Shown here: positions 1-64,000 of the stretch, piece by piece | How the letters are laid out: the number at the start of each line of letters is the position of its first letter | How positions within the stretch are numbered: the stretch's first letter is position 1 | Origin: an uncultured Thermoplasmatales archaeon | GTDB lineage: Archaea > Thermoplasmatota > E2 > DHVEG-1 | NCBI GenBank assembly: GCA_964648565.1 | Contig: CAZYLG010000002.1 | Coordinates: forward strand, 1,245-65,244 | DNA: 64,000 nucleotides | Direction of reading: 5' to 3' | Notes under the pieces: model-generated | Told to the model about the DNA's origin: nothing | What the model saw: only the letters and a program-made list of their open reading frames with translations | Database searches by the model: none | Translations under genes and position numbers: made by a program

Positions 1-2737
1 GAGGTGAAACAAAAATATATGCTTCCTGGCCTTCATTATCAAGCCCGTAACCATCTATGACTGAATAAAGATCATCATAAACTGTTGTAAGCCATTGTTT
101 TTTGAGGTCAAGTCCAACAGGTGGGAGTGTTTGATCATTTGTAAGATAATGCCATATCAAATCAAACAATGTTGGCGGATTATTTATGCCTAAGTCTTCT
201 TGCATCATTGGAAGATGTCCTAATGACCGACAGCCGTGATAATAATCGCCTGTATATTCACGGAATGCTTGATACATATCAATAGTATTGTAAGCTGTTT
301 TAGCTTCAGCGATATTAATGATTGGACCACCATGATATGAAGCAATCATTGCAGATGGTGCGAAATAACCATCGCCTGTTGCAAATGATGTTACTGTTAT
401 GACATTTTCTGAAGAACTATCTTCTTTGATAGTTGATATTACATCTTGAACGGTTGTAAATTCTGTTACGGATCCACTTGGAGAAGCGCTACTTACTTCG
501 TCAATATTCACAAAAAGAATATTTGAAACTCCTAAGGATTGTAATGCATTCGTTGTTTCTTGAGGTATATCCTCCTCTGTAACATAAAGAAGTGGCGCAT
601 GTTTTTGAGATGCGATAACTGCAGCATTAGCGGCTGATAAACCAGCTGAAACTCGTTTTTGATCATGTTCCCGAATCGAAGCTTTGATATGAAATGTTCC
701 ATCAAAAGAAGCATCCCACGTATCCAGATTTAAATATGGAACAACCAATGCAGTCCAAGTACCTTGCATTGGATTATTTATTTCAACCGAATACTCTGTA
801 TGCGGGTCAATAATTAAATGACGATACTCATCTTCATCATGATCCCAGTGACCACCATTCCACTGGTAAAGATCTTTAATTTCTCCACCGTTCCAATGAG
901 GATACCGAGGTCTTCGTACATTTCCTTCAGGATCGATAAGATAAGCAATTAAATTTGATTCCTCTTCAGTTGAAAGAGTGACTTTTAAACTACTATCAGC
1001 TGGACCAATATCAATTGAATGTCGGCTGCCACTATATTTTACAATATTAAGTGCTTCTAAACCAGAATCATCTGTTACAAAAGGCATCCAAATACCAGGC
1101 TTTGTTATTGGGAAAAATGTATCTTTATCTTTTCCAGGTGTTCTAGACTCATGAGGCCACCAATCAGCCATAAATGATTCGTAACGGGGAGTAAGCACCA
1201 TCGTATCTCCTTCAAATTGATCACCTTCTGTTTCAAGATGGATTGCACCCCACTGTGAACCAATGTACATTATCTTTGCAAACGAATCTGAGGATATTTC
1301 ATTTAATTCATCTGGAAGAACCCGAGTTGATTCTTTAGTACAGGTATAAGATACATCTTCATCGATGACGGTATTAATCGTGTCTTCAAAATCGCTTCCA
1401 TCAACAGTTAATACAGCTGTATCTGAGGATGTCCAGTGTTCTAACGCAATTTCAGCTGCAGCATTTATCGGATCGGATGGAACAGCATATTCAGTTGGTG
1501 TTAAACCATGACGATCTAAATAAGCATTCCAATCTTCAAGCAAATATTGGGTTGTATCATCAATAGATGCAAACCAATTTGGAACATCATCATTTCCTTG
1601 ATACACAATAGGTGAAACGTATCGTTTCCCATCTTCTACATAATTTGCAGCAGGAATAGCTGAAATGTAGGAGTATTCATCTTTTGTACTTTGCTGATCA
1701 TCTTGAACTACAAAAGTTTGAGCAACAGGGTTAATTTGATGTTGCAATGGTTTTAATGATGGTGGTGATTGAGCAGATCCTCCAATGGATAACTCTAGTT
1801 CGTATACTCCTGAACCATAAAGATAATAATTATCTGGCCATTTGGTTTCATCCCATCCAGGGAAGATATCAATTTTTATTTTCCAGGTTCCAGACATATC
1901 AGCCGGATATTCTAAAGAATCTTCGCCATAATACTGCTCAGAATGAACGTGTTCATCATTTGGATTATAAAGGTGAATATCAAAATCTGATTCCTCTTTT
2001 GTAGTGAGGTCTACGAATATACCTTCTCCACTTGATACGTCGAAACTATACCAGTCTTCCCAGTCGTCTGAATCTAGATAACCGTCATATGTTCCTGGAG
2101 AAATTTTTGTGGGTGAGTTTATGGAATTCCCAGCATCTGAGCCCGTTTCCGCATCATTCTGACCGTTCAATTCAATAGAGAATGTATACTCCGCAGATTG
2201 ATCATTTGATGAATAAATTTTTATGAAATACAATCCCGTATAATCTGTTGTCCCTCCGCTTTCAAAAATCTCTTCTTCTTTATCGATCAATTCAATAGTG
2301 TATGGTGCAGATGAGGAGAGGGAATAAGTTATCACTTGTCCTTCACATGCCATGAATCGATAGCAATCCGCATCGTCTCCGCTACCAGGATCCAAGGTAC
2401 CTGTCCTTCCTCTTCCAGGTATTCGTTCATTTGGTGGTTCTCCAACGTATATCTCATAAGATCGACGAAGACTATCACCAACATCAACATTGTATCCAAT
2501 ATCATTTTCATAATCTGCTACTTTTGATTCCTCAATCGGAATGTATCTCATGTTGTCAATTGTTTTTGTAATATCAATTGAATATGTTGATTCCGTATCA
2601 TCAAAATTAAATTCCATATCTTCAGATTTAATTTCCGTATTTCTTTGAATTGAATTAACTGTTAACGATGGAAGAACTAGCATTATACTAACAGCTATTA
2701 TGAAAAAACCTGCCTTTTTCATTCCTATATACTTCAT
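1..2737 (-). CDS. Large secreted protein, partial (3' end runs off the window, >910 aa visible). Signal peptide, two PPC-type (pre-peptidase C-terminal-like) modules, and a cell-wall-binding-repeat-like segment. Possibly a protease or adhesin.
   Basis: Absent from the ORF track because no stop lies in the window. Minus-strand translation from ATG 2737 (MKYIGMKKAGFFIIAVSIMLVLPSL...) stayed open in every stretch I checked (1-720, 1141-1320, 1741-1860, 2041-2160, 2340-2737). Motifs seen: DIGYNVDVGD...CYRF, ETGSDAGNSINSPTKISPGTYDGYLDSDDWEDWYSF, SAGLSAANAAVIASQKHAPLLYVTEEDIP. Confidence 0.6.
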   Translation of the reverse strand, partial: MKYIGMKKAGFFIIAVSIMLVLPSLTVNSIQRNTEIKSEDMEFNFDDTESTYSIDITKTIDNMRYIPIEESKVADYENDIGYNVDVGDSLRRSYEIYVGEPPNERIPGRGRTGTLDPGSGDDADCYRFMACEGQVITYSLSSSAPYTIELIDKEEEIFESGGTTDYTGLYFIKIYSSNDQSAEYTFSIELNGQNDAETGSDAGNSINSPTKISPGTYDGYLDSDDWEDWYSFDVSSGEGIFVDLTTKEESDFDIHLYNPNDEHVHSEQYYGEDSLEYPADMSGTWKIKIDIFPGWDETKWPDNYYLYGSGVYELELSIGGSAQSPPSLKPLQHQINPVAQTFVVQDDQQSTKDEYSYISAIPAANYVEDGKRYVSPIVYQGNDDVPNWFASIDDTTQYLLEDWNAYLDRHGLTPTEYAVPSDPINAAAEIALEHWTSSDTAVLTVDGSDFEDTINTVIDEDVSYTCTKESTRVLPDELNEISSDSFAKIMYIGSQWGAIHLETEGDQFEGDTMVLTPRYESFMADWWPHESRTPGKDKDTFFPITKPGIWMPFVTDDSGLEALNIVKYSGSRHSIDIGPADSSLKVTLSTEEESNLIAYLIDPEGNVRRPRYPHWNGGEIKDLYQWNGGHWDHDEDEYRHLIIDPHTEYSVEINNPMQGTWTALVVPYLNLDTWDASFDGTFHIKASIREHDQKRVSAGLSAANAAVIASQKHAPLLYVTEEDIPQETTNALQSLGVSNILFVNIDEVSSASPSGSVTEFTTVQDVISTIKEDSSSENVITVTSFATGDGYFAPSAMIASYHGGPIINIAEAKTAYNTIDMYQAFREYTGDYYHGCRSLGHLPMMQEDLGINNPPTLFDLIWHYLTNDQTLPPVGLDLKKQWLTTVYDDLYSVIDGYGLDNEGQEAYIFVSP

Positions 2738-2993
2738 TGTTTAATACCCCCTTTTTTTATATTTCTGCTATGTTTTATTCGAATTTCTATCAAATAAACT
2801 CATATAATATATAGAAATAATTAATATAAAAGTTTTTGTTTAGTTTTTTTTAGGTCAAAAGAAAAATATATTCTTAAAACATGAACAAATGTTCAATTCA
2901 ATAAAAATCATTTTCAAAATATAATCTTGTTAAAATAAATACTCGCCCTGATGCATTACTAAATTAATAATTCCATCATTTTTTCTGAAAAAT

Positions 2994-3644
2994 TTATTGA
3001 AGGGAAATAACTTCATGAGATAATGAGGCTGGAGTGGTGAAACCAATAATTCCCGGGGCTCCTTCTTCACCGATGACTTGTCCAAAAACGTCAACTCTCG
3101 GAGCAATTTTATTGAATAATTGATTTGCATCTAAAGATATAACCACATGATCTCCATAATTGATGATGGGGTTTGTTTGCAAACAGGATTCATCTGCATC
3201 TTGTAGGACGATGATGCCGAAATGAGTGTCATTTCCGAAATCTGCGTTAGTAAAAATGTTTCCATTTATCGAAGATTGGTTGGTATAATTATTTGAATAT
3301 CGTAATACTTTCTTGGTATCGGAATCTGAGATTTCAACAATGGTTTCTCCAAGATCAATGTCGGGTGAACCAGCTTTTGCAGTTAGTTCTATTGCAAGTT
3401 TATCAATTTGTCCTGAACTATTATGTCCACAAATTGCATCAACAGTTATGCCACTAGAAACAACATTAATTGTTTCTTGTCCTGTTTTTAATGCTTGCAT
3501 TTCAAGAATTGTGCTGGTTTGAACAAGAACTGATGCTGCTATTCCAGCGACAAGGACCATGGCGATAAATACGATTAATACTCCAATTCCAATTGCTGCA
3601 TAATCGTAATGATCAGATGGTGATGATGGTGGTAGTGGTGACAT
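2994..3644 (-). CDS. Archaellin (archaeal flagellin)-like protein. Start uncertain: ATG 3644 or GTG 3728.
   Basis: The hydrophobic N-terminus AAIGIGVLIVFIAMVLVAGIAASVLVQTS...LKTGQET...SSGI matches the archaellin N-terminal domain. The C-terminus RVDVFGQVIGEEGAPGIIGFTTPASLSHEVISLQ is shared with the giant paralogue at 29349-32555. Confidence 0.7.
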   Translation of the reverse strand: MSPLPPSSPSDHYDYAAIGIGVLIVFIAMVLVAGIAASVLVQTSTILEMQALKTGQETINVVSSGITVDAICGHNSSGQIDKLAIELTAKAGSPDIDLGETIVEISDSDTKKVLRYSNNYTNQSSINGNIFTNADFGNDTHFGIIVLQDADESCLQTNPIINYGDHVVISLDANQLFNKIAPRVDVFGQVIGEEGAPGIIGFTTPASLSHEVISLQ

Positions 3645-3870
3645 CCCAAAGTCCAATAGGAAAAGATTCCGGGGTCTTTTTAAGGGTTGTTCGTATGTAT
3701 GTCTGTAATTACGTATGTATGAATTCACGCTGGTTCATATGCAAGTATTAACTCATTTTCTAAAAATATTTTAGATTTTCTTATTTTTCTGATATTAGTC
3801 TATATTGTGAAAAAAACGTTAATATTAGTTTTTTAAATTTAACATTTTATGTTTTATTTCTTTTTCATGT

Positions 3871-4494
3871 TTATTTTTTGAATACTTTTTTCATTCCCTT
3901 TATGTAATAAGTAGTATGCCAAAGAATGTGATAACCAGAAATCCACATGAAGAAAAATGAGGTGTAACTGTGCAATTCAATGAAATTAATGCTTATTTCT
4001 CTTAATGGGGGAAAATCAACCATGAGGATGAGGAGTACACCGGTGATTGCTGATGGCATGAAAAAGATGAGAAGGAGGATATTCCATAGGATTTTTTCTT
4101 TCATTGTTGAAAGCAATTGTTTTTTTGTAAGTATTTTGGTGGTAATGATTCCTAATGCTGTGATGAGAAACGATGTGATAAGAATGATTATGTTTTTGTT
4201 TGTAAGAATTGATTTTTCTGTTATTGTTTCTTCTCTTAAAAGTTGTTCTTCAGTTGTTGATGTTTCGTTGTTTTCTACTTCTTGATTTTGAGAAGTTGCA
4301 GGATTTGGTTGGGATTGATCACAGATTCCATCATTGTTGGTATCGAGGTATCTACCGCAATCACCCGGGTATTCATCATTTATTATGCCAAAAGGGCAGT
4401 TGTCCCAAGCAAGAAGTGTTGGACTGGTCATTAAAAAGAAGAATAGGGTGATTGTTAAGCATGTTGATATGAAGTGTTTTTTTAAAAAATTCAT
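3871..4494 (-). CDS. Membrane protein with an N-terminal signal, a Cys motif and a C-terminal multi-TM region. Function unknown.
   Basis: ORF track. Motif [30 protein letters not shown] follows a signal-like N-terminus. It is followed by an acidic linker and then hydrophobic helices with His/Trp ([10 protein letters not shown]). Confidence 0.5.
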
Positions 4495-4656
4495 TGATTT
4501 GTTCCTCGTTTAATCTGTGTTTTCCTAATATGTTGTTATTCGCCATATTTATAATTAACGCGTGTTAATGATATGTGTTGGTGGTTTTTGAACCGACCAT
4601 TAAAAAAAGGAAAAAACACTTAAACTATATAAAATATATAGAAAAACTGAGGATAG

Positions 4657-5583
4657 ATGAAGATGAACGTAAAAGAAGTATTTTTATCTTTATTAATGCT
4701 GTTTATTCTTGTATTTGCAGGATGTACTGAAAATCAAGAAACCGATCAAGATACCGATGATGATGTATCAGCTGCAGTAACTACAATTCATATCACTGAT
4801 GCTCCAGTTGATGATTTTTCTTCAGTAATTATCACTTTTTCAATGGTAAAAATCCATAGTAATGAGACTGGGTGGACAAATATTACCATTGATGAAGAGA
4901 ACAGAACACTTGATCTGTTGAATCTTCATTTAAACAATATCACTGAATCACTAACATCCATAGACCTACCCAGCAGCAATTACACGAAATTATGGTTGGT
5001 TATTGACAATGCAACTGGCATCCTAGAAGGATCAACAGAAGAAATTAACATTAGTGTACCCTCTGATACATTAAAAATTCAACAACTCTTTAAACTCACA
5101 GAAGGAACTAATGACATAACCTTAGATATTGATCTTAACGCATCCATTCATAGTTATAAGGGTGGTGAAGCCTACAAGATCCTACCTGTTTTAGGTGGAA
5201 TTATGCACAAACATAATAATCAACTACAATTCAAAGAACAAGATAAGAACAAATTAAAAAATAAGGTTGAAAACAGAAAACCAGTTGTTACCATCATAGT
5301 AAACAATGAAATCACCCATCATATTAATGTAGGGGTCAACGAATCAATTACATTTAATGCAACAGAAACCTTTGACCCAGATGGAAATGAATTATTGTAT
5401 TATTGGGATTTTGATGATGGGAATACCAACACCAGTCAAGAAACAAATCATTCCTTCTCAGAGAAAGGATCATATCAAGTCACCCTCACGGTTAGTGAAG
5501 ATTCAGCAAATGGACTTGAAGAAACAGATAAAATTACTGTTACCGTAAAAGAAACTGGCAAAGGAAACGGTAATGGAAATTAA
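4657..5583 (+). CDS. Lipoprotein with a DUF4382-like domain and a C-terminal PKD domain
   Basis: Lipobox-like LVFAGC after a hydrophobic leader. HITDAPVDDFSSVIITFSMVKIH...LDLLNL resembles DUF4382. ITFNATETFDPDGNELLYYWDFDDGNT...GSYQVTLTVSEDS is a PKD signature. Confidence 0.7.
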   Translation: MKMNVKEVFLSLLMLFILVFAGCTENQETDQDTDDDVSAAVTTIHITDAPVDDFSSVIITFSMVKIHSNETGWTNITIDEENRTLDLLNLHLNNITESLTSIDLPSSNYTKLWLVIDNATGILEGSTEEINISVPSDTLKIQQLFKLTEGTNDITLDIDLNASIHSYKGGEAYKILPVLGGIMHKHNNQLQFKEQDKNKLKNKVENRKPVVTIIVNNEITHHINVGVNESITFNATETFDPDGNELLYYWDFDDGNTNTSQETNHSFSEKGSYQVTLTVSEDSANGLEETDKITVTVKETGKGNGNGN

Positions 5584-5736
5584 TAAAAAATCATAACCTT
5601 TCCTTTTTTCTTATTTTTCCATACTAACTCATTTTTCCTAAAAAATTAAATATGTATTCTCCTTAAAAGAAGTACAATTTTGATTCGTTTTTTTAAACGA
5701 TTTTTGTAATAGTTATGTGGTAAACCATTTCAAAAA

Positions 5737-6252
5737 TCAACTAACTAATTTCACTTGAAACAACCAAAAAACAATCATAATAATACTTCCTCGTACAACT
5801 CCGGCACCAATATTAATTAGAATGAAACGCCCTTGTGCTAACGCATATCCTCCTGATTCTTCTTTTGGATTTAATAGCGAAAAGAGATAAAGAGAAACTG
5901 AATCAATCATTAACGGTATGCTCATAATGATGAATAATCCAATATTTCCATATCTAATCACGAATTTTTCACAGTAAGAAAGAATTTTTTTTGTTAATGC
6001 ACTTGACGAATTCATCGTTTTCAGAAATGATCGAATTTTGGCACCGATGATAAAAACAATTCCTGCACCAACACCTTTTCCAATTGCTAAGATTGAAATG
6101 AGAAGAAGTGGAGGGACATTAGGATTAAATAATCCTATTTCAACAGGTATAGGAAGGATTACAGCAGCTAAAATTGTATAAATAAGGAACAGGAATGAAT
6201 AAACAAAAGGATTCTGATATGATTGAGTAAGAATTTCGATGAGATCCATCAT
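5737..6252 (-). CDS. Small polytopic membrane protein (possibly DedA/VTT-like)
   Basis: ORF track. The whole length is hydrophobic helices. The family assignment is weak. Confidence 0.45.
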   Translation of the reverse strand: MMDLIEILTQSYQNPFVYSFLFLIYTILAAVILPIPVEIGLFNPNVPPLLLISILAIGKGVGAGIVFIIGAKIRSFLKTMNSSSALTKKILSYCEKFVIRYGNIGLFIIMSIPLMIDSVSLYLFSLLNPKEESGGYALAQGRFILINIGAGVVRGSIIMIVFWLFQVKLVS

Positions 6253-6492
6253 AAGAAAAGCAAATAAGTTTTCCCTATTTATGCTTTTAAAAACGTTTAT
6301 ACTTCAAATTAAAATGCGGATGACAAACAGTCATCAGATTTTTTGATTCTCTTTATTTGTGAAATTATTTAAACGAGAAATCATATTAACAATGGGGAAT
6401 GATGGTTTCAATCATTAAAAAACATCTATTCAGTTTTTTTTCTTTTTCCAAATTAATCCTCAAATATATTATCGATTTAATTGGAGGATGGT

Positions 6493-8388
6493 ATGACTAC
6501 TCTAGTTACAAACGTTGATAATGACAAAGGAATTGAACTTGCAAATAAGTTAACTTTATCTTATAAAACTATTGCTGATTTTACGTATGATATTGAAATC
6601 TGCAGGGATAATAATGGGAATTGTGTTTATGTAAATCCTGCTTTTGAACAATCTTTGGGTTATCCAATAGAAGAGTACAAACAGGGAAAAATTACTTTTA
6701 AAGATATTGTTCACCCGGATGACCGTCATATTCCTAAGGAATATATGTCTAAACTATTCACTGATAAGGAATTCGATGATATAGAGATTCGATTAGTCCG
6801 TAAAGATAATTCGATTATGTACGCCTCACTTTCGTCCCAACCAATGGTTGATGAAAAAGGTACATATCTCGGACGGAGAACTAGTATTAGGGATATCTCT
6901 CGGAGAAAAAAAGCAGAACAGAAATTAATCGCTTCCAATGAAAAATATATGAGCTTAGTAAACACCATTGGTCTTGGTGTTATTCTTATTGATTCGGATT
7001 TGCGTATTCAATTTGCAAATCCTCAAGCGAAAAAATGGTTTAACTTAAAAAATATTGATCATCATCCTCTTTGCTTCACAGTTATTCAAATTACTGATGA
7101 ACCTGGAATATCTTCTGAATGTCCAACTAAAAAAACATTTGCTGATGGAAAGATACATCAAACGGAGTTTTCAACAACGATTCAAAATAAAAAAAAGGTA
7201 TTCAAGGTAATCTCCACACCAGTTAAAGATAATCTTGGTAATATCTGCTCAGTAATCGAACTCATTGAAGATATCACTTTGGAAAAGCAACAACAAGAAC
7301 AACTCATTGAAACAAAAAACCAATTAGAAGAAATCATAGATAATGCTTCAGAAATCATCATTTCCTTTGATATAAATGATAAAGTGTATTTATGGAATAA
7401 CACCGCAGAACATCTCACTGGTTTTTCAAGACATCAAGTTATTGGAAAATCATTACATAATCTTTCGATTTTTGAAAATCCTTCATTGATTCAGGATGCA
7501 GTAACAGCTCTTAAAGAAGGAAAATTAGTTCCAAAGAATTTGATCACTTTTAAAGATGACTCAGGGAAGAAACGATTATTACAACCGTCTTATTCCCTCA
7601 TATCTGGTAAACATATTAAAGGAGTGTTGTTAGTTGGAACTGATATTACTGAGGATGAAGAAAAACATGGAAAGATTTTACCGGGTCACGGATATTTTTT
7701 ACAAAGTTCAACTAATCAAGACGTTATTCCGGTATTAAGACATTTATTGCATGAAGATAAAAAAGGATTATTTATCTCTCGATTAAAAGAAAAACAATTG
7801 TTTCGAGCTGCAGGATTAAATAATATTGATTATCTTAATCTTGTTTCCTTAAAAAAATCTAGTCGGTCAGATAGGGAGCATTCAATATTTGAAACAGTCA
7901 AGGAACGTGTTAAACAGTTTTGTAATAGGAGTTTGGGTGGTGTGATTTATGTTGATCGTCTTGACTATTTATTGTATCATCATTCTTTTGATGAAACCTT
8001 AAAATTATTATATCAGCTGCATGAATCTGTTTTTAATTCTAATTGTGTTCTTATCGTTCGAGTAAACCCTGAATTATTAACATTAAGACAAATTGCAGCA
8101 ATTCATGAGGAATTTCATCCACTTCCCTCCAGGGATGTTACCACCATTGAGTTAGACGATAAACTATTCTCCATTCTCATGTTTATTAATGAAAAACAAG
8201 AGACTAATTCGATTGTTTCTTTTAAATCAATTAAAAAAGAGTTTTCTATTGTGGATGTAACCGTTAAAAAAAGATTAAAGAATCTTGAAGACGTTGGTTT
8301 GATTTTTATTAAACGTCGGGGAAGAATGAAAACGATTCATATCACTGAAAAAGGACATCATCTTCTTTCAAAACGGGAAATGGTTTAG
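6493..8388 (+). CDS. Cytoplasmic sensor/regulator: three PAS-like domains, DUF835 and a C-terminal winged HTH
   Basis: PAS-like segments: VYVNPAFEQSLGY, IQFANPQAKKWF, YLWNNTAEHLTGFSRHQVIGKSL. DUF835-like: IYVDRLDYLLYHHSFDETLKLLYQLHE...LIVRVNPE. wHTH: VKKRLKNLEDVGLIFIKRRGR. GGAGG at 6483-6487 favours ATG 6493 over the track's TTG 6481. Confidence 0.7.
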   Translation: MTTLVTNVDNDKGIELANKLTLSYKTIADFTYDIEICRDNNGNCVYVNPAFEQSLGYPIEEYKQGKITFKDIVHPDDRHIPKEYMSKLFTDKEFDDIEIRLVRKDNSIMYASLSSQPMVDEKGTYLGRRTSIRDISRRKKAEQKLIASNEKYMSLVNTIGLGVILIDSDLRIQFANPQAKKWFNLKNIDHHPLCFTVIQITDEPGISSECPTKKTFADGKIHQTEFSTTIQNKKKVFKVISTPVKDNLGNICSVIELIEDITLEKQQQEQLIETKNQLEEIIDNASEIIISFDINDKVYLWNNTAEHLTGFSRHQVIGKSLHNLSIFENPSLIQDAVTALKEGKLVPKNLITFKDDSGKKRLLQPSYSLISGKHIKGVLLVGTDITEDEEKHGKILPGHGYFLQSSTNQDVIPVLRHLLHEDKKGLFISRLKEKQLFRAAGLNNIDYLNLVSLKKSSRSDREHSIFETVKERVKQFCNRSLGGVIYVDRLDYLLYHHSFDETLKLLYQLHESVFNSNCVLIVRVNPELLTLRQIAAIHEEFHPLPSRDVTTIELDDKLFSILMFINEKQETNSIVSFKSIKKEFSIVDVTVKKRLKNLEDVGLIFIKRRGRMKTIHITEKGHHLLSKREMV

Positions 8389-8660
8389 TTCTCAGATAAA
8401 ATATATCCATAATTTTTTTTAAGATTTAATTTTAAAGGAATTTTAACACTAATTTAACACTATTTTAAAGATTATTTTTTAATAGATGACTTTAATCTGA
8501 TGGTGGTGGTTGGAAAAGGGGATGTAGTTGCCAATCGAATCACCTACACCTCCAAAGTGGCAATAGAATGAATTTAACTTTTTTCATCCCTTTTTCCCAT
8601 ATTACATTGAAGAGAGAGGAGATGCACGAAAAAAATAGAATGATTTAGGGAGTAATAGGT

Positions 8661-11288
8661 ATGGAAAGGAAAAAACTATTTAAACAAAAAGCAAAAACAA
8701 CAACTAAAGGTTTATCCTTAAAGATAAAACTAGTAAGTATTCTTTTAGCACTTAGTCTTATTCCCCTTGGAGTAGTGGGAGTACTTGCTTATAGTAATGC
8801 TTCTGATGCTATGCATGATCTTACCGCAAAAGAAAAATTGACGTTAGAGGAAAAATCTCAGGAAGAATTACATGCTATTGCAAAACTGAAAGCAGAGTGG
8901 ATTACTAATTTTTTTGGTGAACGAAAAGGCGATGTAACCGTATTAGCAGACAGTCCAGCTGTTATTGATGCAATTACGGAAATCGATGCAGCATTTACTT
9001 CTGCTAAAAACACGTATCCGACATATACTGGAAAACAATTATTGAATGCCGACAATGATTATTTTAATGCATTTAATGCTCATGATACATTTCTAACAAA
9101 TTACATGAATGAATATGGTTATTACGATATCTTCTTAATAGATGATGATGAAGGAGATGTCATTTATACATCTGCTCAAGAAGCAGATTATGGTACTCGT
9201 TTGAGTAATGAAAACACAGGTCTATCTGAAGCATGGGAAGAATGTTTAGATTCTGGATCTGCTTATCTTACAGATACGGAAAAATATGCTCCATCAAATG
9301 GTGCTGCAGCCATGTTTGTTGCTCATCCTGTTACTGATGGGGCCGAAACCATTGGTGTTGTTGCCCTTCAAATTAGCCAGGCTGCTATTGATGATATTAT
9401 GCAGATTGCTGAAGGAATGGGTTCTACTGGTGAGACGTATCTTGTTGGTTCTGATTATCTTTTTAGAAGTAACTCTCGATTAACTACCGATGACACACTA
9501 CTTACCACTGAAGTAAATACAAAAGGCCCACAAGAAGCATTCAGATCAAAAGACTCTTATCAAGGCGTTTATGGTGATTATACAAGTAAAGCTGAAGCTG
9601 CTGCTCAAGGAGGTCGAGAATACTCTGATGAACTTGGTGGTGTCCCTGTTTTGGGTTATACTACATATCTTGATCTTTTCGAAGGTCAGAACATGGAAGG
9701 ATGGGCATTAGTCGCTGAGATTGATGAAGCTGAAGCTTATGCTGAAGTGTATGCTGCTGAAGCAGCTTCAGAAGCCGCGGTAGCAAATTTAATGACCGTA
9801 ACGATTTCAATTATTCTTGCAGCAGCAATTATCATTGCAATTGTTGGTATTTTGTTTTCTCGAACGATTACTAATCCAATTCAAACTATTGCTAATGAAG
9901 CCAAAAAAATGGCAGATACTGGTGATTTGAATATCCGGGCATCAGTCAAAACAAAAGATGAAATCGGTCAAATGGCAACATCGATCAATGCGATGCTTGA
10001 TAATGTTGCTAAACCAGTAAAGGAACTATCTGGAGTTGCTGAAAAGATTGCAGAAGGTGATCTTCGTCAAGAAGTCAACATTCAAGCAAAAGGTGATATT
10101 AATGGACTCATTGGTTCTTTTTCGGAAATGACTAATAAATTAAAGAATTTGATTGGTGACATCAGACGAGGGGCTCAGGATACAGCATCAGCAGCTGAAG
10201 AATTATCATCTTCTGCTGAAGAAGTTAATGCTTCTGTTGAGCAAACCTCATCAACCATTCAACAAATAGCGGATGGATCAAGTCGAACTAGTGAACAAAC
10301 AAATGTAGTTATTGATGAATCTAAACGTGCTGGTGAAGCCGCGGATAAAGGACAGCAATCAGCGGGACAGGTCAGTAGTAAAATGAGTGAGATTCAAACA
10401 ACGACGGAGGATGGAGCGAATCGTATTGGAGCACTTGGTGAGAAAAGCAAAGAAATCGGTAACATCGTTGACACAATTAATCAGATCAGTGAGCAAACTA
10501 ATTTGCTTGCATTGAATGCTGCAATTGAAGCAGCTCGAGCAGGAGAAGCTGGTCGAGGTTTTGCTGTGGTTGCTGATGAAGTTCGAAAGCTTGCTGAGGA
10601 AAGCGGTCAGGCAACACAGCAGATTAGTAGTTTGATCCAAGGCATTCAAACGGAGATTGAAAGTGCTGTTACGAGTATGAACGAAAATACGAAACAAGTG
10701 GAAGAAGGAAGTAAAGGTGTTGCAGATGCTGTTGAACTCTTTGAGGAACTTCCAGCTATTGTTAGTGCAGTGAATAAAGCTGCTAGTGAAGTTGCAAGTG
10801 TCGCTCAAGAGAATGCTGCGGGTAGTGAGGAAGCTAGTTCAGCCATGCAACAAGTGAGTGCTTCCATGCAACAAGTTTCTAGTAGTGCACAAAAACTGAG
10901 TGGTCTTGCAGAAGATATGAACACATTAGTAGGTCAATTCACTATTGATGATGCCGATATGAATCAACAATCCGTGACCAATACACAAAACAAATTCCAA
11001 TATGGTCAACATCACAGCCAATCACAAAAATATAATACGGCTCAAACCGATTTTCAACATGATCATTCCCCGTCAAAAAAGTTCAATTACGAAAACGAAA
11101 AACGGCAGCCACATCAACAACAATCCGTTTCACATTCGGGCCATGAACCAAACAAGTTCTCTGCAGAAAAATCTGGAGAGACTCATTCCTCATTTGACTC
11201 CAATTCTGATCATCAAAAGGAACAAAATGAGGTAAATGAGGAAAATAAAACTAATGCTAATAAAACAAATGAGAAAAAAGAGGTGTAA
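8661..11288 (+). CDS. Transmembrane methyl-accepting chemotaxis protein: Cache-type periplasmic domain, 2 HAMP domains, MA signalling domain, and a long Q/H/S/N-rich tail
   Basis: Two TM segments flank a ~330-aa extracytoplasmic domain ([36 protein letters not shown]). The signalling hairpin core is [38 protein letters not shown]. Confidence 0.9.
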
Positions 11289-11291
11289 AAT

Positions 11292-11978
11292 ATGCCAGTT
11301 GGAACTGAACAAGGCGAATTTGGAAAACATGGTAGTGATGACCAGCAATTGGTCATCTTTAAGATAGCTGGAGAAGAATTTGGCGTAGATATTAACGAAG
11401 TCAAAGAAATTATCCGTTGGGAAGACGTAACTCGAATACCCAACACTGAAAGTTACATCAAAGGTGTCATCAATCTAAGAGGAAGTATTGTAGTGGTTAA
11501 TGATTTAGCCATGAAACTCGGACTTCCATCAAAAGAAGTGGATGATGATACTAGAATTCTTGTGGTTGAAGTAGGTGGAAATACGGTTGGAATGGTCGTT
11601 GATAGTGCAACAGAGGTCCTTCGATTGGAAGGAGAGAAAGTACAAGATGCACCGGATATGATTACTAGTGGCATCGATCAAAACTATATTGATGGTGTTG
11701 GTGTGCTAGATGAGAAACGATTACTTACGCTACTTGATCTTTCAAAAGTCATGGTTTCAAAAGATTATGAGAAAATTTTGAAGGCTCAACAAGCAGCAGA
11801 ACGGGGTATGTACAACAATAATAAACGTAAATCGGAACAAAAAGTACAAAACAAACCGGAAGATTCTGATCAAACAATGGAAAACTTTGAACAATCAGAA
11901 AATAATAAAAATTCGACTGCTAATACAACTTCGGAAAAAACAACGCAAACAAAAAAGAAAAACACGAAAAAAGACTAA
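11292..11978 (+). CDS. cheW: CheW coupling protein with a ~70-aa low-complexity C-terminal tail
   Basis: QLVIFKIAGEEFGVDINEVKEIIRWEDVTRIPNTESYIKGVINLRGSIVVVNDL is a typical CheW-domain sequence. It starts 3 nt after the MCP stop. Confidence 0.9.
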   Translation: MPVGTEQGEFGKHGSDDQQLVIFKIAGEEFGVDINEVKEIIRWEDVTRIPNTESYIKGVINLRGSIVVVNDLAMKLGLPSKEVDDDTRILVVEVGGNTVGMVVDSATEVLRLEGEKVQDAPDMITSGIDQNYIDGVGVLDEKRLLTLLDLSKVMVSKDYEKILKAQQAAERGMYNNNKRKSEQKVQNKPEDSDQTMENFEQSENNKNSTANTTSEKTTQTKKKNTKKD

Positions 11979-13211
11979 ATGGAGGAAAGAAAGATGGGAT
12001 TGGATGGATTATTTAAGAAAAATGCAGAAAATTCAGATGATATCCAAGGATTGATAGATAATAGTAAATTAATACTTGAACGAATTGTTGATCCTTTTTT
12101 TATCGCGGATAAAAATTTGACGGTACGCTACATTAACAATGCTGCCTTAAAAGCCCTTGGTTATACCTGGGATGAAGTTGTTGGAAAACTGAGTTGTGAT
12201 AAAATTTCACAAACACCATTATGTAACACATCTCAATGTACGTTAAAGAATTGTTTTGCAAGTAAACAAGAAGTAATTGGGAAAACACAAGCTACGGCTA
12301 AGGATGGAACGAAAATAGACATCCGTGCGGGTTGTAATGCAATCATGAACAACAATGGTGATGTGGTTGGTGGATTTGAATTAATTCAAGATATCACACG
12401 CGACCGAGAAATGGGACGTCAACTTGGAACTATGGCTAATCAATTATCATCTTCATCTGAGGAACTTTCTTCATCTGCTGAAGAAGTCAATGCATCTATT
12501 GAAGAAACCTCTTCAACCATTCAACAAATTGCAGAGGGGGCAAACACTACATCAACTCAGACCAACACAGTTATTGAAGAATCTGGTAAAGCTGGTGAAG
12601 CAGCTCAGCGTGGTAAGGAATCAGCCGATCAAGTCAATCAAAAAATGGGTGAAATTCAAGATACCACTGAAAAAGGAGCTAAAGGTATTGCTGCTCTTGG
12701 TGAAAAAAGTAAAGAAATCGGTAATATCGTTGATACCATTAATCAGATCAGTGAACAAACAAACTTATTAGCATTAAATGCTGCCATTGAAGCAGCTCGA
12801 GCTGGTGATGCAGGACGAGGTTTTGCAGTTGTCGCTGATGAAGTTCGAAAACTAGCTGAGGAAAGTGGTCAGGCAACAAAGCAGATCAGTAGTCTAATCA
12901 CTAGTATTCAAGGTGAGATCGATAGTGCGGTTAGTAGCATGAATGAAAACACTAAACAGGTTGAGGAAGGAAGCGAAGGTGTTGCTGAAGCAGTGAAATC
13001 TTTTGATGAGTTGCCACCTATCATTCAACTGGTTGATAATGCGGCTAATGAGGTTGCTAGTGTCGCCCAAGAAAATGCTTCAAGTAGTCAACAAGCATCT
13101 TCAGCTATGCAAGAAGTATCAGCTTCCATGCAACAAGTCACAGGTAGCGCTCAGAGTTTAACTGATTTGGCTAATAAATTATCTAATTTAGCTAAAGAAT
13201 TAAACGAGTAA
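11979..13211 (+). CDS. Soluble PAS-domain methyl-accepting chemotaxis protein
   Basis: N-terminal PAS ([31 protein letters not shown]), no TM segment, and an MA domain with the same hairpin core as 8661-11288. ATG 11994 is an alternative start. Confidence 0.9.
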
Positions 13212-13232
13212 GCACAACGTAATAAAAACACT

Positions 13233-13272
13233 AGTGAGTGATTGTCAAACCAATCACTACTCACTTTTTTTT
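13233..13272 (+). terminator. Hairpin plus T8 tract downstream of the MCP-CheW-MCP unit
   Basis: AGTGAGTGATTG-tcaaac-CAATCACT(act)CACT forms 12 bp with a 3-nt bulge. TTTTTTTT follows at 13265-13272, 22 nt after the stop at 13211. Confidence 0.5.
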
Positions 13273-13273
13273 A

Positions 13274-13411
13274 AAACGGTGATTTTTGAAATCTCCAGAT
13301 AACCACATCATTATCTGATAAGATATAGTGAAAACTGTCTTTATTGTCATACTCTCCATTTACTTCAAATTGCCAGTATTTATGTTCTCTTCCATTAGTA
13401 ATGTTGTTGAG
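13274..13411 (-). pseudogene. Possible remnant of a DUF4430-like gene (C-terminal 46 codons, no start codon)
   Basis: The minus-strand frame reads LNNITNGREHKYWQFEVNGEYDNKDSFHYILSDNDVVIWRFQKSPF*, bounded upstream by TAA with no ATG/GTG/TTG. The xYWxFxVNG...L.D.D.I.W pattern recalls the DUF4430 C-terminus (from memory). Confidence 0.3.
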
Positions 13412-13744
13412 TTAATTATCATCAAAAATAAATTCTGTTATTTTCCTCTTTTACACCTGCATATTCAACTGAATATACAAAGAAAAAAAGAAGGGATGTT
13501 ATTGAACGTAGCAAACTACATTTCATTAGCTACATTCATAAATATTTGCTCAGAAGTAAATCTTCCAAGTTATACGTTCGAAGTTCCCACGCTTTACAAA
13601 TCATAATTTCGCTGCCTCCCCACTTTAAGGCAATACCCAGCAAGTAATCTCTCATTTATCAACTCTTTCATTTATTCAAATATTAAATCACAAAAATAAA
13701 TCAAAAAATAATTATGAAACAAATAAAAAAAACAGGGACTCAAA

Positions 13745-14107
13745 TCAACCCTTTAAAATCCGATCAACAGTATTCAATAATGTATCCTTATCAAACGGTT
13801 TTAAAATATAATCAGACAATCCTTCACTCAACAATGTTTCCTTCCGCTTATCAGAAATCTCAAGCACACTCATAAACGCTACTTTCAAATCATCATGAGT
13901 CTTTTTAATCCGATTAAACACATCCCAACCACTCATCCCCGGCATCATAATATCAAGTAACACTAAATCAACATCAACATCATCAAGTTTATCAAGACAT
14001 TCCTCACCACTATACGCAGGAACTACTTCATACCCACCAATTTCAAGAACCGTACGAGTCAAATCAACAATATCTGGTTCGTTATCAACAACCATTATTT
14101 TTTTCAT
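13745..14107 (-). CDS. Single-domain CheY-like response regulator (receiver only)
   Basis: MKKIMVVDNEPDIV...LVLLDIMMPGMSGWDV...KPF carries the receiver-domain acidic pocket, the phospho-acceptor D in LLDIMMP, and the conserved K in ILKPF. ATG 14107 is preferred over the longer track ORF. Confidence 0.85.
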   Translation of the reverse strand: MKKIMVVDNEPDIVDLTRTVLEIGGYEVVPAYSGEECLDKLDDVDVDLVLLDIMMPGMSGWDVFNRIKKTHDDLKVAFMSVLEISDKRKETLLSEGLSDYILKPFDKDTLLNTVDRILKG

Positions 14108-14270
14108 CGTGTTCAAACACCATTCCATCAACAATACAAAGTATTCAACCTTGTATAGAATCAATGCATATAAACACTTTATCCTTTTTAACCTAACGAT
14201 TAAAAATCATAAAATAACTAGAATCTTTAAATTACATAAACTGTATTCACCAAAAAAAGGAGATAATCCT

Positions 14271-15269
14271 GTGGCTGCCCAACCTAATAAAGTAACCATC
14301 ACCACAAAACTTTTCGCTCACCTTGAAACCATGAGGCCATACACGGTGATCTGGTGCGGACTAGTTAGTCTTGCTGGTGCTTGCTTAAGCTGGGGAAAAT
14401 TACCGCCACTTGATGTTGCCCTTCTTTCATTAATCGTCCCAATAATGGGATGGATATCTGGATTATACCTTTCAGACTTTCTTGATCGAAAGTTAGATAA
14501 AATCGAAAAACCACATCGACCAATACCATCCGGGAGAATTAAACCATACGAAGCAATCATTGTTGGATCAATCTATGCAATAGTAGGTACCTTTTTTTCA
14601 TGGTACCTTGGAATTAAAAATTTCAGCCTTGTTTTCGTCGTAGCACTCCTCGTACTAACCTATACATCAATAGCAAAATCAAGAGGATTCCTTGGTCATA
14701 TAAACAGAGGTGTTGTCACCGTCGCAGCATATTTTTATGGAGTTTTTACCGCACCTGTTGCATTAGATACAATTCCGATATACATCTGGCTTCTTGCACC
14801 TGTTTTTTTATTCCATGATGCAAACAGCAACCTTGTGGGGGCTATTAGAGACAGAGAAGGAGATAAAAAAGGAGGATATCAAACCATCCCAGTTAAATAT
14901 GGAATTAAAAAATCAATTGGATTATCTGCACTTCTTACCATAATCTGGTTCTCAATCGCATTTATTCTTCCTCTTCAATATGATTTTGTTTCACACTATT
15001 ACTATTATCTTATCTTTATAGATGTTATTATTCTAATATCATTTTATGCATTCTTCTTTTGGTCTCTTAAATCATACTCACGAAAAAAGGCATTAAGATA
15101 CCATGAATTCTTTGTCATTGAACGAATCACCTTAGCATCAGCATTTATCATTGGATCAACTACACTTTATCTTGGTATCGGTATTTATCTAACTGCATTG
15201 ATTTTAACAAGTTTATTCCAGATTAGTTTACGGTCTCGTTATGAATTTAAGGATGGAAAACTTACATGA
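14271..15269 (+). CDS. UbiA-family aromatic/isoprenoid prenyltransferase
   Basis: About 8 TM helices. First Asp-rich motif SDFLDRKLDKIEKPHRPIPSGRI, second motif AIRDREGDKKGG. GTG 14271 sits after AAGGAG (14258-14263). The track start 14109 would overlap the divergent response regulator. Confidence 0.8.
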   Translation: MAAQPNKVTITTKLFAHLETMRPYTVIWCGLVSLAGACLSWGKLPPLDVALLSLIVPIMGWISGLYLSDFLDRKLDKIEKPHRPIPSGRIKPYEAIIVGSIYAIVGTFFSWYLGIKNFSLVFVVALLVLTYTSIAKSRGFLGHINRGVVTVAAYFYGVFTAPVALDTIPIYIWLLAPVFLFHDANSNLVGAIRDREGDKKGGYQTIPVKYGIKKSIGLSALLTIIWFSIAFILPLQYDFVSHYYYYLIFIDVIILISFYAFFFWSLKSYSRKKALRYHEFFVIERITLASAFIIGSTTLYLGIGIYLTALILTSLFQISLRSRYEFKDGKLT

Positions 15270-16213
15270 AATGTTTAGTAACAGGATCTTCAGGATTCAT
15301 TGGCAATGCGTTAGTTCACCGGCTTTGTAATCAAGATCATGAAGTCATTGGATTAACTCATAAACAGGATCCACCTAAAAAACATCCCAAAGCAACGTAT
15401 ATTACTGATGATATCGTACGTCCCGCAGATAAATTAAAAGAAGCATGCAAAACTGTTGATGTAGTGTTTCATTGTGCTGCTTTTGTAAAAGATTACGGAT
15501 CAAAGAAACTGTTTTATGAAATCAATGTCGATGGAACAAAAAACCTTGTCAACCTTTGTAAAGATTCAATTAATAGGTTTGTTTTTCTTAGTCACATCCC
15601 TTATGAAAAAGTCACTGCTTCAAATTATTATAATAAGACTAAAACTATAGCTGAAACATATTTGCATGAACAGTATAAAAAAAATGGTTTTCCTGAAGTA
15701 GTCATTCGGCCCGGTAATGTGTATGGGCCAGGAGCAACAACCTGGGTAGTTCGCCCGGTTCAATCAATAAAAAAAGAACGTATTGCACTTATCGATCATG
15801 GCTCAGGAATATTTCTACACACCTACATTGATAATTTACTGGATGCTCTCATCGTTGCAGCAGAAAAAGATAATGTTGTTGGTAAATCCATTGAAGTCAC
15901 TGATGGAGATCATTCAGTTACTTGGGGTGCGTATCTTAATGATTTAGCTAAAATAGTTGGTAAAGATCCAATTAAGAAAAATTTATCCAAATCAACAGCG
16001 TTACTTGTTGGAAAAATCATGATGCTTCTTCACAAAACATTTGGCATAAAACCATGGGTGACACCTCAAGCAGTTGAAACATTTACGAATACCAAAAAAG
16101 TATCAATCGATGAAGCAAGAAAACTTTTAGATTATTCACCACGGATTTCCTATGCGGAAGGTATGAACCAGGTCAAACAATGGTTGAAAAAAATGAATCT
16201 AGATCAATCTTAA
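15266..16213 (+). CDS. NAD(P)-dependent epimerase/dehydratase (extended SDR)
   Basis: MKCLVTGSSGFIGNALV is a GxxGxxG motif and YNKTK is the catalytic YxxxK. ATGA overlap with the UbiA stop at 15266-15269. Confidence 0.85.
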   Translation: MKCLVTGSSGFIGNALVHRLCNQDHEVIGLTHKQDPPKKHPKATYITDDIVRPADKLKEACKTVDVVFHCAAFVKDYGSKKLFYEINVDGTKNLVNLCKDSINRFVFLSHIPYEKVTASNYYNKTKTIAETYLHEQYKKNGFPEVVIRPGNVYGPGATTWVVRPVQSIKKERIALIDHGSGIFLHTYIDNLLDALIVAAEKDNVVGKSIEVTDGDHSVTWGAYLNDLAKIVGKDPIKKNLSKSTALLVGKIMMLLHKTFGIKPWVTPQAVETFTNTKKVSIDEARKLLDYSPRISYAEGMNQVKQWLKKMNLDQS

Positions 16214-16226
16214 TTTGTGAATTACT

Positions 16227-16877
16227 ATGATGAAAAAAATATTAAACATTCTTCAACAACTGATTTTTTCAACGATTGGCGATCAGATTAAACCTGGATC
16301 TTTCAAAAGAACCATGGATATTGCGTTTGTTTTGTTTGAAAAAATAGCATTTGCTTTTGAGGACGCATCCAAATTTTATATCAATGTATATCAAGAGATC
16401 GTTGATAAGGAACTACGATTACTCAATGATTATCAATTACAAAATATGTTAGTTGTTGGATCTGGTTCTATCCCTGCAACACCGATACTTCTTGCTAAAA
16501 AAAGCAATGCACAGATTGTCTGCATCGATATTGATAAACATGCAATACAAAAATCTCAACATGTATTAAAGAGAATGAAGTTGGATGATAAGATTAGTGT
16601 GAAATCTGGTGATGGCATTCATTTTTCATATGATGATTATGATGCAATTTTTATTTTATATGGAATGAAAAGTCAAAAAGAAATCATAGATTCACTTTCC
16701 GAATCTCTTCCTAAAAAAATTCCGGTCATTTTACGTGTAGTTCCTCAAGATGATAACGCATTAATTGACAATACTCCGTTTGATTTATCAACACTTTTTA
16801 CAATTAAAGGTAAGGTCAGATCACATAGTTGGGGTTTATTAGATTCATATCTATTGGAAAGAAAGTTAGAAAAGTAA
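16227..16877 (+). CDS. Rossmann-fold SAM-dependent transferase, nicotianamine-synthase-like
   Basis: MLVVGSGSIPATPILLAKK...IVCIDIDKHAI...YDAIFILYGM...K...VILRVV parallels the NAS/CntL pattern GSGPLPLTSI...N.D...YDVVFLAALVGM...K (from memory). It is shorter than typical NAS. Confidence 0.5.
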   Translation: MMKKILNILQQLIFSTIGDQIKPGSFKRTMDIAFVLFEKIAFAFEDASKFYINVYQEIVDKELRLLNDYQLQNMLVVGSGSIPATPILLAKKSNAQIVCIDIDKHAIQKSQHVLKRMKLDDKISVKSGDGIHFSYDDYDAIFILYGMKSQKEIIDSLSESLPKKIPVILRVVPQDDNALIDNTPFDLSTLFTIKGKVRSHSWGLLDSYLLERKLEK

Positions 16878-16895
16878 TTTTTTTGATTTATTAGT

Positions 16896-18266
16896 TTATT
16901 TATTCGCTAATTTAGACACAATAACTTTTGAAAAATGAGTTTGTGTTTCGTTCTTAATTTCATCTTGCGGAGTAACCGTTATTGAAACTTCAGGTCCTAT
17001 CTTTGCTTTAAATCTTTTTTTAAGTTCAGCAATAATTTTTTCGGAAGTAATCTCAGGATCCTTTTTTTCTTCGATTACCACTTTTATTTCAATATCATCT
17101 AACTGATGTTGAACTATTTGAAAATGAGTAATTTTGTACGAATTAAAATATTCCATGGTCTTTGCAGGAATACCCGTGACAGCTAACGGAGAAAGTGTTT
17201 TTCCATCTGGTAAATAAATCAGTTCTGATGCCCGTCCCTCAATTTTTTTAATCATATCTGAAGTGATTCCACAACTTGTTTTCTTTTTAATTGGTGTTGC
17301 AATATCATCAATACCTCTATATCGAATAATCGGCGTACCAGATCCATATAATTTAGTAATAACCGTATGACCGGGTGTATTCAATGGGACTGGTTGATCT
17401 TCTTTGTCTAAAAACTCGATTTTGACAAAATCAGAGTGAACATGATAATCACCTTCAATGCATTCAAAGCTCAGTGGTCCACCTTCTGTAGTACCATATG
17501 CATCTAGCACTCTTTTTCCATAAGCGAGTTCAACATATTGTTTTGTATAATCATCAAGCATCGACCCACTCGACAAGATATACTCTGGATTCACTTGTTT
17601 TCCATGACCATTTTCTTTTAAATAGGCCAGTTGACGAAGCATATTAGGATCTGTACCTAAATATTCGGGCTGAAAATCATTAAGCATTCTCATGATCTTT
17701 TCTGGTTTTTCTCCTAAATTTATGTATCGTATATTCTCCATTTTGAACAATCGATTGACAACTGGAATTTTTTCGATAAAAAACGCGTTTTCAGCACTAC
17801 CCGGTTCAGTGTCAATGATTAAAACAACTTTTGATTTCCTCCAATTTCCACCATACGCTTTTAATGCTCTTACAAATCCAAGCAAACTTTTTAGTGCGGA
17901 GAATCGATCGATGACTACAAACACAGGTTTTCCAGTGGATCCTGATGTTGAAACCGTGAAACTATTACTTGGATCAAGATTTTTTGGCGTGATTCCATGT
18001 GGATAATTATTTCGTAAATCATCCTTTGTGATAAATGGAAGTTTGTTGATATCCTCAATTCCTTGTATATCGCGAGGGTGAATACCATGTCTCTTGTATT
18101 TTTCGTGATACATCGGAACGGTATACGCATAATTGACAATACGTCGGAATTGATTATCTTGATACGTTTTCAATTGTTGTTCATTTAAATTCCAAAGTCT
18201 ATTTACATCAGAAAGATACATTTTTGCTAAACGAACCATAAATGAAAGATTTGAAAATGGAGCCAT
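16896..18266 (-). CDS. Adenylate-forming enzyme, PaaK / coenzyme F390 synthetase / CapK-like
   Basis: The AMP-binding P-loop is VSTSGSTGKPVFVV, and the N-terminal region is PaaK-like (FRRIVNYAYTVPMYHEKYKRHGIHPRDIQGIEDINKLPFITKDDL). Confidence 0.8.
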   Translation of the reverse strand: MAPFSNLSFMVRLAKMYLSDVNRLWNLNEQQLKTYQDNQFRRIVNYAYTVPMYHEKYKRHGIHPRDIQGIEDINKLPFITKDDLRNNYPHGITPKNLDPSNSFTVSTSGSTGKPVFVVIDRFSALKSLLGFVRALKAYGGNWRKSKVVLIIDTEPGSAENAFFIEKIPVVNRLFKMENIRYINLGEKPEKIMRMLNDFQPEYLGTDPNMLRQLAYLKENGHGKQVNPEYILSSGSMLDDYTKQYVELAYGKRVLDAYGTTEGGPLSFECIEGDYHVHSDFVKIEFLDKEDQPVPLNTPGHTVITKLYGSGTPIIRYRGIDDIATPIKKKTSCGITSDMIKKIEGRASELIYLPDGKTLSPLAVTGIPAKTMEYFNSYKITHFQIVQHQLDDIEIKVVIEEKKDPEITSEKIIAELKKRFKAKIGPEVSITVTPQDEIKNETQTHFSKVIVSKLANK

Positions 18267-18365
18267 ACGTGTTCACCCAGATGTTTTTGCATATTATGTT
18301 TTTAAGAATATCTTTATAAGATAAGCATATTTAACTTTGTTTGAACAATAGTTCTAGAGTGACTG

Positions 18366-19691
18366 ATGATGAGTACCTTTACATTAGCAAAAAGTTTTCT
18401 GCAATCAAAAATACGGGAACATTATTCCCGAGATCATATTTTAAAATTACAAGAAAAAAAAGTAAGAGAACAATTACTTTATGCCTTTGACAATTCATCA
18501 TTTTATCATGATTTATATACCTCATATGGTATTTCTCGAGATGATCTTCAGACTATTGATTTGGAGAAAATCCCAACTGTTGACAAAGAGATGATCATGG
18601 ATCACTTTGATGACGTTGTTACGGTTAATGATATAACAAAAGAAGAAGTCTTAGATTTTTTAGATGAAAGTACGCATACAAATGATTTATTCAAAAACAA
18701 GTATCATATTCTTCATACCTCAGGTTCATCAGGAAAACTTGGACTTTTTGTATACTCAAAAAAAGAATGGGATACACTTTATCCATATATTACAAGTGTT
18801 TTTGACTTTAATTTTCGAAAACATAAATCTGTGTTTATTGGAGCTGTAGGTGGTCATTTTACTGGGGCAAGTTTTATTTCTTGGTGTACTACTGGAGTGA
18901 CTCGATTCTTTTGCGATCCATTAATTGTTGATGTAAACGATCCATTAGATGACATTATTACACGATTAAATGAGTTTCAACCAGATATCCTTGGCGGATA
19001 TTTCAACGCATTAAAAGTGCTTGCTCAAAAACAAGAAGAAAACGAATTAAAAATCAATCCGAAGATTCTTACGAATTGTGGTGAAGGATTAAATCAAAAA
19101 GATAAAACATACATTGAAAACGTGTTTCAAGCACCCATGTCTAACCTATACAGTTTTGCAGAATGTTACGTCCTTGGATTTGGTAAAAAAGAATATGATG
19201 GAATTTATCTTCGTGATGATATTTGTATGGTTGAAATAAAAGAGGATCATATTCTTATAACGAATTTAGTCAATAAAGTAGAACCACTGATTCGATATCG
19301 AATCGATGATTTCATCACTCCTAAAGAAGATAAGAAAAAACTGTTACCATTTACCTTAATCGATACAGTTGTTGGCCGTGCTGAATTTGTGATTTGGTTT
19401 GAAAATGAACACGGAAAAATGGATTTTATTCATCCTTTGATTTTTACTGATTTTTACGTGAAAGGATTAGATAAACTTCAAATTGCAATAACAAGTAAAA
19501 CCTCTTTTGAATTCAGAGCTGTTATAACTAGTGATGATAAAAAAAGAGTGTTAGATGAAATCAAAAAGAAACTAGATAAAATACTTCATGACAAACAGTT
19601 TTCAAATGTTACCTATGAGATTGAAGAATATGATTCTTTAGATCCTGACGAAAAAACCCGGAAATTTTCATTAATTGTTGATGAAACCTAA
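18366..19691 (+). CDS. Second, divergent PaaK/F390-synthetase-like adenylating enzyme
   Basis: HILHTSGSSGKLGLFVY P-loop, and the same N-terminal architecture (SSFYHDLYTSYGISRDDLQTIDLEKIPTVDKEMI). Divergently oriented, 99 nt from 16896-18266. Confidence 0.75.
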   Translation: MMSTFTLAKSFLQSKIREHYSRDHILKLQEKKVREQLLYAFDNSSFYHDLYTSYGISRDDLQTIDLEKIPTVDKEMIMDHFDDVVTVNDITKEEVLDFLDESTHTNDLFKNKYHILHTSGSSGKLGLFVYSKKEWDTLYPYITSVFDFNFRKHKSVFIGAVGGHFTGASFISWCTTGVTRFFCDPLIVDVNDPLDDIITRLNEFQPDILGGYFNALKVLAQKQEENELKINPKILTNCGEGLNQKDKTYIENVFQAPMSNLYSFAECYVLGFGKKEYDGIYLRDDICMVEIKEDHILITNLVNKVEPLIRYRIDDFITPKEDKKKLLPFTLIDTVVGRAEFVIWFENEHGKMDFIHPLIFTDFYVKGLDKLQIAITSKTSFEFRAVITSDDKKRVLDEIKKKLDKILHDKQFSNVTYEIEEYDSLDPDEKTRKFSLIVDET

Positions 19692-19692
19692 C

Positions 19693-20295
19693 TTAAGCAA
19701 TTGCTTTTATCACATATTTCCAATCATGATCCTTTGGAAAAAATGCTTCTACTGAATTAAAACCAGATTTTTTTACCTCATCTCTTAATTTATTAGGATG
19801 GCGATGAAATGTTTCACCAACAAGCACATGTTCAATACCAATAAACAATTTTTGAAGCCATGATTGAGCAGGTATCGCTTCAACGATACATAACGTTCCA
19901 TCTTTATCAAGAACTCGCTTACATTCAGAAAATACTTGTTCGTGATATACTACAGGTATATGATGAAGAACGCTAACCAACACAATAATAGAAACTGAAT
20001 TACTATTGCAAGGAATCTTTGTAGCTGAACCTCTTACACGATGAACTCGGAATTGGTTTCCCTTTGATAACAGATTTTTTGATGGATCCATTAATAAAAC
20101 CTGTTTAGCTTGCTTACACAGATAACCAGAAATGTATCCAGTTCCTCCACCAAGATCAAGGACTGTATCATCCTTTTTTATGTTCAGATATTTTTGAAGA
20201 ATATCAATTGATCCTTGATGATCATTCAGAATCCGTTGTTCAACCCAATCATATAAAAATGCTATCTTATCAAAGGAACCAGGCATAATACCCAA
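19693..20295 (-). CDS. Class I SAM-dependent methyltransferase
   Basis: Motif I is TVLDLGGGTGYISGYL, with a Methyltransf_11-like layout. Its stop is 1 nt from the convergent stop of 18366-19691. Confidence 0.8.
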   Translation of the reverse strand: MGIMPGSFDKIAFLYDWVEQRILNDHQGSIDILQKYLNIKKDDTVLDLGGGTGYISGYLCKQAKQVLLMDPSKNLLSKGNQFRVHRVRGSATKIPCNSNSVSIIVLVSVLHHIPVVYHEQVFSECKRVLDKDGTLCIVEAIPAQSWLQKLFIGIEHVLVGETFHRHPNKLRDEVKKSGFNSVEAFFPKDHDWKYVIKAIA

Positions 20296-20301
20296 ACATC
20301 C

Positions 20302-21618
20302 TTAGAAATTAAAATCTCGTTTGTAATATTTTCTAAACGCAAAATTAGACAATGCTGGTTTGAAGCGCCCGATTCCTTTTACGGTGGTAATAGTTCGGGT
20401 TCCTCGTTTAATGATTTTATCTATTGAGTAAAACTCTTTAGCCACTTTTCTTGCACCATCCATAAGTTCTTCAGGAGTCATATTTTTTGGTTCGAAAACA
20501 ACTTCAACTTGATTATAATGAGTCCAATCCTTTGTAAAAATACGGCCAGCTTCATCTAATTTTTCAAATAATTTCGTTCCAGGATACGGCGTTAAAATAT
20601 TGATTTCTAACACATCCATGTTCCACTGGTTAATGGTTTCCAATGTGGTATCAAATACATCTGGAGTGTCATGGTCAAATCCAAAGATAATACCTCCTTG
20701 CACGGCCATATTATAATCATGTAATCTATTTATCAGTTTACTAAAATTTTCGACTTTATTATGCGTTTTATGTGTTTCATTCAAAGCTGCTTGATTCACT
20801 GATTCAAATCCTACAAACCATTCCACACATCCTGCTTTTCGTGCTAAATCCAAAAATGTATCATCAGCTGTTGCAAGTACATCTGTTGTTCCATTGGCCA
20901 CCCATTGTTTATGAACCTTCTGTCTGATTAGTTCTTTAAACAGTTCTTTAGCATATTTTTTGTTAAGGGTAAGATGAGGGTCATGAATAACAAAGATTTT
21001 ATTCGGCATTGTTTTTATTTCTTCAACCACATCCTTAATAGGGCGTTGTTTCACCATATGCCCACAAAAACTACTAATTGCACAAAATTCACAGGTATGA
21101 GGACAACCCTTCGTAGTTTGAATTGCTCCTAAAAAAGGATTATGTATGATAAGATCTCTTCTGAGTGGAGGCACTTTTGAGATATCAAAATCATGATTTC
21201 GTTCATAAATTCTTTTTAATTTTCCTTTTTCAAAATCTTCAAGCACTTTCGTCCAAGTTACTTCAGCAAGACCTTGCACGACACAATCAGCATGTTCAAG
21301 AGCTTCCTCTGGAAGCGCAGTTACATGATATCCACCCATCACCACAGTTTTTCCACGACGACGGAATTCATCAGCAATCTTATATGCCCGAGGAGCCGTC
21401 ATGGTGTATGTCGTAATTCCAACGATATCTGCATCCTCATCATAATCAAGCACATCATAATTCTCATTAACAATCTTAACTTCATGTTTTTCAGGAGTAA
21501 TTGCTGCAAGATGAGGAAGTGTGATAATAGGGTATCCGAAAACGATTTTCCATGCTCCTGGATCACTATAGGTGCTTGATCCATGTCTGATTTTTGGAAA
21601 AACAAATAATATTTTCAT
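20302..21618 (-). CDS. B12-binding-domain radical SAM enzyme (class B), paralogue 1
   Basis: The N-terminal cobalamin-binding-type Rossmann domain reads ADIVGITTYTMTAPRAYKIADEFRRRGKTVVMGGYHVTALPEE. The radical SAM cluster motif is TKGCPHTCEFCA (CxxxCxxC). The C-terminus is DUF4070-like. ATG 21618 (MKILFVFP...) aligns with the paralogue's start. Confidence 0.85.
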   Translation of the reverse strand: MKILFVFPKIRHGSSTYSDPGAWKIVFGYPIITLPHLAAITPEKHEVKIVNENYDVLDYDEDADIVGITTYTMTAPRAYKIADEFRRRGKTVVMGGYHVTALPEEALEHADCVVQGLAEVTWTKVLEDFEKGKLKRIYERNHDFDISKVPPLRRDLIIHNPFLGAIQTTKGCPHTCEFCAISSFCGHMVKQRPIKDVVEEIKTMPNKIFVIHDPHLTLNKKYAKELFKELIRQKVHKQWVANGTTDVLATADDTFLDLARKAGCVEWFVGFESVNQAALNETHKTHNKVENFSKLINRLHDYNMAVQGGIIFGFDHDTPDVFDTTLETINQWNMDVLEINILTPYPGTKLFEKLDEAGRIFTKDWTHYNQVEVVFEPKNMTPEELMDGARKVAKEFYSIDKIIKRGTRTITTVKGIGRFKPALSNFAFRKYYKRDFNF

Positions 21619-21646
21619 GATATCATCTAAACAATTTTTTTCACCG

Positions 21647-22939
21647 TTATTTTGATTTTGGAAATTTTTCATTTATATAAAATGATCGAATACTGATATT
21701 GGCAATGAACCGAGTAAGAATTTTAATTGGATTCATTGTTCCATCATGCACACTTCGTTTCAAACAATTCTTGACCGAATAAAATTCTAAGGAAATCCTT
21801 CTAATTCCTTCTAATAATTCTTCCTTTGACATATGTTTTGGAGTGTAATTAACCTTTCCTTCATCATAATCATTCCAATTATAATTAGTGATTCGTCCTT
21901 CTTTTTCCATCCGGTTAAATAATGGTGTACCAGGATAGGGAGTAAGAATACTAAATGATGCCTCATCTAATCCAAATTGATTCATCGCTTCTAAGGTACT
22001 ATCAAATGTGTCAGTTGTGTCACCATCTAAACCAAAAATAAAAAAACCGGTGACATCCATACCATCTTTTTTGATGTTTTGCACTGCTTTTTTATAATCT
22101 TTGACTTTATTTGTGGATTTCCCAGCTTGATTAATGTTTTCTTGCGAGATTGATTCGATTCCTAGATACCATTTTGTCACTCCTGCGTTTTTTGCCAATT
22201 GTAAGAATTCTTCATCTCGAGCGACAACATTAATGTTCCCAAAGCATTCAAATTTCTTGTTCAATTTTTTCATTTCTTTGAATAGTTCTTTGGTATACTT
22301 TGGATTAATAGTAATTGAGGCATCAGCGAAAAAAATGGTTTTTGCATCAATTGCTCTCATTTCCTCAATGACTTCGTTAATAGGACGAGCTCGAAATGTT
22401 TTTCCTTCAACTCGATTCATCGCACACCATTCACAACCAACAGGGCATCCACGTGTTGCTTGAATTGCTTGAGAAAAAGGAGTAAACACGCCTATATCGT
22501 GCCGTGCAGGTATGATTTCTTCAGCTTTTACCACTCTGGGGCTGGTATAGATCGTCTTCATTTCTCCGTTTTCTAAATCCCTTAATACTTGAGGCCAAGT
22601 TAATTCAGCTTCACCAACTACAACGCTATCCGCATGATCTTTTACTTCGTCTGGCATCAAGGATGCATGATATCCTCCGAAGACAACAGGGACTCCAAGA
22701 TCCCTGTATTTCTTTGCAATTTCATAGCCTCGATTCACATTATAGGTTAATGCAGAGATGCCAACGACATCATATTCTGAAGAAAACGGAACATCTTTAT
22801 ATCGTTCATCAACTAGAGTAACATTGTGTTCTTTAGGGGTCAATGCTGCGATTTGTTGTAATGTTGAAGATGGATATTGAAACTTTGAAAAAAAACTCCG
22901 TTTTGGATTGGAATGAGGCATTACTAATAAAATATTCAT
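21647..22939 (-). CDS. B12-binding-domain radical SAM enzyme (class B), paralogue 2
   Basis: YDVVGISALTYNVNRGYEIAKKYRDLGVPVVFGGYHASLMPDE, then TRGCPVGCEWCA (CxxxCxxC). Collinear similarity to 20302-21618 along the whole length. Confidence 0.85.
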   Translation of the reverse strand: MNILLVMPHSNPKRSFFSKFQYPSSTLQQIAALTPKEHNVTLVDERYKDVPFSSEYDVVGISALTYNVNRGYEIAKKYRDLGVPVVFGGYHASLMPDEVKDHADSVVVGEAELTWPQVLRDLENGEMKTIYTSPRVVKAEEIIPARHDIGVFTPFSQAIQATRGCPVGCEWCAMNRVEGKTFRARPINEVIEEMRAIDAKTIFFADASITINPKYTKELFKEMKKLNKKFECFGNINVVARDEEFLQLAKNAGVTKWYLGIESISQENINQAGKSTNKVKDYKKAVQNIKKDGMDVTGFFIFGLDGDTTDTFDSTLEAMNQFGLDEASFSILTPYPGTPLFNRMEKEGRITNYNWNDYDEGKVNYTPKHMSKEELLEGIRRISLEFYSVKNCLKRSVHDGTMNPIKILTRFIANISIRSFYINEKFPKSK

Positions 22940-23222
22940 ACTGTTTGATTCGCTCCTTTTTTTTTAATTTTTCTTTTTTATAACATATACAAAAGATGAA
23001 ATTATCAACTAATTTCTAGATTCATCATTCATATCATCTATAAGATTCAAAGCAATTTTTTTTAAGTTATTCCTTTTTCTCTGCTAATATAGTAGAATTC
23101 TATTTAATATTTTTCGGGTAACTCTCCTGTTTGTACAAAAAGTATAATATCTAATTAACTTACTAATAAGAATAACAATAATAAAAATTGATTTATCTCT
23201 AAAGCAAGTCCTTTTTGTTGAT

Positions 23223-24257
23223 TTAATGAATAGTGTCAAATTCAGATTTGAAAAATGATAATTTTTGGTTTAATGAATGATACTGATTCCACGAGGCTAA
23301 TACCAGTTTAGGATTAATGTGATAAACTAGCGAGTTCCATCTTAAAAGAAGTTTACCGATCACATCCATTTTACCAAATTCCCTTATAATTTCATGAGCA
23401 TATCCTTTTAAATCTTGTTTTACAATATATTTTCCAGCGATATCTCCACTAAGTAATGCACGGTAAATACCTTGACCATTCATTGGAAGAGTGCCAACAC
23501 CAGTATCTCCAACGAAAATGATATTTTTGTGTTTTAATGGATATTGTAACCCTTCTGGAATGAGTCCACCAGTTGAATACTCAATTGTCCCGGTAATATG
23601 ATGATCTTTTTTGAATTGCTCAAGTAATAGTGATAATTTCACATTGTTATTGATAGTAAGCCCAATTCCTAAATTCATCTCACGATTTTCAGGATGTCTG
23701 GGGAATAACCAGTAATAGCCACCATGTTTATCAAAAATAATCTTTAGTGAATGATCTTCATATGCTGAACAATTCTTGATGGTTTGTTGAAATCCGTAAC
23801 CTACGAGTCGATGTGGTATTCCAAGATTTCTTTTTACAATACTTGGACATCCACTTGCATCTACAATAATATCTCCGGATAATGAGGAAACCTCCTTAAT
23901 GGAATCATTCAACCTAAATTCAACATCCTTTTCTTTCGCTTTTTTTCCTAATGATGCGATAAAAGAAGGTCTATCCAAAATCCATGCGGTTTCAGGTTTT
24001 CTTTCAAAAACATAGGTTTTATTTCCAATTACTATTTCACCATGATAAATTGAAGTTGCAATACCTTCTTTTGATGGTTTCCATTTTAATGAGAATGATT
24101 CAATATTATGGGCTTCTCCGCATTTCCGAGCATCTCTATTATATCCAATTTTTTTATGTTTCTCATGAACGATGACATCAACTGATGGATCGTGTTCTTT
24201 AATGGATAATGCTGTTGCAAGTCCGCTAAGCCCGCCTCCAATGATATCTACTTGCAT
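23223..24257 (-). CDS. FAD-dependent oxidoreductase, geranylgeranyl-reductase family
   Basis: MQVDIIGGGLSGLATAL is the FAD dinucleotide fold. KCGEA sits where GGRs carry the catalytic-Cys motif, and FVGDTGVG is the second FAD motif. Confidence 0.75.
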   Translation of the reverse strand: MQVDIIGGGLSGLATALSIKEHDPSVDVIVHEKHKKIGYNRDARKCGEAHNIESFSLKWKPSKEGIATSIYHGEIVIGNKTYVFERKPETAWILDRPSFIASLGKKAKEKDVEFRLNDSIKEVSSLSGDIIVDASGCPSIVKRNLGIPHRLVGYGFQQTIKNCSAYEDHSLKIIFDKHGGYYWLFPRHPENREMNLGIGLTINNNVKLSLLLEQFKKDHHITGTIEYSTGGLIPEGLQYPLKHKNIIFVGDTGVGTLPMNGQGIYRALLSGDIAGKYIVKQDLKGYAHEIIREFGKMDVIGKLLLRWNSLVYHINPKLVLASWNQYHSLNQKLSFFKSEFDTIH

Positions 24258-24499
24258 ATCGTGGTCTCCAAGTGATACACTTTTTTATAAAAAGCAGTTT
24301 CTAAGGATATATACTTTTCCTTAATTTTTTTCAAAAAAAGTGTTTTTGTTAGATGATTCACTGTTTAAATCATAATGATATCAACAAATTTTTACTTTTT
24401 GTATCAAAATAAAATGGGTATATCTGTCATTTGATGAGTTAATCTTCAATATTTGTTACGTTCATTGTTTAGATGGTCTAAATATGTTTTTCTCAAAAA

Positions 24500-27400
24500 T
24501 TAGTCAGTTACATCATTCTTCAATTTCATTATTATGGGATAAATAATACTGGTACTTAGTGCGATCAGAAAGATGTAAAATCCATAACTAAACCCCCAAG
24601 AAGATTGAAGATGAACGCTAGATATTGAATCAAGAGCAGTATATTGAATAGTTCCAGATCCAACACTACTTCCGATGCCTAGAACAGTTAATTGTGACAT
24701 TATAAATAAAAATCCACTTAGAAATAACAGTTGAAAGCAAATTCCTCCTATATATAATCCCCATCTTGTTTTTATAAACTTTTTACTAATGAATTGAATA
24801 AAAAACAATACACAAAATGAACTGATTAAAAAAATTAATAATACTTCAATTCCAAGAACGGCTTCACTGGGTAACGTATAAAATTCTCCACTAACTGTAT
24901 CTGTTGAAGTAATAAATGAAATCATTTGAGTAGGTAAAAGATGTAACCTTGTTTCCACAGCTACTTCTGCGTTCTCACCAGCAAAATACCACCAAGGAGA
25001 TAATGCAGCAAGAAGAATAAGTCCTGCGTAAAACAGTAATAATCCTTTTAAATACTGTTGTCGAAAGAATCCAATAAAAACAGAAAATCCGATTAAGGAT
25101 ATTGAAATGATATATCCAATGTAGGGAAGATTTGAATCTTTCATGGTCACAATTCGTTGATGATTATCACTAAAGATGGTTATTGGTTTTTTAGCAATAC
25201 AGTTCTCATCATCATAAATTGAAATATGATAATTTCCTGGTGGTAAATCTGTTTTTAGTGGTTGATTAGATAATTCTATTGTTTTTTCCAAATCTTTGCG
25301 AGAAAACGTAACTAGTGCTGTTTCAAGGAATAATCCTTGTTTATTATACAGATCGATTTCTGTTTCATAAGTTAAGGGAAACTGAAGAGAAAGACTTTTG
25401 TCTTCATCAATTACTAGTGGCTTTCGTTGATCAAATCCCTTATAAGATAAAAAAAGCGTGTAGGTTTCTTTTGGAATTTGCTGAAAAATATACTGTTGAT
25501 TTTGATATGTTGAAAACGGTATTCTCCATTCTTTTTTAGATTCATCCGTAAATAATAATTCAGGCTGCAATTGAATGGCTGGCGTCAATCCCCAATCATC
25601 TTCAATAGAAATCGTAACATCATAGAGTGAAATTTGAAACTGATTATGCAGTGAAAATAAATGATTTATTAATGAAAGAGAGATTGTTTTTCTGCTAACC
25701 GGTATGTTTTTGTAAAAAATTGAAAGTTCATAATCATCAGCAGGATAAAATGGTACTGAAAGACTAGCCGTTCCAGTATTATCTGTTAAATCAGTAGCAA
25801 TGATTTCATCATCTACTTCAACATGAACTGATACATCAGAAAGATCCTTTTCATCTTGATCAGTTGTCATTATCGAAAGAGGTATTGAACGCCGACAATG
25901 AATATGTAATGAAGTGTCTTCTTCTACTGATATTACTTCATATCCAATATACTCTCTTGAAGGTGAAAATAATGAATTTTCTTTATAGATTTTTACCACA
26001 TAATCTCCGGGTGGAATATCAATGAATTTAAATCGTTGAAGAATACTACTATTTTTCCAATCAACAAGTTCTCTTACAAAAGAAAGAATTTCTTTTACAC
26101 TTGTTAAATCAATATCTGAAGAAACACTAAAAAATGGAATTCTAGATACAATAGTTGAAGAGAATATCTTATCATTTTGATACAGCTCAGCTGTCAAATA
26201 AGAAAAATTCTTACCCGTATATGCAGATAATGCTGAACCAAAAGGAACACTGTTTACTCCAGTTACACTTCCTTCTACGGTAAATGTTTTTTCATCCTCA
26301 TATTCTGAGTCAAAAGCATCAACATTGGTTTGTTGTGCATGAATTAAGGATTGGTACATTCGTGATTCATTTGCAATATCCTGCCAAGAACCTTTTTGAA
26401 AAGTGACAAATGAAACATCGAATTGAGCTGAGAATCCTTTTTCAAAATAATATTGTTGCCTGCCTCCAGCATCATAATGATTCCGGGCAGCAAACACACT
26501 ACCAGTATCAGCTTCTAAACCTGGTAGATTAATGGTTTCTTCAACAAATCCTTTCACAGCGATACCATCTTGATCTGATTGAGTTAACGAATGATTCTGT
26601 GAGAATAATAATCCATGTGTTTTCAGCCCTGTTGGTTGATGAATACACATCCAAGCTTCAGACCCTAGATCAATATCATCAGTTGTTTCAAGAATCATCT
26701 CCGGCTCTTCTGAATGAGGATTAACAGGAATATCATATGAATGAACTCGGTCATCTTTACCATATAGATATAATTTAGGAAGAATCGTTCCCATATTGAT
26801 TTTTTCAATGGCTTCACTTTTACTATGAAACGATAACAAATACGCATAGATCCCATCAAAATTATAATCCTTTTTCATTTCAAAATCCTTTAAAATCTCA
26901 TGAGAACAATTCACAAATATTCGTTTTGGTTCACTTGGACAATAATAATATGAATACACATTAGATGTTTTAATCACTCCTTCAGGGGAGACACATTCGA
27001 TTTTTAGTTTAACTAACAAGTTACCATCAATTAACACCGTAGTTTTTGGATTTGTGGAATAACCTGTTCCCACATATTCATAGTCCTCATCGATATCTGA
27101 ACTAATCATCATGGAAAAAGAAGCGAATTGATCGATTTTTTGCGTATCAAGTGTTTTAGAATTTGGTTTTAAACGAGCAACTACTTGTGAAACACCATTT
27201 CCAAAAATAGATCCTTTATATGAAATCCCATATGGTATAATACCATCTTGATTAATGCTATAATAATCCAGATCAATAACTTGACCAGAGATTGGTTCAT
27301 AATAATAATGAGATTTTTCAACGGAAAGATGATCCGGATACGGTTTTCTATTAATTGCTTCATCACTGTATTGAACATAGAACTGATATTCGTTAGAAAC

Positions 27401-27760
27401 ATCATTTGGTAAGATGAAAACAAGTTGACAAGAATTAATGAATTGTTCATTGATTCGGTCTAACTGATAGATTTGTGATTCTAGTTCAACAGTTTCAACT
27501 CCATTTTTGTAAAACACTTGAATTGAATGATCATTTTCATTTTTTGCATAACACGGATTCGTAAATTCAATGAAGGTATCAATTGGTTGATAGGAATATG
27601 ATTCATCAAGTTGATCATTATCAAATGGAAGGATGATGTCCTGTTGAAAAAAACTTGAATCCTGTCCAGCCACGTGAGGTGTATAAACTGAAAACGAAGT
27701 GACCACATTGAATAACAGAATAATGAGTAGTGAAATAATCCTGGTTTTTTTCGATGACAT
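24500..27760 (-). CDS. 1086-aa surface/membrane protein: signal peptide, ~850-aa extracellular region with carboxypeptidase-regulatory-like beta-sandwich repeats, and ~6 C-terminal TM helices. Function unknown.
   Basis: ORF track. PPGDYVVKIYKEN and PPGNYHISIYDDEN are typical CarboxypepD_reg-like strands. The C-terminal 240 aa are hydrophobic helices. Confidence 0.6.
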   Translation of the reverse strand: MSSKKTRIISLLIILLFNVVTSFSVYTPHVAGQDSSFFQQDIILPFDNDQLDESYSYQPIDTFIEFTNPCYAKNENDHSIQVFYKNGVETVELESQIYQLDRINEQFINSCQLVFILPNDVSNEYQFYVQYSDEAINRKPYPDHLSVEKSHYYYEPISGQVIDLDYYSINQDGIIPYGISYKGSIFGNGVSQVVARLKPNSKTLDTQKIDQFASFSMMISSDIDEDYEYVGTGYSTNPKTTVLIDGNLLVKLKIECVSPEGVIKTSNVYSYYYCPSEPKRIFVNCSHEILKDFEMKKDYNFDGIYAYLLSFHSKSEAIEKINMGTILPKLYLYGKDDRVHSYDIPVNPHSEEPEMILETTDDIDLGSEAWMCIHQPTGLKTHGLLFSQNHSLTQSDQDGIAVKGFVEETINLPGLEADTGSVFAARNHYDAGGRQQYYFEKGFSAQFDVSFVTFQKGSWQDIANESRMYQSLIHAQQTNVDAFDSEYEDEKTFTVEGSVTGVNSVPFGSALSAYTGKNFSYLTAELYQNDKIFSSTIVSRIPFFSVSSDIDLTSVKEILSFVRELVDWKNSSILQRFKFIDIPPGDYVVKIYKENSLFSPSREYIGYEVISVEEDTSLHIHCRRSIPLSIMTTDQDEKDLSDVSVHVEVDDEIIATDLTDNTGTASLSVPFYPADDYELSIFYKNIPVSRKTISLSLINHLFSLHNQFQISLYDVTISIEDDWGLTPAIQLQPELLFTDESKKEWRIPFSTYQNQQYIFQQIPKETYTLFLSYKGFDQRKPLVIDEDKSLSLQFPLTYETEIDLYNKQGLFLETALVTFSRKDLEKTIELSNQPLKTDLPPGNYHISIYDDENCIAKKPITIFSDNHQRIVTMKDSNLPYIGYIISISLIGFSVFIGFFRQQYLKGLLLFYAGLILLAALSPWWYFAGENAEVAVETRLHLLPTQMISFITSTDTVSGEFYTLPSEAVLGIEVLLIFLISSFCVLFFIQFISKKFIKTRWGLYIGGICFQLLFLSGFLFIMSQLTVLGIGSSVGSGTIQYTALDSISSVHLQSSWGFSYGFYIFLIALSTSIIYPIIMKLKNDVTD

Positions 27761-27930
27761 ATCTGGTACATAAGAATAAAGTGCACATCATAATTAAATT
27801 TTTATATCTGCCTAACTATATGAATGCTAATATATTGAAAATTGACTTATTTTCCCCTTTATAATCTTTTGATAGATTTCCTAAAGGAAAAAATAATAAT
27901 ATATTTACTTTAAAAAATAATCAAACGATT

Positions 27931-28902
27931 TTATTGTTGCAATGAAGCAAGATGCTTAATTCGTTTCACCATATTTGGATGTGTACTTAACACTTCCATG
28001 AGCCGGTCTCCTTTTCTTAATTTGATTTTTTGTGATTGAAGCATCATCAATTCATGTTGATCAATAGTTCCACTCATATCTAGATCAATATCTTTTAAAT
28101 CCCTAATTTCTTCTTTTGCTCTAGATGGATCATTTAAAAAAAATGCTTTCATTCCTTCAGCTTGCTTTAACGTTTTCCGAGAAGCTTGAGCACTACCAAG
28201 AGACAATTTATACAATGCTGTAGCTAGATAATGTGGTTGATTTCCAAGTTCAGCACTCCCCAAATCAGCATAATACTCCCGAATTCTAGATCCATACATT
28301 ACTAAAAGATTCGTGATAAAATACACAACCAATGCAAGTAATCCAATAGCAATCATGCCACCAGTATCACGTCTACGACCAAACATTCCACCCCAAAAAA
28401 ACGCGATATAAATCATGTACATAATCATAGGAACTACACTGAGCAGAGTAATCACTGCGACATCATGATGTTTAACATGTGAGATTTCATGACCAAGCAC
28501 AGCTCTTAACTCTTCCTTATCAAGTAAATCCAAAATACCTTTAGTTACACAAACACGCGCATCCTTTTTTGATCTTCCAAAAGCAAACGCATTAGGAATC
28601 TGTAATTGTGAAACACCGATCTTAGGAGTTTTTGAAAGGCCAGCTTTTGCACTCAGATTACTAATCATCTGATGAAGTTCAGGATACTCCTCAGCTGAAA
28701 CATATTTAACTTTCATCGACCATTCAACGGTTTTCGGACCAATCATAAACTGAATTAACACCAAAACCAAAGCAAAACCAATTAAAAAAAAGTAATAGGT
28801 CATACCCTGCACGCCTAAAAGAAACCCAATAGCAGCAATGATACCATACAAAATAGCAAATAACAATCCAACAAGTAAATATAACCGTAATTGAAGCCAC
28901 AT
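27931..28902 (-). CDS. htpX: Zinc metalloprotease HtpX (peptidase M48)
   Basis: HEISHVKHHD is the HExxH motif, with four TM helices in the HtpX arrangement. ATG 28902 is preceded by GAGGT. Confidence 0.85.
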   Translation of the reverse strand: MWLQLRLYLLVGLLFAILYGIIAAIGFLLGVQGMTYYFFLIGFALVLVLIQFMIGPKTVEWSMKVKYVSAEEYPELHQMISNLSAKAGLSKTPKIGVSQLQIPNAFAFGRSKKDARVCVTKGILDLLDKEELRAVLGHEISHVKHHDVAVITLLSVVPMIMYMIYIAFFWGGMFGRRRDTGGMIAIGLLALVVYFITNLLVMYGSRIREYYADLGSAELGNQPHYLATALYKLSLGSAQASRKTLKQAEGMKAFFLNDPSRAKEEIRDLKDIDLDMSGTIDQHELMMLQSQKIKLRKGDRLMEVLSTHPNMVKRIKHLASLQQ

Positions 28903-29348
28903 AATTACCTCACACACAATATTTTAATCCTATATTATAATCAACTCTTATTTGAAGATTACTCTTCTACAAACTGTGACTTTTTCATCACTCTTTTTTT
29001 CTCCTGTTGAAAGTGATAAAAATTTCTAATAAAATTTATTTTCGTACCAAATAAATCGAAAAATGTCATTTTAACAAAATATAAATTGGACTAAACCGAC
29101 TCTTTCACTGAATAGGTATTTAAACCCTTTATGAAAGAGTATAACGGGATGATGTGGAGAACATATCACATTTGGTGGATTGGGAAGTTCGTTTCGTATG
29201 AAATATCATGGAGTGATTTCAGTTTATGCAGCATATTTTTTTATTTTAATTCTATTAACTATATGCAAAAAAGATAGGGTAATTCATTTATTGGGAATAT
29301 TAATCTAATTTTTTTGAAATCGGTTAATACTTCACAGAATAAAAAGAA

Positions 29349-32300
29349 TCATTGTAATTTAAACACTCCATCAGTATAAGCTTTTGGAGTAGTAAATGAA
29401 ATAACGCCTGGCGATCCGATTTCAGGAATCACTCTTCCGAAAACATCAATTCGTTCTTCTAACTCATGAAGAAAACAAAAACCTGTTACATTAAGAAGAT
29501 GATTAACTGGTTCATTGAATGTGGTATCTAAAATAATATCTTCATTTATATCATATAGTCCATTATGATTATCATCATAATAATACAAACCTGCACCTGA
29601 ACCATAAATATCTTCTAAATCTGTTAGGGGATCCCCCAATGATAAGTTTACATTTACAGATCCTTCGCTTGCTCCTGTTCCGTTACTAAAATTTCCATCT
29701 CCATCAATTAATACATCAGCTTGTCTTGTTACAAAGGTATCTCTATCACGGTCAATTCCGATAAAATCATCTGCACCACTCCAATCTCCCCCATCTTCAT
29801 TATCATAAGTGTCAAGATCCCAACCTACAACAAAACCGTCTAAGACAGTATATGAAGTTCCATCTGGTGGAGGTGATCCTGCAACTTGAGTGTCTGCATC
29901 ATCAGAATATCTATTTTCGCTTAGGTCTCCATAAGTATCAAGAATGATTGCATCCTCATTTTCATTCCATGGATTACCATTAGTGTTTCGGTTATATGTT
30001 AATAGATTAGTCCACTCAGGATCAAAAGCATTGTCAAAATCATATGGTTCACCATCTGCGGGCGGATTTCCAGCAATAGACGTATCTGCAGTGGCTGAGT
30101 ATTTGTGTTGGGTGGGGTCGCCGTGATTGTCGATAATGATGCAGTCGGTGGTGCTGTCCCAGTCCCCTCCATTATCATTTGCATCGTAGGATTTGAGTTG
30201 TGTCCATTCGTTGTCGAAAGCGTTTGTTAAGGTGTATAGAGTACCACCTGAGGGGGCTGCCCCAGCTATAATCATATCCTCTTCTCTAGAATAAGTAAAC
30301 ATTTCGGTTATTTGTTCTATAAATATATCTTCCCCGGGATTCCAAATATTGTTGTTCTCCTTAACCCATCCTGCTGTCGATGCAACATTTATCCCTGTTT
30401 CTCCGTCAGAAGGAATGCCTAATACTACTGTTTCATTTGAATCTGAATATGTTCCTCCATTATGATAATCAAGAATAATTGCATCATTACCATCTTCGTA
30501 AATGGTTGATCCATCATCATAAAATGCTATTTGCGGTGCATCGGTAAAAGGATTGGATGTAATTAGTGTGTCCCCTGAATCTGGTGTTGTTCCAGATCCT
30601 GCTATGATAGAATCTGCATTAGCTGAATATGTCAACTCTCCTGCAACAGTTTCATAAAAGATATCCTTTCCACTGGAATATCCTCCTCCTTCTGCATATG
30701 CAAAATTATCAACTGGATTACTATTGTCTAATTCTACACCTATACTTGATTCATCAATTAAATTACCTGAAATAATTGCTTCATCCCCTTCAGAGGTATT
30801 ATAAATATTATTTTCCACGCCTCCACTAAGCCAGAGTCCATCTCCTGATGACCAGTCACTGGAACTATCATTGTCAAACCAATAAATATCGTCAGATGAA
30901 GAAAAGGGAAATAGTTGGGTTCCAGCAGTAGAAATATCCTGGCTACCAGCATCTGATGTTACAATTCCGTCACTGTCAATGAATATGTCTGCAGACGAAG
31001 TATACACGTCATCTTTGTCATCATCCTGTATAATTAAATCGTTTCCAGATTCCCATAAGTTAGATGTACCTTGGTCAACAAAAGAAATGATTGGAGCAGT
31101 AGTAAATGGATTTGAAGATTCTAAAATAGTCTGAACTGGAGGAGCCACTCCACCAAGTACAATATCTGCCTGATTGGTATATTTTGAATCATTATCACTA
31201 TCCTGCCAGACAATAGATGGAGAAATCAAATTATTTGATACGATAAAGTCATTAGATTCAATGTCATAAAGAGAATCTCCTGATGATAAACTTGTAGATC
31301 CAGATCCAGAAGTTGAATCACCATCTGCATCAATTAAAACATCCACAGCATCCGTGTATGCTCCGTCTGAGTCGTTGTCGATTGCTAGTAGGTCGTTGTT
31401 GTTGTCCCAGTTTCCTCCGTTGTTTTTGTCATAAGAGTTTATGGTCCAGTCGGGGTCTTCTCCAGGGGTGAGAGTGGTTCCGGTTGGTGGTTCGTTTCCG
31501 TTTCCTGTTAGTGTTTGGTCTGCTGCGCTGGTGTATGCTCCATCCTGATCAAGATCTTGACCCAAGAAATCAGATGTTTCATCCCAACCATTACCATTAG
31601 TTTCATCATATGAATCTATACCATAACTACCTTCATCAGTCCAATCCAGGTGTTGTCCTTCGGGTAATAATAGTCCTGCAGAAAGATAATTTCTTGTTCC
31701 AGCAACTAAAATATCTTGGCCAGCTGTATATGCTTCATCTGAATCATCATCAAATCCTATAAAATCAGATGAAGATGACCAGCCACTACCTCCACTGTTA
31801 TATGAATCTAGTGACCAATCACCGTCCGATGAATTAAGATTTGAGTATACTGTTCCATCAGCAGGTGCGGTTCCTGCTATAATTTGATCGGCAATTGGAG
31901 AATATGTCCCTCCATCATGATAATCGATGAAAATATCTTCAGTATTATCATAATCTTCATTGTCACTTACCTCTTCATCATAATATGCCATATTATCTGT
32001 AGATTCAAAATGTAAAAATGTTGTACCAAACAATGGTCCATCCTGCCCATTCCCACCAGTATACAATAAAAAATCAGTGTATTCATCACAAACAACATAC
32101 AATATTGCTTTATCTCCTCGGGTTAATACTGGGTTTGTTTGTGTGATTGAATTGTCTGTATCTTGCAATACACCAATACCAAATGATTCTCGAGTACATT
32201 CTCTAATTTTTTCTAAGACATCCTCAAAATAATCTCCTCTAGCCGGATTTTTAAAAATATCTGGATTGTTATATCCTCCATAATGGAGCAATGATTTTTG

Positions 32301-32555
32301 ACTCCCTTCACTAATCAAGATATAACTATTGTTTAAGTTTATTGGTGGAGAACCTGGTTTGGTTTGAACAAGGATTCCAAGATAATGGATCCCATAATCT
32401 CCTTTTTGTCCGATTATTTCATTAACTTTTAGACCTGATGCTAATTCTTCTGTTGTTTGTCGTCCTGTTTTTAAGGATTGTATTTGTAGAGTGTTACTTG
32501 ATTGAATGAAAACTGAAGCAGCAACTCCGGCACTAACAAGAAATGCAATGAGCAT
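29349..32555 (-). CDS. Giant archaellin-like protein (at least 1068 aa). The archaellin N- and C-terminal segments are split by an ~850-aa Asp-rich repeat insert. The true N-terminus lies upstream of 32555 (see findings).
   Basis: The N-terminal part (KG)AVGIGALVMLIAFLVSAGVAASVFIQSS...LKTGRQTT...SGLKV, the FGIGVLQD block and the C-terminus RIDVFGRVIPEIGSPGVISFTTPKAYTDGVFKLQ are collinear with the 2994-3644 protein. Confidence 0.75.
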   Translation of the reverse strand: MLIAFLVSAGVAASVFIQSSNTLQIQSLKTGRQTTEELASGLKVNEIIGQKGDYGIHYLGILVQTKPGSPPINLNNSYILISEGSQKSLLHYGGYNNPDIFKNPARGDYFEDVLEKIRECTRESFGIGVLQDTDNSITQTNPVLTRGDKAILYVVCDEYTDFLLYTGGNGQDGPLFGTTFLHFESTDNMAYYDEEVSDNEDYDNTEDIFIDYHDGGTYSPIADQIIAGTAPADGTVYSNLNSSDGDWSLDSYNSGGSGWSSSSDFIGFDDDSDEAYTAGQDILVAGTRNYLSAGLLLPEGQHLDWTDEGSYGIDSYDETNGNGWDETSDFLGQDLDQDGAYTSAADQTLTGNGNEPPTGTTLTPGEDPDWTINSYDKNNGGNWDNNNDLLAIDNDSDGAYTDAVDVLIDADGDSTSGSGSTSLSSGDSLYDIESNDFIVSNNLISPSIVWQDSDNDSKYTNQADIVLGGVAPPVQTILESSNPFTTAPIISFVDQGTSNLWESGNDLIIQDDDKDDVYTSSADIFIDSDGIVTSDAGSQDISTAGTQLFPFSSSDDIYWFDNDSSSDWSSGDGLWLSGGVENNIYNTSEGDEAIISGNLIDESSIGVELDNSNPVDNFAYAEGGGYSSGKDIFYETVAGELTYSANADSIIAGSGTTPDSGDTLITSNPFTDAPQIAFYDDGSTIYEDGNDAIILDYHNGGTYSDSNETVVLGIPSDGETGINVASTAGWVKENNNIWNPGEDIFIEQITEMFTYSREEDMIIAGAAPSGGTLYTLTNAFDNEWTQLKSYDANDNGGDWDSTTDCIIIDNHGDPTQHKYSATADTSIAGNPPADGEPYDFDNAFDPEWTNLLTYNRNTNGNPWNENEDAIILDTYGDLSENRYSDDADTQVAGSPPPDGTSYTVLDGFVVGWDLDTYDNEDGGDWSGADDFIGIDRDRDTFVTRQADVLIDGDGNFSNGTGASEGSVNVNLSLGDPLTDLEDIYGSGAGLYYYDDNHNGLYDINEDIILDTTFNEPVNHLLNVTGFCFLHELEERIDVFGRVIPEIGSPGVISFTTPKAYTDGVFKLQ
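29480..32060 (-). repeat. About 12-14 degenerate tandem coding repeats (45-65 aa each) inside the giant archaellin-like gene
   Basis: Recurring unit: W(D/N/S)xxxD-(I/L)xx-DxDxDxxYTxxAD-xx(I/L)(A/T)G-xxPxxGTxY. Examples: DFIGFDDDSDEAYTAGQDILVAG, DFLGQDLDQDGAYTSAADQTLTG, DLLAIDNDSDGAYTDAVDVLID, DAIILDYHNGGTYSDS, DCIIIDNHGDPTQHKYSATADTSIAG, DAIILDTYGDLSENRYSDDADTQVAG. Boundaries are approximate. Confidence 0.7.
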
Positions 32556-32924
32556 TACTAATGCTCCAATTCCAACAGCACCTTTTACATTCTCAATGAA
32601 TGATGTGCTATCTTCCCATCTGCTTTTCGTTTAACATCCCATCCCTATTAAAAAGATAATTGTAACATTTATAATCATTTTTTGTAGGTAGTTACGCAGG
32701 TATTATTGCACTTACTATATTAGATATAATAAAATAGTATATGATGTTATGAAAAAATTTTTTTAAGAAACAATTTTTCTAACAAAAAATAATGATAGAT
32801 ACAAATTTTTTTATTAAGAATTATTGATTTCGCTATGAGGAGTTAAACTACTATGTTTGCTAAAAAAATCGATAAACACCAAAAATGACACTTTATCAAA
32901 AAAAATTAGCAGGAGTAGGCGGTA

Positions 32925-32998
32925 TGGACTGAGCGGGATTTGAACCCGCGGCCTCTACCTTGCGAAGGTAGCGATCTTCCGAGCTGATCTATCAGCCC
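32925..32998 (-). tRNA. tRNA-Ala (anticodon CGC), no encoded CCA
   Basis: Hand-folded cloverleaf: acceptor GGGCUGA/UCAGUCC with the G3:U70 alanine identity pair, anticodon stem CUACC/GGUAG with loop UUCGCAA, T-arm GCGGG-UUCAAAU-CCCGC, discriminator A. A T8 run lies ~20 nt downstream (32898-32905). Confidence 0.95.
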
Positions 32999-33079
32999 AA
33001 ATAATATGAGTTGGAAATGGAAAAATAGGATTGAGGTATTTGATTGTTTCTACAAGAAAAAAACTCTTTTTTTCCTTTA

Positions 33080-34318
33080 TTATTTTGTAGCAATTGGTTG
33101 ATTGATCTTAGATTGTTTGAGTGCTTCAATGACTGGAAGTTTTTCACCCATCATAAATTTCTCAAGACTGCCGCCGCCAGTACTAATATGAGAAATATGA
33201 TCTTGTAGGTTGAGTTGTTTGACAGCTGCAACCGTATGACCTCCACCAACAATGGAAAAAGCATCTGATTCTGATACATACGTAAAGATTTCTTTGGTTC
33301 CTTTCATAAAGATGTCTTGTTCAAACACACCACAGGGTCCTGATAAGAAAATGGTTTTTGCTTGCTTTAGTATTTTTTTGTAATCTTTAATTGTTTCCGA
33401 TCCAATGTCAAACAAGGCCTTATCTGTTGGTAAATCTTTTATCATTATCTCGTTACGTTTCCCGTTTTGTTCAATCCCAAAATCTGTTGGTAATACAATT
33501 GCATCATCATAGTTTTCCATGAGTGTTTTAATTTGTGAAAATAACGTTTCATTACCTTCATCTAATAATGCTTTTTCATTTCCTGATCCAAGATCATGTC
33601 CTTGAGCATGTAAAAACGCATTCGCTGGAAGCCCGGTTAACAAAATTTGATCAGCAGTATTATTCTGAAGTACTCGTTCAATAGTCACAATGATATCTGA
33701 ATATTTTGCTCCACCAAATAAGAACACACATGGTTTTTCTGGGTTTTTCATTACTCTAGATAATGTAGTCACTTCTTCTTCCATTAATCTTCCTGCACAA
33801 GACGGAAGTAGTGGCGTAAAACCAATCAATGAACATTGCGATCGGTGAGCAGCAGCAAATGCATCATTAACAAACACATCGCCAAGTGGTGAAAGTGTTT
33901 GGATAAATGGTGTTTGCGCATGTACCTGAGCAGATTTTTTACTTGTTTCATACTCAAGTTTTCGGACATTATCTAAAAACAAAACCTCGCCAGGCTGCAA
34001 TTTTTTAATTGCTTGTTTTGCTTGGTCACCATAGATATCTTCAACGAAACTAACGGGTGAACCAAGAAGTTTTTCAAAAACTTCCGCATGTTGTTTCAAT
34101 GAAGTAAAATCCCAACTGTCTTTTCGTCCTTGATGAGCTATTATTACGGTTTTTGCTTGTTTTGAAACAAGTTCTTTTATTGTTGGTAATACTCGTTTCA
34201 TTCGTGTGGTATCAAGGATTTCTAAGGTTTTTTTATCAAGTGGCATATTAAAATCTACGCGTAAAAAAACGGTTTTTTTAGTTACTGAAATATCATCAAG
34301 TGTATTGACTTCCATCAT
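33080..34318 (-). CDS. pgk: Phosphoglycerate kinase
   Basis: VFLRVDFNMPL..., AHQGRK, NDAFAAAHR and STGGGSLEKF are PGK signatures. Confidence 0.9.
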   Translation of the reverse strand: MMEVNTLDDISVTKKTVFLRVDFNMPLDKKTLEILDTTRMKRVLPTIKELVSKQAKTVIIAHQGRKDSWDFTSLKQHAEVFEKLLGSPVSFVEDIYGDQAKQAIKKLQPGEVLFLDNVRKLEYETSKKSAQVHAQTPFIQTLSPLGDVFVNDAFAAAHRSQCSLIGFTPLLPSCAGRLMEEEVTTLSRVMKNPEKPCVFLFGGAKYSDIIVTIERVLQNNTADQILLTGLPANAFLHAQGHDLGSGNEKALLDEGNETLFSQIKTLMENYDDAIVLPTDFGIEQNGKRNEIMIKDLPTDKALFDIGSETIKDYKKILKQAKTIFLSGPCGVFEQDIFMKGTKEIFTYVSESDAFSIVGGGHTVAAVKQLNLQDHISHISTGGGSLEKFMMGEKLPVIEALKQSKINQPIATK

Positions 34319-34414
34319 ATTTCCTCAGCGCCTCCAACAGCATATGGTAATCAATGAAGCGTTATTTAAAAGTATATGTGAAAAAAATAAGAAAAAAAAT
34401 CTAAGATTAAAAAA

Positions 34415-35482
<1,068 letters not shown>

Positions 35483-35504
35483 TCACAAACTAATATCATT
35501 ATTT

Positions 35505-36758
35505 CTATTTAAGCATTCCGACGAGATGGGTTTCAGTTGCATTAGTGATTTCAACTAATCTTTGTTCTCCGAGTGGTACTTGTTTTGGTATGATGACTGG
35601 TTTGTAATTCATTGATCTAGCGATGGTGGTTTGTTTTGTTCCTTTTGTTAAGGTAAGTACGTTCATGCTTTTACCAAGGTATCGCTTGTTTCGATCTCTA
35701 GTTAGTTTCTTACAAAGAGCGGTGAGTTCTCTGGATCGTTGTTTTACGATTTCAGTTCGGATTCGTCCTTCCATTTTTTTTGCTTTCGTAAATGGTCGAG
35801 CGGAAAACCGGGTGATGTTTACCACGTCTGGTTTTATTCGTTGTAATACTTGTTTTGTTTGGTTGAATTGTTCATTTGTTTCTCCAGGAAATCCAACGAT
35901 TGCATCAGTGGAAAGAGTAAGATCTGGATTCTTCATTCGAAATTCAGATATGATTTTTTCTGCGTCTTCTACATGATATCCCCGATTCATTTTTTGTAAA
36001 ATCGTATTATTTCCTGATTGAATGGGAAGATGTAAAAATGAATAGATCTGAGGATGATTAAAAAGAGGTAAAAGGTCTGGTAGAATCTTTGAAGCTGTTC
36101 GTGGATTCATCATCCCCACCCGAATCATTATAGAATCTGAAATGGTTACGATGTTGTTAAGAAGATGTGGTAATGAAGAGTGTTGATCTAATCCGTATGA
36201 AGCAGTGTCCTGAGCAGTGATCTGGATTTCTTTACAGCCTTGATTAATTGCATCTTTTACTGAAGAAATAATTGCTTTCTCTGGATAACTATAAAGGTTT
36301 CCTCGTGCTAAATGAGTAATGCAATACGTACAAGAAAAAAGACATCCTTCGGCAATAGCAATTGGAGCAATAAGCTGTGAGCATTGTTTTGGGGCAAATG
36401 CTTTTTGAGACATGCTTTCATCAAGTTTTTTATTATCAAGCAAGTCAAAGAATTGATGTATCTTTCGTGGTGGTAAAAGCAACGCTTGTTGGAAATGATC
36501 TTTTAATAGGTCTTGTTGCACAGAAGCCATACATCCAGCGATCACTACTTTTTTTTCTGTGTTTACTAGTTCTTTGATTCGATGAAGCATGCGTTGTTCC
36601 GTAGTATCAATCACCGTACAAGTAAGAATGACAAGCACATCCGCATCATCTACGTTGGTGACAAGATGGTGTTGTGGATGCTTGTGAATGAGTCCTTTGA
36701 GTAGATTCGCATCACTTTTATTTGCTGTACAACCGTAAACTTCAACGTAAACCTTCAT
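35505..36758 (-). CDS. MiaB-family radical SAM methylthiotransferase (archaeal MtaB/CDKAL1-like)
   Basis: The N-terminal UPF0004 region starts MKVYVEVYGCTANKSD. The radical SAM motif is AEGCLFSCTYC, and the C-terminus is TRAM-like. Confidence 0.85.
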   Translation of the reverse strand: MKVYVEVYGCTANKSDANLLKGLIHKHPQHHLVTNVDDADVLVILTCTVIDTTEQRMLHRIKELVNTEKKVVIAGCMASVQQDLLKDHFQQALLLPPRKIHQFFDLLDNKKLDESMSQKAFAPKQCSQLIAPIAIAEGCLFSCTYCITHLARGNLYSYPEKAIISSVKDAINQGCKEIQITAQDTASYGLDQHSSLPHLLNNIVTISDSIMIRVGMMNPRTASKILPDLLPLFNHPQIYSFLHLPIQSGNNTILQKMNRGYHVEDAEKIISEFRMKNPDLTLSTDAIVGFPGETNEQFNQTKQVLQRIKPDVVNITRFSARPFTKAKKMEGRIRTEIVKQRSRELTALCKKLTRDRNKRYLGKSMNVLTLTKGTKQTTIARSMNYKPVIIPKQVPLGEQRLVEITNATETHLVGMLK

Positions 36759-36791
36759 ATTGATAAAAAAATGAAAGAAATAATTGTGTAT

Positions 36792-38342
36792 TTAACTGCT
36801 TGCTTCCGAGAATCGGTTGATGACAAAGGATTGATCTAGATTTGATAAGAAAAATCCAGCGCGAGGCCCTCGTTTTTCTCCAAGAATTGCCTTGTACACT
36901 GCAGTGAATGCTTTTTTTGGTGAAAGACTTTGGTCTTCAGCGATATTGTAAATCAGATTATGAATGTTTTCAGCAGTCCATGAAATCGTGTTTGCATTGG
37001 ACGCAATTTCTTGTAAAACTTTTTTTTCTTCATCTGAAAAATCAATGTTTGGAAGCTTTTTTTGGACTTTGAATCGAACTGCTTTTGGAGCGAAATGATC
37101 TAACCAGTATTCTGCATGTTCCATCCTTCGTTTCAAATGATGTTCATCTTCTTCACTAATGGTATCAGGAAGTTGTCCGGTTCGATACAAGATGTTTTTG
37201 ATATCTTCCCATGATTCTCCGATTTGAACGACCGTTACCAAATGTCGGAATGGGATTTGATATGGAATCGATGTTGGAATACGGCTAGGTTGGGATAATT
37301 CATAAACTGCATCTAAATCCTTCCAGCCTTTGATGCGTTCTTCTTCACCAAAATACATTCGTTCCACTTGATCATATTCATCCACGAGATTCAACAAGCC
37401 AAATCCAGGATCAAAAGTAATATGTTTCGTTGGTTGATTTTTCATAATTAAAAATCGTAATACTTCAGGCGGTGTCATCTGTAACATTTCATTTGCACTT
37501 AGCGCCGTTCCTTTTGAACTATGCATTGCTCCTTTTCCTTTGAGAAGGATGAATTCATACATAGTGTAGTCTGGTGGTTTGTAATCATAGATTTTTTCAA
37601 CGATCTCTTCACCGGTCTCTCTAGCTCCACCCGTGGTTCCAAGATCCTTTCCAAATGGTTCAAAGGTTACTCCTAATATTTTCCATCGAGCGGGCCAATC
37701 CACTCGCCAAGGGAGTTTGCCGATGTCATCCTTTCGAATATCACATTTGCCTGAATGACCACATTCACAACTATATTCAATATAAGGATATTCATATAGC
37801 TCTGGTTTAGTAGTGGTTAATCGATGACATTTCTCACATTTCACATTAAATGGTAGCCAATGTTTTGGTAGTGTTCGTTTTGAAACTCGTTCGATGATTT
37901 CCTTAATCTCATTCGTTTTTTCTAATGCAGTTTCAATAGCTTTCTGATATACACCGGTTTTATACATTTCATTTGCTCGATAAACAGTTGGCTCGATTCC
38001 TATTTCTTGTAATGAATCAAGAAAAGCAAATAAATAATGATCTGCGTAACTGTCATGTTCGCCACAGGGACAGGGGATTTCAGAGATAGGTTTTCCCACA
38101 TATTGCTCATAGGTTTTTGGTAGATAAGGATAGACCTTCCGTAAATGATCGTAATCATCAGCGATGTAAATGAATTCTGCATCTGCTCCCTGTTTGATCA
38201 GTGATCGATATACTGCATCTGTCGTAAGGACCTCCCTCATGTTTCCAATATGAATGGGTCCTGATGGAGTAATTCCAGTAGCCAGCACATGATGATCTGC
38301 TTTCGGAGCAAGTTTTTTTGCTAAGACGTCAGCCCAATGCAT
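36792..38342 (-). CDS. lysS: Lysyl-tRNA synthetase, class I
   Basis: ITPSGPIHIGNMREV is the HIGH-type motif. GAMHSSKGT is KMSKS-like. Zn-binding Cys pairs are CEKCHR...CECGH. Confidence 0.9.
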   Translation of the reverse strand: MHWADVLAKKLAPKADHHVLATGITPSGPIHIGNMREVLTTDAVYRSLIKQGADAEFIYIADDYDHLRKVYPYLPKTYEQYVGKPISEIPCPCGEHDSYADHYLFAFLDSLQEIGIEPTVYRANEMYKTGVYQKAIETALEKTNEIKEIIERVSKRTLPKHWLPFNVKCEKCHRLTTTKPELYEYPYIEYSCECGHSGKCDIRKDDIGKLPWRVDWPARWKILGVTFEPFGKDLGTTGGARETGEEIVEKIYDYKPPDYTMYEFILLKGKGAMHSSKGTALSANEMLQMTPPEVLRFLIMKNQPTKHITFDPGFGLLNLVDEYDQVERMYFGEEERIKGWKDLDAVYELSQPSRIPTSIPYQIPFRHLVTVVQIGESWEDIKNILYRTGQLPDTISEEDEHHLKRRMEHAEYWLDHFAPKAVRFKVQKKLPNIDFSDEEKKVLQEIASNANTISWTAENIHNLIYNIAEDQSLSPKKAFTAVYKAILGEKRGPRAGFFLSNLDQSFVINRFSEASS

Positions 38343-38419
38343 ACTTTCGCACCATAAGACAATATTTTAAATGCTTTACTCATGAAAAAAGAGAAAAAGA
38401 AAGAAAATAGTAGATTCCT

Positions 38420-39001
38420 TTAGATGACTCGTGCTCGAATCAATGCACGTAATGGAACCTTGCTAATAGTATCTTGTGCTCGTTTATTTAAAATCGCAAG
38501 ACACAATTGAGGTTTTCCTTTTTCCTCTTTGGTAGAATTAATTGCTTTTCGGAATGTTTCACCAGTTCCAACCATGTCATCTACGATGACTACGTTTTTA
38601 TCTTTCACTGTTGCAAAATTAGAAGAGAACAAACCAGGTTTTTCATAATGTGGTCGGAAGACCGCTAGTTCCAAACCAAGTTTTTCAGCAACAAATGTAG
38701 CATAGGGGATTCCATTCAATGCAACACCGACAACAGTGTCTATTTGCAACTCATTTTTTTCCATTTCTTCTAAGAGAACATCGCAAAGAGCATCAGCAAT
38801 AAATCCCATTCTTGATGGATAGACTCCAATGCTTGTCCATCCTATTTTGACGTCTCCCTCGGGTTTTTTATCTTTTCCTTTGTTAAGAAGCCAAACGGCT
38901 GTTTCCTTTGAAACATTAAGGTCATCAGCAATTTCATGATCAGTAAGCCCACTTTCTTTGAGTTTTAAGGCCTTTTTTATCAGCGTGTCAATTTCCTTCA
39001 T
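38420..39001 (-). CDS. HTH-fused orotate phosphoribosyltransferase-like protein (PyrE-like regulator)
   Basis: The N-terminal HTH is LTDHEIADDLNVSKETAVWLL, and the PRPP-binding motif is VVIVDDMVGTGETF. ATG 39001 follows GGGTGAG. The track's longer ORF (to 39253) overlaps the Sec61beta gene. Confidence 0.75.
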   Translation of the reverse strand: MKEIDTLIKKALKLKESGLTDHEIADDLNVSKETAVWLLNKGKDKKPEGDVKIGWTSIGVYPSRMGFIADALCDVLLEEMEKNELQIDTVVGVALNGIPYATFVAEKLGLELAVFRPHYEKPGLFSSNFATVKDKNVVIVDDMVGTGETFRKAINSTKEEKGKPQLCLAILNKRAQDTISKVPLRALIRARVI

Positions 39002-39140
39002 AATTATCTCACCCTTTTGAAGTATGTATGAAAAAACGCTATTTAGATTTTTGCTCAAAACAAGATAGTGAAGAGAAAAACATAAATAGATGGTATCTAT
39101 GTTACTGATATTAACATTTACAAGAGGTCGATGAATACAT

Positions 39141-39308
39141 ATGGCTAAGAAAGATAAAGGTGAAGGATTCCATTCATCTGCAGGACTTATTCGATATTTC
39201 GATGCTGAAGAAAAATCATCAGTTAAGATTCCACCATGGTTTGTTGTGGCCATGAGTGTTGCAACGATGATTATTATTACTATTGCTCATTTAACCATTA
39301 AATTTTAA
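39141..39308 (+). CDS. secG: Preprotein translocase subunit Sec61beta (archaeal SecG), 55 aa
   Basis: Hand translation: MAKKDKGEGFHSSAGLIRYFDAEEKSSVKIPPWFVVAMSVATMIIITIAHLTIKF*. It has the SSAGLIRYF signature plus a single C-terminal TM. Below the 60-aa cut-off of the ORF track. Confidence 0.8.
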   Translation: MAKKDKGEGFHSSAGLIRYFDAEEKSSVKIPPWFVVAMSVATMIIITIAHLTIKF

Positions 39309-39362
39309 ATATTCTTTTTTTAAATACCTACTTTTCTTCTCTTTTTGTGTTTTGATTTAGTT

Positions 39363-42119
39363 TCAATCTTGTTTCAATGCATCTATGGTCAATGCTTTAG
39401 CTTTTTCTAAGGCTTTGTCAATATTTTCCTTTTTTGGTCCACCACTTTGCGTCATTTTTGGTCGACCACCACCACTTCCACCAATCATCGTTCCTACTGT
39501 TGGTGCGATTTCTTTTCGTAGATCGATATCAACATCCTCTGAAGCAGCTGAAGTTATTTTCTTCCCATCATAAATATGAACAACGATGCCACCTTGTTCG
39601 ATAAGTGCTCCAGCTGTTGCATTTGATTCAGTAGTTGTTTTTGCCGTAAGCACCTTTATATTTGTCCCAGTAATCGATTCTGCTTGATTAACTAAAGAAG
39701 TAATTTCTTCTTCTGAGATTGATTTCTTCTTTTTCTTTGATTTTTTCCAAACCGTAAACAAATGATTACCAGCATCAATTAACGTATCAACTTCTTTATT
39801 TTTTGGAAGTAAATCTTTGGATTCTTTCAAAAATCGTTTAAGTGTTTTTGAAAGTTGATCAATCGGAACGGAAAACTGATCTGAAATAACAGATAGTTGT
39901 TTAGATATATCATCATGTTGATTGATCTGATACACTCCATCCAAGGTAGAAACAATTGTTTCAAACAAGTGTTGTTCCTCTTTTTGATATGCATCGACCA
40001 TGTCTCCAGCTGCAAAGAACACTCGGTTCACACCATCCTGGATACGTTCAGATTTCAAAATCCTTATTTTTTCGATTTCTCCAATATTATTCAGATGTGT
40101 TCCACCACAAGCTTCAACATCAACACCAGGAATGTTTAACACACGAATGCTATTTCCGGGTGGAACACCTCCTTGGTATAATCTGAATCCGTATTTTTTC
40201 TCAGCTGTATTTCTATCAAAAACATGTTTTTCAACACATATTTCCTCATTGATGAATTGATTAGCTTGTTTTTCAACTTCTTTGATTTCTTCTTCAGATA
40301 AGCTTTTGAAATGCGCGAAATCAAAACGAGCGTTTTCTACTGCTAATTGTGATCCAGCTTGCCAGATATGATCTCCAAGAACTTTTTGTAAAGCACCATT
40401 TACTACGTGTGTTCCAGTGTGATGTTTCATGAGTTGATATCGTCGATTCCAATCAATTTCCCCATGGATTTTATCTCCAACTGAAACAATACCATTAATA
40501 TGATGAAGAATTGCAGTTCCCTCTTTGGTTACATGTTCAACGTAAAGTTTATTCCCTGAAGATGTGGTTATTTTGCCATGATCTCCTGGTTGTCCGCCAC
40601 CATCTGGATAAAACGTGGTTTGATCAAAAATAGCGAGGGTTTTATTTTTTTCTACTTGTTCTGTCCAAAGAATTTTCGCATCAAATTCCTTTTGATAATG
40701 ATCATCATAATATACGGGAATTGTTTTTGGAAGGTCTCGTTGTTGTTTTTGTTCCTGTGTTTGTTTTTCTTCTTTAGAATGTAATTCAGCAACCATCGAT
40801 TCAAAATTATCTGGAATGTTCACGGTTACATTTTGTTTCTCTGCTATTGATTGGACGATATCCGGTGGCATACCATGAGTGTCATACAGAGTGATTAATG
40901 TGGTATCATCGATTTTTTTATTTTCCTTTAATAATCGATGCACCATATTTTTTCCTTTTTGTAAGGTTTCATGATACCTTTTTGTTTCTGTTTGAATCAT
41001 ATCATGAATCTGTGTTTGCTGATCAGATAGGGATGGAAAATCATTTTTTAATTGGTTAATATGCAAATCAATGATTTCTTCAAGTGATTCATTAATGTTG
41101 AGTTGTTCGATGAAACGAAGGCAGCGTCTGATTAATAGCCGTGCAAGATAGCCTGATTTTACATTTGATGGAACAATGCCATCACCAAGCATAAAAGCTA
41201 AGCTTTTGGTATGATCTGCTAATGACATGATCAACCGCTCATCAGCAGTTTCATTGGTATGATTCCGAATCCATTCTATAATTTGAGGGAATACAGTTTC
41301 ATACACGGTTTTAGATCCTTGAGTGATCCAAGCGATTCTTTCAAGTCCATACCCAGTATCAACGATGTTCAGCGGGTTTTGTTCATAGGTTTCTTTGCCA
41401 ATGGTGTATTCTCCATTGTCTGCCTCTTTCATGTTCATAAAAACAAGGGTTGCAATCTCCAGTCCACCAGCAAGCACTTCCAAACAAGGTCCAGCATTTC
41501 CTCCACCATGCCAGAGTTGTTCTTTATATGTTATTGCTTCTCGTGGAAGACCAATGGTGTTTACAAAAAAATCATCACAATAGAGTACTGTTTGTTCTTT
41601 CCAGTAGATTTCATCTGTGTTTTTATTGAATGCATGATGCCCCATCATTTCAAAGGTTGTAAGATGTCGTCCGCTTTTTCCAACTTCATCTAAATCATTT
41701 AATCGAATACAGGGTTGTGAAATAGCTAATGGATTGGCCGGTGGTGGAACTTCCCCTGAGGTGACATGTGGTTGAAAATCAGCAATGGATGCTATAGTAA
41801 GATAAATATCCGATCGCCATCGAGCAACAACCGGGTATCGCTCACCTGTTTTTGGATAAAGTAAACGGGTATGATTATGATGTTGGAAATAAGAGAGAAA
41901 AGATTCTCTTACTTCAGAAAGGGTTAATTGTTTTTTTCCAAGAGGATTATGAATAAAATGGAATGGTACACAGGGTTGATCTCCACATTGGTCCATTTTT
42001 GGGTCTAAGGTCCAAAAATAAGAACCGCAATTTGAACATTTTTTTCGAGTGTATCCATGATCGGAAAAGTACTGTAAATCTAGTTGTTCTTTGAGGAATT
42101 CATTCATTGATATCACCAT
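39363..42119 (-). CDS. alaS: Alanyl-tRNA synthetase (archaeal type)
   Basis: The 918-aa ORF has catalytic-core motifs (FEMMGHHAF, WHGGGNAGPCLEV), an editing domain (HTGTHV...CGGTH) and a C-terminal DHHA1-like region. Confidence 0.95.
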   Translation of the reverse strand: MVISMNEFLKEQLDLQYFSDHGYTRKKCSNCGSYFWTLDPKMDQCGDQPCVPFHFIHNPLGKKQLTLSEVRESFLSYFQHHNHTRLLYPKTGERYPVVARWRSDIYLTIASIADFQPHVTSGEVPPPANPLAISQPCIRLNDLDEVGKSGRHLTTFEMMGHHAFNKNTDEIYWKEQTVLYCDDFFVNTIGLPREAITYKEQLWHGGGNAGPCLEVLAGGLEIATLVFMNMKEADNGEYTIGKETYEQNPLNIVDTGYGLERIAWITQGSKTVYETVFPQIIEWIRNHTNETADERLIMSLADHTKSLAFMLGDGIVPSNVKSGYLARLLIRRCLRFIEQLNINESLEEIIDLHINQLKNDFPSLSDQQTQIHDMIQTETKRYHETLQKGKNMVHRLLKENKKIDDTTLITLYDTHGMPPDIVQSIAEKQNVTVNIPDNFESMVAELHSKEEKQTQEQKQQRDLPKTIPVYYDDHYQKEFDAKILWTEQVEKNKTLAIFDQTTFYPDGGGQPGDHGKITTSSGNKLYVEHVTKEGTAILHHINGIVSVGDKIHGEIDWNRRYQLMKHHTGTHVVNGALQKVLGDHIWQAGSQLAVENARFDFAHFKSLSEEEIKEVEKQANQFINEEICVEKHVFDRNTAEKKYGFRLYQGGVPPGNSIRVLNIPGVDVEACGGTHLNNIGEIEKIRILKSERIQDGVNRVFFAAGDMVDAYQKEEQHLFETIVSTLDGVYQINQHDDISKQLSVISDQFSVPIDQLSKTLKRFLKESKDLLPKNKEVDTLIDAGNHLFTVWKKSKKKKKSISEEEITSLVNQAESITGTNIKVLTAKTTTESNATAGALIEQGGIVVHIYDGKKITSAASEDVDIDLRKEIAPTVGTMIGGSGGGRPKMTQSGGPKKENIDKALEKAKALTIDALKQD

Positions 42120-42254
42120 TCAGTTAAGTGGTTTATCTGATGGAATGTTCAGGGTAATTATTGTTCTCTCTTTAATAGTTGTCCCCTCCCGATAAACAAC
42201 GGATTAAGATTAGATGATAACAAGATAAAAAATGATTATTATGGGACCTGAGTT

Positions 42255-42626
42255 TCATCCTAGGTTTATGGTAAGTTTCTCTTCTCGGGCTAGCCAACCG
42301 ATAGCCTTGTAAATTTCCTGAGTTGGAAGATGAGATTGTTTTAACATATCCTGAACAGTAGATTTTCCACATTCATCAAGTACGTGCCAGAGTATTCCCG
42401 CGTTTGATCCGATACTTGAGGTTAAATTCGTTGAGGAAATCAAGTATTGGCCTTGATGGTGAGAGATTTTATTTTCTCGGGCTAGCCAACCGATAGCAAT
42501 TTCTACTTCATACAAACGAAGGTGTGTTTTGTTAACAATTTCATCGATTGGTAATGGTCCATTTTCTGAGAGTACATCCCAGACAAAGCCAGCGTTTCTT
42601 CCAAACTGTTCAATAGTATTAATCAT
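42255..42626 (-). CDS. Tandem winged-helix protein (two DUF2582-like repeats)
   Basis: Two ~60-aa repeats each contain NAGxxWxVL...G...(I/M)...(E/Q)(V/I)xxAIGWLAREEK/NK. Confidence 0.6.
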   Translation of the reverse strand: MINTIEQFGRNAGFVWDVLSENGPLPIDEIVNKTHLRLYEVEIAIGWLARENKISHHQGQYLISSTNLTSSIGSNAGILWHVLDECGKSTVQDMLKQSHLPTQEIYKAIGWLAREEKLTINLG

Positions 42627-42898
42627 CGACTTTTTTCACCATTCGCCACTTACTTATTTTAAGGTATTCACTGTTTTCTATTTAAAAATATTTTTATCGC
42701 CTAAACTCATAAAATCATTGTATTGTTTTGATCCCTTGCTCCTACTACCAAAGATATATATAGGTAAACTTTGATAATATTGGCTTGATTCTCAATATCA
42801 AAATGTTTATATGGGATTAAATGCTAAATCACTCGAAATACTTAAGAAACACTTCTTATTTTACCCTAAAGTTAAAACAGAGAAAATAGAGGATTGTC

Positions 42899-43768
42899 AT
42901 GGCTGAAACGATCGAACAATTAAGAGCGAAAAGAGATGATTTGCAATCAATTGCAAATGAACTCAAGGAAAAACGAGATGGACTTCATAAAGAATCCAAA
43001 CAACTTGCAGAAGAACGAGATAAGATCAATGCAACTATTCGATCAATACGAAATCAAATTCATGATCACAAGAAGAGACGAGATGATTTAAACGATCGAG
43101 TCAAACATGCAAAAGGTCAACGGAATCAACTTAATGAGAAAAGTAAGGATGTGAAAAAAGAAATCCGCTCATTAGAACGAAAACGCACTTTGGGAAGTGG
43201 AGAGGATCTGGTCAAACTTCGAAAACAACTTCGCGCTTTGGAAACTGAACAAATGACTCAGGCTATGTCTCCTCAGAAAGAAAAAAAACTTATTGAAACT
43301 ATTTCGGGGATTAATGCGAAAATAAAGAAACAAGAAGAAGAAATTAGCAAAGATCCGAAATTAAAAAAGGCATTTGAGGAAAAAGAGGTTTTCAAACAAA
43401 AAGCAGAAAAACATCATGAAACCGTTGAAGAACTTGCTTCAAGAGCACAACAAGAACATGAAGAAATGATTAAACTTATTAACAAACTTGACAATCATAT
43501 TAAAAAAGTTAACAAAATTCAGGAAAGTATTGTGAACACTAAGATCAAAGCTGATGATGTTCATAAAAACTTTATTGCTCATGTCGACCGAATTCATGAA
43601 ATCGAACGAGAATTAACTTCTTTGAAGGAATCCACATACAAAAAGAAGAAGAAAGCAGAGAAAACATCAATGCATAAAGAAGCTAATGATATCTTCGAAC
43701 GATTCAAAAAAGGAGAGAAATTAAGTACTGAGGACTTAATGACACTTCAAAAAGCTGGATTGATTTAA
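42899..43768 (+). CDS. Archaeal coiled-coil protein (COG1340-like)
   Basis: 289 aa, K/E/R-rich heptad-type sequence throughout. It lies upstream of MBF1, as I recall for other archaea. Confidence 0.65.
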   Translation: MAETIEQLRAKRDDLQSIANELKEKRDGLHKESKQLAEERDKINATIRSIRNQIHDHKKRRDDLNDRVKHAKGQRNQLNEKSKDVKKEIRSLERKRTLGSGEDLVKLRKQLRALETEQMTQAMSPQKEKKLIETISGINAKIKKQEEEISKDPKLKKAFEEKEVFKQKAEKHHETVEELASRAQQEHEEMIKLINKLDNHIKKVNKIQESIVNTKIKADDVHKNFIAHVDRIHEIERELTSLKESTYKKKKKAEKTSMHKEANDIFERFKKGEKLSTEDLMTLQKAGLI

Positions 43769-43872
43769 GAAAATGATAATGTCTGAAAAAAAATCTAGCT
43801 ATTAGTACATAAATAATACATGCAATAAAGTTGGAAAACTATAAATTTTGATTTGTGGAGTGGGATCTTTAC

Positions 43873-44352
43873 ATGCAATGTGAATTATGCGGAAAAGATT
43901 GTGGAGGACACTGTAAACCAGCAATGGTTGATAGTGTGAAAATGATGCTGTGCCCTATTTGTATGAAACATGGCAAGGGTGTTAAAGAAGTCAGAGGAAC
44001 ACCTGAACGTGTGCAACGTTCTTTGTTGAGACGTCAACGACGACATCGTGAAAAAGATGTGTATCAAAAAATGGACCGGGAGATAATCTCAGATTGGGGC
44101 TCAATCATTAAAGCAGCTCGTAAGGAAAAAGGATTAACTCGTGAAAAACTTGGGTTTAATATCGGTGAACGAACAGTTACCATTTCAAAGATTGAGAATG
44201 GCGAGCTAAGACCTTCAGATGATGTTGCAAAAAAACTAGAAAAAGAATTATCCATAACCTTGTTTGAAGAAGTTAAAGAAGTCCATGCTCCTGTTTCTCA
44301 AAAACCGAGTCAAGGTCTTACCCTTGGTGATTTTATAAGAAAAGAAGAGTAA
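43873..44352 (+). CDS. Multiprotein bridging factor 1 (MBF1): Zn-ribbon plus Cro/C1-type HTH
   Basis: MQCELCGK...CPIC is the Zn ribbon and LTREKLGFNIGERTVTISKIENGELRP is the HTH. ATG 43873 is preferred over the track's GTG 43855. Confidence 0.85.
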   Translation: MQCELCGKDCGGHCKPAMVDSVKMMLCPICMKHGKGVKEVRGTPERVQRSLLRRQRRHREKDVYQKMDREIISDWGSIIKAARKEKGLTREKLGFNIGERTVTISKIENGELRPSDDVAKKLEKELSITLFEEVKEVHAPVSQKPSQGLTLGDFIRKEE

Positions 44353-44357
44353 CGAGT

Positions 44358-44957
44358 ATGGATGAAACGATTCTTAATCGCGCTGTTAATGCAGTAGAAC
44401 ATGGCCATCTCATCGTATACCCAACTGATACATTGTATGCAATGGGAGCAAAAATCGATGAGAGAAACGCAGTTTTACGTCTTTTTTCAATAAAGGACAG
44501 ACCGAAATCGTTACCATTGCCTGTTGCGTTTTCTGATAAAAACATGGTTTTAGATTATGTTTTTTTATCTCCATTAGCCAAAAAATTACTTTCCCATTTT
44601 TTACCCGGTAAGATCACTCTTGTTTGTAAAAAGAAAGAGAGCATCCCTTCAGAAGTAACAGCAGGAAAAAACACAGTAGCTGTAAGAATTCCCAATGATT
44701 TGGTTGCCTTAAAGATTATTAAAAAAACTGGGCCTTTAGTTGCAACCAGTGCAAATATTCATGGGCAATTGCCACCTGAGAAAGTCTCTGAAATCCGTAA
44801 GATGTTTAAACCGGAAATGATTGAAGTATTTGTGGATGATGGTCCTAGATTTGATAAACCAACCACCATAGTAGATGTGACTGGGTCTCACCCGAAAATT
44901 CTAAGAAAAGGTAGTGTTTCATCTGATATGATTTTGAATGTGAGTGATGGTGAATGA
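44358..44957 (+). CDS. L-threonylcarbamoyladenylate synthase, YrdC/Sua5 family (YrdC domain only)
   Basis: LIVYPTDTLYAMGA, RPKSLPLPV, TVAVRIPN and ATSANIHGQ are YrdC-domain motifs. Confidence 0.85.
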   Translation: MDETILNRAVNAVEHGHLIVYPTDTLYAMGAKIDERNAVLRLFSIKDRPKSLPLPVAFSDKNMVLDYVFLSPLAKKLLSHFLPGKITLVCKKKESIPSEVTAGKNTVAVRIPNDLVALKIIKKTGPLVATSANIHGQLPPEKVSEIRKMFKPEMIEVFVDDGPRFDKPTTIVDVTGSHPKILRKGSVSSDMILNVSDGE

Positions 44958-45874
44958 ATGAGGATGTCTATGATAAGTATATGAAAGCTGGACGAATTGC
45001 AGCAACCGCTCGGGATACTGCAGCAGATCACATTAAACCTGGTGTTTCTTTTTCTGAAATCGTTGATGAAATTGAATCAATCATTAAGGATAATGGAGAT
45101 GGTATTGCGTTTCCAACAAATATTTCAATAAATCATATAGCTGCTCATTTTACACCTCCAACAGATGACAGACATGTTTTCCATAAAGGCGATGTTGTCA
45201 AAGTCGATGTTGGATCTCATGTTGATGGATATATTGCTGATACTGCGGTTACTATTGAAGTTGAAACAAATGAGTTTGATTCCTTACGCCAAGCATCATC
45301 TGATGCATTAGCTGAAGCTATTAAATTAATGAAACCGGGTGTTAATCTTTCAAATATTGGAAAAAAGGTAGAGGAAACTATTAAAGAATATGGGTTTAAA
45401 CCCATTGATAACTTAACTGGTCATAGTTTGAATCGATATAATCTTCATTCTGGAATGTCTGTTCCTAGTATTGCTTCGAGGTCATTTCATCGAAAACCTC
45501 GTAAAGATGATGTGATCGCTGTTGAACCATTTGCAACTACTGGTTCAGGTCATGTGATCTCAGGATCTGGTAGTCATATCTATTTGTTGAAAAATGGAAT
45601 GAATTTCCGCAGGCTTCGTGATCGTCGTAGTCGATTGATGATAAAGAAATTACAGCATCATTTTCATTCCCTTCCTTTTGCTTCTAGGTGGTGTGAAGGA
45701 ATCATTTCAAATGTTGATCGTTCATTACTATGGTTGGAACAAAAAGGAATGGTTCATCATTTTCCTCAATTAATTGAACAAAATAACGGGATGGTCTCTC
45801 AAAAAGAACATACTCTGATTATTACTGAGGATGGATGTCAGGTGACAACCTATGGAAAACATGAAGAAGGATAA
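44954..45874 (+). CDS. map: Methionine aminopeptidase, type 2
   Basis: IAFPTNISINHIAAHFTP, VKVDVGSHVDGYIADTA, GHSL and EHTLIITEDG match archaeal MetAP2. 4-nt overlap with the upstream gene. Confidence 0.9.
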   Translation: MNEDVYDKYMKAGRIAATARDTAADHIKPGVSFSEIVDEIESIIKDNGDGIAFPTNISINHIAAHFTPPTDDRHVFHKGDVVKVDVGSHVDGYIADTAVTIEVETNEFDSLRQASSDALAEAIKLMKPGVNLSNIGKKVEETIKEYGFKPIDNLTGHSLNRYNLHSGMSVPSIASRSFHRKPRKDDVIAVEPFATTGSGHVISGSGSHIYLLKNGMNFRRLRDRRSRLMIKKLQHHFHSLPFASRWCEGIISNVDRSLLWLEQKGMVHHFPQLIEQNNGMVSQKEHTLIITEDGCQVTTYGKHEEG

Positions 45875-46721
45875 TCACCATTTGCATGAATCAATTATTC
45901 GTTTTGAGAAGTTATCTTGGAAGCAAATTGATGAGTTAGACCGGTCGAAAACACTCTTTTTTTTACCAATCAGTCCTTTAGAAGAACATGGCCCCCATCT
46001 TCCGGTAGGAACTGATCTGTTAACATCTCAGGATACTGTTCAACAGGCAATTATTACATTGCAAAAAAAGCATCCATCATTTACTTTTGTTCTCCTTCCC
46101 GTAATTCCGTTAGGTTTTGCTGGATTTAACACGGATTTTCCCGGTACTGTTTCAGTATCCTCAACTGTAATAAAAAAAGTGATTTATGCCTATGGAAAAA
46201 TGATAGCATCTCAAGGGTTTACCTATTTAATGATTTGTACGTATCATATGGCATTAGCCCACCTTAAAGGTATTCATGCTGCAAAACGAAAATTACAACG
46301 AAAATATGACATTATAATTTGTGAACCATGGAGTGCAATGTTTTATAGTGATCAGATAAAAAAAAGGGAACCAACGGTGGGATTTGATACCAAAAACGAA
46401 GTGCATGCTGGGTTTAGGGAAACCTCATTGATGAAACATTCTCATCCTGAATTAGTTGATAAGTCATATAAGGATCTCTCTTTTGAATTTACAGAAAAAT
46501 TAAATTCGTCATCTGCTGCTTTTAAATCATTTAAACAACTTGGAATCACCAAAGGTTATATTGGATCACCTGCAAAAGCAGATGAATCATATGGAGAGTG
46601 GTTTTTTGATTTAACCGTTGAAACCTATGTTGATACGGCTGAAAAGATGATACAAAAGAAACCGTTACCTGATCTTCCCGATCAGATTAAACGTCAAATG
46701 AAATTATTATTTTGGTTGTAA
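45852..46721 (+). CDS. Creatininase-family amidohydrolase
   Basis: LPISPLEEHGPHLPVGTD is the family metal-binding signature. The specific substrate is not assignable. Confidence 0.75.
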   Translation: MENMKKDNHHLHESIIRFEKLSWKQIDELDRSKTLFFLPISPLEEHGPHLPVGTDLLTSQDTVQQAIITLQKKHPSFTFVLLPVIPLGFAGFNTDFPGTVSVSSTVIKKVIYAYGKMIASQGFTYLMICTYHMALAHLKGIHAAKRKLQRKYDIIICEPWSAMFYSDQIKKREPTVGFDTKNEVHAGFRETSLMKHSHPELVDKSYKDLSFEFTEKLNSSSAAFKSFKQLGITKGYIGSPAKADESYGEWFFDLTVETYVDTAEKMIQKKPLPDLPDQIKRQMKLLFWL

Positions 46722-47657
46722 TCGATCAAGCAAGGCCCCTATCATTAATGGCATGAGAACGGTAGCATCACCCTCAACGGTAATGTTATCTGAATGTTCT
46801 TTTATCTTACCCCATGATATAGCCTCTCTAGTTTGTGCACCACTGAGACTTCCATCATATTCAACAGCAGTTGTAATATATACTGTATAATCAAGTCCAT
46901 CTTTGAACTGATTCCACCAAATAGTATGATGTTTGCTGATTCCTCCACCAATGATGAATGCACCACTTTTTTCTGCATCAAAGACTAAATCTGAAAGATC
47001 TTGTTCATCCTGTAATAAATCTATTGTAAAATCTCGATGTGTTTGATAAAACATCCAGAGTTGAGAACCAAAAGCACCATCAGTAATACCGGGAACATAA
47101 ATGGGAACGTTTTTTTTCCAAGCCCAATATAAGATAGAATCTTTTCCTTTTGGTTCATGTTCAAGACGTTTTCCAAATTCCTGGGCTAATTCTTTTGTGG
47201 ACCATTTCTTTTTTTCTTTATATAATTCATCAAGAATAGGTTGCATTTTTTCTTCAAGAATACTGCCATAACACTCATTTGGAATGAAAATATTTCCAAG
47301 TCGATTTATACCATGTTTATGTAACTCATTATCATCTGCGATAAATGAACCATGATAATAATCACGCCACACCCGAGCTAAATCATGATCAAGAGTTCCT
47401 GCTGTCGTAATAATTACATCCACTAGATCATTTTTGATCATATCTTTGATGATACCGCGGGTGCCTGTTGAACAAATACAGGCGGGAAATGAAAGAAAAC
47501 GAACACATTTTTTTTCCTTGTTCATTTTCTCTAAAATATTAACGCCTAACCCGATTTTTTTTGCAGTAAACCCCCCAGATTCATATAATGCGTTAACAAA
47601 ATCATGTAATGATTTAGTATCTGATATACTAATATCCTTGATTGGTTTTAGGTTCAT
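46707..47657 (-). CDS. dys: Deoxyhypusine synthase
   Basis: GGFTAKKIG, CICSTGTRGII, DVIITTAGTLDHD, GGGISKHH and a C-terminal EAISWGKI-type motif. Its 3' end overlaps the convergent 45852-46721 by 15 nt. Confidence 0.9.
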   Translation of the reverse strand: MNLKPIKDISISDTKSLHDFVNALYESGGFTAKKIGLGVNILEKMNKEKKCVRFLSFPACICSTGTRGIIKDMIKNDLVDVIITTAGTLDHDLARVWRDYYHGSFIADDNELHKHGINRLGNIFIPNECYGSILEEKMQPILDELYKEKKKWSTKELAQEFGKRLEHEPKGKDSILYWAWKKNVPIYVPGITDGAFGSQLWMFYQTHRDFTIDLLQDEQDLSDLVFDAEKSGAFIIGGGISKHHTIWWNQFKDGLDYTVYITTAVEYDGSLSGAQTREAISWGKIKEHSDNITVEGDATVLMPLMIGALLDRLQPK

Positions 47658-47671
47658 ATGCTATCAATGTC

Positions 47672-48571
47672 CTATTCACTTGTAACAGATAATGCTCCAT
47701 AACCCACACAGGAGTTACTGTCCGAACAGGTGTCATAAGATGTTCCATATTTAAGCAATTCTACTGATACCTTCGGGTATTGTTGAGCAACGGTTAACAA
47801 GGAGATAACTGGTCCGTATCCACACATTGAAATACCGTTCTTTTGAATTGTTTGAAATAATTCTTCGGGATTACTTTTTTGAATTACATCAAGTGCTTTT
47901 TTATCTTGTTTTCTGGCAAACGAATCAGCAGTTAAACCATCTGGAGGAAATCGTCCATATGAATATCCTTCATGTGAAAAATCAGAACTAGCAATAATGG
48001 CAATATTTCTTTTCTCTTTGTGTAATAATGAACTAAGTTGTTCTCCAACTTGTTTGCTTGTAATCAAATCTTGTTGAGACATTACCATTGGAACAATCGA
48101 GCATTCTTTTTTGAATTGATTACTTAAAAATTTGATGAATGGTAGTTGTACTTCGAGACTGTTTTCTTGTTGATGAAGTGTAGCTGAATCAGCAGTAATT
48201 ACTGATGAAGGAAGCTGATTACTAATCGTTTCATCGATAGATAAAGATCCCAATGGTGTTTCCCATTCTCCAGTTGTATCTACTGCCACTTTAGGTCCCA
48301 TTCCTTGATGGTTCGGTCCGATAAGAATGCATACATCTGGGAATCCATGAGTGACAAGTTCACTGTACGCATGCGCTGCGAATGGTCCTGAGCAGACAAG
48401 ACCTGCATGGGGAACGATGATTCCTATAAGATTCTTTTTTGATTCCGTTTCTTTTGGTAGGTCACCAGGTCCTAGTTTATGAGTGAAACATGATTCTATT
48501 TGTTTTTGTAACCCATCAGCTGATTGATCATAAAACATACCGGCAACAGTTGTTTTTCGTAAATTTTTCAT
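47672..48571 (-). CDS. MEMO1-family protein (AmmeMemoRadiSam system protein B-like)
   Basis: VAGMFYD..., IVPHAGLVCSGPFAAHAY, SSDFSH. ATG 48571 is preferred over the track's TTG 48586. Confidence 0.8.
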   Translation of the reverse strand: MKNLRKTTVAGMFYDQSADGLQKQIESCFTHKLGPGDLPKETESKKNLIGIIVPHAGLVCSGPFAAHAYSELVTHGFPDVCILIGPNHQGMGPKVAVDTTGEWETPLGSLSIDETISNQLPSSVITADSATLHQQENSLEVQLPFIKFLSNQFKKECSIVPMVMSQQDLITSKQVGEQLSSLLHKEKRNIAIIASSDFSHEGYSYGRFPPDGLTADSFARKQDKKALDVIQKSNPEELFQTIQKNGISMCGYGPVISLLTVAQQYPKVSVELLKYGTSYDTCSDSNSCVGYGALSVTSE

Positions 48572-48692
48572 ATATAATCCACCCAATAATAACTCTCAAT
48601 TCGTTCCTTCCTCATATACGTTTCCCGTTCAAAAGATATAAATACAGGTGATGAATACCGCATTGAACTACAATAAAAATAGGGAGCGAACA

Positions 48693-48851
48693 ATGGAAAC
48701 GGTTTGTCATATTGAAATTGTAAAAGATGGTCGTGATTTTGTTGCGAGAGTACATCTATCGGATGGATCGACAAAAGAGTATCGGCATAGTGTCTTTGAA
48801 GATGCACTCACGGAAATGGTCATTGATCTGCAAGAAGAACTTGCAGAATAA
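48693..48851 (+). CDS. Small acidic protein (52 aa), paralogue of 57634-57855
   Basis: METVCHIEIVKDGRDFVARVHLSDGSTKEYRHSVFEDALTEMVIDLQEELAE. GGGAG lies upstream of ATG 48693. It aligns by eye with the 73-aa ORF at 57634-57855. Confidence 0.5.
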   Translation: METVCHIEIVKDGRDFVARVHLSDGSTKEYRHSVFEDALTEMVIDLQEELAE

Positions 48852-48861
48852 TTTTTTCTCC

Positions 48862-49047
48862 TTATCTCAACATAAACAAAATAACGATGACTGCGATGAG
48901 TGCATACATGGCATAAACCATCAGTTTTCTTTTTTTCATCATACCGTTATATTTTTCTTTGCATTCTTCAGAACAAAAAGTTTCGGAAACAGGAATTGCT
49001 TTTCCACAAATCTGACAATGGGAATGCGGCGGGATAGATTCATTCAT
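48862..49047 (-). CDS. Zn-ribbon membrane protein (DUF2116-like)
   Basis: HSHCQICGKAIPVSETFCSEECKEKY is followed by a basic stretch and one TM helix. Confidence 0.65.
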   Translation of the reverse strand: MNESIPPHSHCQICGKAIPVSETFCSEECKEKYNGMMKKRKLMVYAMYALIAVIVILFMLR

Positions 49048-49115
49048 ATCGATGATTCCTCCTTTATATTTAAATTACATACCGTATCTTCTATTAAAAA
49101 TATTGTTATTGTTCA

Positions 49116-49685
49116 TTAATTACTATCGACATGTACATTTTCTTCTGTAACGCTAATATGAACAAGTGATTCAATGGGAATTTTGGTTTCTGAAGAGAGT
49201 CTATTGGCGGCATCTCCTTTATCCACGGCTACAAAAACAGCGTTAACTTTAACATTCATTTGATCAAGCGTGTGAAGAACCGCTTTAAGCGTTCCACCAG
49301 TGCTTAGTACATCATCAACAATCACAACAGAATCATTTTTTTTAAGTCCGTTAATAAACAAGGTTGCTTCTGAATACCCTGTTTTTTGTTTCACGGGTTG
49401 TTCATCTGGCAATCCATAAGATCGTTTTCGAATGATGGTGAATGGAATATTCATTTCTAAAGATAATGAGGTGGCTAATGGGATGCCCATAGCTTCCATG
49501 GTTACTAATTTATCAAAAGGAGTATATGGATTAATTTTTTCTTTTAGGGCCACAGTTACTTCTTTAAGTAAAGATGGTGTGATTTCTGGTATACCATCCG
49601 TAATGGGATGAATGACGTAGTGATAGTCTCCTTTATTTACGATTGGTGCTTGTTGTAAAGATGTTATTAATTTGGTTAATTTCAT
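49116..49685 (-). CDS. hpt: Hypoxanthine/guanine phosphoribosyltransferase (archaeal type)
   Basis: HPITDGIP and MEAMGIPLAT, plus the PRPP motif VVIVDDVLSTGGTL. Confidence 0.8.
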   Translation of the reverse strand: MKLTKLITSLQQAPIVNKGDYHYVIHPITDGIPEITPSLLKEVTVALKEKINPYTPFDKLVTMEAMGIPLATSLSLEMNIPFTIIRKRSYGLPDEQPVKQKTGYSEATLFINGLKKNDSVVIVDDVLSTGGTLKAVLHTLDQMNVKVNAVFVAVDKGDAANRLSSETKIPIESLVHISVTEENVHVDSN

Positions 49686-50842
49686 AATTCGTTAACCTCT
49701 TTGCACGTTTTTTTTAGAATAGGAATGAATTCATCAATTATTTTTTTTGTTATCTGAGGCATGATCACAATACGAAAACTTGAAAGATGATCGATTTTAT
49801 TCACTTTCCAACCATATTCAGCTAATCTTTCAACGATTTCATCAAGATGAGTAACTTTTACGGTGATAACGTTTAACTTTGGTTTCATAACAAGATTCAA
49901 TCCTAAATCGGTAATCTTTTGGATGGTATACTGTGTTGTTTTCATACAATTTTTTACGAGTTGCTGATATCCTTTTTGACCAAGATAGTGAGTAACTGCA
50001 TATCCTGCAGCTACTGGTGCTCCTGCACGCGTGCCAAGAATCCCAGCTTGTTTTTTAGTACTAATACATTGAGAATTGACACTTATTTTTTGAAGCCATG
50101 ATTCGTCTCTAAGAACAAGGGTTCCAAGAGGGATAGCTGCATATCCCATTTTATGAGCATCTAATGAAATAGTGCTAATACCTGGAAGAGTGAAATCTAT
50201 AGTGGGTAAATTGTAACCAAGCTGGTTAAGAAATGGGATGATAAATCCTCCAAACGCAGCATCAACATGGAAAAAAACATGTTCATCAGTGCAAATATCT
50301 GATATCTCAGGAATTGGATCAATAGCGCCGACATCCGTAGTTCCTGCGATGCCAATGATTGCAGCAGTATCATCTGAGATTTTATGTTTAATTTGTGAAA
50401 CATCCATGATGTGATCTGATGTTTGAGAAACGATTTTAAGTTTCATATCCATTAATGAAGCAATCTTTTGAAAAGAGAAATGAGCTGAGGAGGATAGTAT
50501 GATTTCGTTTTTGTTAGTTAATTGTTTTGCGATCCACATTGAGGCGATATTTCCTTCAGTTCCTCCACTAACAACATGGCCCGAAGCAGTTTTCGGTGCG
50601 TTTAAAAACGAAAGAATAAATGAAAGAAATTTATTTTCAATCTCTTTAGTTCCTGGAAATAATCCCGGATCACCAATATTTGTTTCTAAAAATTTAATAT
50701 ATGTTTTCTTTGCAATGGGATGTGGTTGACTGCACATAGATCCCAGGATATGGCCTGATGAGAAACTAAAATCTTTTTTTTGGTATTGATTAAGTTTTTG
50801 TAAGATTTTTTCTTCTTTCTCCTTGTTTGATCCGCTTGACAT
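49682..50842 (-). CDS. mfnA: PLP-dependent L-tyrosine/L-aspartate decarboxylase MfnA
   Basis: Group II decarboxylase layout with the PLP-lysine motif ISLDAHKMGYA and N-terminal HILGSMCSQPHP. ATG 50842 is preferred over the track's TTG 50866. Confidence 0.8.
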   Translation of the reverse strand: MSSGSNKEKEEKILQKLNQYQKKDFSFSSGHILGSMCSQPHPIAKKTYIKFLETNIGDPGLFPGTKEIENKFLSFILSFLNAPKTASGHVVSGGTEGNIASMWIAKQLTNKNEIILSSSAHFSFQKIASLMDMKLKIVSQTSDHIMDVSQIKHKISDDTAAIIGIAGTTDVGAIDPIPEISDICTDEHVFFHVDAAFGGFIIPFLNQLGYNLPTIDFTLPGISTISLDAHKMGYAAIPLGTLVLRDESWLQKISVNSQCISTKKQAGILGTRAGAPVAAGYAVTHYLGQKGYQQLVKNCMKTTQYTIQKITDLGLNLVMKPKLNVITVKVTHLDEIVERLAEYGWKVNKIDHLSSFRIVIMPQITKKIIDEFIPILKKTCKEVNEL

Positions 50843-50936
50843 TTCGTATCGGCATAGCAACACCAATTAATCCGTAATTAATATTTCGGCGCCACTCTCC
50901 AAGAAAAAATCCACCATCACATTTTAATACTCGTAA

Positions 50937-51269
50937 ATGTATTTTGGTTACATGATGGAAAAAAAGGATGCGGCCGAGGAGGTTACTTCGTTTATAAAAC
51001 TTCCCGTATATACTCGATCTGGAGATTACATAGGGCATGTACGTAATATCTTTCTTGATATGGAACAAAAACAGGTGAGTAGTTTACTAGTAACTAACAC
51101 CAATTCTTCGATTGTTGAAGGATCTGTTGATGTTGCAGTTCCCTATAGGTGGGTGAATGCGGTTGGTGACATTGTTATCTTATCATATTTCCCTGAACGG
51201 GTAACCACTCAGAGAAAAGATGAGAAAACAGAAGACGGCAATACTGATGATATTGATATCATTGAATAA
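50937..51269 (+). CDS. PRC-barrel domain protein
   Basis: LPVYTRSGDYIGHVRNIFLDMEQKQVSSLLV...VPYRWVNAVGDIVIL is a typical PRC-barrel pattern. ATG 50952 is an alternative start. Confidence 0.7.
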   Translation: MYFGYMMEKKDAAEEVTSFIKLPVYTRSGDYIGHVRNIFLDMEQKQVSSLLVTNTNSSIVEGSVDVAVPYRWVNAVGDIVILSYFPERVTTQRKDEKTEDGNTDDIDIIE

Positions 51270-51566
51270 CCAATTTTCTTTTTGGTTTTTCTCTGATCTT
51301 TTTCATTTTATATTGGTGGAAAAAAGGTAAATTCTCCTATTATAAATAGTAAAAGATGTTTTTATATTTATTATTTGGAGAAAATACTTTTAAGTGTTTT
51401 TCTCATTAGTATTTTACTGAAAAAGATATTAAAAGCAAATCCTTTTATATAATGAAAGAGATATAATAATTTGCTATATTATGTACTCCCTATAAACTAT
51501 GATTATTAGGAGAAATGTACAAAAATATTTAAATAGTACTAAAGTAACAATATAAGTAAATATAAA

Positions 51567-52583
51567 ATGGTGTATATCATGAGGAAACACTTAAACTTTC
51601 TAAAAGTTGGGTTCATCATCCTAATATTACTAACAACCACATTGTCATTTGTCCCATCTGTATCTGCAGAAAAATTTTTCCAATTTGATTCAATGCTAAC
51701 CTTAGATTATAAAGCAGAGACGGTTAACGAAGCAGTGTTCCAACCAGATGGCCCTTCTGTTTCAATACCAATTAACATAAAATATCAAGTTTTTGTTCCA
51801 GATAGCTTCATTAGCAATCCTGCATTACGATTAATTTTCCTACAAACATTTATTATCACAAACGCTCAAATAAAATTAACCGTTGTCGATCCACCAGATT
51901 GGGCTGCAATATCCTTAGCAAATCCAACCCCCTATGTTCCTATTTCAACTGAAACTCAGGAAACAACAACAACTTTACAAATAGCAGCACACAAAAATGC
52001 ACCAGCTCAAGGTTTTACCTTACGAATCCAAGCGGAAACCGATCCGGTTCTCAATGGTCACGTTCCAAGCCAGGAAGCATATTTGGATATTCAATTCCAA
52101 CCTGGTTACATTCCTTTGATAAATGTATATACTGAAAAACCAAACCGTGTTGTTGCTCCTCAGGAAACTGTTAACTTTCCAATTGAAATCACTAATTTAG
52201 GTAACAAGGAAACTATCGTCCGTGCTCGGATTACGGATAAACCTGATGGATGGGCAACATTACTTCCACAATCTCAAATTATTATTCCATCCGCAAGAGA
52301 ATCCGGAGATAACACGGATACGCTAGCTATTTCGATTACCCCACCATATGGATTTGGTTGGCATAACGAACTTGAAACAATATCAATAGAATTCACTCCA
52401 GAATTTTCACCACCACAAGGTGGAGGAAATGCATCCGCGTTTGTTGGTTCCCCTGTTCAATTTCAGGTAACATTAAGAAATCGGGGTTTTTCAACTCCAG
52501 GGTATGAATTTATTTTGGTGCTTGCTGCAATTGGAATAATTCTATTTGTTGGAAGAAAGCGGAGAAAATTCCAGGATCTTTAG
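51567..52583 (+). CDS. Secreted surface protein with a CARDB/NEW3-like Ig-fold region and a PGF-CTERM-like anchor
   Basis: Signal peptide (FIILILLTTTLSFVPSVSA), VNFPIEITNLGNKETIVRARITDKPDGW, and the C-terminus STPGYEFILVLAAIGIILFVGRKRRKFQDL. Confidence 0.65.
   Translation: MVYIMRKHLNFLKVGFIILILLTTTLSFVPSVSAEKFFQFDSMLTLDYKAETVNEAVFQPDGPSVSIPINIKYQVFVPDSFISNPALRLIFLQTFIITNAQIKLTVVDPPDWAAISLANPTPYVPISTETQETTTTLQIAAHKNAPAQGFTLRIQAETDPVLNGHVPSQEAYLDIQFQPGYIPLINVYTEKPNRVVAPQETVNFPIEITNLGNKETIVRARITDKPDGWATLLPQSQIIIPSARESGDNTDTLAISITPPYGFGWHNELETISIEFTPEFSPPQGGGNASAFVGSPVQFQVTLRNRGFSTPGYEFILVLAAIGIILFVGRKRRKFQDL
52497..52583 (+). other. PGF-CTERM-like sorting signal (PGY variant) at the C-terminus of 51567-52583
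   Basis: PGY, then a 17-residue hydrophobic helix, then GRKRRK. This is the tripartite architecture of archaeosortase (ArtA) substrates, with Tyr in place of Phe. Confidence 0.45.
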
Positions 52584-52637
52584 TCAATTATTTCACAAAA
52601 ACTGAAAACATTTTAAAAATTTGCACAAGGGTCAATA

Positions 52638-54503
52638 ATGCATCCAAGAAGAAGTATCTACGTCATCTTACTGCTCTTTTCGCTCTATATGGCTAATCTT
52701 GGTGTTATTGCCGAAGAAGATACTGAAACTGAAATGGGTGCTGAACTAGCTATATTACCCGATCTCACTCAAATTCCTCAGATTACTCCAAATGTAAAAA
52801 ACACTATTCCATTGGTATACGATGATAATTTTGGAATGAATTGGACCCAATTACAAAACATTTATGGTTCTGAAGGAATTGGGAAGTTATTAAGTTTTTT
52901 TACTACACGTGTTTTATGGCCAATTATTCACCCAACATGGAGACCTCTTTTAGGATATACTCGAGTGGTCTTTGACGCAGAAATCATAGGTAATCCTTCT
53001 GGCTGGAGTGCAAGTATAACACCTACTACGGTAGCAAAATCAACAGATGGAACTACCGCTGATTTGAATCTCGAAGTTTTTGTTAATGATCTTGCTGCAG
53101 ATAATACGGTAACCGTAAGAATAGCCGCGACAAGATTTTCAAAGGTTGGTGAAAAACTTGGTACCTCCTATTTTGAAATACCACTTAGATCAGAAAATCT
53201 AGAATATTTTGATGTTAAACCTCTTGAACAATTTAGAACCGTATCTCCTGACTCTATTGTTTATTATCAAATCGAAGTCACTAATTTAGGATATTATGTT
53301 GACACTTTCGCAGCAGATATTACGTCAGATAATGAAACAAAAGCGATTCTAACTGAACAATCAATGGTTTTAAATCCTGGTGAAACACGAATAGTTACGT
53401 TACAAATAATGACGCCGGATAACATTTTTGATGTGGGTACTATCCACACTATTAACATAACTGGGTATTCTGTAGAGAATCCTGAATTTAAAACGTATGC
53501 GCAGGTCCAGGTTAAAACACAAGGATTTTACTTTTCACCACTACTTGGATTTGCTCTTGTCATCATTCTTATACTTGGTGGAATTCTGTTTGTTGTTTAT
53601 CGTTTTATTTACGAAAAACGCGAACGAGAACTATTCGGTAAACCAACGAAACCATGGTTGATACCTGAAGAAAAAACATATCTTGAAAAACTTAAAAAAG
53701 AAAAACCGGAAAAATATGATGAAGTTTTCAACATGATGAAAAATGAATATCAATCTGCACTTGATTGGTATCATAACTTTAGAGCATATCAACGAAGAAA
53801 AGGAGAAAAAGAAGATGAGACGGTTTTCGGAAAAATAAAAAATGTATTTCCATTTTCTTTTAAAGAAAAAATCAGTGAAACTAAAGATCAGAAAAAGACT
53901 GATGCTAAACAGAAAAATAAACCTGGAAAAATCAAAAAGAAAAAAGATGAGCAGGTAACTGAAAAACCTGAGAAGAAACCGAAAACTGAAGAATCAGATG
54001 ATAAAAGATCAAATAAATTTGTTTCTGGATTGAAGAAATGGTTTTCTACACCTGCTGAAGAAAAACTCAAATCAACGGATATACAAGAAAAACCGGAAGA
54101 ACCTAAAAAAGAAACATCTGATAAAACAGATGAAACGGCCAAAAAAGATTCGGTGCAAGATGAAGAATCTAAGCCTATTTCTGAAAAGATTGTTTCTGTA
54201 TTAAAGAAATGGTTTACCGTTCCAGAAGAAGAAAAACAAAAGGAATCTTCAAAAAAGATGCATGCAACAGAATCCGTTGAGAAAAAACCTAAGCAAAAAA
54301 CTGAAAAGCAATCTCAGAAGCCATCTGAACAAAAACAAGAAGAATCAAAAACTGATTATGAACAAGAACTAGATCGCATTGAAAAAGAACAAAAACTATT
54401 ACGCGCTCAAAAAGAAAAACAACGAGAACAATCACAGAAACAAAAAGCGATTGAAAAAATTAAAAAAGATGAAAAGAAACAGAAGAGAAAATGGAGTTTA
54501 TAA
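52638..54503 (+). CDS. Type I membrane protein: signal, ~290-aa extracellular Ig-like region, one TM, and a ~300-aa Lys/Glu-rich cytoplasmic tail
   Basis: YYQIEVTNLGYYVDTFAADITSD...LNPGETRIVTLQIMTP is CARDB/NEW3-like. The TM is LLGFALVIILILGGILFVVY. The tail carries a duplicated (F/I)VSxLKKWFxxPxEEK motif. Confidence 0.65.
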   Translation: MHPRRSIYVILLLFSLYMANLGVIAEEDTETEMGAELAILPDLTQIPQITPNVKNTIPLVYDDNFGMNWTQLQNIYGSEGIGKLLSFFTTRVLWPIIHPTWRPLLGYTRVVFDAEIIGNPSGWSASITPTTVAKSTDGTTADLNLEVFVNDLAADNTVTVRIAATRFSKVGEKLGTSYFEIPLRSENLEYFDVKPLEQFRTVSPDSIVYYQIEVTNLGYYVDTFAADITSDNETKAILTEQSMVLNPGETRIVTLQIMTPDNIFDVGTIHTINITGYSVENPEFKTYAQVQVKTQGFYFSPLLGFALVIILILGGILFVVYRFIYEKRERELFGKPTKPWLIPEEKTYLEKLKKEKPEKYDEVFNMMKNEYQSALDWYHNFRAYQRRKGEKEDETVFGKIKNVFPFSFKEKISETKDQKKTDAKQKNKPGKIKKKKDEQVTEKPEKKPKTEESDDKRSNKFVSGLKKWFSTPAEEKLKSTDIQEKPEEPKKETSDKTDETAKKDSVQDEESKPISEKIVSVLKKWFTVPEEEKQKESSKKMHATESVEKKPKQKTEKQSQKPSEQKQEESKTDYEQELDRIEKEQKLLRAQKEKQREQSQKQKAIEKIKKDEKKQKRKWSL

Positions 54504-54628
54504 GCCTCCACTCTTTTTGTAATCATATTTTTTGAAAGTCAAACATTTAAGTAAATGATGGTAGATTTTTTATTCAATTAATAAATGTAGATTATGGTGT
54601 GTCCATTGGATCTTACGTTCTTTTATTT

Positions 54629-55375
54629 TTAAAAAACGGTAGCATAGAATAATGGAATAAATTGAATGGTAATCGATACTAGAATTAAACTACTCACAAA
54701 TAGAACAGCCCACATCGTTTTATTCCATTCATAAATAAGAACTCCATCAAGTGGGCCGAACGGAAGTATGTTAAAAAACCCAAGAACGGCATTAATAACA
54801 AAAATAAAACCAATTGCTGTTGAAAGAAGTGTAACTGACGATGAGAAGAACAATTCATAGATGACATAAAGTATTGCAGCGAGAATGATATTGGCACTTG
54901 GGCCAGCTATTGCAATCCTGCTTTGTTCAAATGGCCGAGGTTCCCCTCGAAACATCACTGCTCCTGGCGCAGCAAGCACAAAACCAGTAATAACAGATAG
55001 AACAAGTGAGGTTAGCAATCCTTTCGGATACATACGAAATTCTGACCATAACCCATGTTTTTGCGCCATGAACTTATGAGATAATTCATGAACCACAAAA
55101 GCAAACAGTACACCAAAAAAAGAAAGTAATAATCCAATACCAATTCTTCCCAGGTCAAATGATTGCTGAAACAAAAACATCATCAAAACACTACTTTGAG
55201 TTAACGCAAATGCAAAACCAATGGTTAACACAAAAATTGCACTTGCAAGATGCACTAATTCCAACCGACTGAACTGACCAGGTTTACCCATATCAAGCGT
55301 TCCCCTTGGAAAATACATGTACTCCCGAGGTGAAAGCCGATGATATGACTGGTATTGTTTCCGATGACCGGACAT
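54629..55375 (-). CDS. Site-2 protease family zinc metalloprotease (peptidase M50)
   Basis: HELSHKF (HExxH) lies in a TM helix and the second motif is NILPFGPLDG. The start is uncertain (internal Met at MGKPGQF). Confidence 0.8.
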   Translation of the reverse strand: MSGHRKQYQSYHRLSPREYMYFPRGTLDMGKPGQFSRLELVHLASAIFVLTIGFAFALTQSSVLMMFLFQQSFDLGRIGIGLLLSFFGVLFAFVVHELSHKFMAQKHGLWSEFRMYPKGLLTSLVLSVITGFVLAAPGAVMFRGEPRPFEQSRIAIAGPSANIILAAILYVIYELFFSSSVTLLSTAIGFIFVINAVLGFFNILPFGPLDGVLIYEWNKTMWAVLFVSSLILVSITIQFIPLFYATVF

Positions 55376-55463
55376 GATATCAAATTGAAAACCAAAAAGA
55401 AAACCAAGCTTATCAATATTTCTTAATAATTTAGAATATCCTACCTATCAATCATCTGCAGTT

Positions 55464-56624
55464 TTAAAGAAATGTAGATGCAATGTATGGAAACGCAATT
55501 ACCGTTCCAATCATACTCCCAACATTAGCTAACGCAACAACAAGCAGTAAACGAACCACTCTATTTTTCCAGAAATCACCTAAGCTCTCAAGATTGCTCA
55601 ACTGTTGAAAATCTTTGACAACTGGCGTACGAACTTTTGCTTCAACATACCCAGCTACCCACCCAGCAGCAATCGCAGGATTAAGTGAAGTGATTGGTGC
55701 AGCAAAAAACGCAGTAATAATAGAAAACGGATGACCACGAGCAATAAGAGTACCAAGTGAAGAAAAAATTCCATTGATCAAAAACCAATACCCAAACATA
55801 CGAAGTGATTGTACTGGTCCACCAGTATAAAAGCCATAGGCAATCAACGCGATGAATAACACAGGGATTAAATACCCAAGGAGTTTAAGCACACTAAATC
55901 GCTTCTTCGGAACTTGTTCCAACTCCTTGATATCAGCTGAAAAACCTGGATCAGTCAAATGTTTTTTAATCCCCTGTAAATGACCCGCACCAACCACTGC
56001 AACCACGGTTTTCCCTCGTTTTCTTACCCGATTGATTTTTTCAGCGATATATTCATCACGTTCATGAATCAAAACTTTAGTAACACTAGGAGCAATCTTT
56101 CCGAATTCCTCCATCATCGTTGAAATAAGATCCTGATCCATTAATTCCTCAATATCAAGGTCTTCAAGTTCATCTTCTTCAAAACCAACCATTGATTTTA
56201 AGAATTCCCAGAACACCCGAAACTTTTCAATAAACCCCATTTTTTTCCAAGCACGTTTCAATGTTACCGCGATATCTCTATCCACTAGTTCCACATTAAG
56301 ATCATATTGCTTTGCTTGGTTCATCGCTTCAATCATTTCCGAACCAGGTTGCACACCATGATCCTTTCCAAGCTTTCGTTGAATCGAGGATAAAAACGTT
56401 TGCGCAAGTAAATAATACGCATTATTTGATTTAATCAAAGAAGTAACTGGTGTGTTCTCCCATTGATCTTTTTTAGTAATCGAATCATAGCGACGCTGAC
56501 ATAGTTCAACAGCTACCACATCTGGATGAACGGTTTCAATAGCCTTAGTTACTTCGTCAACGCTTTTCTGAGAAATATGAGCGGTTCCAACGAGAGTTAA
56601 CTTCTCATCAATTTCTTCGATCAC
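55464..56624 (-). CDS. TraB/PrgY-family protein
   Basis: LVGTAHISQKSVDEV...VAVELCQRRY and VVGAGHLQG, plus a C-terminal membrane domain. Confidence 0.8.
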   Translation of the reverse strand: MIEEIDEKLTLVGTAHISQKSVDEVTKAIETVHPDVVAVELCQRRYDSITKKDQWENTPVTSLIKSNNAYYLLAQTFLSSIQRKLGKDHGVQPGSEMIEAMNQAKQYDLNVELVDRDIAVTLKRAWKKMGFIEKFRVFWEFLKSMVGFEEDELEDLDIEELMDQDLISTMMEEFGKIAPSVTKVLIHERDEYIAEKINRVRKRGKTVVAVVGAGHLQGIKKHLTDPGFSADIKELEQVPKKRFSVLKLLGYLIPVLFIALIAYGFYTGGPVQSLRMFGYWFLINGIFSSLGTLIARGHPFSIITAFFAAPITSLNPAIAAGWVAGYVEAKVRTPVVKDFQQLSNLESLGDFWKNRVVRLLLVVALANVGSMIGTVIAFPYIASTFL

Positions 56625-56708
56625 AACAACACCTTTTCACCAGGAATTACCAATCCCCTATCACATGGTAGAATAAAAACATAGATGAAAAAAAAGAGAA
56701 AAAAAGAG

Positions 56709-57350
56709 TTAGATTTCAGCTTCGAAATCTTCAACTTCAGGTTGAAAATCATCGTAAGACTCAATTTTTCCTTTCACTTTATAAATCTCACGGCTTAACA
56801 ACCAATACACTAATGCTAACGCCCGACGTCCCTTATTGTTAGTGGGAATGATAATGTCAACATGTTTGGTTTCATTATTCGTATCACATAATGCAACAAC
56901 AGGAATACCCACGTTTCGTGCTTCACGAAGGGCTTGTGCATCAGCTAAGGGATCAGTGATAATCAACAGTTCAGGTTCCAAATATCCTCGTGCATTCGGA
57001 TTCGTTAAGGTTCCTGGTCGAAATCGGCCAGCCAGCACTTGAATGTTTGTGTATTCACCCAGTTTACGAATTGGTTGTTGCCCATATTGACGAACAGAGA
57101 CCACAAGGACATTTTCTGGTTTGAACTTTGCAATGAATTGTGCTGCTACCTGCACTCGATCATCGGTTTTATTCACATCAATAATGTATAATCCATCATT
57201 TCGTACCTTGTAAATGTATTTGGTCATATCCGCTGTTTTCTGCCGGGTTCCAATATGAACACCAGCGGTCATATAGGTTTCTTCAGAAGCGATCTTATTC
57301 TCCACTGCTTCTGATGGTTCTTCTCTGGGTTGCTCTTCTGTTTCTGCCAT
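56709..57350 (-). CDS. rps2: 30S ribosomal protein uS2
   Basis: AGVHIGTRQKTADMTKYIYKVRNDGLYIIDV...ITDPLADAQALREA...IPVVALCDTN. Confidence 0.95.
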   Translation of the reverse strand: MAETEEQPREEPSEAVENKIASEETYMTAGVHIGTRQKTADMTKYIYKVRNDGLYIIDVNKTDDRVQVAAQFIAKFKPENVLVVSVRQYGQQPIRKLGEYTNIQVLAGRFRPGTLTNPNARGYLEPELLIITDPLADAQALREARNVGIPVVALCDTNNETKHVDIIIPTNNKGRRALALVYWLLSREIYKVKGKIESYDDFQPEVEDFEAEI

Positions 57351-57388
57351 GGTTTTGCATCCTTCTTTTTTTCACAATTCTGTATTTT

Positions 57389-57562
57389 TCAATGATCACG
57401 TTTAACCGTTATCGGAATAGCTCCTTCTTTATATTCAAGCATTGCGATATCAATAGGAAAAATGACACCTTTTGGAATCTTGATCAGTGAAGGTGCACCC
57501 ATTGAAATCTGTAATGCACGTGCACCAATAATTCGTGCTTTTTCAAAGCGAGTATATTTCAA
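57389..57562 (-). CDS. rpoK: DNA-directed RNA polymerase subunit K (Rpo6), 57 aa, TTG start
   Basis: Hand translation: (M)[73 protein letters not shown] is the Rpb6/RpoK signature. An in-frame TAG lies 6 codons upstream, and TTG is the only start candidate. Not in the ORF track (<60 aa). Confidence 0.85.
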
Positions 57563-57633
57563 GTGTATCGACCAACTGTTCTATTTAAATTAACTGAACC
57601 ACCAAATACGGATAACATTTAAAAACATTACCC

Positions 57634-57855
57634 TTACCAACTCTGTTGTTGCTCCTGTAAGACCTCAGCAAGATCTCCTTGTCTGCTTCCGAATTCCTCT
57701 AAAGCAAGTTGCATATCGATTGTGATGTCTCGTAAGAGCTGATCTAAATGTTCATTTCGAAATTCCTTTACTCCATCTGCATCTGAAAATATTTTTCCTA
57801 CGTATGCGTTTTCTCTCCGATGAATCTCAATATCATATAGTGTTTCTTCTTCCAT
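57634..57855 (-). CDS. Small acidic protein (73 aa), paralogue of 48693-48851
   Basis: MEEETLYDIEIHRRENAYVGKIFSDADGVKEFRNEHLDQLLRDITIDMQLALEEF... shares the IEI...(F/Y)V(A/G)(R/K)(V/I)...D(G)..KE(Y/F)R...L...(V/I)ID(L/M)Q pattern with the 52-aa protein. Confidence 0.5.
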   Translation of the reverse strand: MEEETLYDIEIHRRENAYVGKIFSDADGVKEFRNEHLDQLLRDITIDMQLALEEFGSRQGDLAEVLQEQQQSW

Positions 57856-57944
57856 GCCGTTATCTCCCTCTGGGAAATTTCATACTCATCCTCATTATAA
57901 AAATGTTTTGAAAGAGATTATCCTTCCATTTTTAAGTGTTTTGT

Positions 57945-58409
57945 TTACAGCATGCGGTTGATGATCGCATTGATGTTATCAGCTCGATAACCAAGGGCAC
58001 CATTTTTGGTAAATGACCGTTTCACACCTTCAAATCCTTTCACTGGTGGATGTAATCGAAAGACAGGTTTGATTTCAGGGATTTCAGATAAGGTTATCTT
58101 ATCCTTTGATAGATCTTTTGCAAGTGCTTGAAATGTTTTGTATGATGAAACGTTTTGAAGTACATCTTCAGTTAATGGTTCATCACCTGGAAGTTTTCCT
58201 CGTTTTTCAAGAAGATGTGCAATGGTTTCATCAGTTGCTTCACCCCAAGTCACATAATCCTTAGCCACCTGAAGCATTCCTTTCATGTACTTATTTTCTG
58301 GAACAAGCACACAATGATTGGCTCGAGTTAAATTAAGTAATGATAATGTTTTTTTGATTTTTGGATGAACATTCACATGTCCACGAATCCGAATTACAGC
58401 ATATGCCAT
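57945..58409 (-). CDS. rpl30: 50S ribosomal protein uL30
   Basis: MAYAVIRIRGHVNVHPKIKKTLSLLNLTRANHCVLV. Confidence 0.95.
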   Translation of the reverse strand: MAYAVIRIRGHVNVHPKIKKTLSLLNLTRANHCVLVPENKYMKGMLQVAKDYVTWGEATDETIAHLLEKRGKLPGDEPLTEDVLQNVSSYKTFQALAKDLSKDKITLSEIPEIKPVFRLHPPVKGFEGVKRSFTKNGALGYRADNINAIINRML

Positions 58410-58411
58410 GC

Positions 58412-59155
58412 TTATGCAGCCTCCTCAGTCATCGATGAATCCTTTTTTTCTTCCTCAGGTTCAGTTTCACCAGAAAGAATACCAATACGTTGCACTTCAG
58501 CGGGAAGCACCCTCATTTCAGTATTCTTCTTTAACGCATTAAAAACTGCTTTAGCATAATTAACCGTTGTACGTGTCTGACCATTGGTAAACGCCCAACA
58601 ATCCTTAATGCCGGCAAGTGTAAGAATCTTTTTTGCAACTTCTCCAGTAGCAAGTCCAATTCCTTGAGGAGCTGGTTTAAAGGTGATTTCAACGGAGCCA
58701 CTTTTTCCAGTAACTGCAAAGGGAACGGTATGTGGGTTTCCACAACCACACTCCCAAGACCCACAGCCACGACGAATTTCAATGAGCTCAAGTTTTGCAT
58801 TCTCTATTGCTTTTCGAATACTTGCCCCTACTTCTTTTCCTTTAGCTTGACCTAAACCAACATATCCATTCTTATTTCCAACAACTACCGTAATAACAAA
58901 TTTTACTCGACGACCTGAATCAGTCATCCGCTGAACCATGTTGACATCTAAAACCTCATCAGCAAGATCTGGAAGTAAAATATCAACGACTTGTGGTTCC
59001 CTTAATGGAAATCCAGATTCTAACGCATCATGAATTGTCGTAATATTTCCTTTCTTAACTTCTACACCAAGTTTGGTTTTTGGATTCCATTCAACAATCA
59101 TGTTTTCTTTACTTCTTCTCCTTCTTCGTTTCCCACGTTGTCTTCTCGCTGCCAT
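58412..59155 (-). CDS. rps5: 30S ribosomal protein uS5 (with a short acidic C-terminal tail)
   Basis: [39 protein letters not shown]... Confidence 0.95.
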
Positions 59156-59667
59156 TATTCACCGTCACCTCCAGTGATTTTCTTTTTGATGCGGGTGACA
59201 TCTTCTTGTATTTTTTCATCAATATGTTTGCCAAAAAGCCGATCTTCGTCTGGAATCATTTTCTCACCATGCGGACATTCAATTCCTGCATCAAGAATTC
59301 CTTGAAGTGCTGCAAAGACTTTTGATCCTTTCACGGGTTTCTGCCGACCAATGTCAAGTACGCCGGAGGATAAGCCTTCTTTTTTCGCCTGCATAGCTGC
59401 AAGCATTCCAGTAAGATAGGCTGCAGGTGTTGACGAGGTAGAATGTTTCCATTGATATTGTTTTGATAAATCCGATCCCATTGCTTGGGAGACTACCCGA
59501 TCACCACCTTCAGAATACTCGATGAATTGCACACGAATATTCTTAAGCGATCGTCGCACCACGATACGTGGCTCACCTGATTTCAATAATGCTAACCGAT
59601 GTCTGTAATCTGTTTTTCCTTCTCTTCGACGTCGTGGTTTCATTCGATAACGTGGTCCTTGATTCAT
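59155..59667 (-). CDS. rpl18: 50S ribosomal protein uL18
   Basis: [40 protein letters not shown]. Confidence 0.95.
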
Positions 59668-60134
59668 GATGATTCCTCCTGTTCTTCTTTCAGTACGTTA
59701 TCAGCAATAAGATGTGATTTTAAATGCCGTCGGCTTCGAAATTCACCACCTTTTGCTTTCAAATAATACCGGCGGTAAACAGATGGAGTGATTTTTCCAT
59801 CACTGCGTAATTCTTTTAACAAACCTCGTAATGGTCGAATGGTCTTAATCCATCGTTTCTTCCGTGGAAACCGCGCATATTTAGCTCCTTTCCGGGAACC
59901 ATAACCGCGACGGCGTCCTTTGTTCTTTTGCTCCATCGCATAACGTTTCCTCCCTTTAGAAATACCCTTCTTTTGTTTTGATTGAATGGCATCTCCATTG
60001 ATGAGGACACGAATATCATCTTTTGTCACCGCTTGCGCAATTTCATCTAAACGATCTTGATCCATCCATACACGATTCTCCCCGCATTTAAGGATGGATG
60101 CGGCCATTCTTCGTTGATTCCTTAAATCAGTCAT
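59664..60134 (-). CDS. rpl19e: 50S ribosomal protein eL19
   Basis: MTDLRNQRRMAASILKCGENRVWMD. Confidence 0.95.
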   Translation of the reverse strand: MTDLRNQRRMAASILKCGENRVWMDQDRLDEIAQAVTKDDIRVLINGDAIQSKQKKGISKGRKRYAMEQKNKGRRRGYGSRKGAKYARFPRKKRWIKTIRPLRGLLKELRSDGKITPSVYRRYYLKAKGGEFRSRRHLKSHLIADNVLKEEQEESS

Positions 60135-60151
60135 ACGTCGAAAACCTCTTT

Positions 60152-60886
60152 TTATTTATTCAACAGTCGAATATCTAATTCTTTTGCTTTTTCCACGATA
60201 GCAACACGTTTTTTGGTACCAACCGTGCCACCAATGCGAGCTGCTTGTTTGCCAGCATCAATTTTTTCTAAATCTGAAACATTGTACACTAACACTTCTT
60301 CAAATCCGGATGGATGTAAACCACGAACTTTTTTTGGTCCTCCGAATCCAACACGAACACGAGATGGACGATATTTTTTATTCATCCGCATTTTTGAAGT
60401 AATCCCATCAGGACAACGCCAGTTCTTTTTAAGGCGTTTATATCGAAACCATTCCTGTCTGAGAAAGTGTGGGGTTTGTTTCTTCTTTTGTTTGCGAACA
60501 GAAAGATAATAATGAACATCTTTTGGAAGTGATGCTTTCTTTTTTACTACGTAATCTTCAGGAGCAGATGTTGCTTCTTTCTTTTTTTGTTTTTTCTGTG
60601 GTTTTTTTACCGGTTTTACTTCTTTTTTTGGTGTTGGTTTTTCTACTGATTTTTTTCCACTGGTTTTTTCCGGTTTTTCCACTGCTTTTTCTGCTTTTGG
60701 TAATTGATCTTTAATTGAATTTGCAACAGAGTCACTAATGCCATCGACCTTGCTTAACTCGTCAATACTTGCTGATTGAATCTTTTCAATGGAGTCAAAA
60801 CCAGCGTTGATGATTGCTTCAGCTTTGACCTTTCCAATTCCTTTCAATGATGTCAATGTTTTCAATACATCATCTTTTTTTGTCAT
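60152..60886 (-). CDS. rpl32e: 50S ribosomal protein eL32 with an N-terminal helix-hairpin-helix domain and a Lys-rich linker
   Basis: The eL32 core is HFLRQEWFRYKRLKKNWRCPDGITSKMR...GLHPSGFEEVLVYN. The N-terminal ~60 aa (LKGIGKVKAEAIINAGFDSIEKIQSASIDELSKVDGISDSVANSI) is HhH2-like. Confidence 0.9.
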   Translation of the reverse strand: MTKKDDVLKTLTSLKGIGKVKAEAIINAGFDSIEKIQSASIDELSKVDGISDSVANSIKDQLPKAEKAVEKPEKTSGKKSVEKPTPKKEVKPVKKPQKKQKKKEATSAPEDYVVKKKASLPKDVHYYLSVRKQKKKQTPHFLRQEWFRYKRLKKNWRCPDGITSKMRMNKKYRPSRVRVGFGGPKKVRGLHPSGFEEVLVYNVSDLEKIDAGKQAARIGGTVGTKKRVAIVEKAKELDIRLLNK

Positions 60887-60888
60887 CG

Positions 60889-61431
60889 TTAGTTACCCCC
60901 TTTGCTTGTTAGATAAATACCATCTTGGAACACTCGAATATCTCGTCGTGATACTGAAGTGGCTCGTTCGATGTTTGCTACGGTTTGCCCTACTTTTTCC
61001 TTGTCAATTCCTTTTACGGTAACATCATCACCTTTGGATTTAACGGTTACACCATCTAAGATCAATGCTTTCCGTGGGTTCCGTTCTCCAAGGAAATTTT
61101 GAACGATAAACATATTGTCATCCACATTCGTTTTAATTGGAAAGTGAGAATACACTGTTTTCATCTTATATTCAAAACCATCAGTCACCCCATGTATCAT
61201 ATTGTTAATATGGGCAACATAGGTTCCCATCAATGCTTTCTGTTTCCGTCTGAATTTCTTAGAATGAACACTAATCGTATCATTAGCGACTGAAATGGTA
61301 AAATCAGGATGAGAGAACACTCGGCTTAATTCACCTTTCTCACCTTTGATATGAAGTGTATTATCCTTAAATGATGCAGTAACTGCATCTGGAACAGATA
61401 TCTCTTGTTTCATCTTAGATTCTTCTGCCAT
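60889..61431 (-). CDS. rpl6: 50S ribosomal protein uL6
   Basis: Position in the operon, plus the LHIKGEKGELSRVF...YSHFPI pattern. Confidence 0.95.
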   Translation of the reverse strand: MAEESKMKQEISVPDAVTASFKDNTLHIKGEKGELSRVFSHPDFTISVANDTISVHSKKFRRKQKALMGTYVAHINNMIHGVTDGFEYKMKTVYSHFPIKTNVDDNMFIVQNFLGERNPRKALILDGVTVKSKGDDVTVKGIDKEKVGQTVANIERATSVSRRDIRVFQDGIYLTSKGGN

Positions 61432-61463
61432 CGTTTTTTCACCTTTTCTTCACATGATTAACT

Positions 61464-61853
61464 TTAATATATGTAAGCAAGAACTTTTCCACCGATACCC
61501 TGTTTCTTTGCTTCTTGATGGGAAACAACCCCATTAGTAGTAGTAAGAATCAATAATCCAAAGTCTTGCGCAGGAAGATATCTTGCTTCCCATTTCTCCA
61601 GATCATCACGTTTCACAGGATAACGTGGTTTGATTACGCCACAATTATTAATATTTCCTCTTAATGTAACATCAAATGCACCAGCTTTTCCATCATCAAT
61701 GAATTCAAATTCAGAGATGTATTCTTTTTCTCGAAGTAAATTTAAAATTCCACCAATTAATTTTGAAGATGGTTGGATACGGCAGGTACCCTTTCCACGA
61801 AGTTCAGCATTTTTTATTAATGAAAGTGCATTTGCTAATGGATCATTTAACAT
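61464..61853 (-). CDS. rps8: 30S ribosomal protein uS8
   Basis: [21 protein letters not shown]...GGKVLAYIY. Confidence 0.95.
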
Positions 61854-61870
61854 TTGATTACAAGCCTCCT

Positions 61871-62026
61871 TTAAGAGTATTTTTTAAACCCCATTTCTTC
61901 AGCTTTTTCACGGAAGCATTGTCGGCAAATATGAAGGCCATATGCACGAATAAGCCCTCTTTTCCGACCGCATCGTTCACAGCCATGAACTCGTCCATAT
62001 TCTCGTTTCTTCTCTTTTATTTTCAT
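61871..62026 (-). CDS. rps14: 30S ribosomal protein uS14 (Zn-ribbon type), 51 aa
   Basis: Hand translation: [51 protein letters not shown], with a CxxC...CxxC Zn ribbon. The ATG overlaps the uL5 stop by 1 nt (TAATG). Not in the ORF track. Confidence 0.9.
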
Positions 62027-62553
62027 TATTCAATCACCTTAACGTCAAACGTTTTAGAAATATAGCTCATCGCTTCCTCTTTGCTCACTTTATGTTTATG
62101 GGGGATTTTTCGTTGTTGTATTTGTCTTCGTTTAATCCGATACCCTGGTTTTTCAACGGTGATACAGACATCCATTCCAAAAATACCGATATCTGGATTA
62201 TATTTTTGATCTTTAAACAATGTATGATCAGGAATACCAAACGAGAGATTTCCTTGTTCATCGAATGCATAATCCGCAATCCTGTTCTCTCGGGTTTCCC
62301 ATGCTTTTTTCAAAAAATCAAGAGCCTCGTCGCCTCGTAATGTTACTTTACAGCCGATCGGCATTCGTTTCCGAAGACCGAGTTCTCGATTAGTGATAGT
62401 TGAAAGCGTTTGCACAGGCTTATGATGTGTAATTTTTTCAAGAACAGATTCAGCTTTTCTTAATCGTTCTCCTGCTTCACCAACACCAATATTCACAGTT
62501 ACTTTCTCGATTTGAGGTTGGGTCATCGGATTTACTTTTGCTTCTGCACTCAT
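62026..62553 (-). CDS. rpl5: 50S ribosomal protein uL5
   Basis: [17 protein letters not shown]...GCKVTLRGD...[16 protein letters not shown]. Confidence 0.95.
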
Positions 62554-63269
62554 TGAATTTTCACCTCAGGAATGGCAATCACAGGTTTTGTTTTTCCAAT
62601 TGGAAATACATATTGTTCAAGCGTTGTGAATTTTTGATCACCAGTCATCTTAGCAACATTTGGCTTTGATGATTTGATTACTGAGATTTCATCTAATGTG
62701 GCCATTTCACCAATATGACTACCGCCGATAATAAATGAAATTGTTCCTTTATCACGAGGGAATACATCAGTGATTTTTCCATCTTTAAGTTTAATCTTTA
62801 ACACGTCACCAACACGATATTTTTTATCTTTGATAATCATGTTTGTTCCATCATGGAAGTTTAACTGTTTCTGTTCCCCGTTTAAAATGGATTGTTTTTC
62901 AATACGGCGCAATTTCCATTCAGCATCAGCTGTTGAAATAGGAACAAGAGATAGGTTACCTCGTTGATTATAGACACATCTATAGTTTTTCTTTGAAGAT
63001 GGAATGGAGATAACATCCATGAAACCAATAGGATATCGTAATTCTTTACAGATTACTCCATCGATAAGAATAAGTCCTTGACTGAGGATTTGACGTGCTT
63101 CTCGGCGCGTATCACAAAGATGAAGGTAATCACGAATTAAAACTCCAAGAGAAATTGATTTATCAACTGAGTGAGGACCAGGTAACTGACGAATAGTCCA
63201 TTTTTTCTCCTTTCGATGAACTCGAAGGGTACGAGGTGCGTTTAATCGTTTCATATGATGATTGCTCAT
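62550..63269 (-). CDS. rps4e: 30S ribosomal protein eS4
   Basis: HMKRLNAPRTLRVHRKEKKWTIRQLPGPH... Confidence 0.95.
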   Translation of the reverse strand: MSNHHMKRLNAPRTLRVHRKEKKWTIRQLPGPHSVDKSISLGVLIRDYLHLCDTRREARQILSQGLILIDGVICKELRYPIGFMDVISIPSSKKNYRCVYNQRGNLSLVPISTADAEWKLRRIEKQSILNGEQKQLNFHDGTNMIIKDKKYRVGDVLKIKLKDGKITDVFPRDKGTISFIIGGSHIGEMATLDEISVIKSSKPNVAKMTGDQKFTTLEQYVFPIGKTKPVIAIPEVKIQ

Positions 63270-64000
63270 TGTTTCTCCTCCTCTTTCTCTTCAGATCCCT
63301 CTTCTTTTTTCTCTTTGGATTCCTTTACCGTCTCTTTCTTTTTTGATGGAGTTGATTTTGCTACTTTCTTAGACTCCTCTGCCTTCTTTGGTTCCTTTTT
63401 TGATTCAGATTTCGTTTGAGACGGAGCTTCTTTTTTTTCTTTCTCTTCAACAACTTCCTTTTCTTTCTTCGTTGGTGTTTCCGGTTCTGTAGTTTCTTCT
63501 GGTATCTCTTCTTCGACGGATTCCTCTTCTTCTTGAGCTGCTTCTTCCTCTTCTTTCCGTCGTTGCTCTTCAGCTCTTCGTTCTTCCTCTAGTTGTTTCA
63601 TCTGATCCGTTGCTTCTTGCTCGATTTCCTTTCTGGTTTCAGAGGATAATCCTTCTTCAAGACGTTGTCGTCTCCATTTATCAGTAAGATTTAATTTGGT
63701 AATGAGAAGATTACTTGGATGAACTGATTTTGCAATTTGCTTTCCATCAGCTTTTGTAATGGTAATTCCTTCAACTTCAACTAAATGTTTCTTTAGCTGA
63801 ACTTTTGCGACTTTGTTCTCATGACCTTTAAACGCACCACGCATGACTTTAACCGTGTCTCCTCTTACTACTGGAAGTCGTCTTTTATCATATTTCAACA
63901 GCAGATTCTCTTCTAAATGAGCAGAAATCTGTTTTCTCCGTTGATGCAGGGGTGCGTTGAAAAACGCCTTTCTTTGTTTTCGTGCTTTACTTGATTTCAT
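63266..64000 (-). CDS. rpl24: 50S ribosomal protein uL24 with a ~125-aa Glu/Lys-rich C-terminal extension
   Basis: The KOW core is LPVVRGDTVKVMRGAFKGHENKVAKV...HPSNLLITKL. The ATG is the last three bases of the window, so the gene is complete. The tail occupies 63266-~63650. Confidence 0.9.
   Translation of the reverse strand: MKSSKARKQRKAFFNAPLHQRRKQISAHLEENLLLKYDKRRLPVVRGDTVKVMRGAFKGHENKVAKVQLKKHLVEVEGITITKADGKQIAKSVHPSNLLITKLNLTDKWRRQRLEEGLSSETRKEIEQEATDQMKQLEEERRAEEQRRKEEEEAAQEEEESVEEEIPEETTEPETPTKKEKEVVEEKEKKEAPSQTKSESKKEPKKAEESKKVAKSTPSKKKETVKESKEKKEEGSEEKEEEKQ

What the first reader, a model, noticed from the sequence alone, without database searches (positions are those of the whole stretch)
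14108..24257. Compact bidirectional ~10 kb enzyme cluster: UbiA + SDR + NAS-like + 2 PaaK/F390-like ligases + MT + 2 class-B radical SAMs + GGR-like flavoprotein, with no pathway I can name
Nine enzyme genes sit almost without spacers. There is an ATGA overlap at 15266, then gaps of 13, 18, 99 (divergent), 1, 6 and 28 nt, and 283 nt before the flavoprotein. They lie on both strands, which argues for a selected unit rather than chance adjacency. Catalytic motifs are visible in every member: UbiA DFLDRKLD/RDREGD, SDR GSSGFIG + YNKTK, ligase TSGSTGKP and TSGSSGK, MT LDLGGGTG, rSAM CPVGCEWC and CPHTCEFC each with a B12-type Rossmann domain, and FAD GGGLSG. The combination covers prenyl transfer, prenyl reduction, radical C-methylation or cyclisation, O/N-methylation and ATP-dependent acyl activation. 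That suggests a decorated prenylated small molecule (quinone/phenazine-like carrier or meroterpenoid) or tailored ether-lipid chemistry; class-B rSAMs are known as lipid ring and methyl tailoring enzymes. I know no characterised archaeal pathway with this gene set. A single-domain response regulator is transcribed divergently from the UbiA operon.
Basis: partly seen in the sequence, partly recalled or inferred. Interest (0 to 1): 0.8.

Follow-up and report, generated by a model that had tools for sequence, protein, structure and literature searches.

The report
Conserved archaeal isoprenoid-lipid gene cluster, product unknown
The nine enzyme genes are real, and six of them form a gene cluster conserved across uncultured Thermoplasmatota archaea; it most likely builds and tailors an unusual isoprenoid-anchored membrane molecule that nobody has characterised.

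Summary
All nine ORFs, their motifs and their spacings are present as described, and the family assignments hold. None reaches the curated cut-off of any characterised enzyme family.

The window comes from a Thermoplasmatota MAG. I found 42 distinct related loci, all in uncultured Thermoplasmatota. Six genes form a conserved core:
- a DGGGPS-like UbiA
- a ketoreductase (SDR, or a ketopantoate-reductase-like protein in the same slot)
- a nicotianamine-synthase/CntL-like SAM enzyme
- two divergently transcribed PaaK/F390-type adenylate-forming ligases
- one B12-radical-SAM enzyme

The methyltransferase, the second radical SAM and the GGR-like reductase are accessory to this sub-lineage. Other variants carry AttH/CrtC-like isoprenoid hydratases, glycosyltransferases, sulfotransferases, extra UbiA/NAS-like pairs or a 2-oxoacid:ferredoxin oxidoreductase.

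The UbiA resembles O-prenyltransferases (DGGGPS, chlorophyll synthase), not quinone ring prenyltransferases. Hydratases or reductases that act on isoprenoid double bonds recur in the variants.

Best reading: a lineage-specific pathway for an isoprenoid-anchored amphiphile with a head group assembled from SAM-derived aminocarboxypropyl units and ATP-dependent ligations. The quinone/phenazine reading is disfavoured. I found no published match. The product remains unknown.

The parts
13745..14107 (-). Single-domain response regulator (CheY-like), divergent from UbiA. A conserved neighbour; its functional link to the cluster is unproven.
   Evidence: PF00072, 91 bits. Start ATG at 14107. Orthologues at 79-92% identity sit next to UbiA in L001, L007, L008, L009, L088 and L101.
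14108..14271 (.). AT-rich divergent intergenic region; presumed promoters for the response regulator and the UbiA operon.
   Evidence: Read directly from the sequence. GGAG lies 8 nt before GTG 14272. Promoter function is inferred only.
14272..15269 (+). UbiA-superfamily prenyltransferase, DGGGPS-like (core gene).
   Evidence: PF01040, 113 bits. Best NCBIfam hits are PRK12884/12883/12882 at 98-122 bits, against cut-offs of 269-353. Best PDB hit is MjDGGGPS 6M31 at 70 bits, then chlorophyll synthase. Asp motifs D63/D66/D70 and D183/D187 are kept; N62 is Ser/Thr/Ala and D180 is Ala in all 15 orthologues.
15266..16213 (+). Extended SDR ketoreductase (core slot). ATGA overlap with the UbiA stop.
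   Evidence: PF01370, 97 bits; 3Beta_HSD, 86 bits. OleD-like, 125 bits against a cut-off of 580. Best PDB hit is NSDHL 6JKG. In L001, L010, L011, L017 and L116 a ketopantoate-reductase-family protein fills the same slot.
16227..16877 (+). NAS/CntL-like SAM-dependent enzyme; probable 3-amino-3-carboxypropyl transferase (core gene).
   Evidence: PF03059, 23.6 bits (<27.1); CntL NCBIfam, 40 bits. Family profile against PDB: CntL 74 bits, MtNAS 48 bits, next generic methyltransferase 32 bits. AF2 model pLDDT 86.9, and the Foldseek top four hits are MtNAS. The GSGSIPAT motif is conserved.
16896..18266 (-). Ligase 1: PaaK-family adenylate-forming enzyme (core gene).
   Evidence: PF00501, 30.6 bits. 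PaaK, FlxY and DVU_1553 models at 100-111 bits, all far below cut-offs. PDB: PaaK 4R1L at 104 bits, and NatL2/AjiA1. Present in 25/27 loci.
18267..18365 (.). 99-nt divergent intergenic region between the two ligase genes.
   Evidence: The divergent Lig1/Lig2 arrangement is kept in nearly all related loci.
18366..19691 (+). Ligase 2: F390-synthetase-related adenylate-forming enzyme, distant paralogue of ligase 1 (core gene; anchor for all searches).
   Evidence: TIGR02304, 117 bits (<251.9). Profile against PDB: PaaK 4R1L at 61 bits. 28% identical to Lig1. Invariant TSGSSGK P-loop and C-terminal Lys433. About 65 orthologue clusters, all from metagenomes or Thermoplasmatota MAGs.
19693..20295 (-). 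Class I SAM methyltransferase (accessory, 12/25 loci).
   Evidence: PF08241, 61 bits; UbiE/MenG subfamily, 49 bits (<158).
20302..21618 (-). rSAM_A: B12-binding radical SAM enzyme (core gene).
   Evidence: PF02310, 46.5 bits; PF04055, 60.8 bits; DUF4070, 22.6 bits; CPHTCEFC motif. BchE, HpnJ and HpnR hits at 87-128 bits, far below cut-offs. Best PDB hit is MgmA 9CCB at 46 bits. Present in 21/25 loci.
21647..22939 (-). rSAM_B: second B12-binding radical SAM enzyme, 39% paralogue of rSAM_A (accessory, 6/20 loci).
   Evidence: PF02310, 44 bits; PF04055, 88 bits; DUF4070, 33.5 bits; CPVGCEWC motif. Paralogy; distribution.
23223..24257 (-). GGR-family flavoprotein; probable isoprenoid double-bond reductase (accessory, 4/16 loci). 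Separate transcription unit behind a 283-nt AT-rich spacer.
   Evidence: TIGR02032, 107.6 bits (<158.8); DGGGPL reductase, 60 bits (<580). Best PDB hits are Sulfolobus and Thermoplasma GGR, 3ATQ and 3OZ2. GGGxSG, KCGEA and YYW(L/I)FP are conserved in all five orthologues. Spacer sequence.

Best explanation
This is a vertically inherited, lineage-specific biosynthetic cluster of uncultured Thermoplasmatota. It makes and tailors a dedicated isoprenoid-anchored amphiphile: a specialised membrane lipid, not the standard archaeol/GDGT core.

Proposed logic (only the family assignments and the linkage are shown; every reaction step is inferred):
1. The ketoreductase (SDR here, ketopantoate-reductase-like elsewhere) turns a keto (acid) group into a hydroxyl.
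2. The DGGGPS-like UbiA, translationally coupled to the reductase, O-prenylates an oxygen nucleophile with a polyprenyl diphosphate, forming an ether (as DGGGPS does) or an ester (as chlorophyll synthase does).
3. The NAS/CntL-like enzyme uses SAM as an aminocarboxypropyl donor to add an amino-acid-like unit to the polar part.
4. The two PaaK/F390-type enzymes spend ATP to activate carboxylates (or a hydroxyl) and form amide, ester or thioester links that extend the head group.
5. The class I methyltransferase methylates a heteroatom.
6. The B12-radical-SAM enzymes modify unactivated carbons by methylation, desaturation or ring chemistry, most likely on the isoprenoid chain.
7. In this genome the GGR-like flavoprotein saturates the chain. 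In sister lineages an AttH/CrtC-like hydratase instead hydrates a chain double bond, and glycosyl- or sulfotransferases decorate the product.
For: Conserved core. UbiA, ketoreductase, NAS-like, Lig1, Lig2 and rSAM_A each occur in 84-93% of loci with enough flank, across 42 distinct loci down to about 50% identity. The cluster keeps the same genomic position in L001 and L101: response-regulator genes on one side and the PGK gene on the other, plus GAPDH in L001.

O-prenyltransferase affinity of the UbiA. Best hits are DGGGPS, then chlorophyll synthase; ring prenyltransferases are far behind.

Accessory genes act on isoprenoid double bonds.
- The GGR-like protein keeps the FAD, Cys and YxWxFP motifs.
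- AttH/CrtC-like proteins occur in at least 12 loci, placed next to UbiA or next to rSAM_A. This mirrors the experimentally shown B12-rSAM desaturase Ted plus AttH-like hydratase Hgs pair of archaeal lipids (bioRxiv 10.1101/2025.10.20.683597).

Polar tailoring varies between variants: GT1 and GT4, sulfotransferases, a GNAT. Some variants carry extra DGGGPS-like UbiA and NAS-like copies.

Non-orthologous replacement of the SDR by a true ketopantoate-reductase-family enzyme in the same slot points to keto(acid) reduction as the conserved step. A 2-oxoacid:ferredoxin oxidoreductase is embedded in L088 and L101.

The NAS-like protein groups with CntL and MtNAS rather than with methyltransferases, by profile and by fold.

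Acceptor-side residues differ from MjDGGGPS in all orthologues (N62 to S/T/A, D180 to A) (residue roles from PMC9385802).

No G1P dehydrogenase, GGGPS, CarS or CDP-alcohol transferase appears in any Pfam-annotated neighbourhood.
Against: - No member reaches any equivalog cut-off, so every substrate is inferred.
- The order of steps, the acceptor and the prenyl chain length are unknown.
- The NAS-like protein of the window is below Pfam's own threshold and lacks part of the NAS N-terminal domain. It could still be a methyltransferase.
- B12-rSAM enzymes with DUF4070 also act on sugars, tetrapyrroles and peptides, so the tail assignment rests on neighbourhood analogy only.
- No transporter or flippase is conserved.
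- No cultured organism carries the cluster, so no lipid phenotype can be linked to it.
- I could not check whether the same genomes hold canonical DGGGPS and GGR genes elsewhere.
Confidence: 0.4

Rival explanations
1. Tailoring of the organism's ordinary membrane lipids. The UbiA is a specialised DGGGP synthase paralogue acting on GGGP, perhaps with a different chain. The rSAMs, GGR and AttH-like proteins methylate, desaturate, cyclise, saturate or hydrate archaeol/GDGT chains. The NAS-like enzyme and the ligases modify an amine- or carboxyl-bearing phospholipid head group such as ethanolamine or serine.
For: - DGGGPS is the closest characterised relative of the UbiA, and lipid GGRs are the closest to the flavoprotein.
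- B12-rSAM plus AttH pairs are proven GDGT modifiers.
- The cluster is core-genomic and syntenic, as expected for membrane housekeeping.
Against: - UbiA scores are less than half the DGGGPS cut-offs, and two residues implicated in GGGP handling are replaced.
- A tightly coupled ketoreductase has no role in known archaeol chemistry.
- Some variants carry two or three DGGGPS-like UbiAs, all non-canonical.
- The cluster is absent from cultured Thermoplasmatota in the species-representative genome scan.
Confidence: 0.28
2. A lipid-tailed opine/nicotianamine-type metallophore. The NAS/CntL-like enzyme and the adjacent NAD(P)H reductase act like CntL and CntM (or NAS and deoxymugineic-acid synthase). 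The ligases extend the chelator, and the UbiA adds an isoprenoid anchor, as fatty-acid tails do in amphiphilic siderophores.
For: - CntL and MtNAS are the closest relatives of the NAS-like family.
- An NAD(P)H reductase is always the neighbouring gene.
- Some variants have two NAS-like genes.
Against: - The reductases are an SDR or a genuine ketopantoate-reductase-family enzyme. There is no Octopine_DH domain and no opine-dehydrogenase hit.
- No metal or metallophore transporter is conserved in the cluster.
- B12-rSAMs, GGR and AttH-like genes have no place in known metallophore pathways.
Confidence: 0.12
3. A prenylated membrane redox carrier (quinone- or methanophenazine-like). An aryl acid is activated by the PaaK-type ligases, ring-prenylated by UbiA, methylated by the UbiE-like methyltransferase and the rSAMs, and its side chain is saturated by the GGR-like reductase, as MenJ does.
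For: - PaaK-family enzymes typically activate aryl acids.
- The methyltransferase's best subfamily hit is UbiE/MenG at 49 bits.
- GGR relatives include MenJ, but the hit is only 19.6 bits.
Against: - The UbiA groups with O-prenyltransferases and scores only 17-41 bits on MenA, UbiA, MqnP and HPT models.
- No ring-building or hydroxylating enzymes are in any variant.
- The methyltransferase and the GGR-like gene are accessory, not core.
- The NAS-like enzyme, glycosyl- and sulfotransferases and AttH-like hydratases do not fit a quinone pathway.
Confidence: 0.07
4. No common pathway: independent enzyme genes that are neighbours only through genome compaction and shared ancestry.
For: - Spacing alone is uninformative in a dense genome.
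- The closest loci (83-94% identity) would share gene order by descent anyway.
Against: - The six-gene core, including the divergent ligase pair and the UbiA-reductase overlap, persists at 50-65% protein identity.
- It persists through rearrangements, gene insertions and a non-orthologous reductase replacement.
- Flanking genes change while the core stays.
Confidence: 0.03

Closest known systems
Archaeal ether-lipid core enzymes: DGGGP synthase (UbiA family, e.g. MjDGGGPS, PDB 6M31) and digeranylgeranylglycerophospholipid reductase (GGR)
   Same: The UbiA and the flavoprotein have these as their closest characterised relatives. The Asp-rich Mg/diphosphate motifs are present, as are the GGR motifs (FAD site, Cys, YxWxFP).
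   Different: Scores are far below the equivalog cut-offs: 98-122 against 269-353, and 60 against 580. N62 and D180 of DGGGPS are replaced. The flavoprotein is short (344 aa) and accessory. No G1PDH, GGGPS or CarS is nearby, and the UbiA is embedded with NAS-like and ligase genes.
ted-hgs(-grs) neighbourhood of Bathyarchaeota/ANME: B12-rSAM tetraether desaturase plus AttH-like hydroxy-GDGT synthase (Garcia et al. 2025, bioRxiv 10.1101/2025.10.20.683597)
   Same: B12-binding rSAM genes lie directly next to AttH/CrtC-like genes in several cluster variants (L010, L086, L108, L130). This suggests chemistry on isoprenoid chains.
   Different: The window itself has no AttH-like gene. rSAM_A is 438 aa, whereas the Ted homologue search in that paper required >=500 aa. 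Homology to Ted, Gmm or Grs could not be tested because no sequences were available. UbiA, NAS-like and ligase genes are not part of ted-hgs.
Nicotianamine synthase / CntL aminobutyrate transferases (opine metallophore operons cntKLM; MtNAS)
   Same: The NAS-like family is closest to CntL and MtNAS by profile and by predicted fold. It shares the G-x-G-x-x-P-x-T SAM motif, and residues align with MtNAS Y107 and R221 (the residue roles are from memory).
   Different: The protein is shorter (216 aa against about 260-300), with a reduced N-terminal domain. It is below the Pfam and NCBIfam cut-offs (23.6/27.1; 40/350). There is no CntM-type opine dehydrogenase, no racemase and no exporter or importer.
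PaaK-family adenylate-forming enzymes, including non-CoA ligases (NatL2/AjiA1 ester-forming, BagE, FlxY) and coenzyme F390 synthetase
   Same: Both ligases have the P-loop, hinge and C-terminal Lys motifs. Their best hits are PaaK structures and the TIGR02304/F390-related models.
   Different: Both are far below every cut-off. Lig2 has no Pfam AMP-binding hit at all. The substrate, and whether CoA is used, are unknown. Bacterial homologues (<=43% identity) lack the UbiA/NAS context, although the closest ones, in four Firmicutes loci (L020, L021, L023, L119) and one Anaeromyxobacteraceae locus (L073), also sit beside B12-rSAM genes.
Bacterial hopanoid side-chain (hpn) cluster: HpnA (SDR), HpnI (glycosyltransferase), HpnJ/HpnR/HpnP (B12-rSAM)
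   Same: It works alike in outline: an isoprenoid lipid whose polar end and carbon skeleton are elaborated by an SDR, glycosyltransferases and several B12-rSAM enzymes. HpnA, HpnJ and HpnR are among the better NCBIfam hits, at 80-108 bits.
   Different: All hits are far below cut-offs. There is no squalene-hopene cyclase or HpnH. The prenyl group is attached by a UbiA enzyme, and the host is archaeal.
Chlorophyll synthase (ChlG/BchG) with geranylgeranyl reductase (ChlP/BchP)
   Same: It is a UbiA-family O-prenyltransferase that esterifies a carboxylate, paired with a GGR-family reductase that saturates the attached geranylgeranyl chain. ChlG is the second-best solved relative of the UbiA.
   Different: No tetrapyrrole genes are present. 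Scores are lower than for DGGGPS-type models, and the host is a non-phototrophic anaerobic archaeon.

Membership tests
UbiA superfamily | PF01040 domain above the gathering score, with two Asp-rich motifs | tested here: met
   113.4 bits against 34.2. DxxDxxxD and DxxxD motifs are conserved in all 15 orthologues.
DGGGP synthase (equivalog) | Score above the NCBIfam equivalog cut-off (PRK12882/12883/12884) | tested here: not met
   98, 107 and 122 bits against cut-offs of 296, 353 and 269. The extra UbiA2 and UbiA3 copies in relatives also fail, at 105-113 bits.
DGGGP synthase (equivalog) | Conserved N62 and D180 (MjDGGGPS numbering), implicated in GGGP positioning and activity | tested here: not met
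   N62 is Ser/Thr/Ala and D180 is Ala in all orthologues. D63, D66, D70, D183 and D187 are kept. Residue roles come from PMC9385802.
DGGGP synthase (equivalog) | Catalyses GGGP + GGPP -> DGGGP; sole or essential copy in the genome | not testable with these tools
   Needs an enzyme assay and a complete genome. Only contig fragments were available.
Geranylgeranyl reductase family | TIGR02032 subfamily cut-off / DGGGPL reductase equivalog cut-off | tested here: not met
   107.6 against 158.8, and 60.4 against 580.
Geranylgeranyl reductase family | FAD GxGxxG motif, conserved Cys, and the YxWxFP motif (motif roles from my own knowledge of the SaGGR/TaGGR structures) | tested here: met
   GGGLSG, KCGEA and YYWLFP are conserved in five orthologues. 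Best PDB hits are 3ATQ and 3OZ2.
Nicotianamine synthase / CntL family | PF03059 above the gathering score / CntL equivalog cut-off | tested here: not met
   The window protein scores 23.6 against 27.1, and 40.5 against 350. Most orthologues do carry precomputed PF03059 hits.
Nicotianamine synthase / CntL family | Closer to NAS/CntL than to methyltransferases in sequence profile and in fold; GxGxxPxT SAM motif | tested here: met
   Profile: CntL 74 bits, MtNAS 48 bits, best methyltransferase 32 bits. Foldseek ranks 1-4 are MtNAS at E about 3e-11, against about 1e-8 for methyltransferases. Motif shown.
Nicotianamine synthase / CntL family | Transfers the aminocarboxypropyl group of SAM (methylthioadenosine is the by-product) | not testable with these tools
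   Needs an enzyme assay.
Phenylacetate-CoA ligase PaaK / F390 synthetase (equivalogs) | Score above the TIGR02155, NF041878, TIGR03335 or TIGR02304 cut-offs | tested here: not met
   Lig1: 105-111 bits against 646-700. Lig2: 117 against 251.9, and 38 against 458.7.
ANL/PaaK-type adenylate-forming superfamily | P-loop T/SSGxxGK, hinge GRxx and C-terminal catalytic Lys; homology to PaaK structures | tested here: met
   TSGSTGKP and TSGSSGK. Invariant columns include S119, G120, S122, R338 and K433. 4R1L scores 104 bits with Lig1 and 61 bits with the Lig2 profile.
Class B (cobalamin-dependent) radical SAM | N-terminal B12-binding domain plus a radical SAM core with CxxxCxxC | tested here: met
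   PF02310 at 46.5 and 44 bits (cut-off 32.1). PF04055 at 60.8 and 88.1 bits. DUF4070 at 22.6 and 33.5 bits (cut-off 22). CPHTCEFC and CPVGCEWC motifs.
Characterised class B rSAM equivalogs (BchE, HpnJ, HpnR, ladderane rSAM, MgmA, PhpK...) | Score above the equivalog cut-off | tested here: not met
   Best hit is 128 bits against 481 (BchE). All others are further below.
Archaeal lipid B12-rSAMs (Grs, Gmm, GDGT methylases, Ted) | Sequence clustering with the characterised proteins | not tested
The only evidence is the neighbourhood analogy with AttH-like genes.
Opine metallophore operon (cntKLM-type) | CntL-like gene plus a CntM opine dehydrogenase (Octopine_DH) plus a dedicated transporter | tested here: not met
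   A CntL-like gene is present. The reductases are an SDR or of the ketopantoate-reductase family, with no opine-dehydrogenase hit. No conserved transporter.

The most novel reading that the evidence does not exclude
The cluster makes a previously unknown class of archaeal membrane molecule. A DGGGPS-like enzyme would attach a saturated (or, in sister lineages, hydroxylated, glycosylated or sulfated) isoprenoid chain to a glycerol-phosphate-free head group. That head group would be nicotianamine-like or hydroxy-acid-based, assembled from SAM-derived aminocarboxypropyl units and ATP-dependent ligations. In effect this would be an archaeal counterpart of bacterial phosphorus-free amino-acid or betaine lipids, or a membrane-anchored metallophore.
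Probability: 0.22. Interest if true: 0.85.

Novelty: new variant of a known kind. Interest (0 to 1): 0.6.

Why it matters
Archaeal lipid biosynthesis is being worked out enzyme by enzyme (Tes, Grs, Gms, Gmm, Ted, Hgs). So far this has mostly come from single genes tested in heterologous hosts.

Here is a compact six-gene core. Its natural variants add hydratase, reductase, glycosyl- and sulfotransferase genes. It is restricted to widespread but uncultured sediment and hypersaline Thermoplasmatota.

The cluster joins enzyme types not previously seen together: a DGGGPS-like prenyltransferase, a nicotianamine-synthase-like SAM enzyme, two PaaK/F390-type ligases and B12-radical-SAM enzymes.

If the product is a new lipid or lipid-anchored chelator, three things would follow:
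- a biomarker for this lineage
- new chemistry for NAS-like and class B radical SAM enzymes
- a case of head-group assembly that does not use the CDP-archaeol route

The cluster is small enough to synthesise and express, so the question can be tested directly.

Tried and rejected
- Butanetriol/pentanetriol tetraether (BDGT/PDGT) backbone methylation. I considered this because of the two B12-rSAMs and the Thermoplasmatota host. I rejected it as an explanation of the cluster: the species-representative genome scan returned no locus from cultured Thermoplasmatota such as the BDGT producer Methanomassiliicoccus, and it would not explain the UbiA, NAS-like or ligase genes.
- Quinone/phenazine pathway. 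Disfavoured by the UbiA family scores.
- CntM-like opine dehydrogenase role for the reductase. The ketopantoate-reductase-like variant matches only true ketopantoate reductases, and the SDR matches NSDHL and epimerases.
- RiPP idea (a small precursor gene in the 283-nt gap). Only low-complexity ORFs of 46-51 codons are there, and the region is AT-rich promoter-like DNA.
- The 434-436-aa genes next to Lig1 in L086 and L088 looked like divergent Lig2 copies. hhalign gives <1% probability. They are an AttH/CrtC-like protein and a GATase1/BPL_N-like protein.
- Conserved neighbours of bacterial Lig2 homologues. The top 'families' were antisense ORF artefacts inside the anchor gene. There is no UbiA or NAS context. 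One Clostridiales locus is a different BGC, with B12-rSAM, FabA, ALDH and AMP-binding genes.
- Exact look-ups of Lig2 and of the NAS-like protein in the contig index found nothing. The source could only be identified as a 71,336-bp NCBI contig of a Thermoplasmatota MAG.
- Seven literature searches for the gene combination returned nothing relevant.
- There is no composition anomaly suggesting recent transfer. GC is 31-35% in the cluster against 31-41% across the window.

Full report
**Observation**

The quoted motifs can be read in the translations. Pfam and NCBIfam confirm each family:
- UbiA: PF01040, 113 bits.
- Extended SDR: PF01370, 97 bits; 3β-HSD, 86 bits.
- A 216-aa NAS-like protein: PF03059, 23.6 bits (just under the 27.1 cut-off); CntL model, 40 bits.
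- Two PaaK/F390-synthetase-type adenylate-forming enzymes.
- A class I methyltransferase.
- Two proteins with B12-binding + Radical_SAM + DUF4070 domains.
- A short GGR-family flavoprotein: TIGR02032, 107.6 bits (<158.8).

No protein reaches the curated cut-off of any equivalog model, so none can be given a characterised function by homology.

Spacings are as stated, with two start-codon corrections.
- rSAM_A most likely starts at 21618. Annotated orthologues are 438 aa.
- UbiA most likely starts at GTG 14272, behind a GGAG, and not at 14109 inside the response-regulator gene.

**Source and surroundings**

The proteins occur on a 71,336-bp NCBI contig of a 'Candidatus Thermoplasmatota archaeon' MAG. 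The nearest genome locus is L007, from a Great Salt Lake MAG. It shares 90% Lig2 identity and the same gene order through the 1086-aa downstream gene.

The cluster lies between chemotaxis genes (two MCPs and a CheW-like gene) and housekeeping genes (HtpX-like protease, PGK, GAPDH, a MiaB-like enzyme, LysRS, AlaRS). Base composition is unremarkable.

**Is it a unit?**

Tight spacing and the use of both strands say little in a dense genome. Conservation says more.

I used Lig2 as the anchor: it has about 65 orthologue clusters and no Pfam domain, and every source-named orthologue (>=50% identity) is a Thermoplasmatota or unclassified euryarchaeal MAG. I fetched 79 genome loci and 78 metagenome loci and typed their ORFs against the window proteins and against accessory families found on the way. 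The result, over 42 distinct loci with a Lig2 orthologue and counting only loci with enough flank:

| Gene | Loci with the gene |
|---|---|
| Lig1 | 25/27 |
| NAS-like | 20/23 |
| Ketoreductase | 16/18 |
| UbiA | 15/17 |
| rSAM_A | 21/25 |
| MT | 12/25 |
| rSAM_B orthologue | 6/20 |
| GGR-like | 4/16 |

The divergent Lig1/Lig2 pair and the order UbiA-reductase-NAS-like persist at 50-65% identity, while flanking genes change.

Bacterial Lig2 homologues (<=43% identity) never have the UbiA/NAS context. So there is a six-gene core. The window's MT, rSAM_B and GGR-like genes are accessories of its sub-lineage (L007, L008, L009, L022, L089).

**What the variants add**

- The reductase slot holds either the SDR (11 loci) or a genuine ketopantoate-reductase-family enzyme (5 loci; PDB 3HWR, 114 bits). 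This is a non-orthologous replacement. It points to reduction of a keto (acid) group as the conserved step. The SDR's nearest solved and modelled relatives (NSDHL, OleD) also act on keto- or hydroxy-acid lipids.
- A recurrent soluble protein of about 435 aa has no confident Pfam hit. It gives full-length weak matches to the CrtC N-terminal lipocalin domain, and in one type also to Lipocalin_9 (17-22.7 bits). It occurs in at least 12 loci, either divergent from UbiA or directly beside rSAM_A.
- AttH/CrtC-like proteins hydrate isoprenoid double bonds. A B12-rSAM desaturase (Ted) with an overlapping AttH-like hydratase (Hgs) was recently shown to make hydroxy-GDGTs (bioRxiv 10.1101/2025.10.20.683597).
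- Other variants carry GT1 and GT4 glycosyltransferases (L001, L109, L159), sulfotransferases (L010, L088) or up to four different B12-rSAMs. Some have a second NAS-like type with a second or third DGGGPS-like UbiA and a small PQ-loop membrane protein (L003, L018, L086, L087). L088 and L101 hold a four-subunit 2-oxoacid:ferredoxin oxidoreductase with ferredoxin, a 390-aa GNAT and a GATase1-like protein.
- The window has none of these extras.

**Individual components**

*UbiA.* MjDGGGPS (6M31) is the best solved relative at 70 bits, followed by chlorophyll synthase. NCBIfam ranks DGGGPS-type models at 98-122 bits and ChlG/BchG at 57-68 bits. The ring prenyltransferases MqnP, UbiA, HPT and MenA score only 17-41 bits. 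UbiA enzymes are reported to cluster by acceptor type (PMC9385802), so an oxygen nucleophile (ether or ester) is more likely than an aromatic carbon. D63, D66, D70, D183 and D187 are conserved. N62 is Ser/Thr/Ala and D180 is Ala in all 15 orthologues. This fits an active enzyme with a different acceptor.

*GGR-like protein.* It keeps the FAD site, KCGEA and YYW(L/I)FP. Its best matches are the Sulfolobus and Thermoplasma lipid GGRs.

*NAS-like family.* A family profile hits CntL at 74 bits and MtNAS at 48 bits, against 32 bits for the best methyltransferase. An AF2 model (pLDDT 86.9) has MtNAS as its top four Foldseek hits. The G-S/C-G-S-x-P-x-T motif matches the NAS/CntL SAM site. Family-invariant Y and R residues align with MtNAS positions 107 and 221 (their roles are from memory). 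Aminocarboxypropyl transfer is therefore the most likely chemistry, though unproven.

*Ligases.* Lig1 and Lig2 are 28% identical paralogues with intact adenylation motifs. Their solved relatives include PaaK and the ester-forming NatL2/AjiA1.

*Radical SAMs.* rSAM_A and rSAM_B are 39% identical. The nearest solved structure is the MCR glutamine C-methyltransferase MgmA. That match says only that they are class B enzymes.

**Interpretation**

The best-supported reading is a lineage-specific pathway for a dedicated isoprenoid-anchored amphiphile. A keto group is reduced and an oxygen is prenylated by the DGGGPS-like UbiA. A polar part is extended by SAM-derived aminocarboxypropyl transfer and two ATP-dependent ligations. 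Carbon skeletons are edited by B12-rSAM enzymes. The chain's double bonds are then either saturated (GGR-like, as here) or hydrated (AttH-like, elsewhere), with optional methyl, sugar or sulfate decoration.

What is shown: the gene families, their linkage, and the pattern of replacement and accessory genes. What is inferred: every substrate, the order of steps, and whether the rSAMs act on the tail or the head.

Rivals:
- Tailoring of ordinary archaeol/GDGT lipids is the main rival. It cannot be excluded without whole-genome inventories and assays.
- A lipid-tailed opine-type metallophore is possible, but it lacks an opine dehydrogenase and a transporter.
- The quinone/phenazine reading is disfavoured.
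- Chance adjacency is contradicted by the statistics.

**Known or new?**

The library covers open-access papers and bioRxiv only. MIBiG and antiSMASH were not available.

All the enzyme superfamilies are known, as is the general kind of system: an isoprenoid-lipid biosynthesis and tailoring cluster. The combination and the probable NAS-like step are not known. I therefore rate it a new variant of a known kind. There is a moderate chance (about 0.2) that the product is a new lipid class.

Noticed in passing
window 29349-32555 (-): A 1068-aa protein whose first ~155 residues are an archaellin domain (PF01917, 70 bits), about five times the length of the domain. No other Pfam domain was found.
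   Followed up: no
window 24500-27760 (-): A 1086-aa protein with no confident Pfam domain. It has an N-terminal hydrophobic segment and several C-terminal hydrophobic stretches. It is conserved directly downstream of the GGR-like gene in L007 (78%) and L022 (66%).
   Followed up: partly
window 8661-13211 (+): A tandem of a large MCP-like gene (875 aa), a CheW-like gene (228 aa) and a second, soluble PAS-containing MCP-like gene (410 aa). The signalling domains of the two MCP-like genes are nearly identical over long stretches, so they are recent paralogues. Together with the CheY-like regulator at 13745-14107, this suggests a chemotaxis island abutting the cluster.
   Followed up: no
L010 14191-15678; L017 5024-6349; L086 13697-15001; L015 302-1693; L018 3751-5052; L003 15705-16997: A family of ~435-aa soluble proteins that is nearly invisible to Pfam. 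Members give only full-length weak CrtC (PF07143) hits of 17-22.7 bits, plus Lipocalin_9 and DUF7065 in some. The family recurs in this cluster and looks like a divergent branch of AttH/CrtC isoprenoid hydratases.
   Followed up: partly
L088 8674-12625 and L101: A four-subunit 2-oxoacid:ferredoxin oxidoreductase with its own ferredoxin and a 390-aa GNAT is inserted between the NAS-like gene and Lig1 in one branch of the cluster. This hints that 2-oxoacid or acyl-CoA intermediates feed the pathway.
   Followed up: partly
L003 1886-3969; L086 7617-9721; L087 7529-8543; L018: A recurrent side module: a small PQ-loop/semiSWEET-like membrane protein (87-110 aa), a second type of NAS/CntL-like gene and a second DGGGPS-like UbiA with a ~18-residue insertion after motif 2. 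It sits beside the core cluster in several MAGs.
   Followed up: partly
L020/L119 4118-15558 (Clostridiales MAG): The closest bacterial Lig2 homologue (42%) lies in an unrelated-looking biosynthetic cluster. That cluster holds two BtrH_N proteins, DUF2264, a FabA-like dehydratase, an aldehyde dehydrogenase, a B12-rSAM, a canonical AMP-binding enzyme and a TauE-like exporter. Lig2-type ligase plus B12-rSAM adjacency also appears in Desulfotomaculum, Desulfosporosinus and Anaeromyxobacteraceae loci (L021, L023, L073).
   Followed up: partly
window 16877-16896 and 19691-19693: Two convergent gene pairs (NAS-like/Lig1 and Lig2/MT) are separated by only 18 nt and 1 nt. That leaves no room for terminators, so convergent transcripts must overlap or end inside the opposing gene.
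   Followed up: no
window 51567-54503 (+): Two adjacent ORFs of 338 and 621 aa have no Pfam family at E<=1e-5.
   Followed up: no
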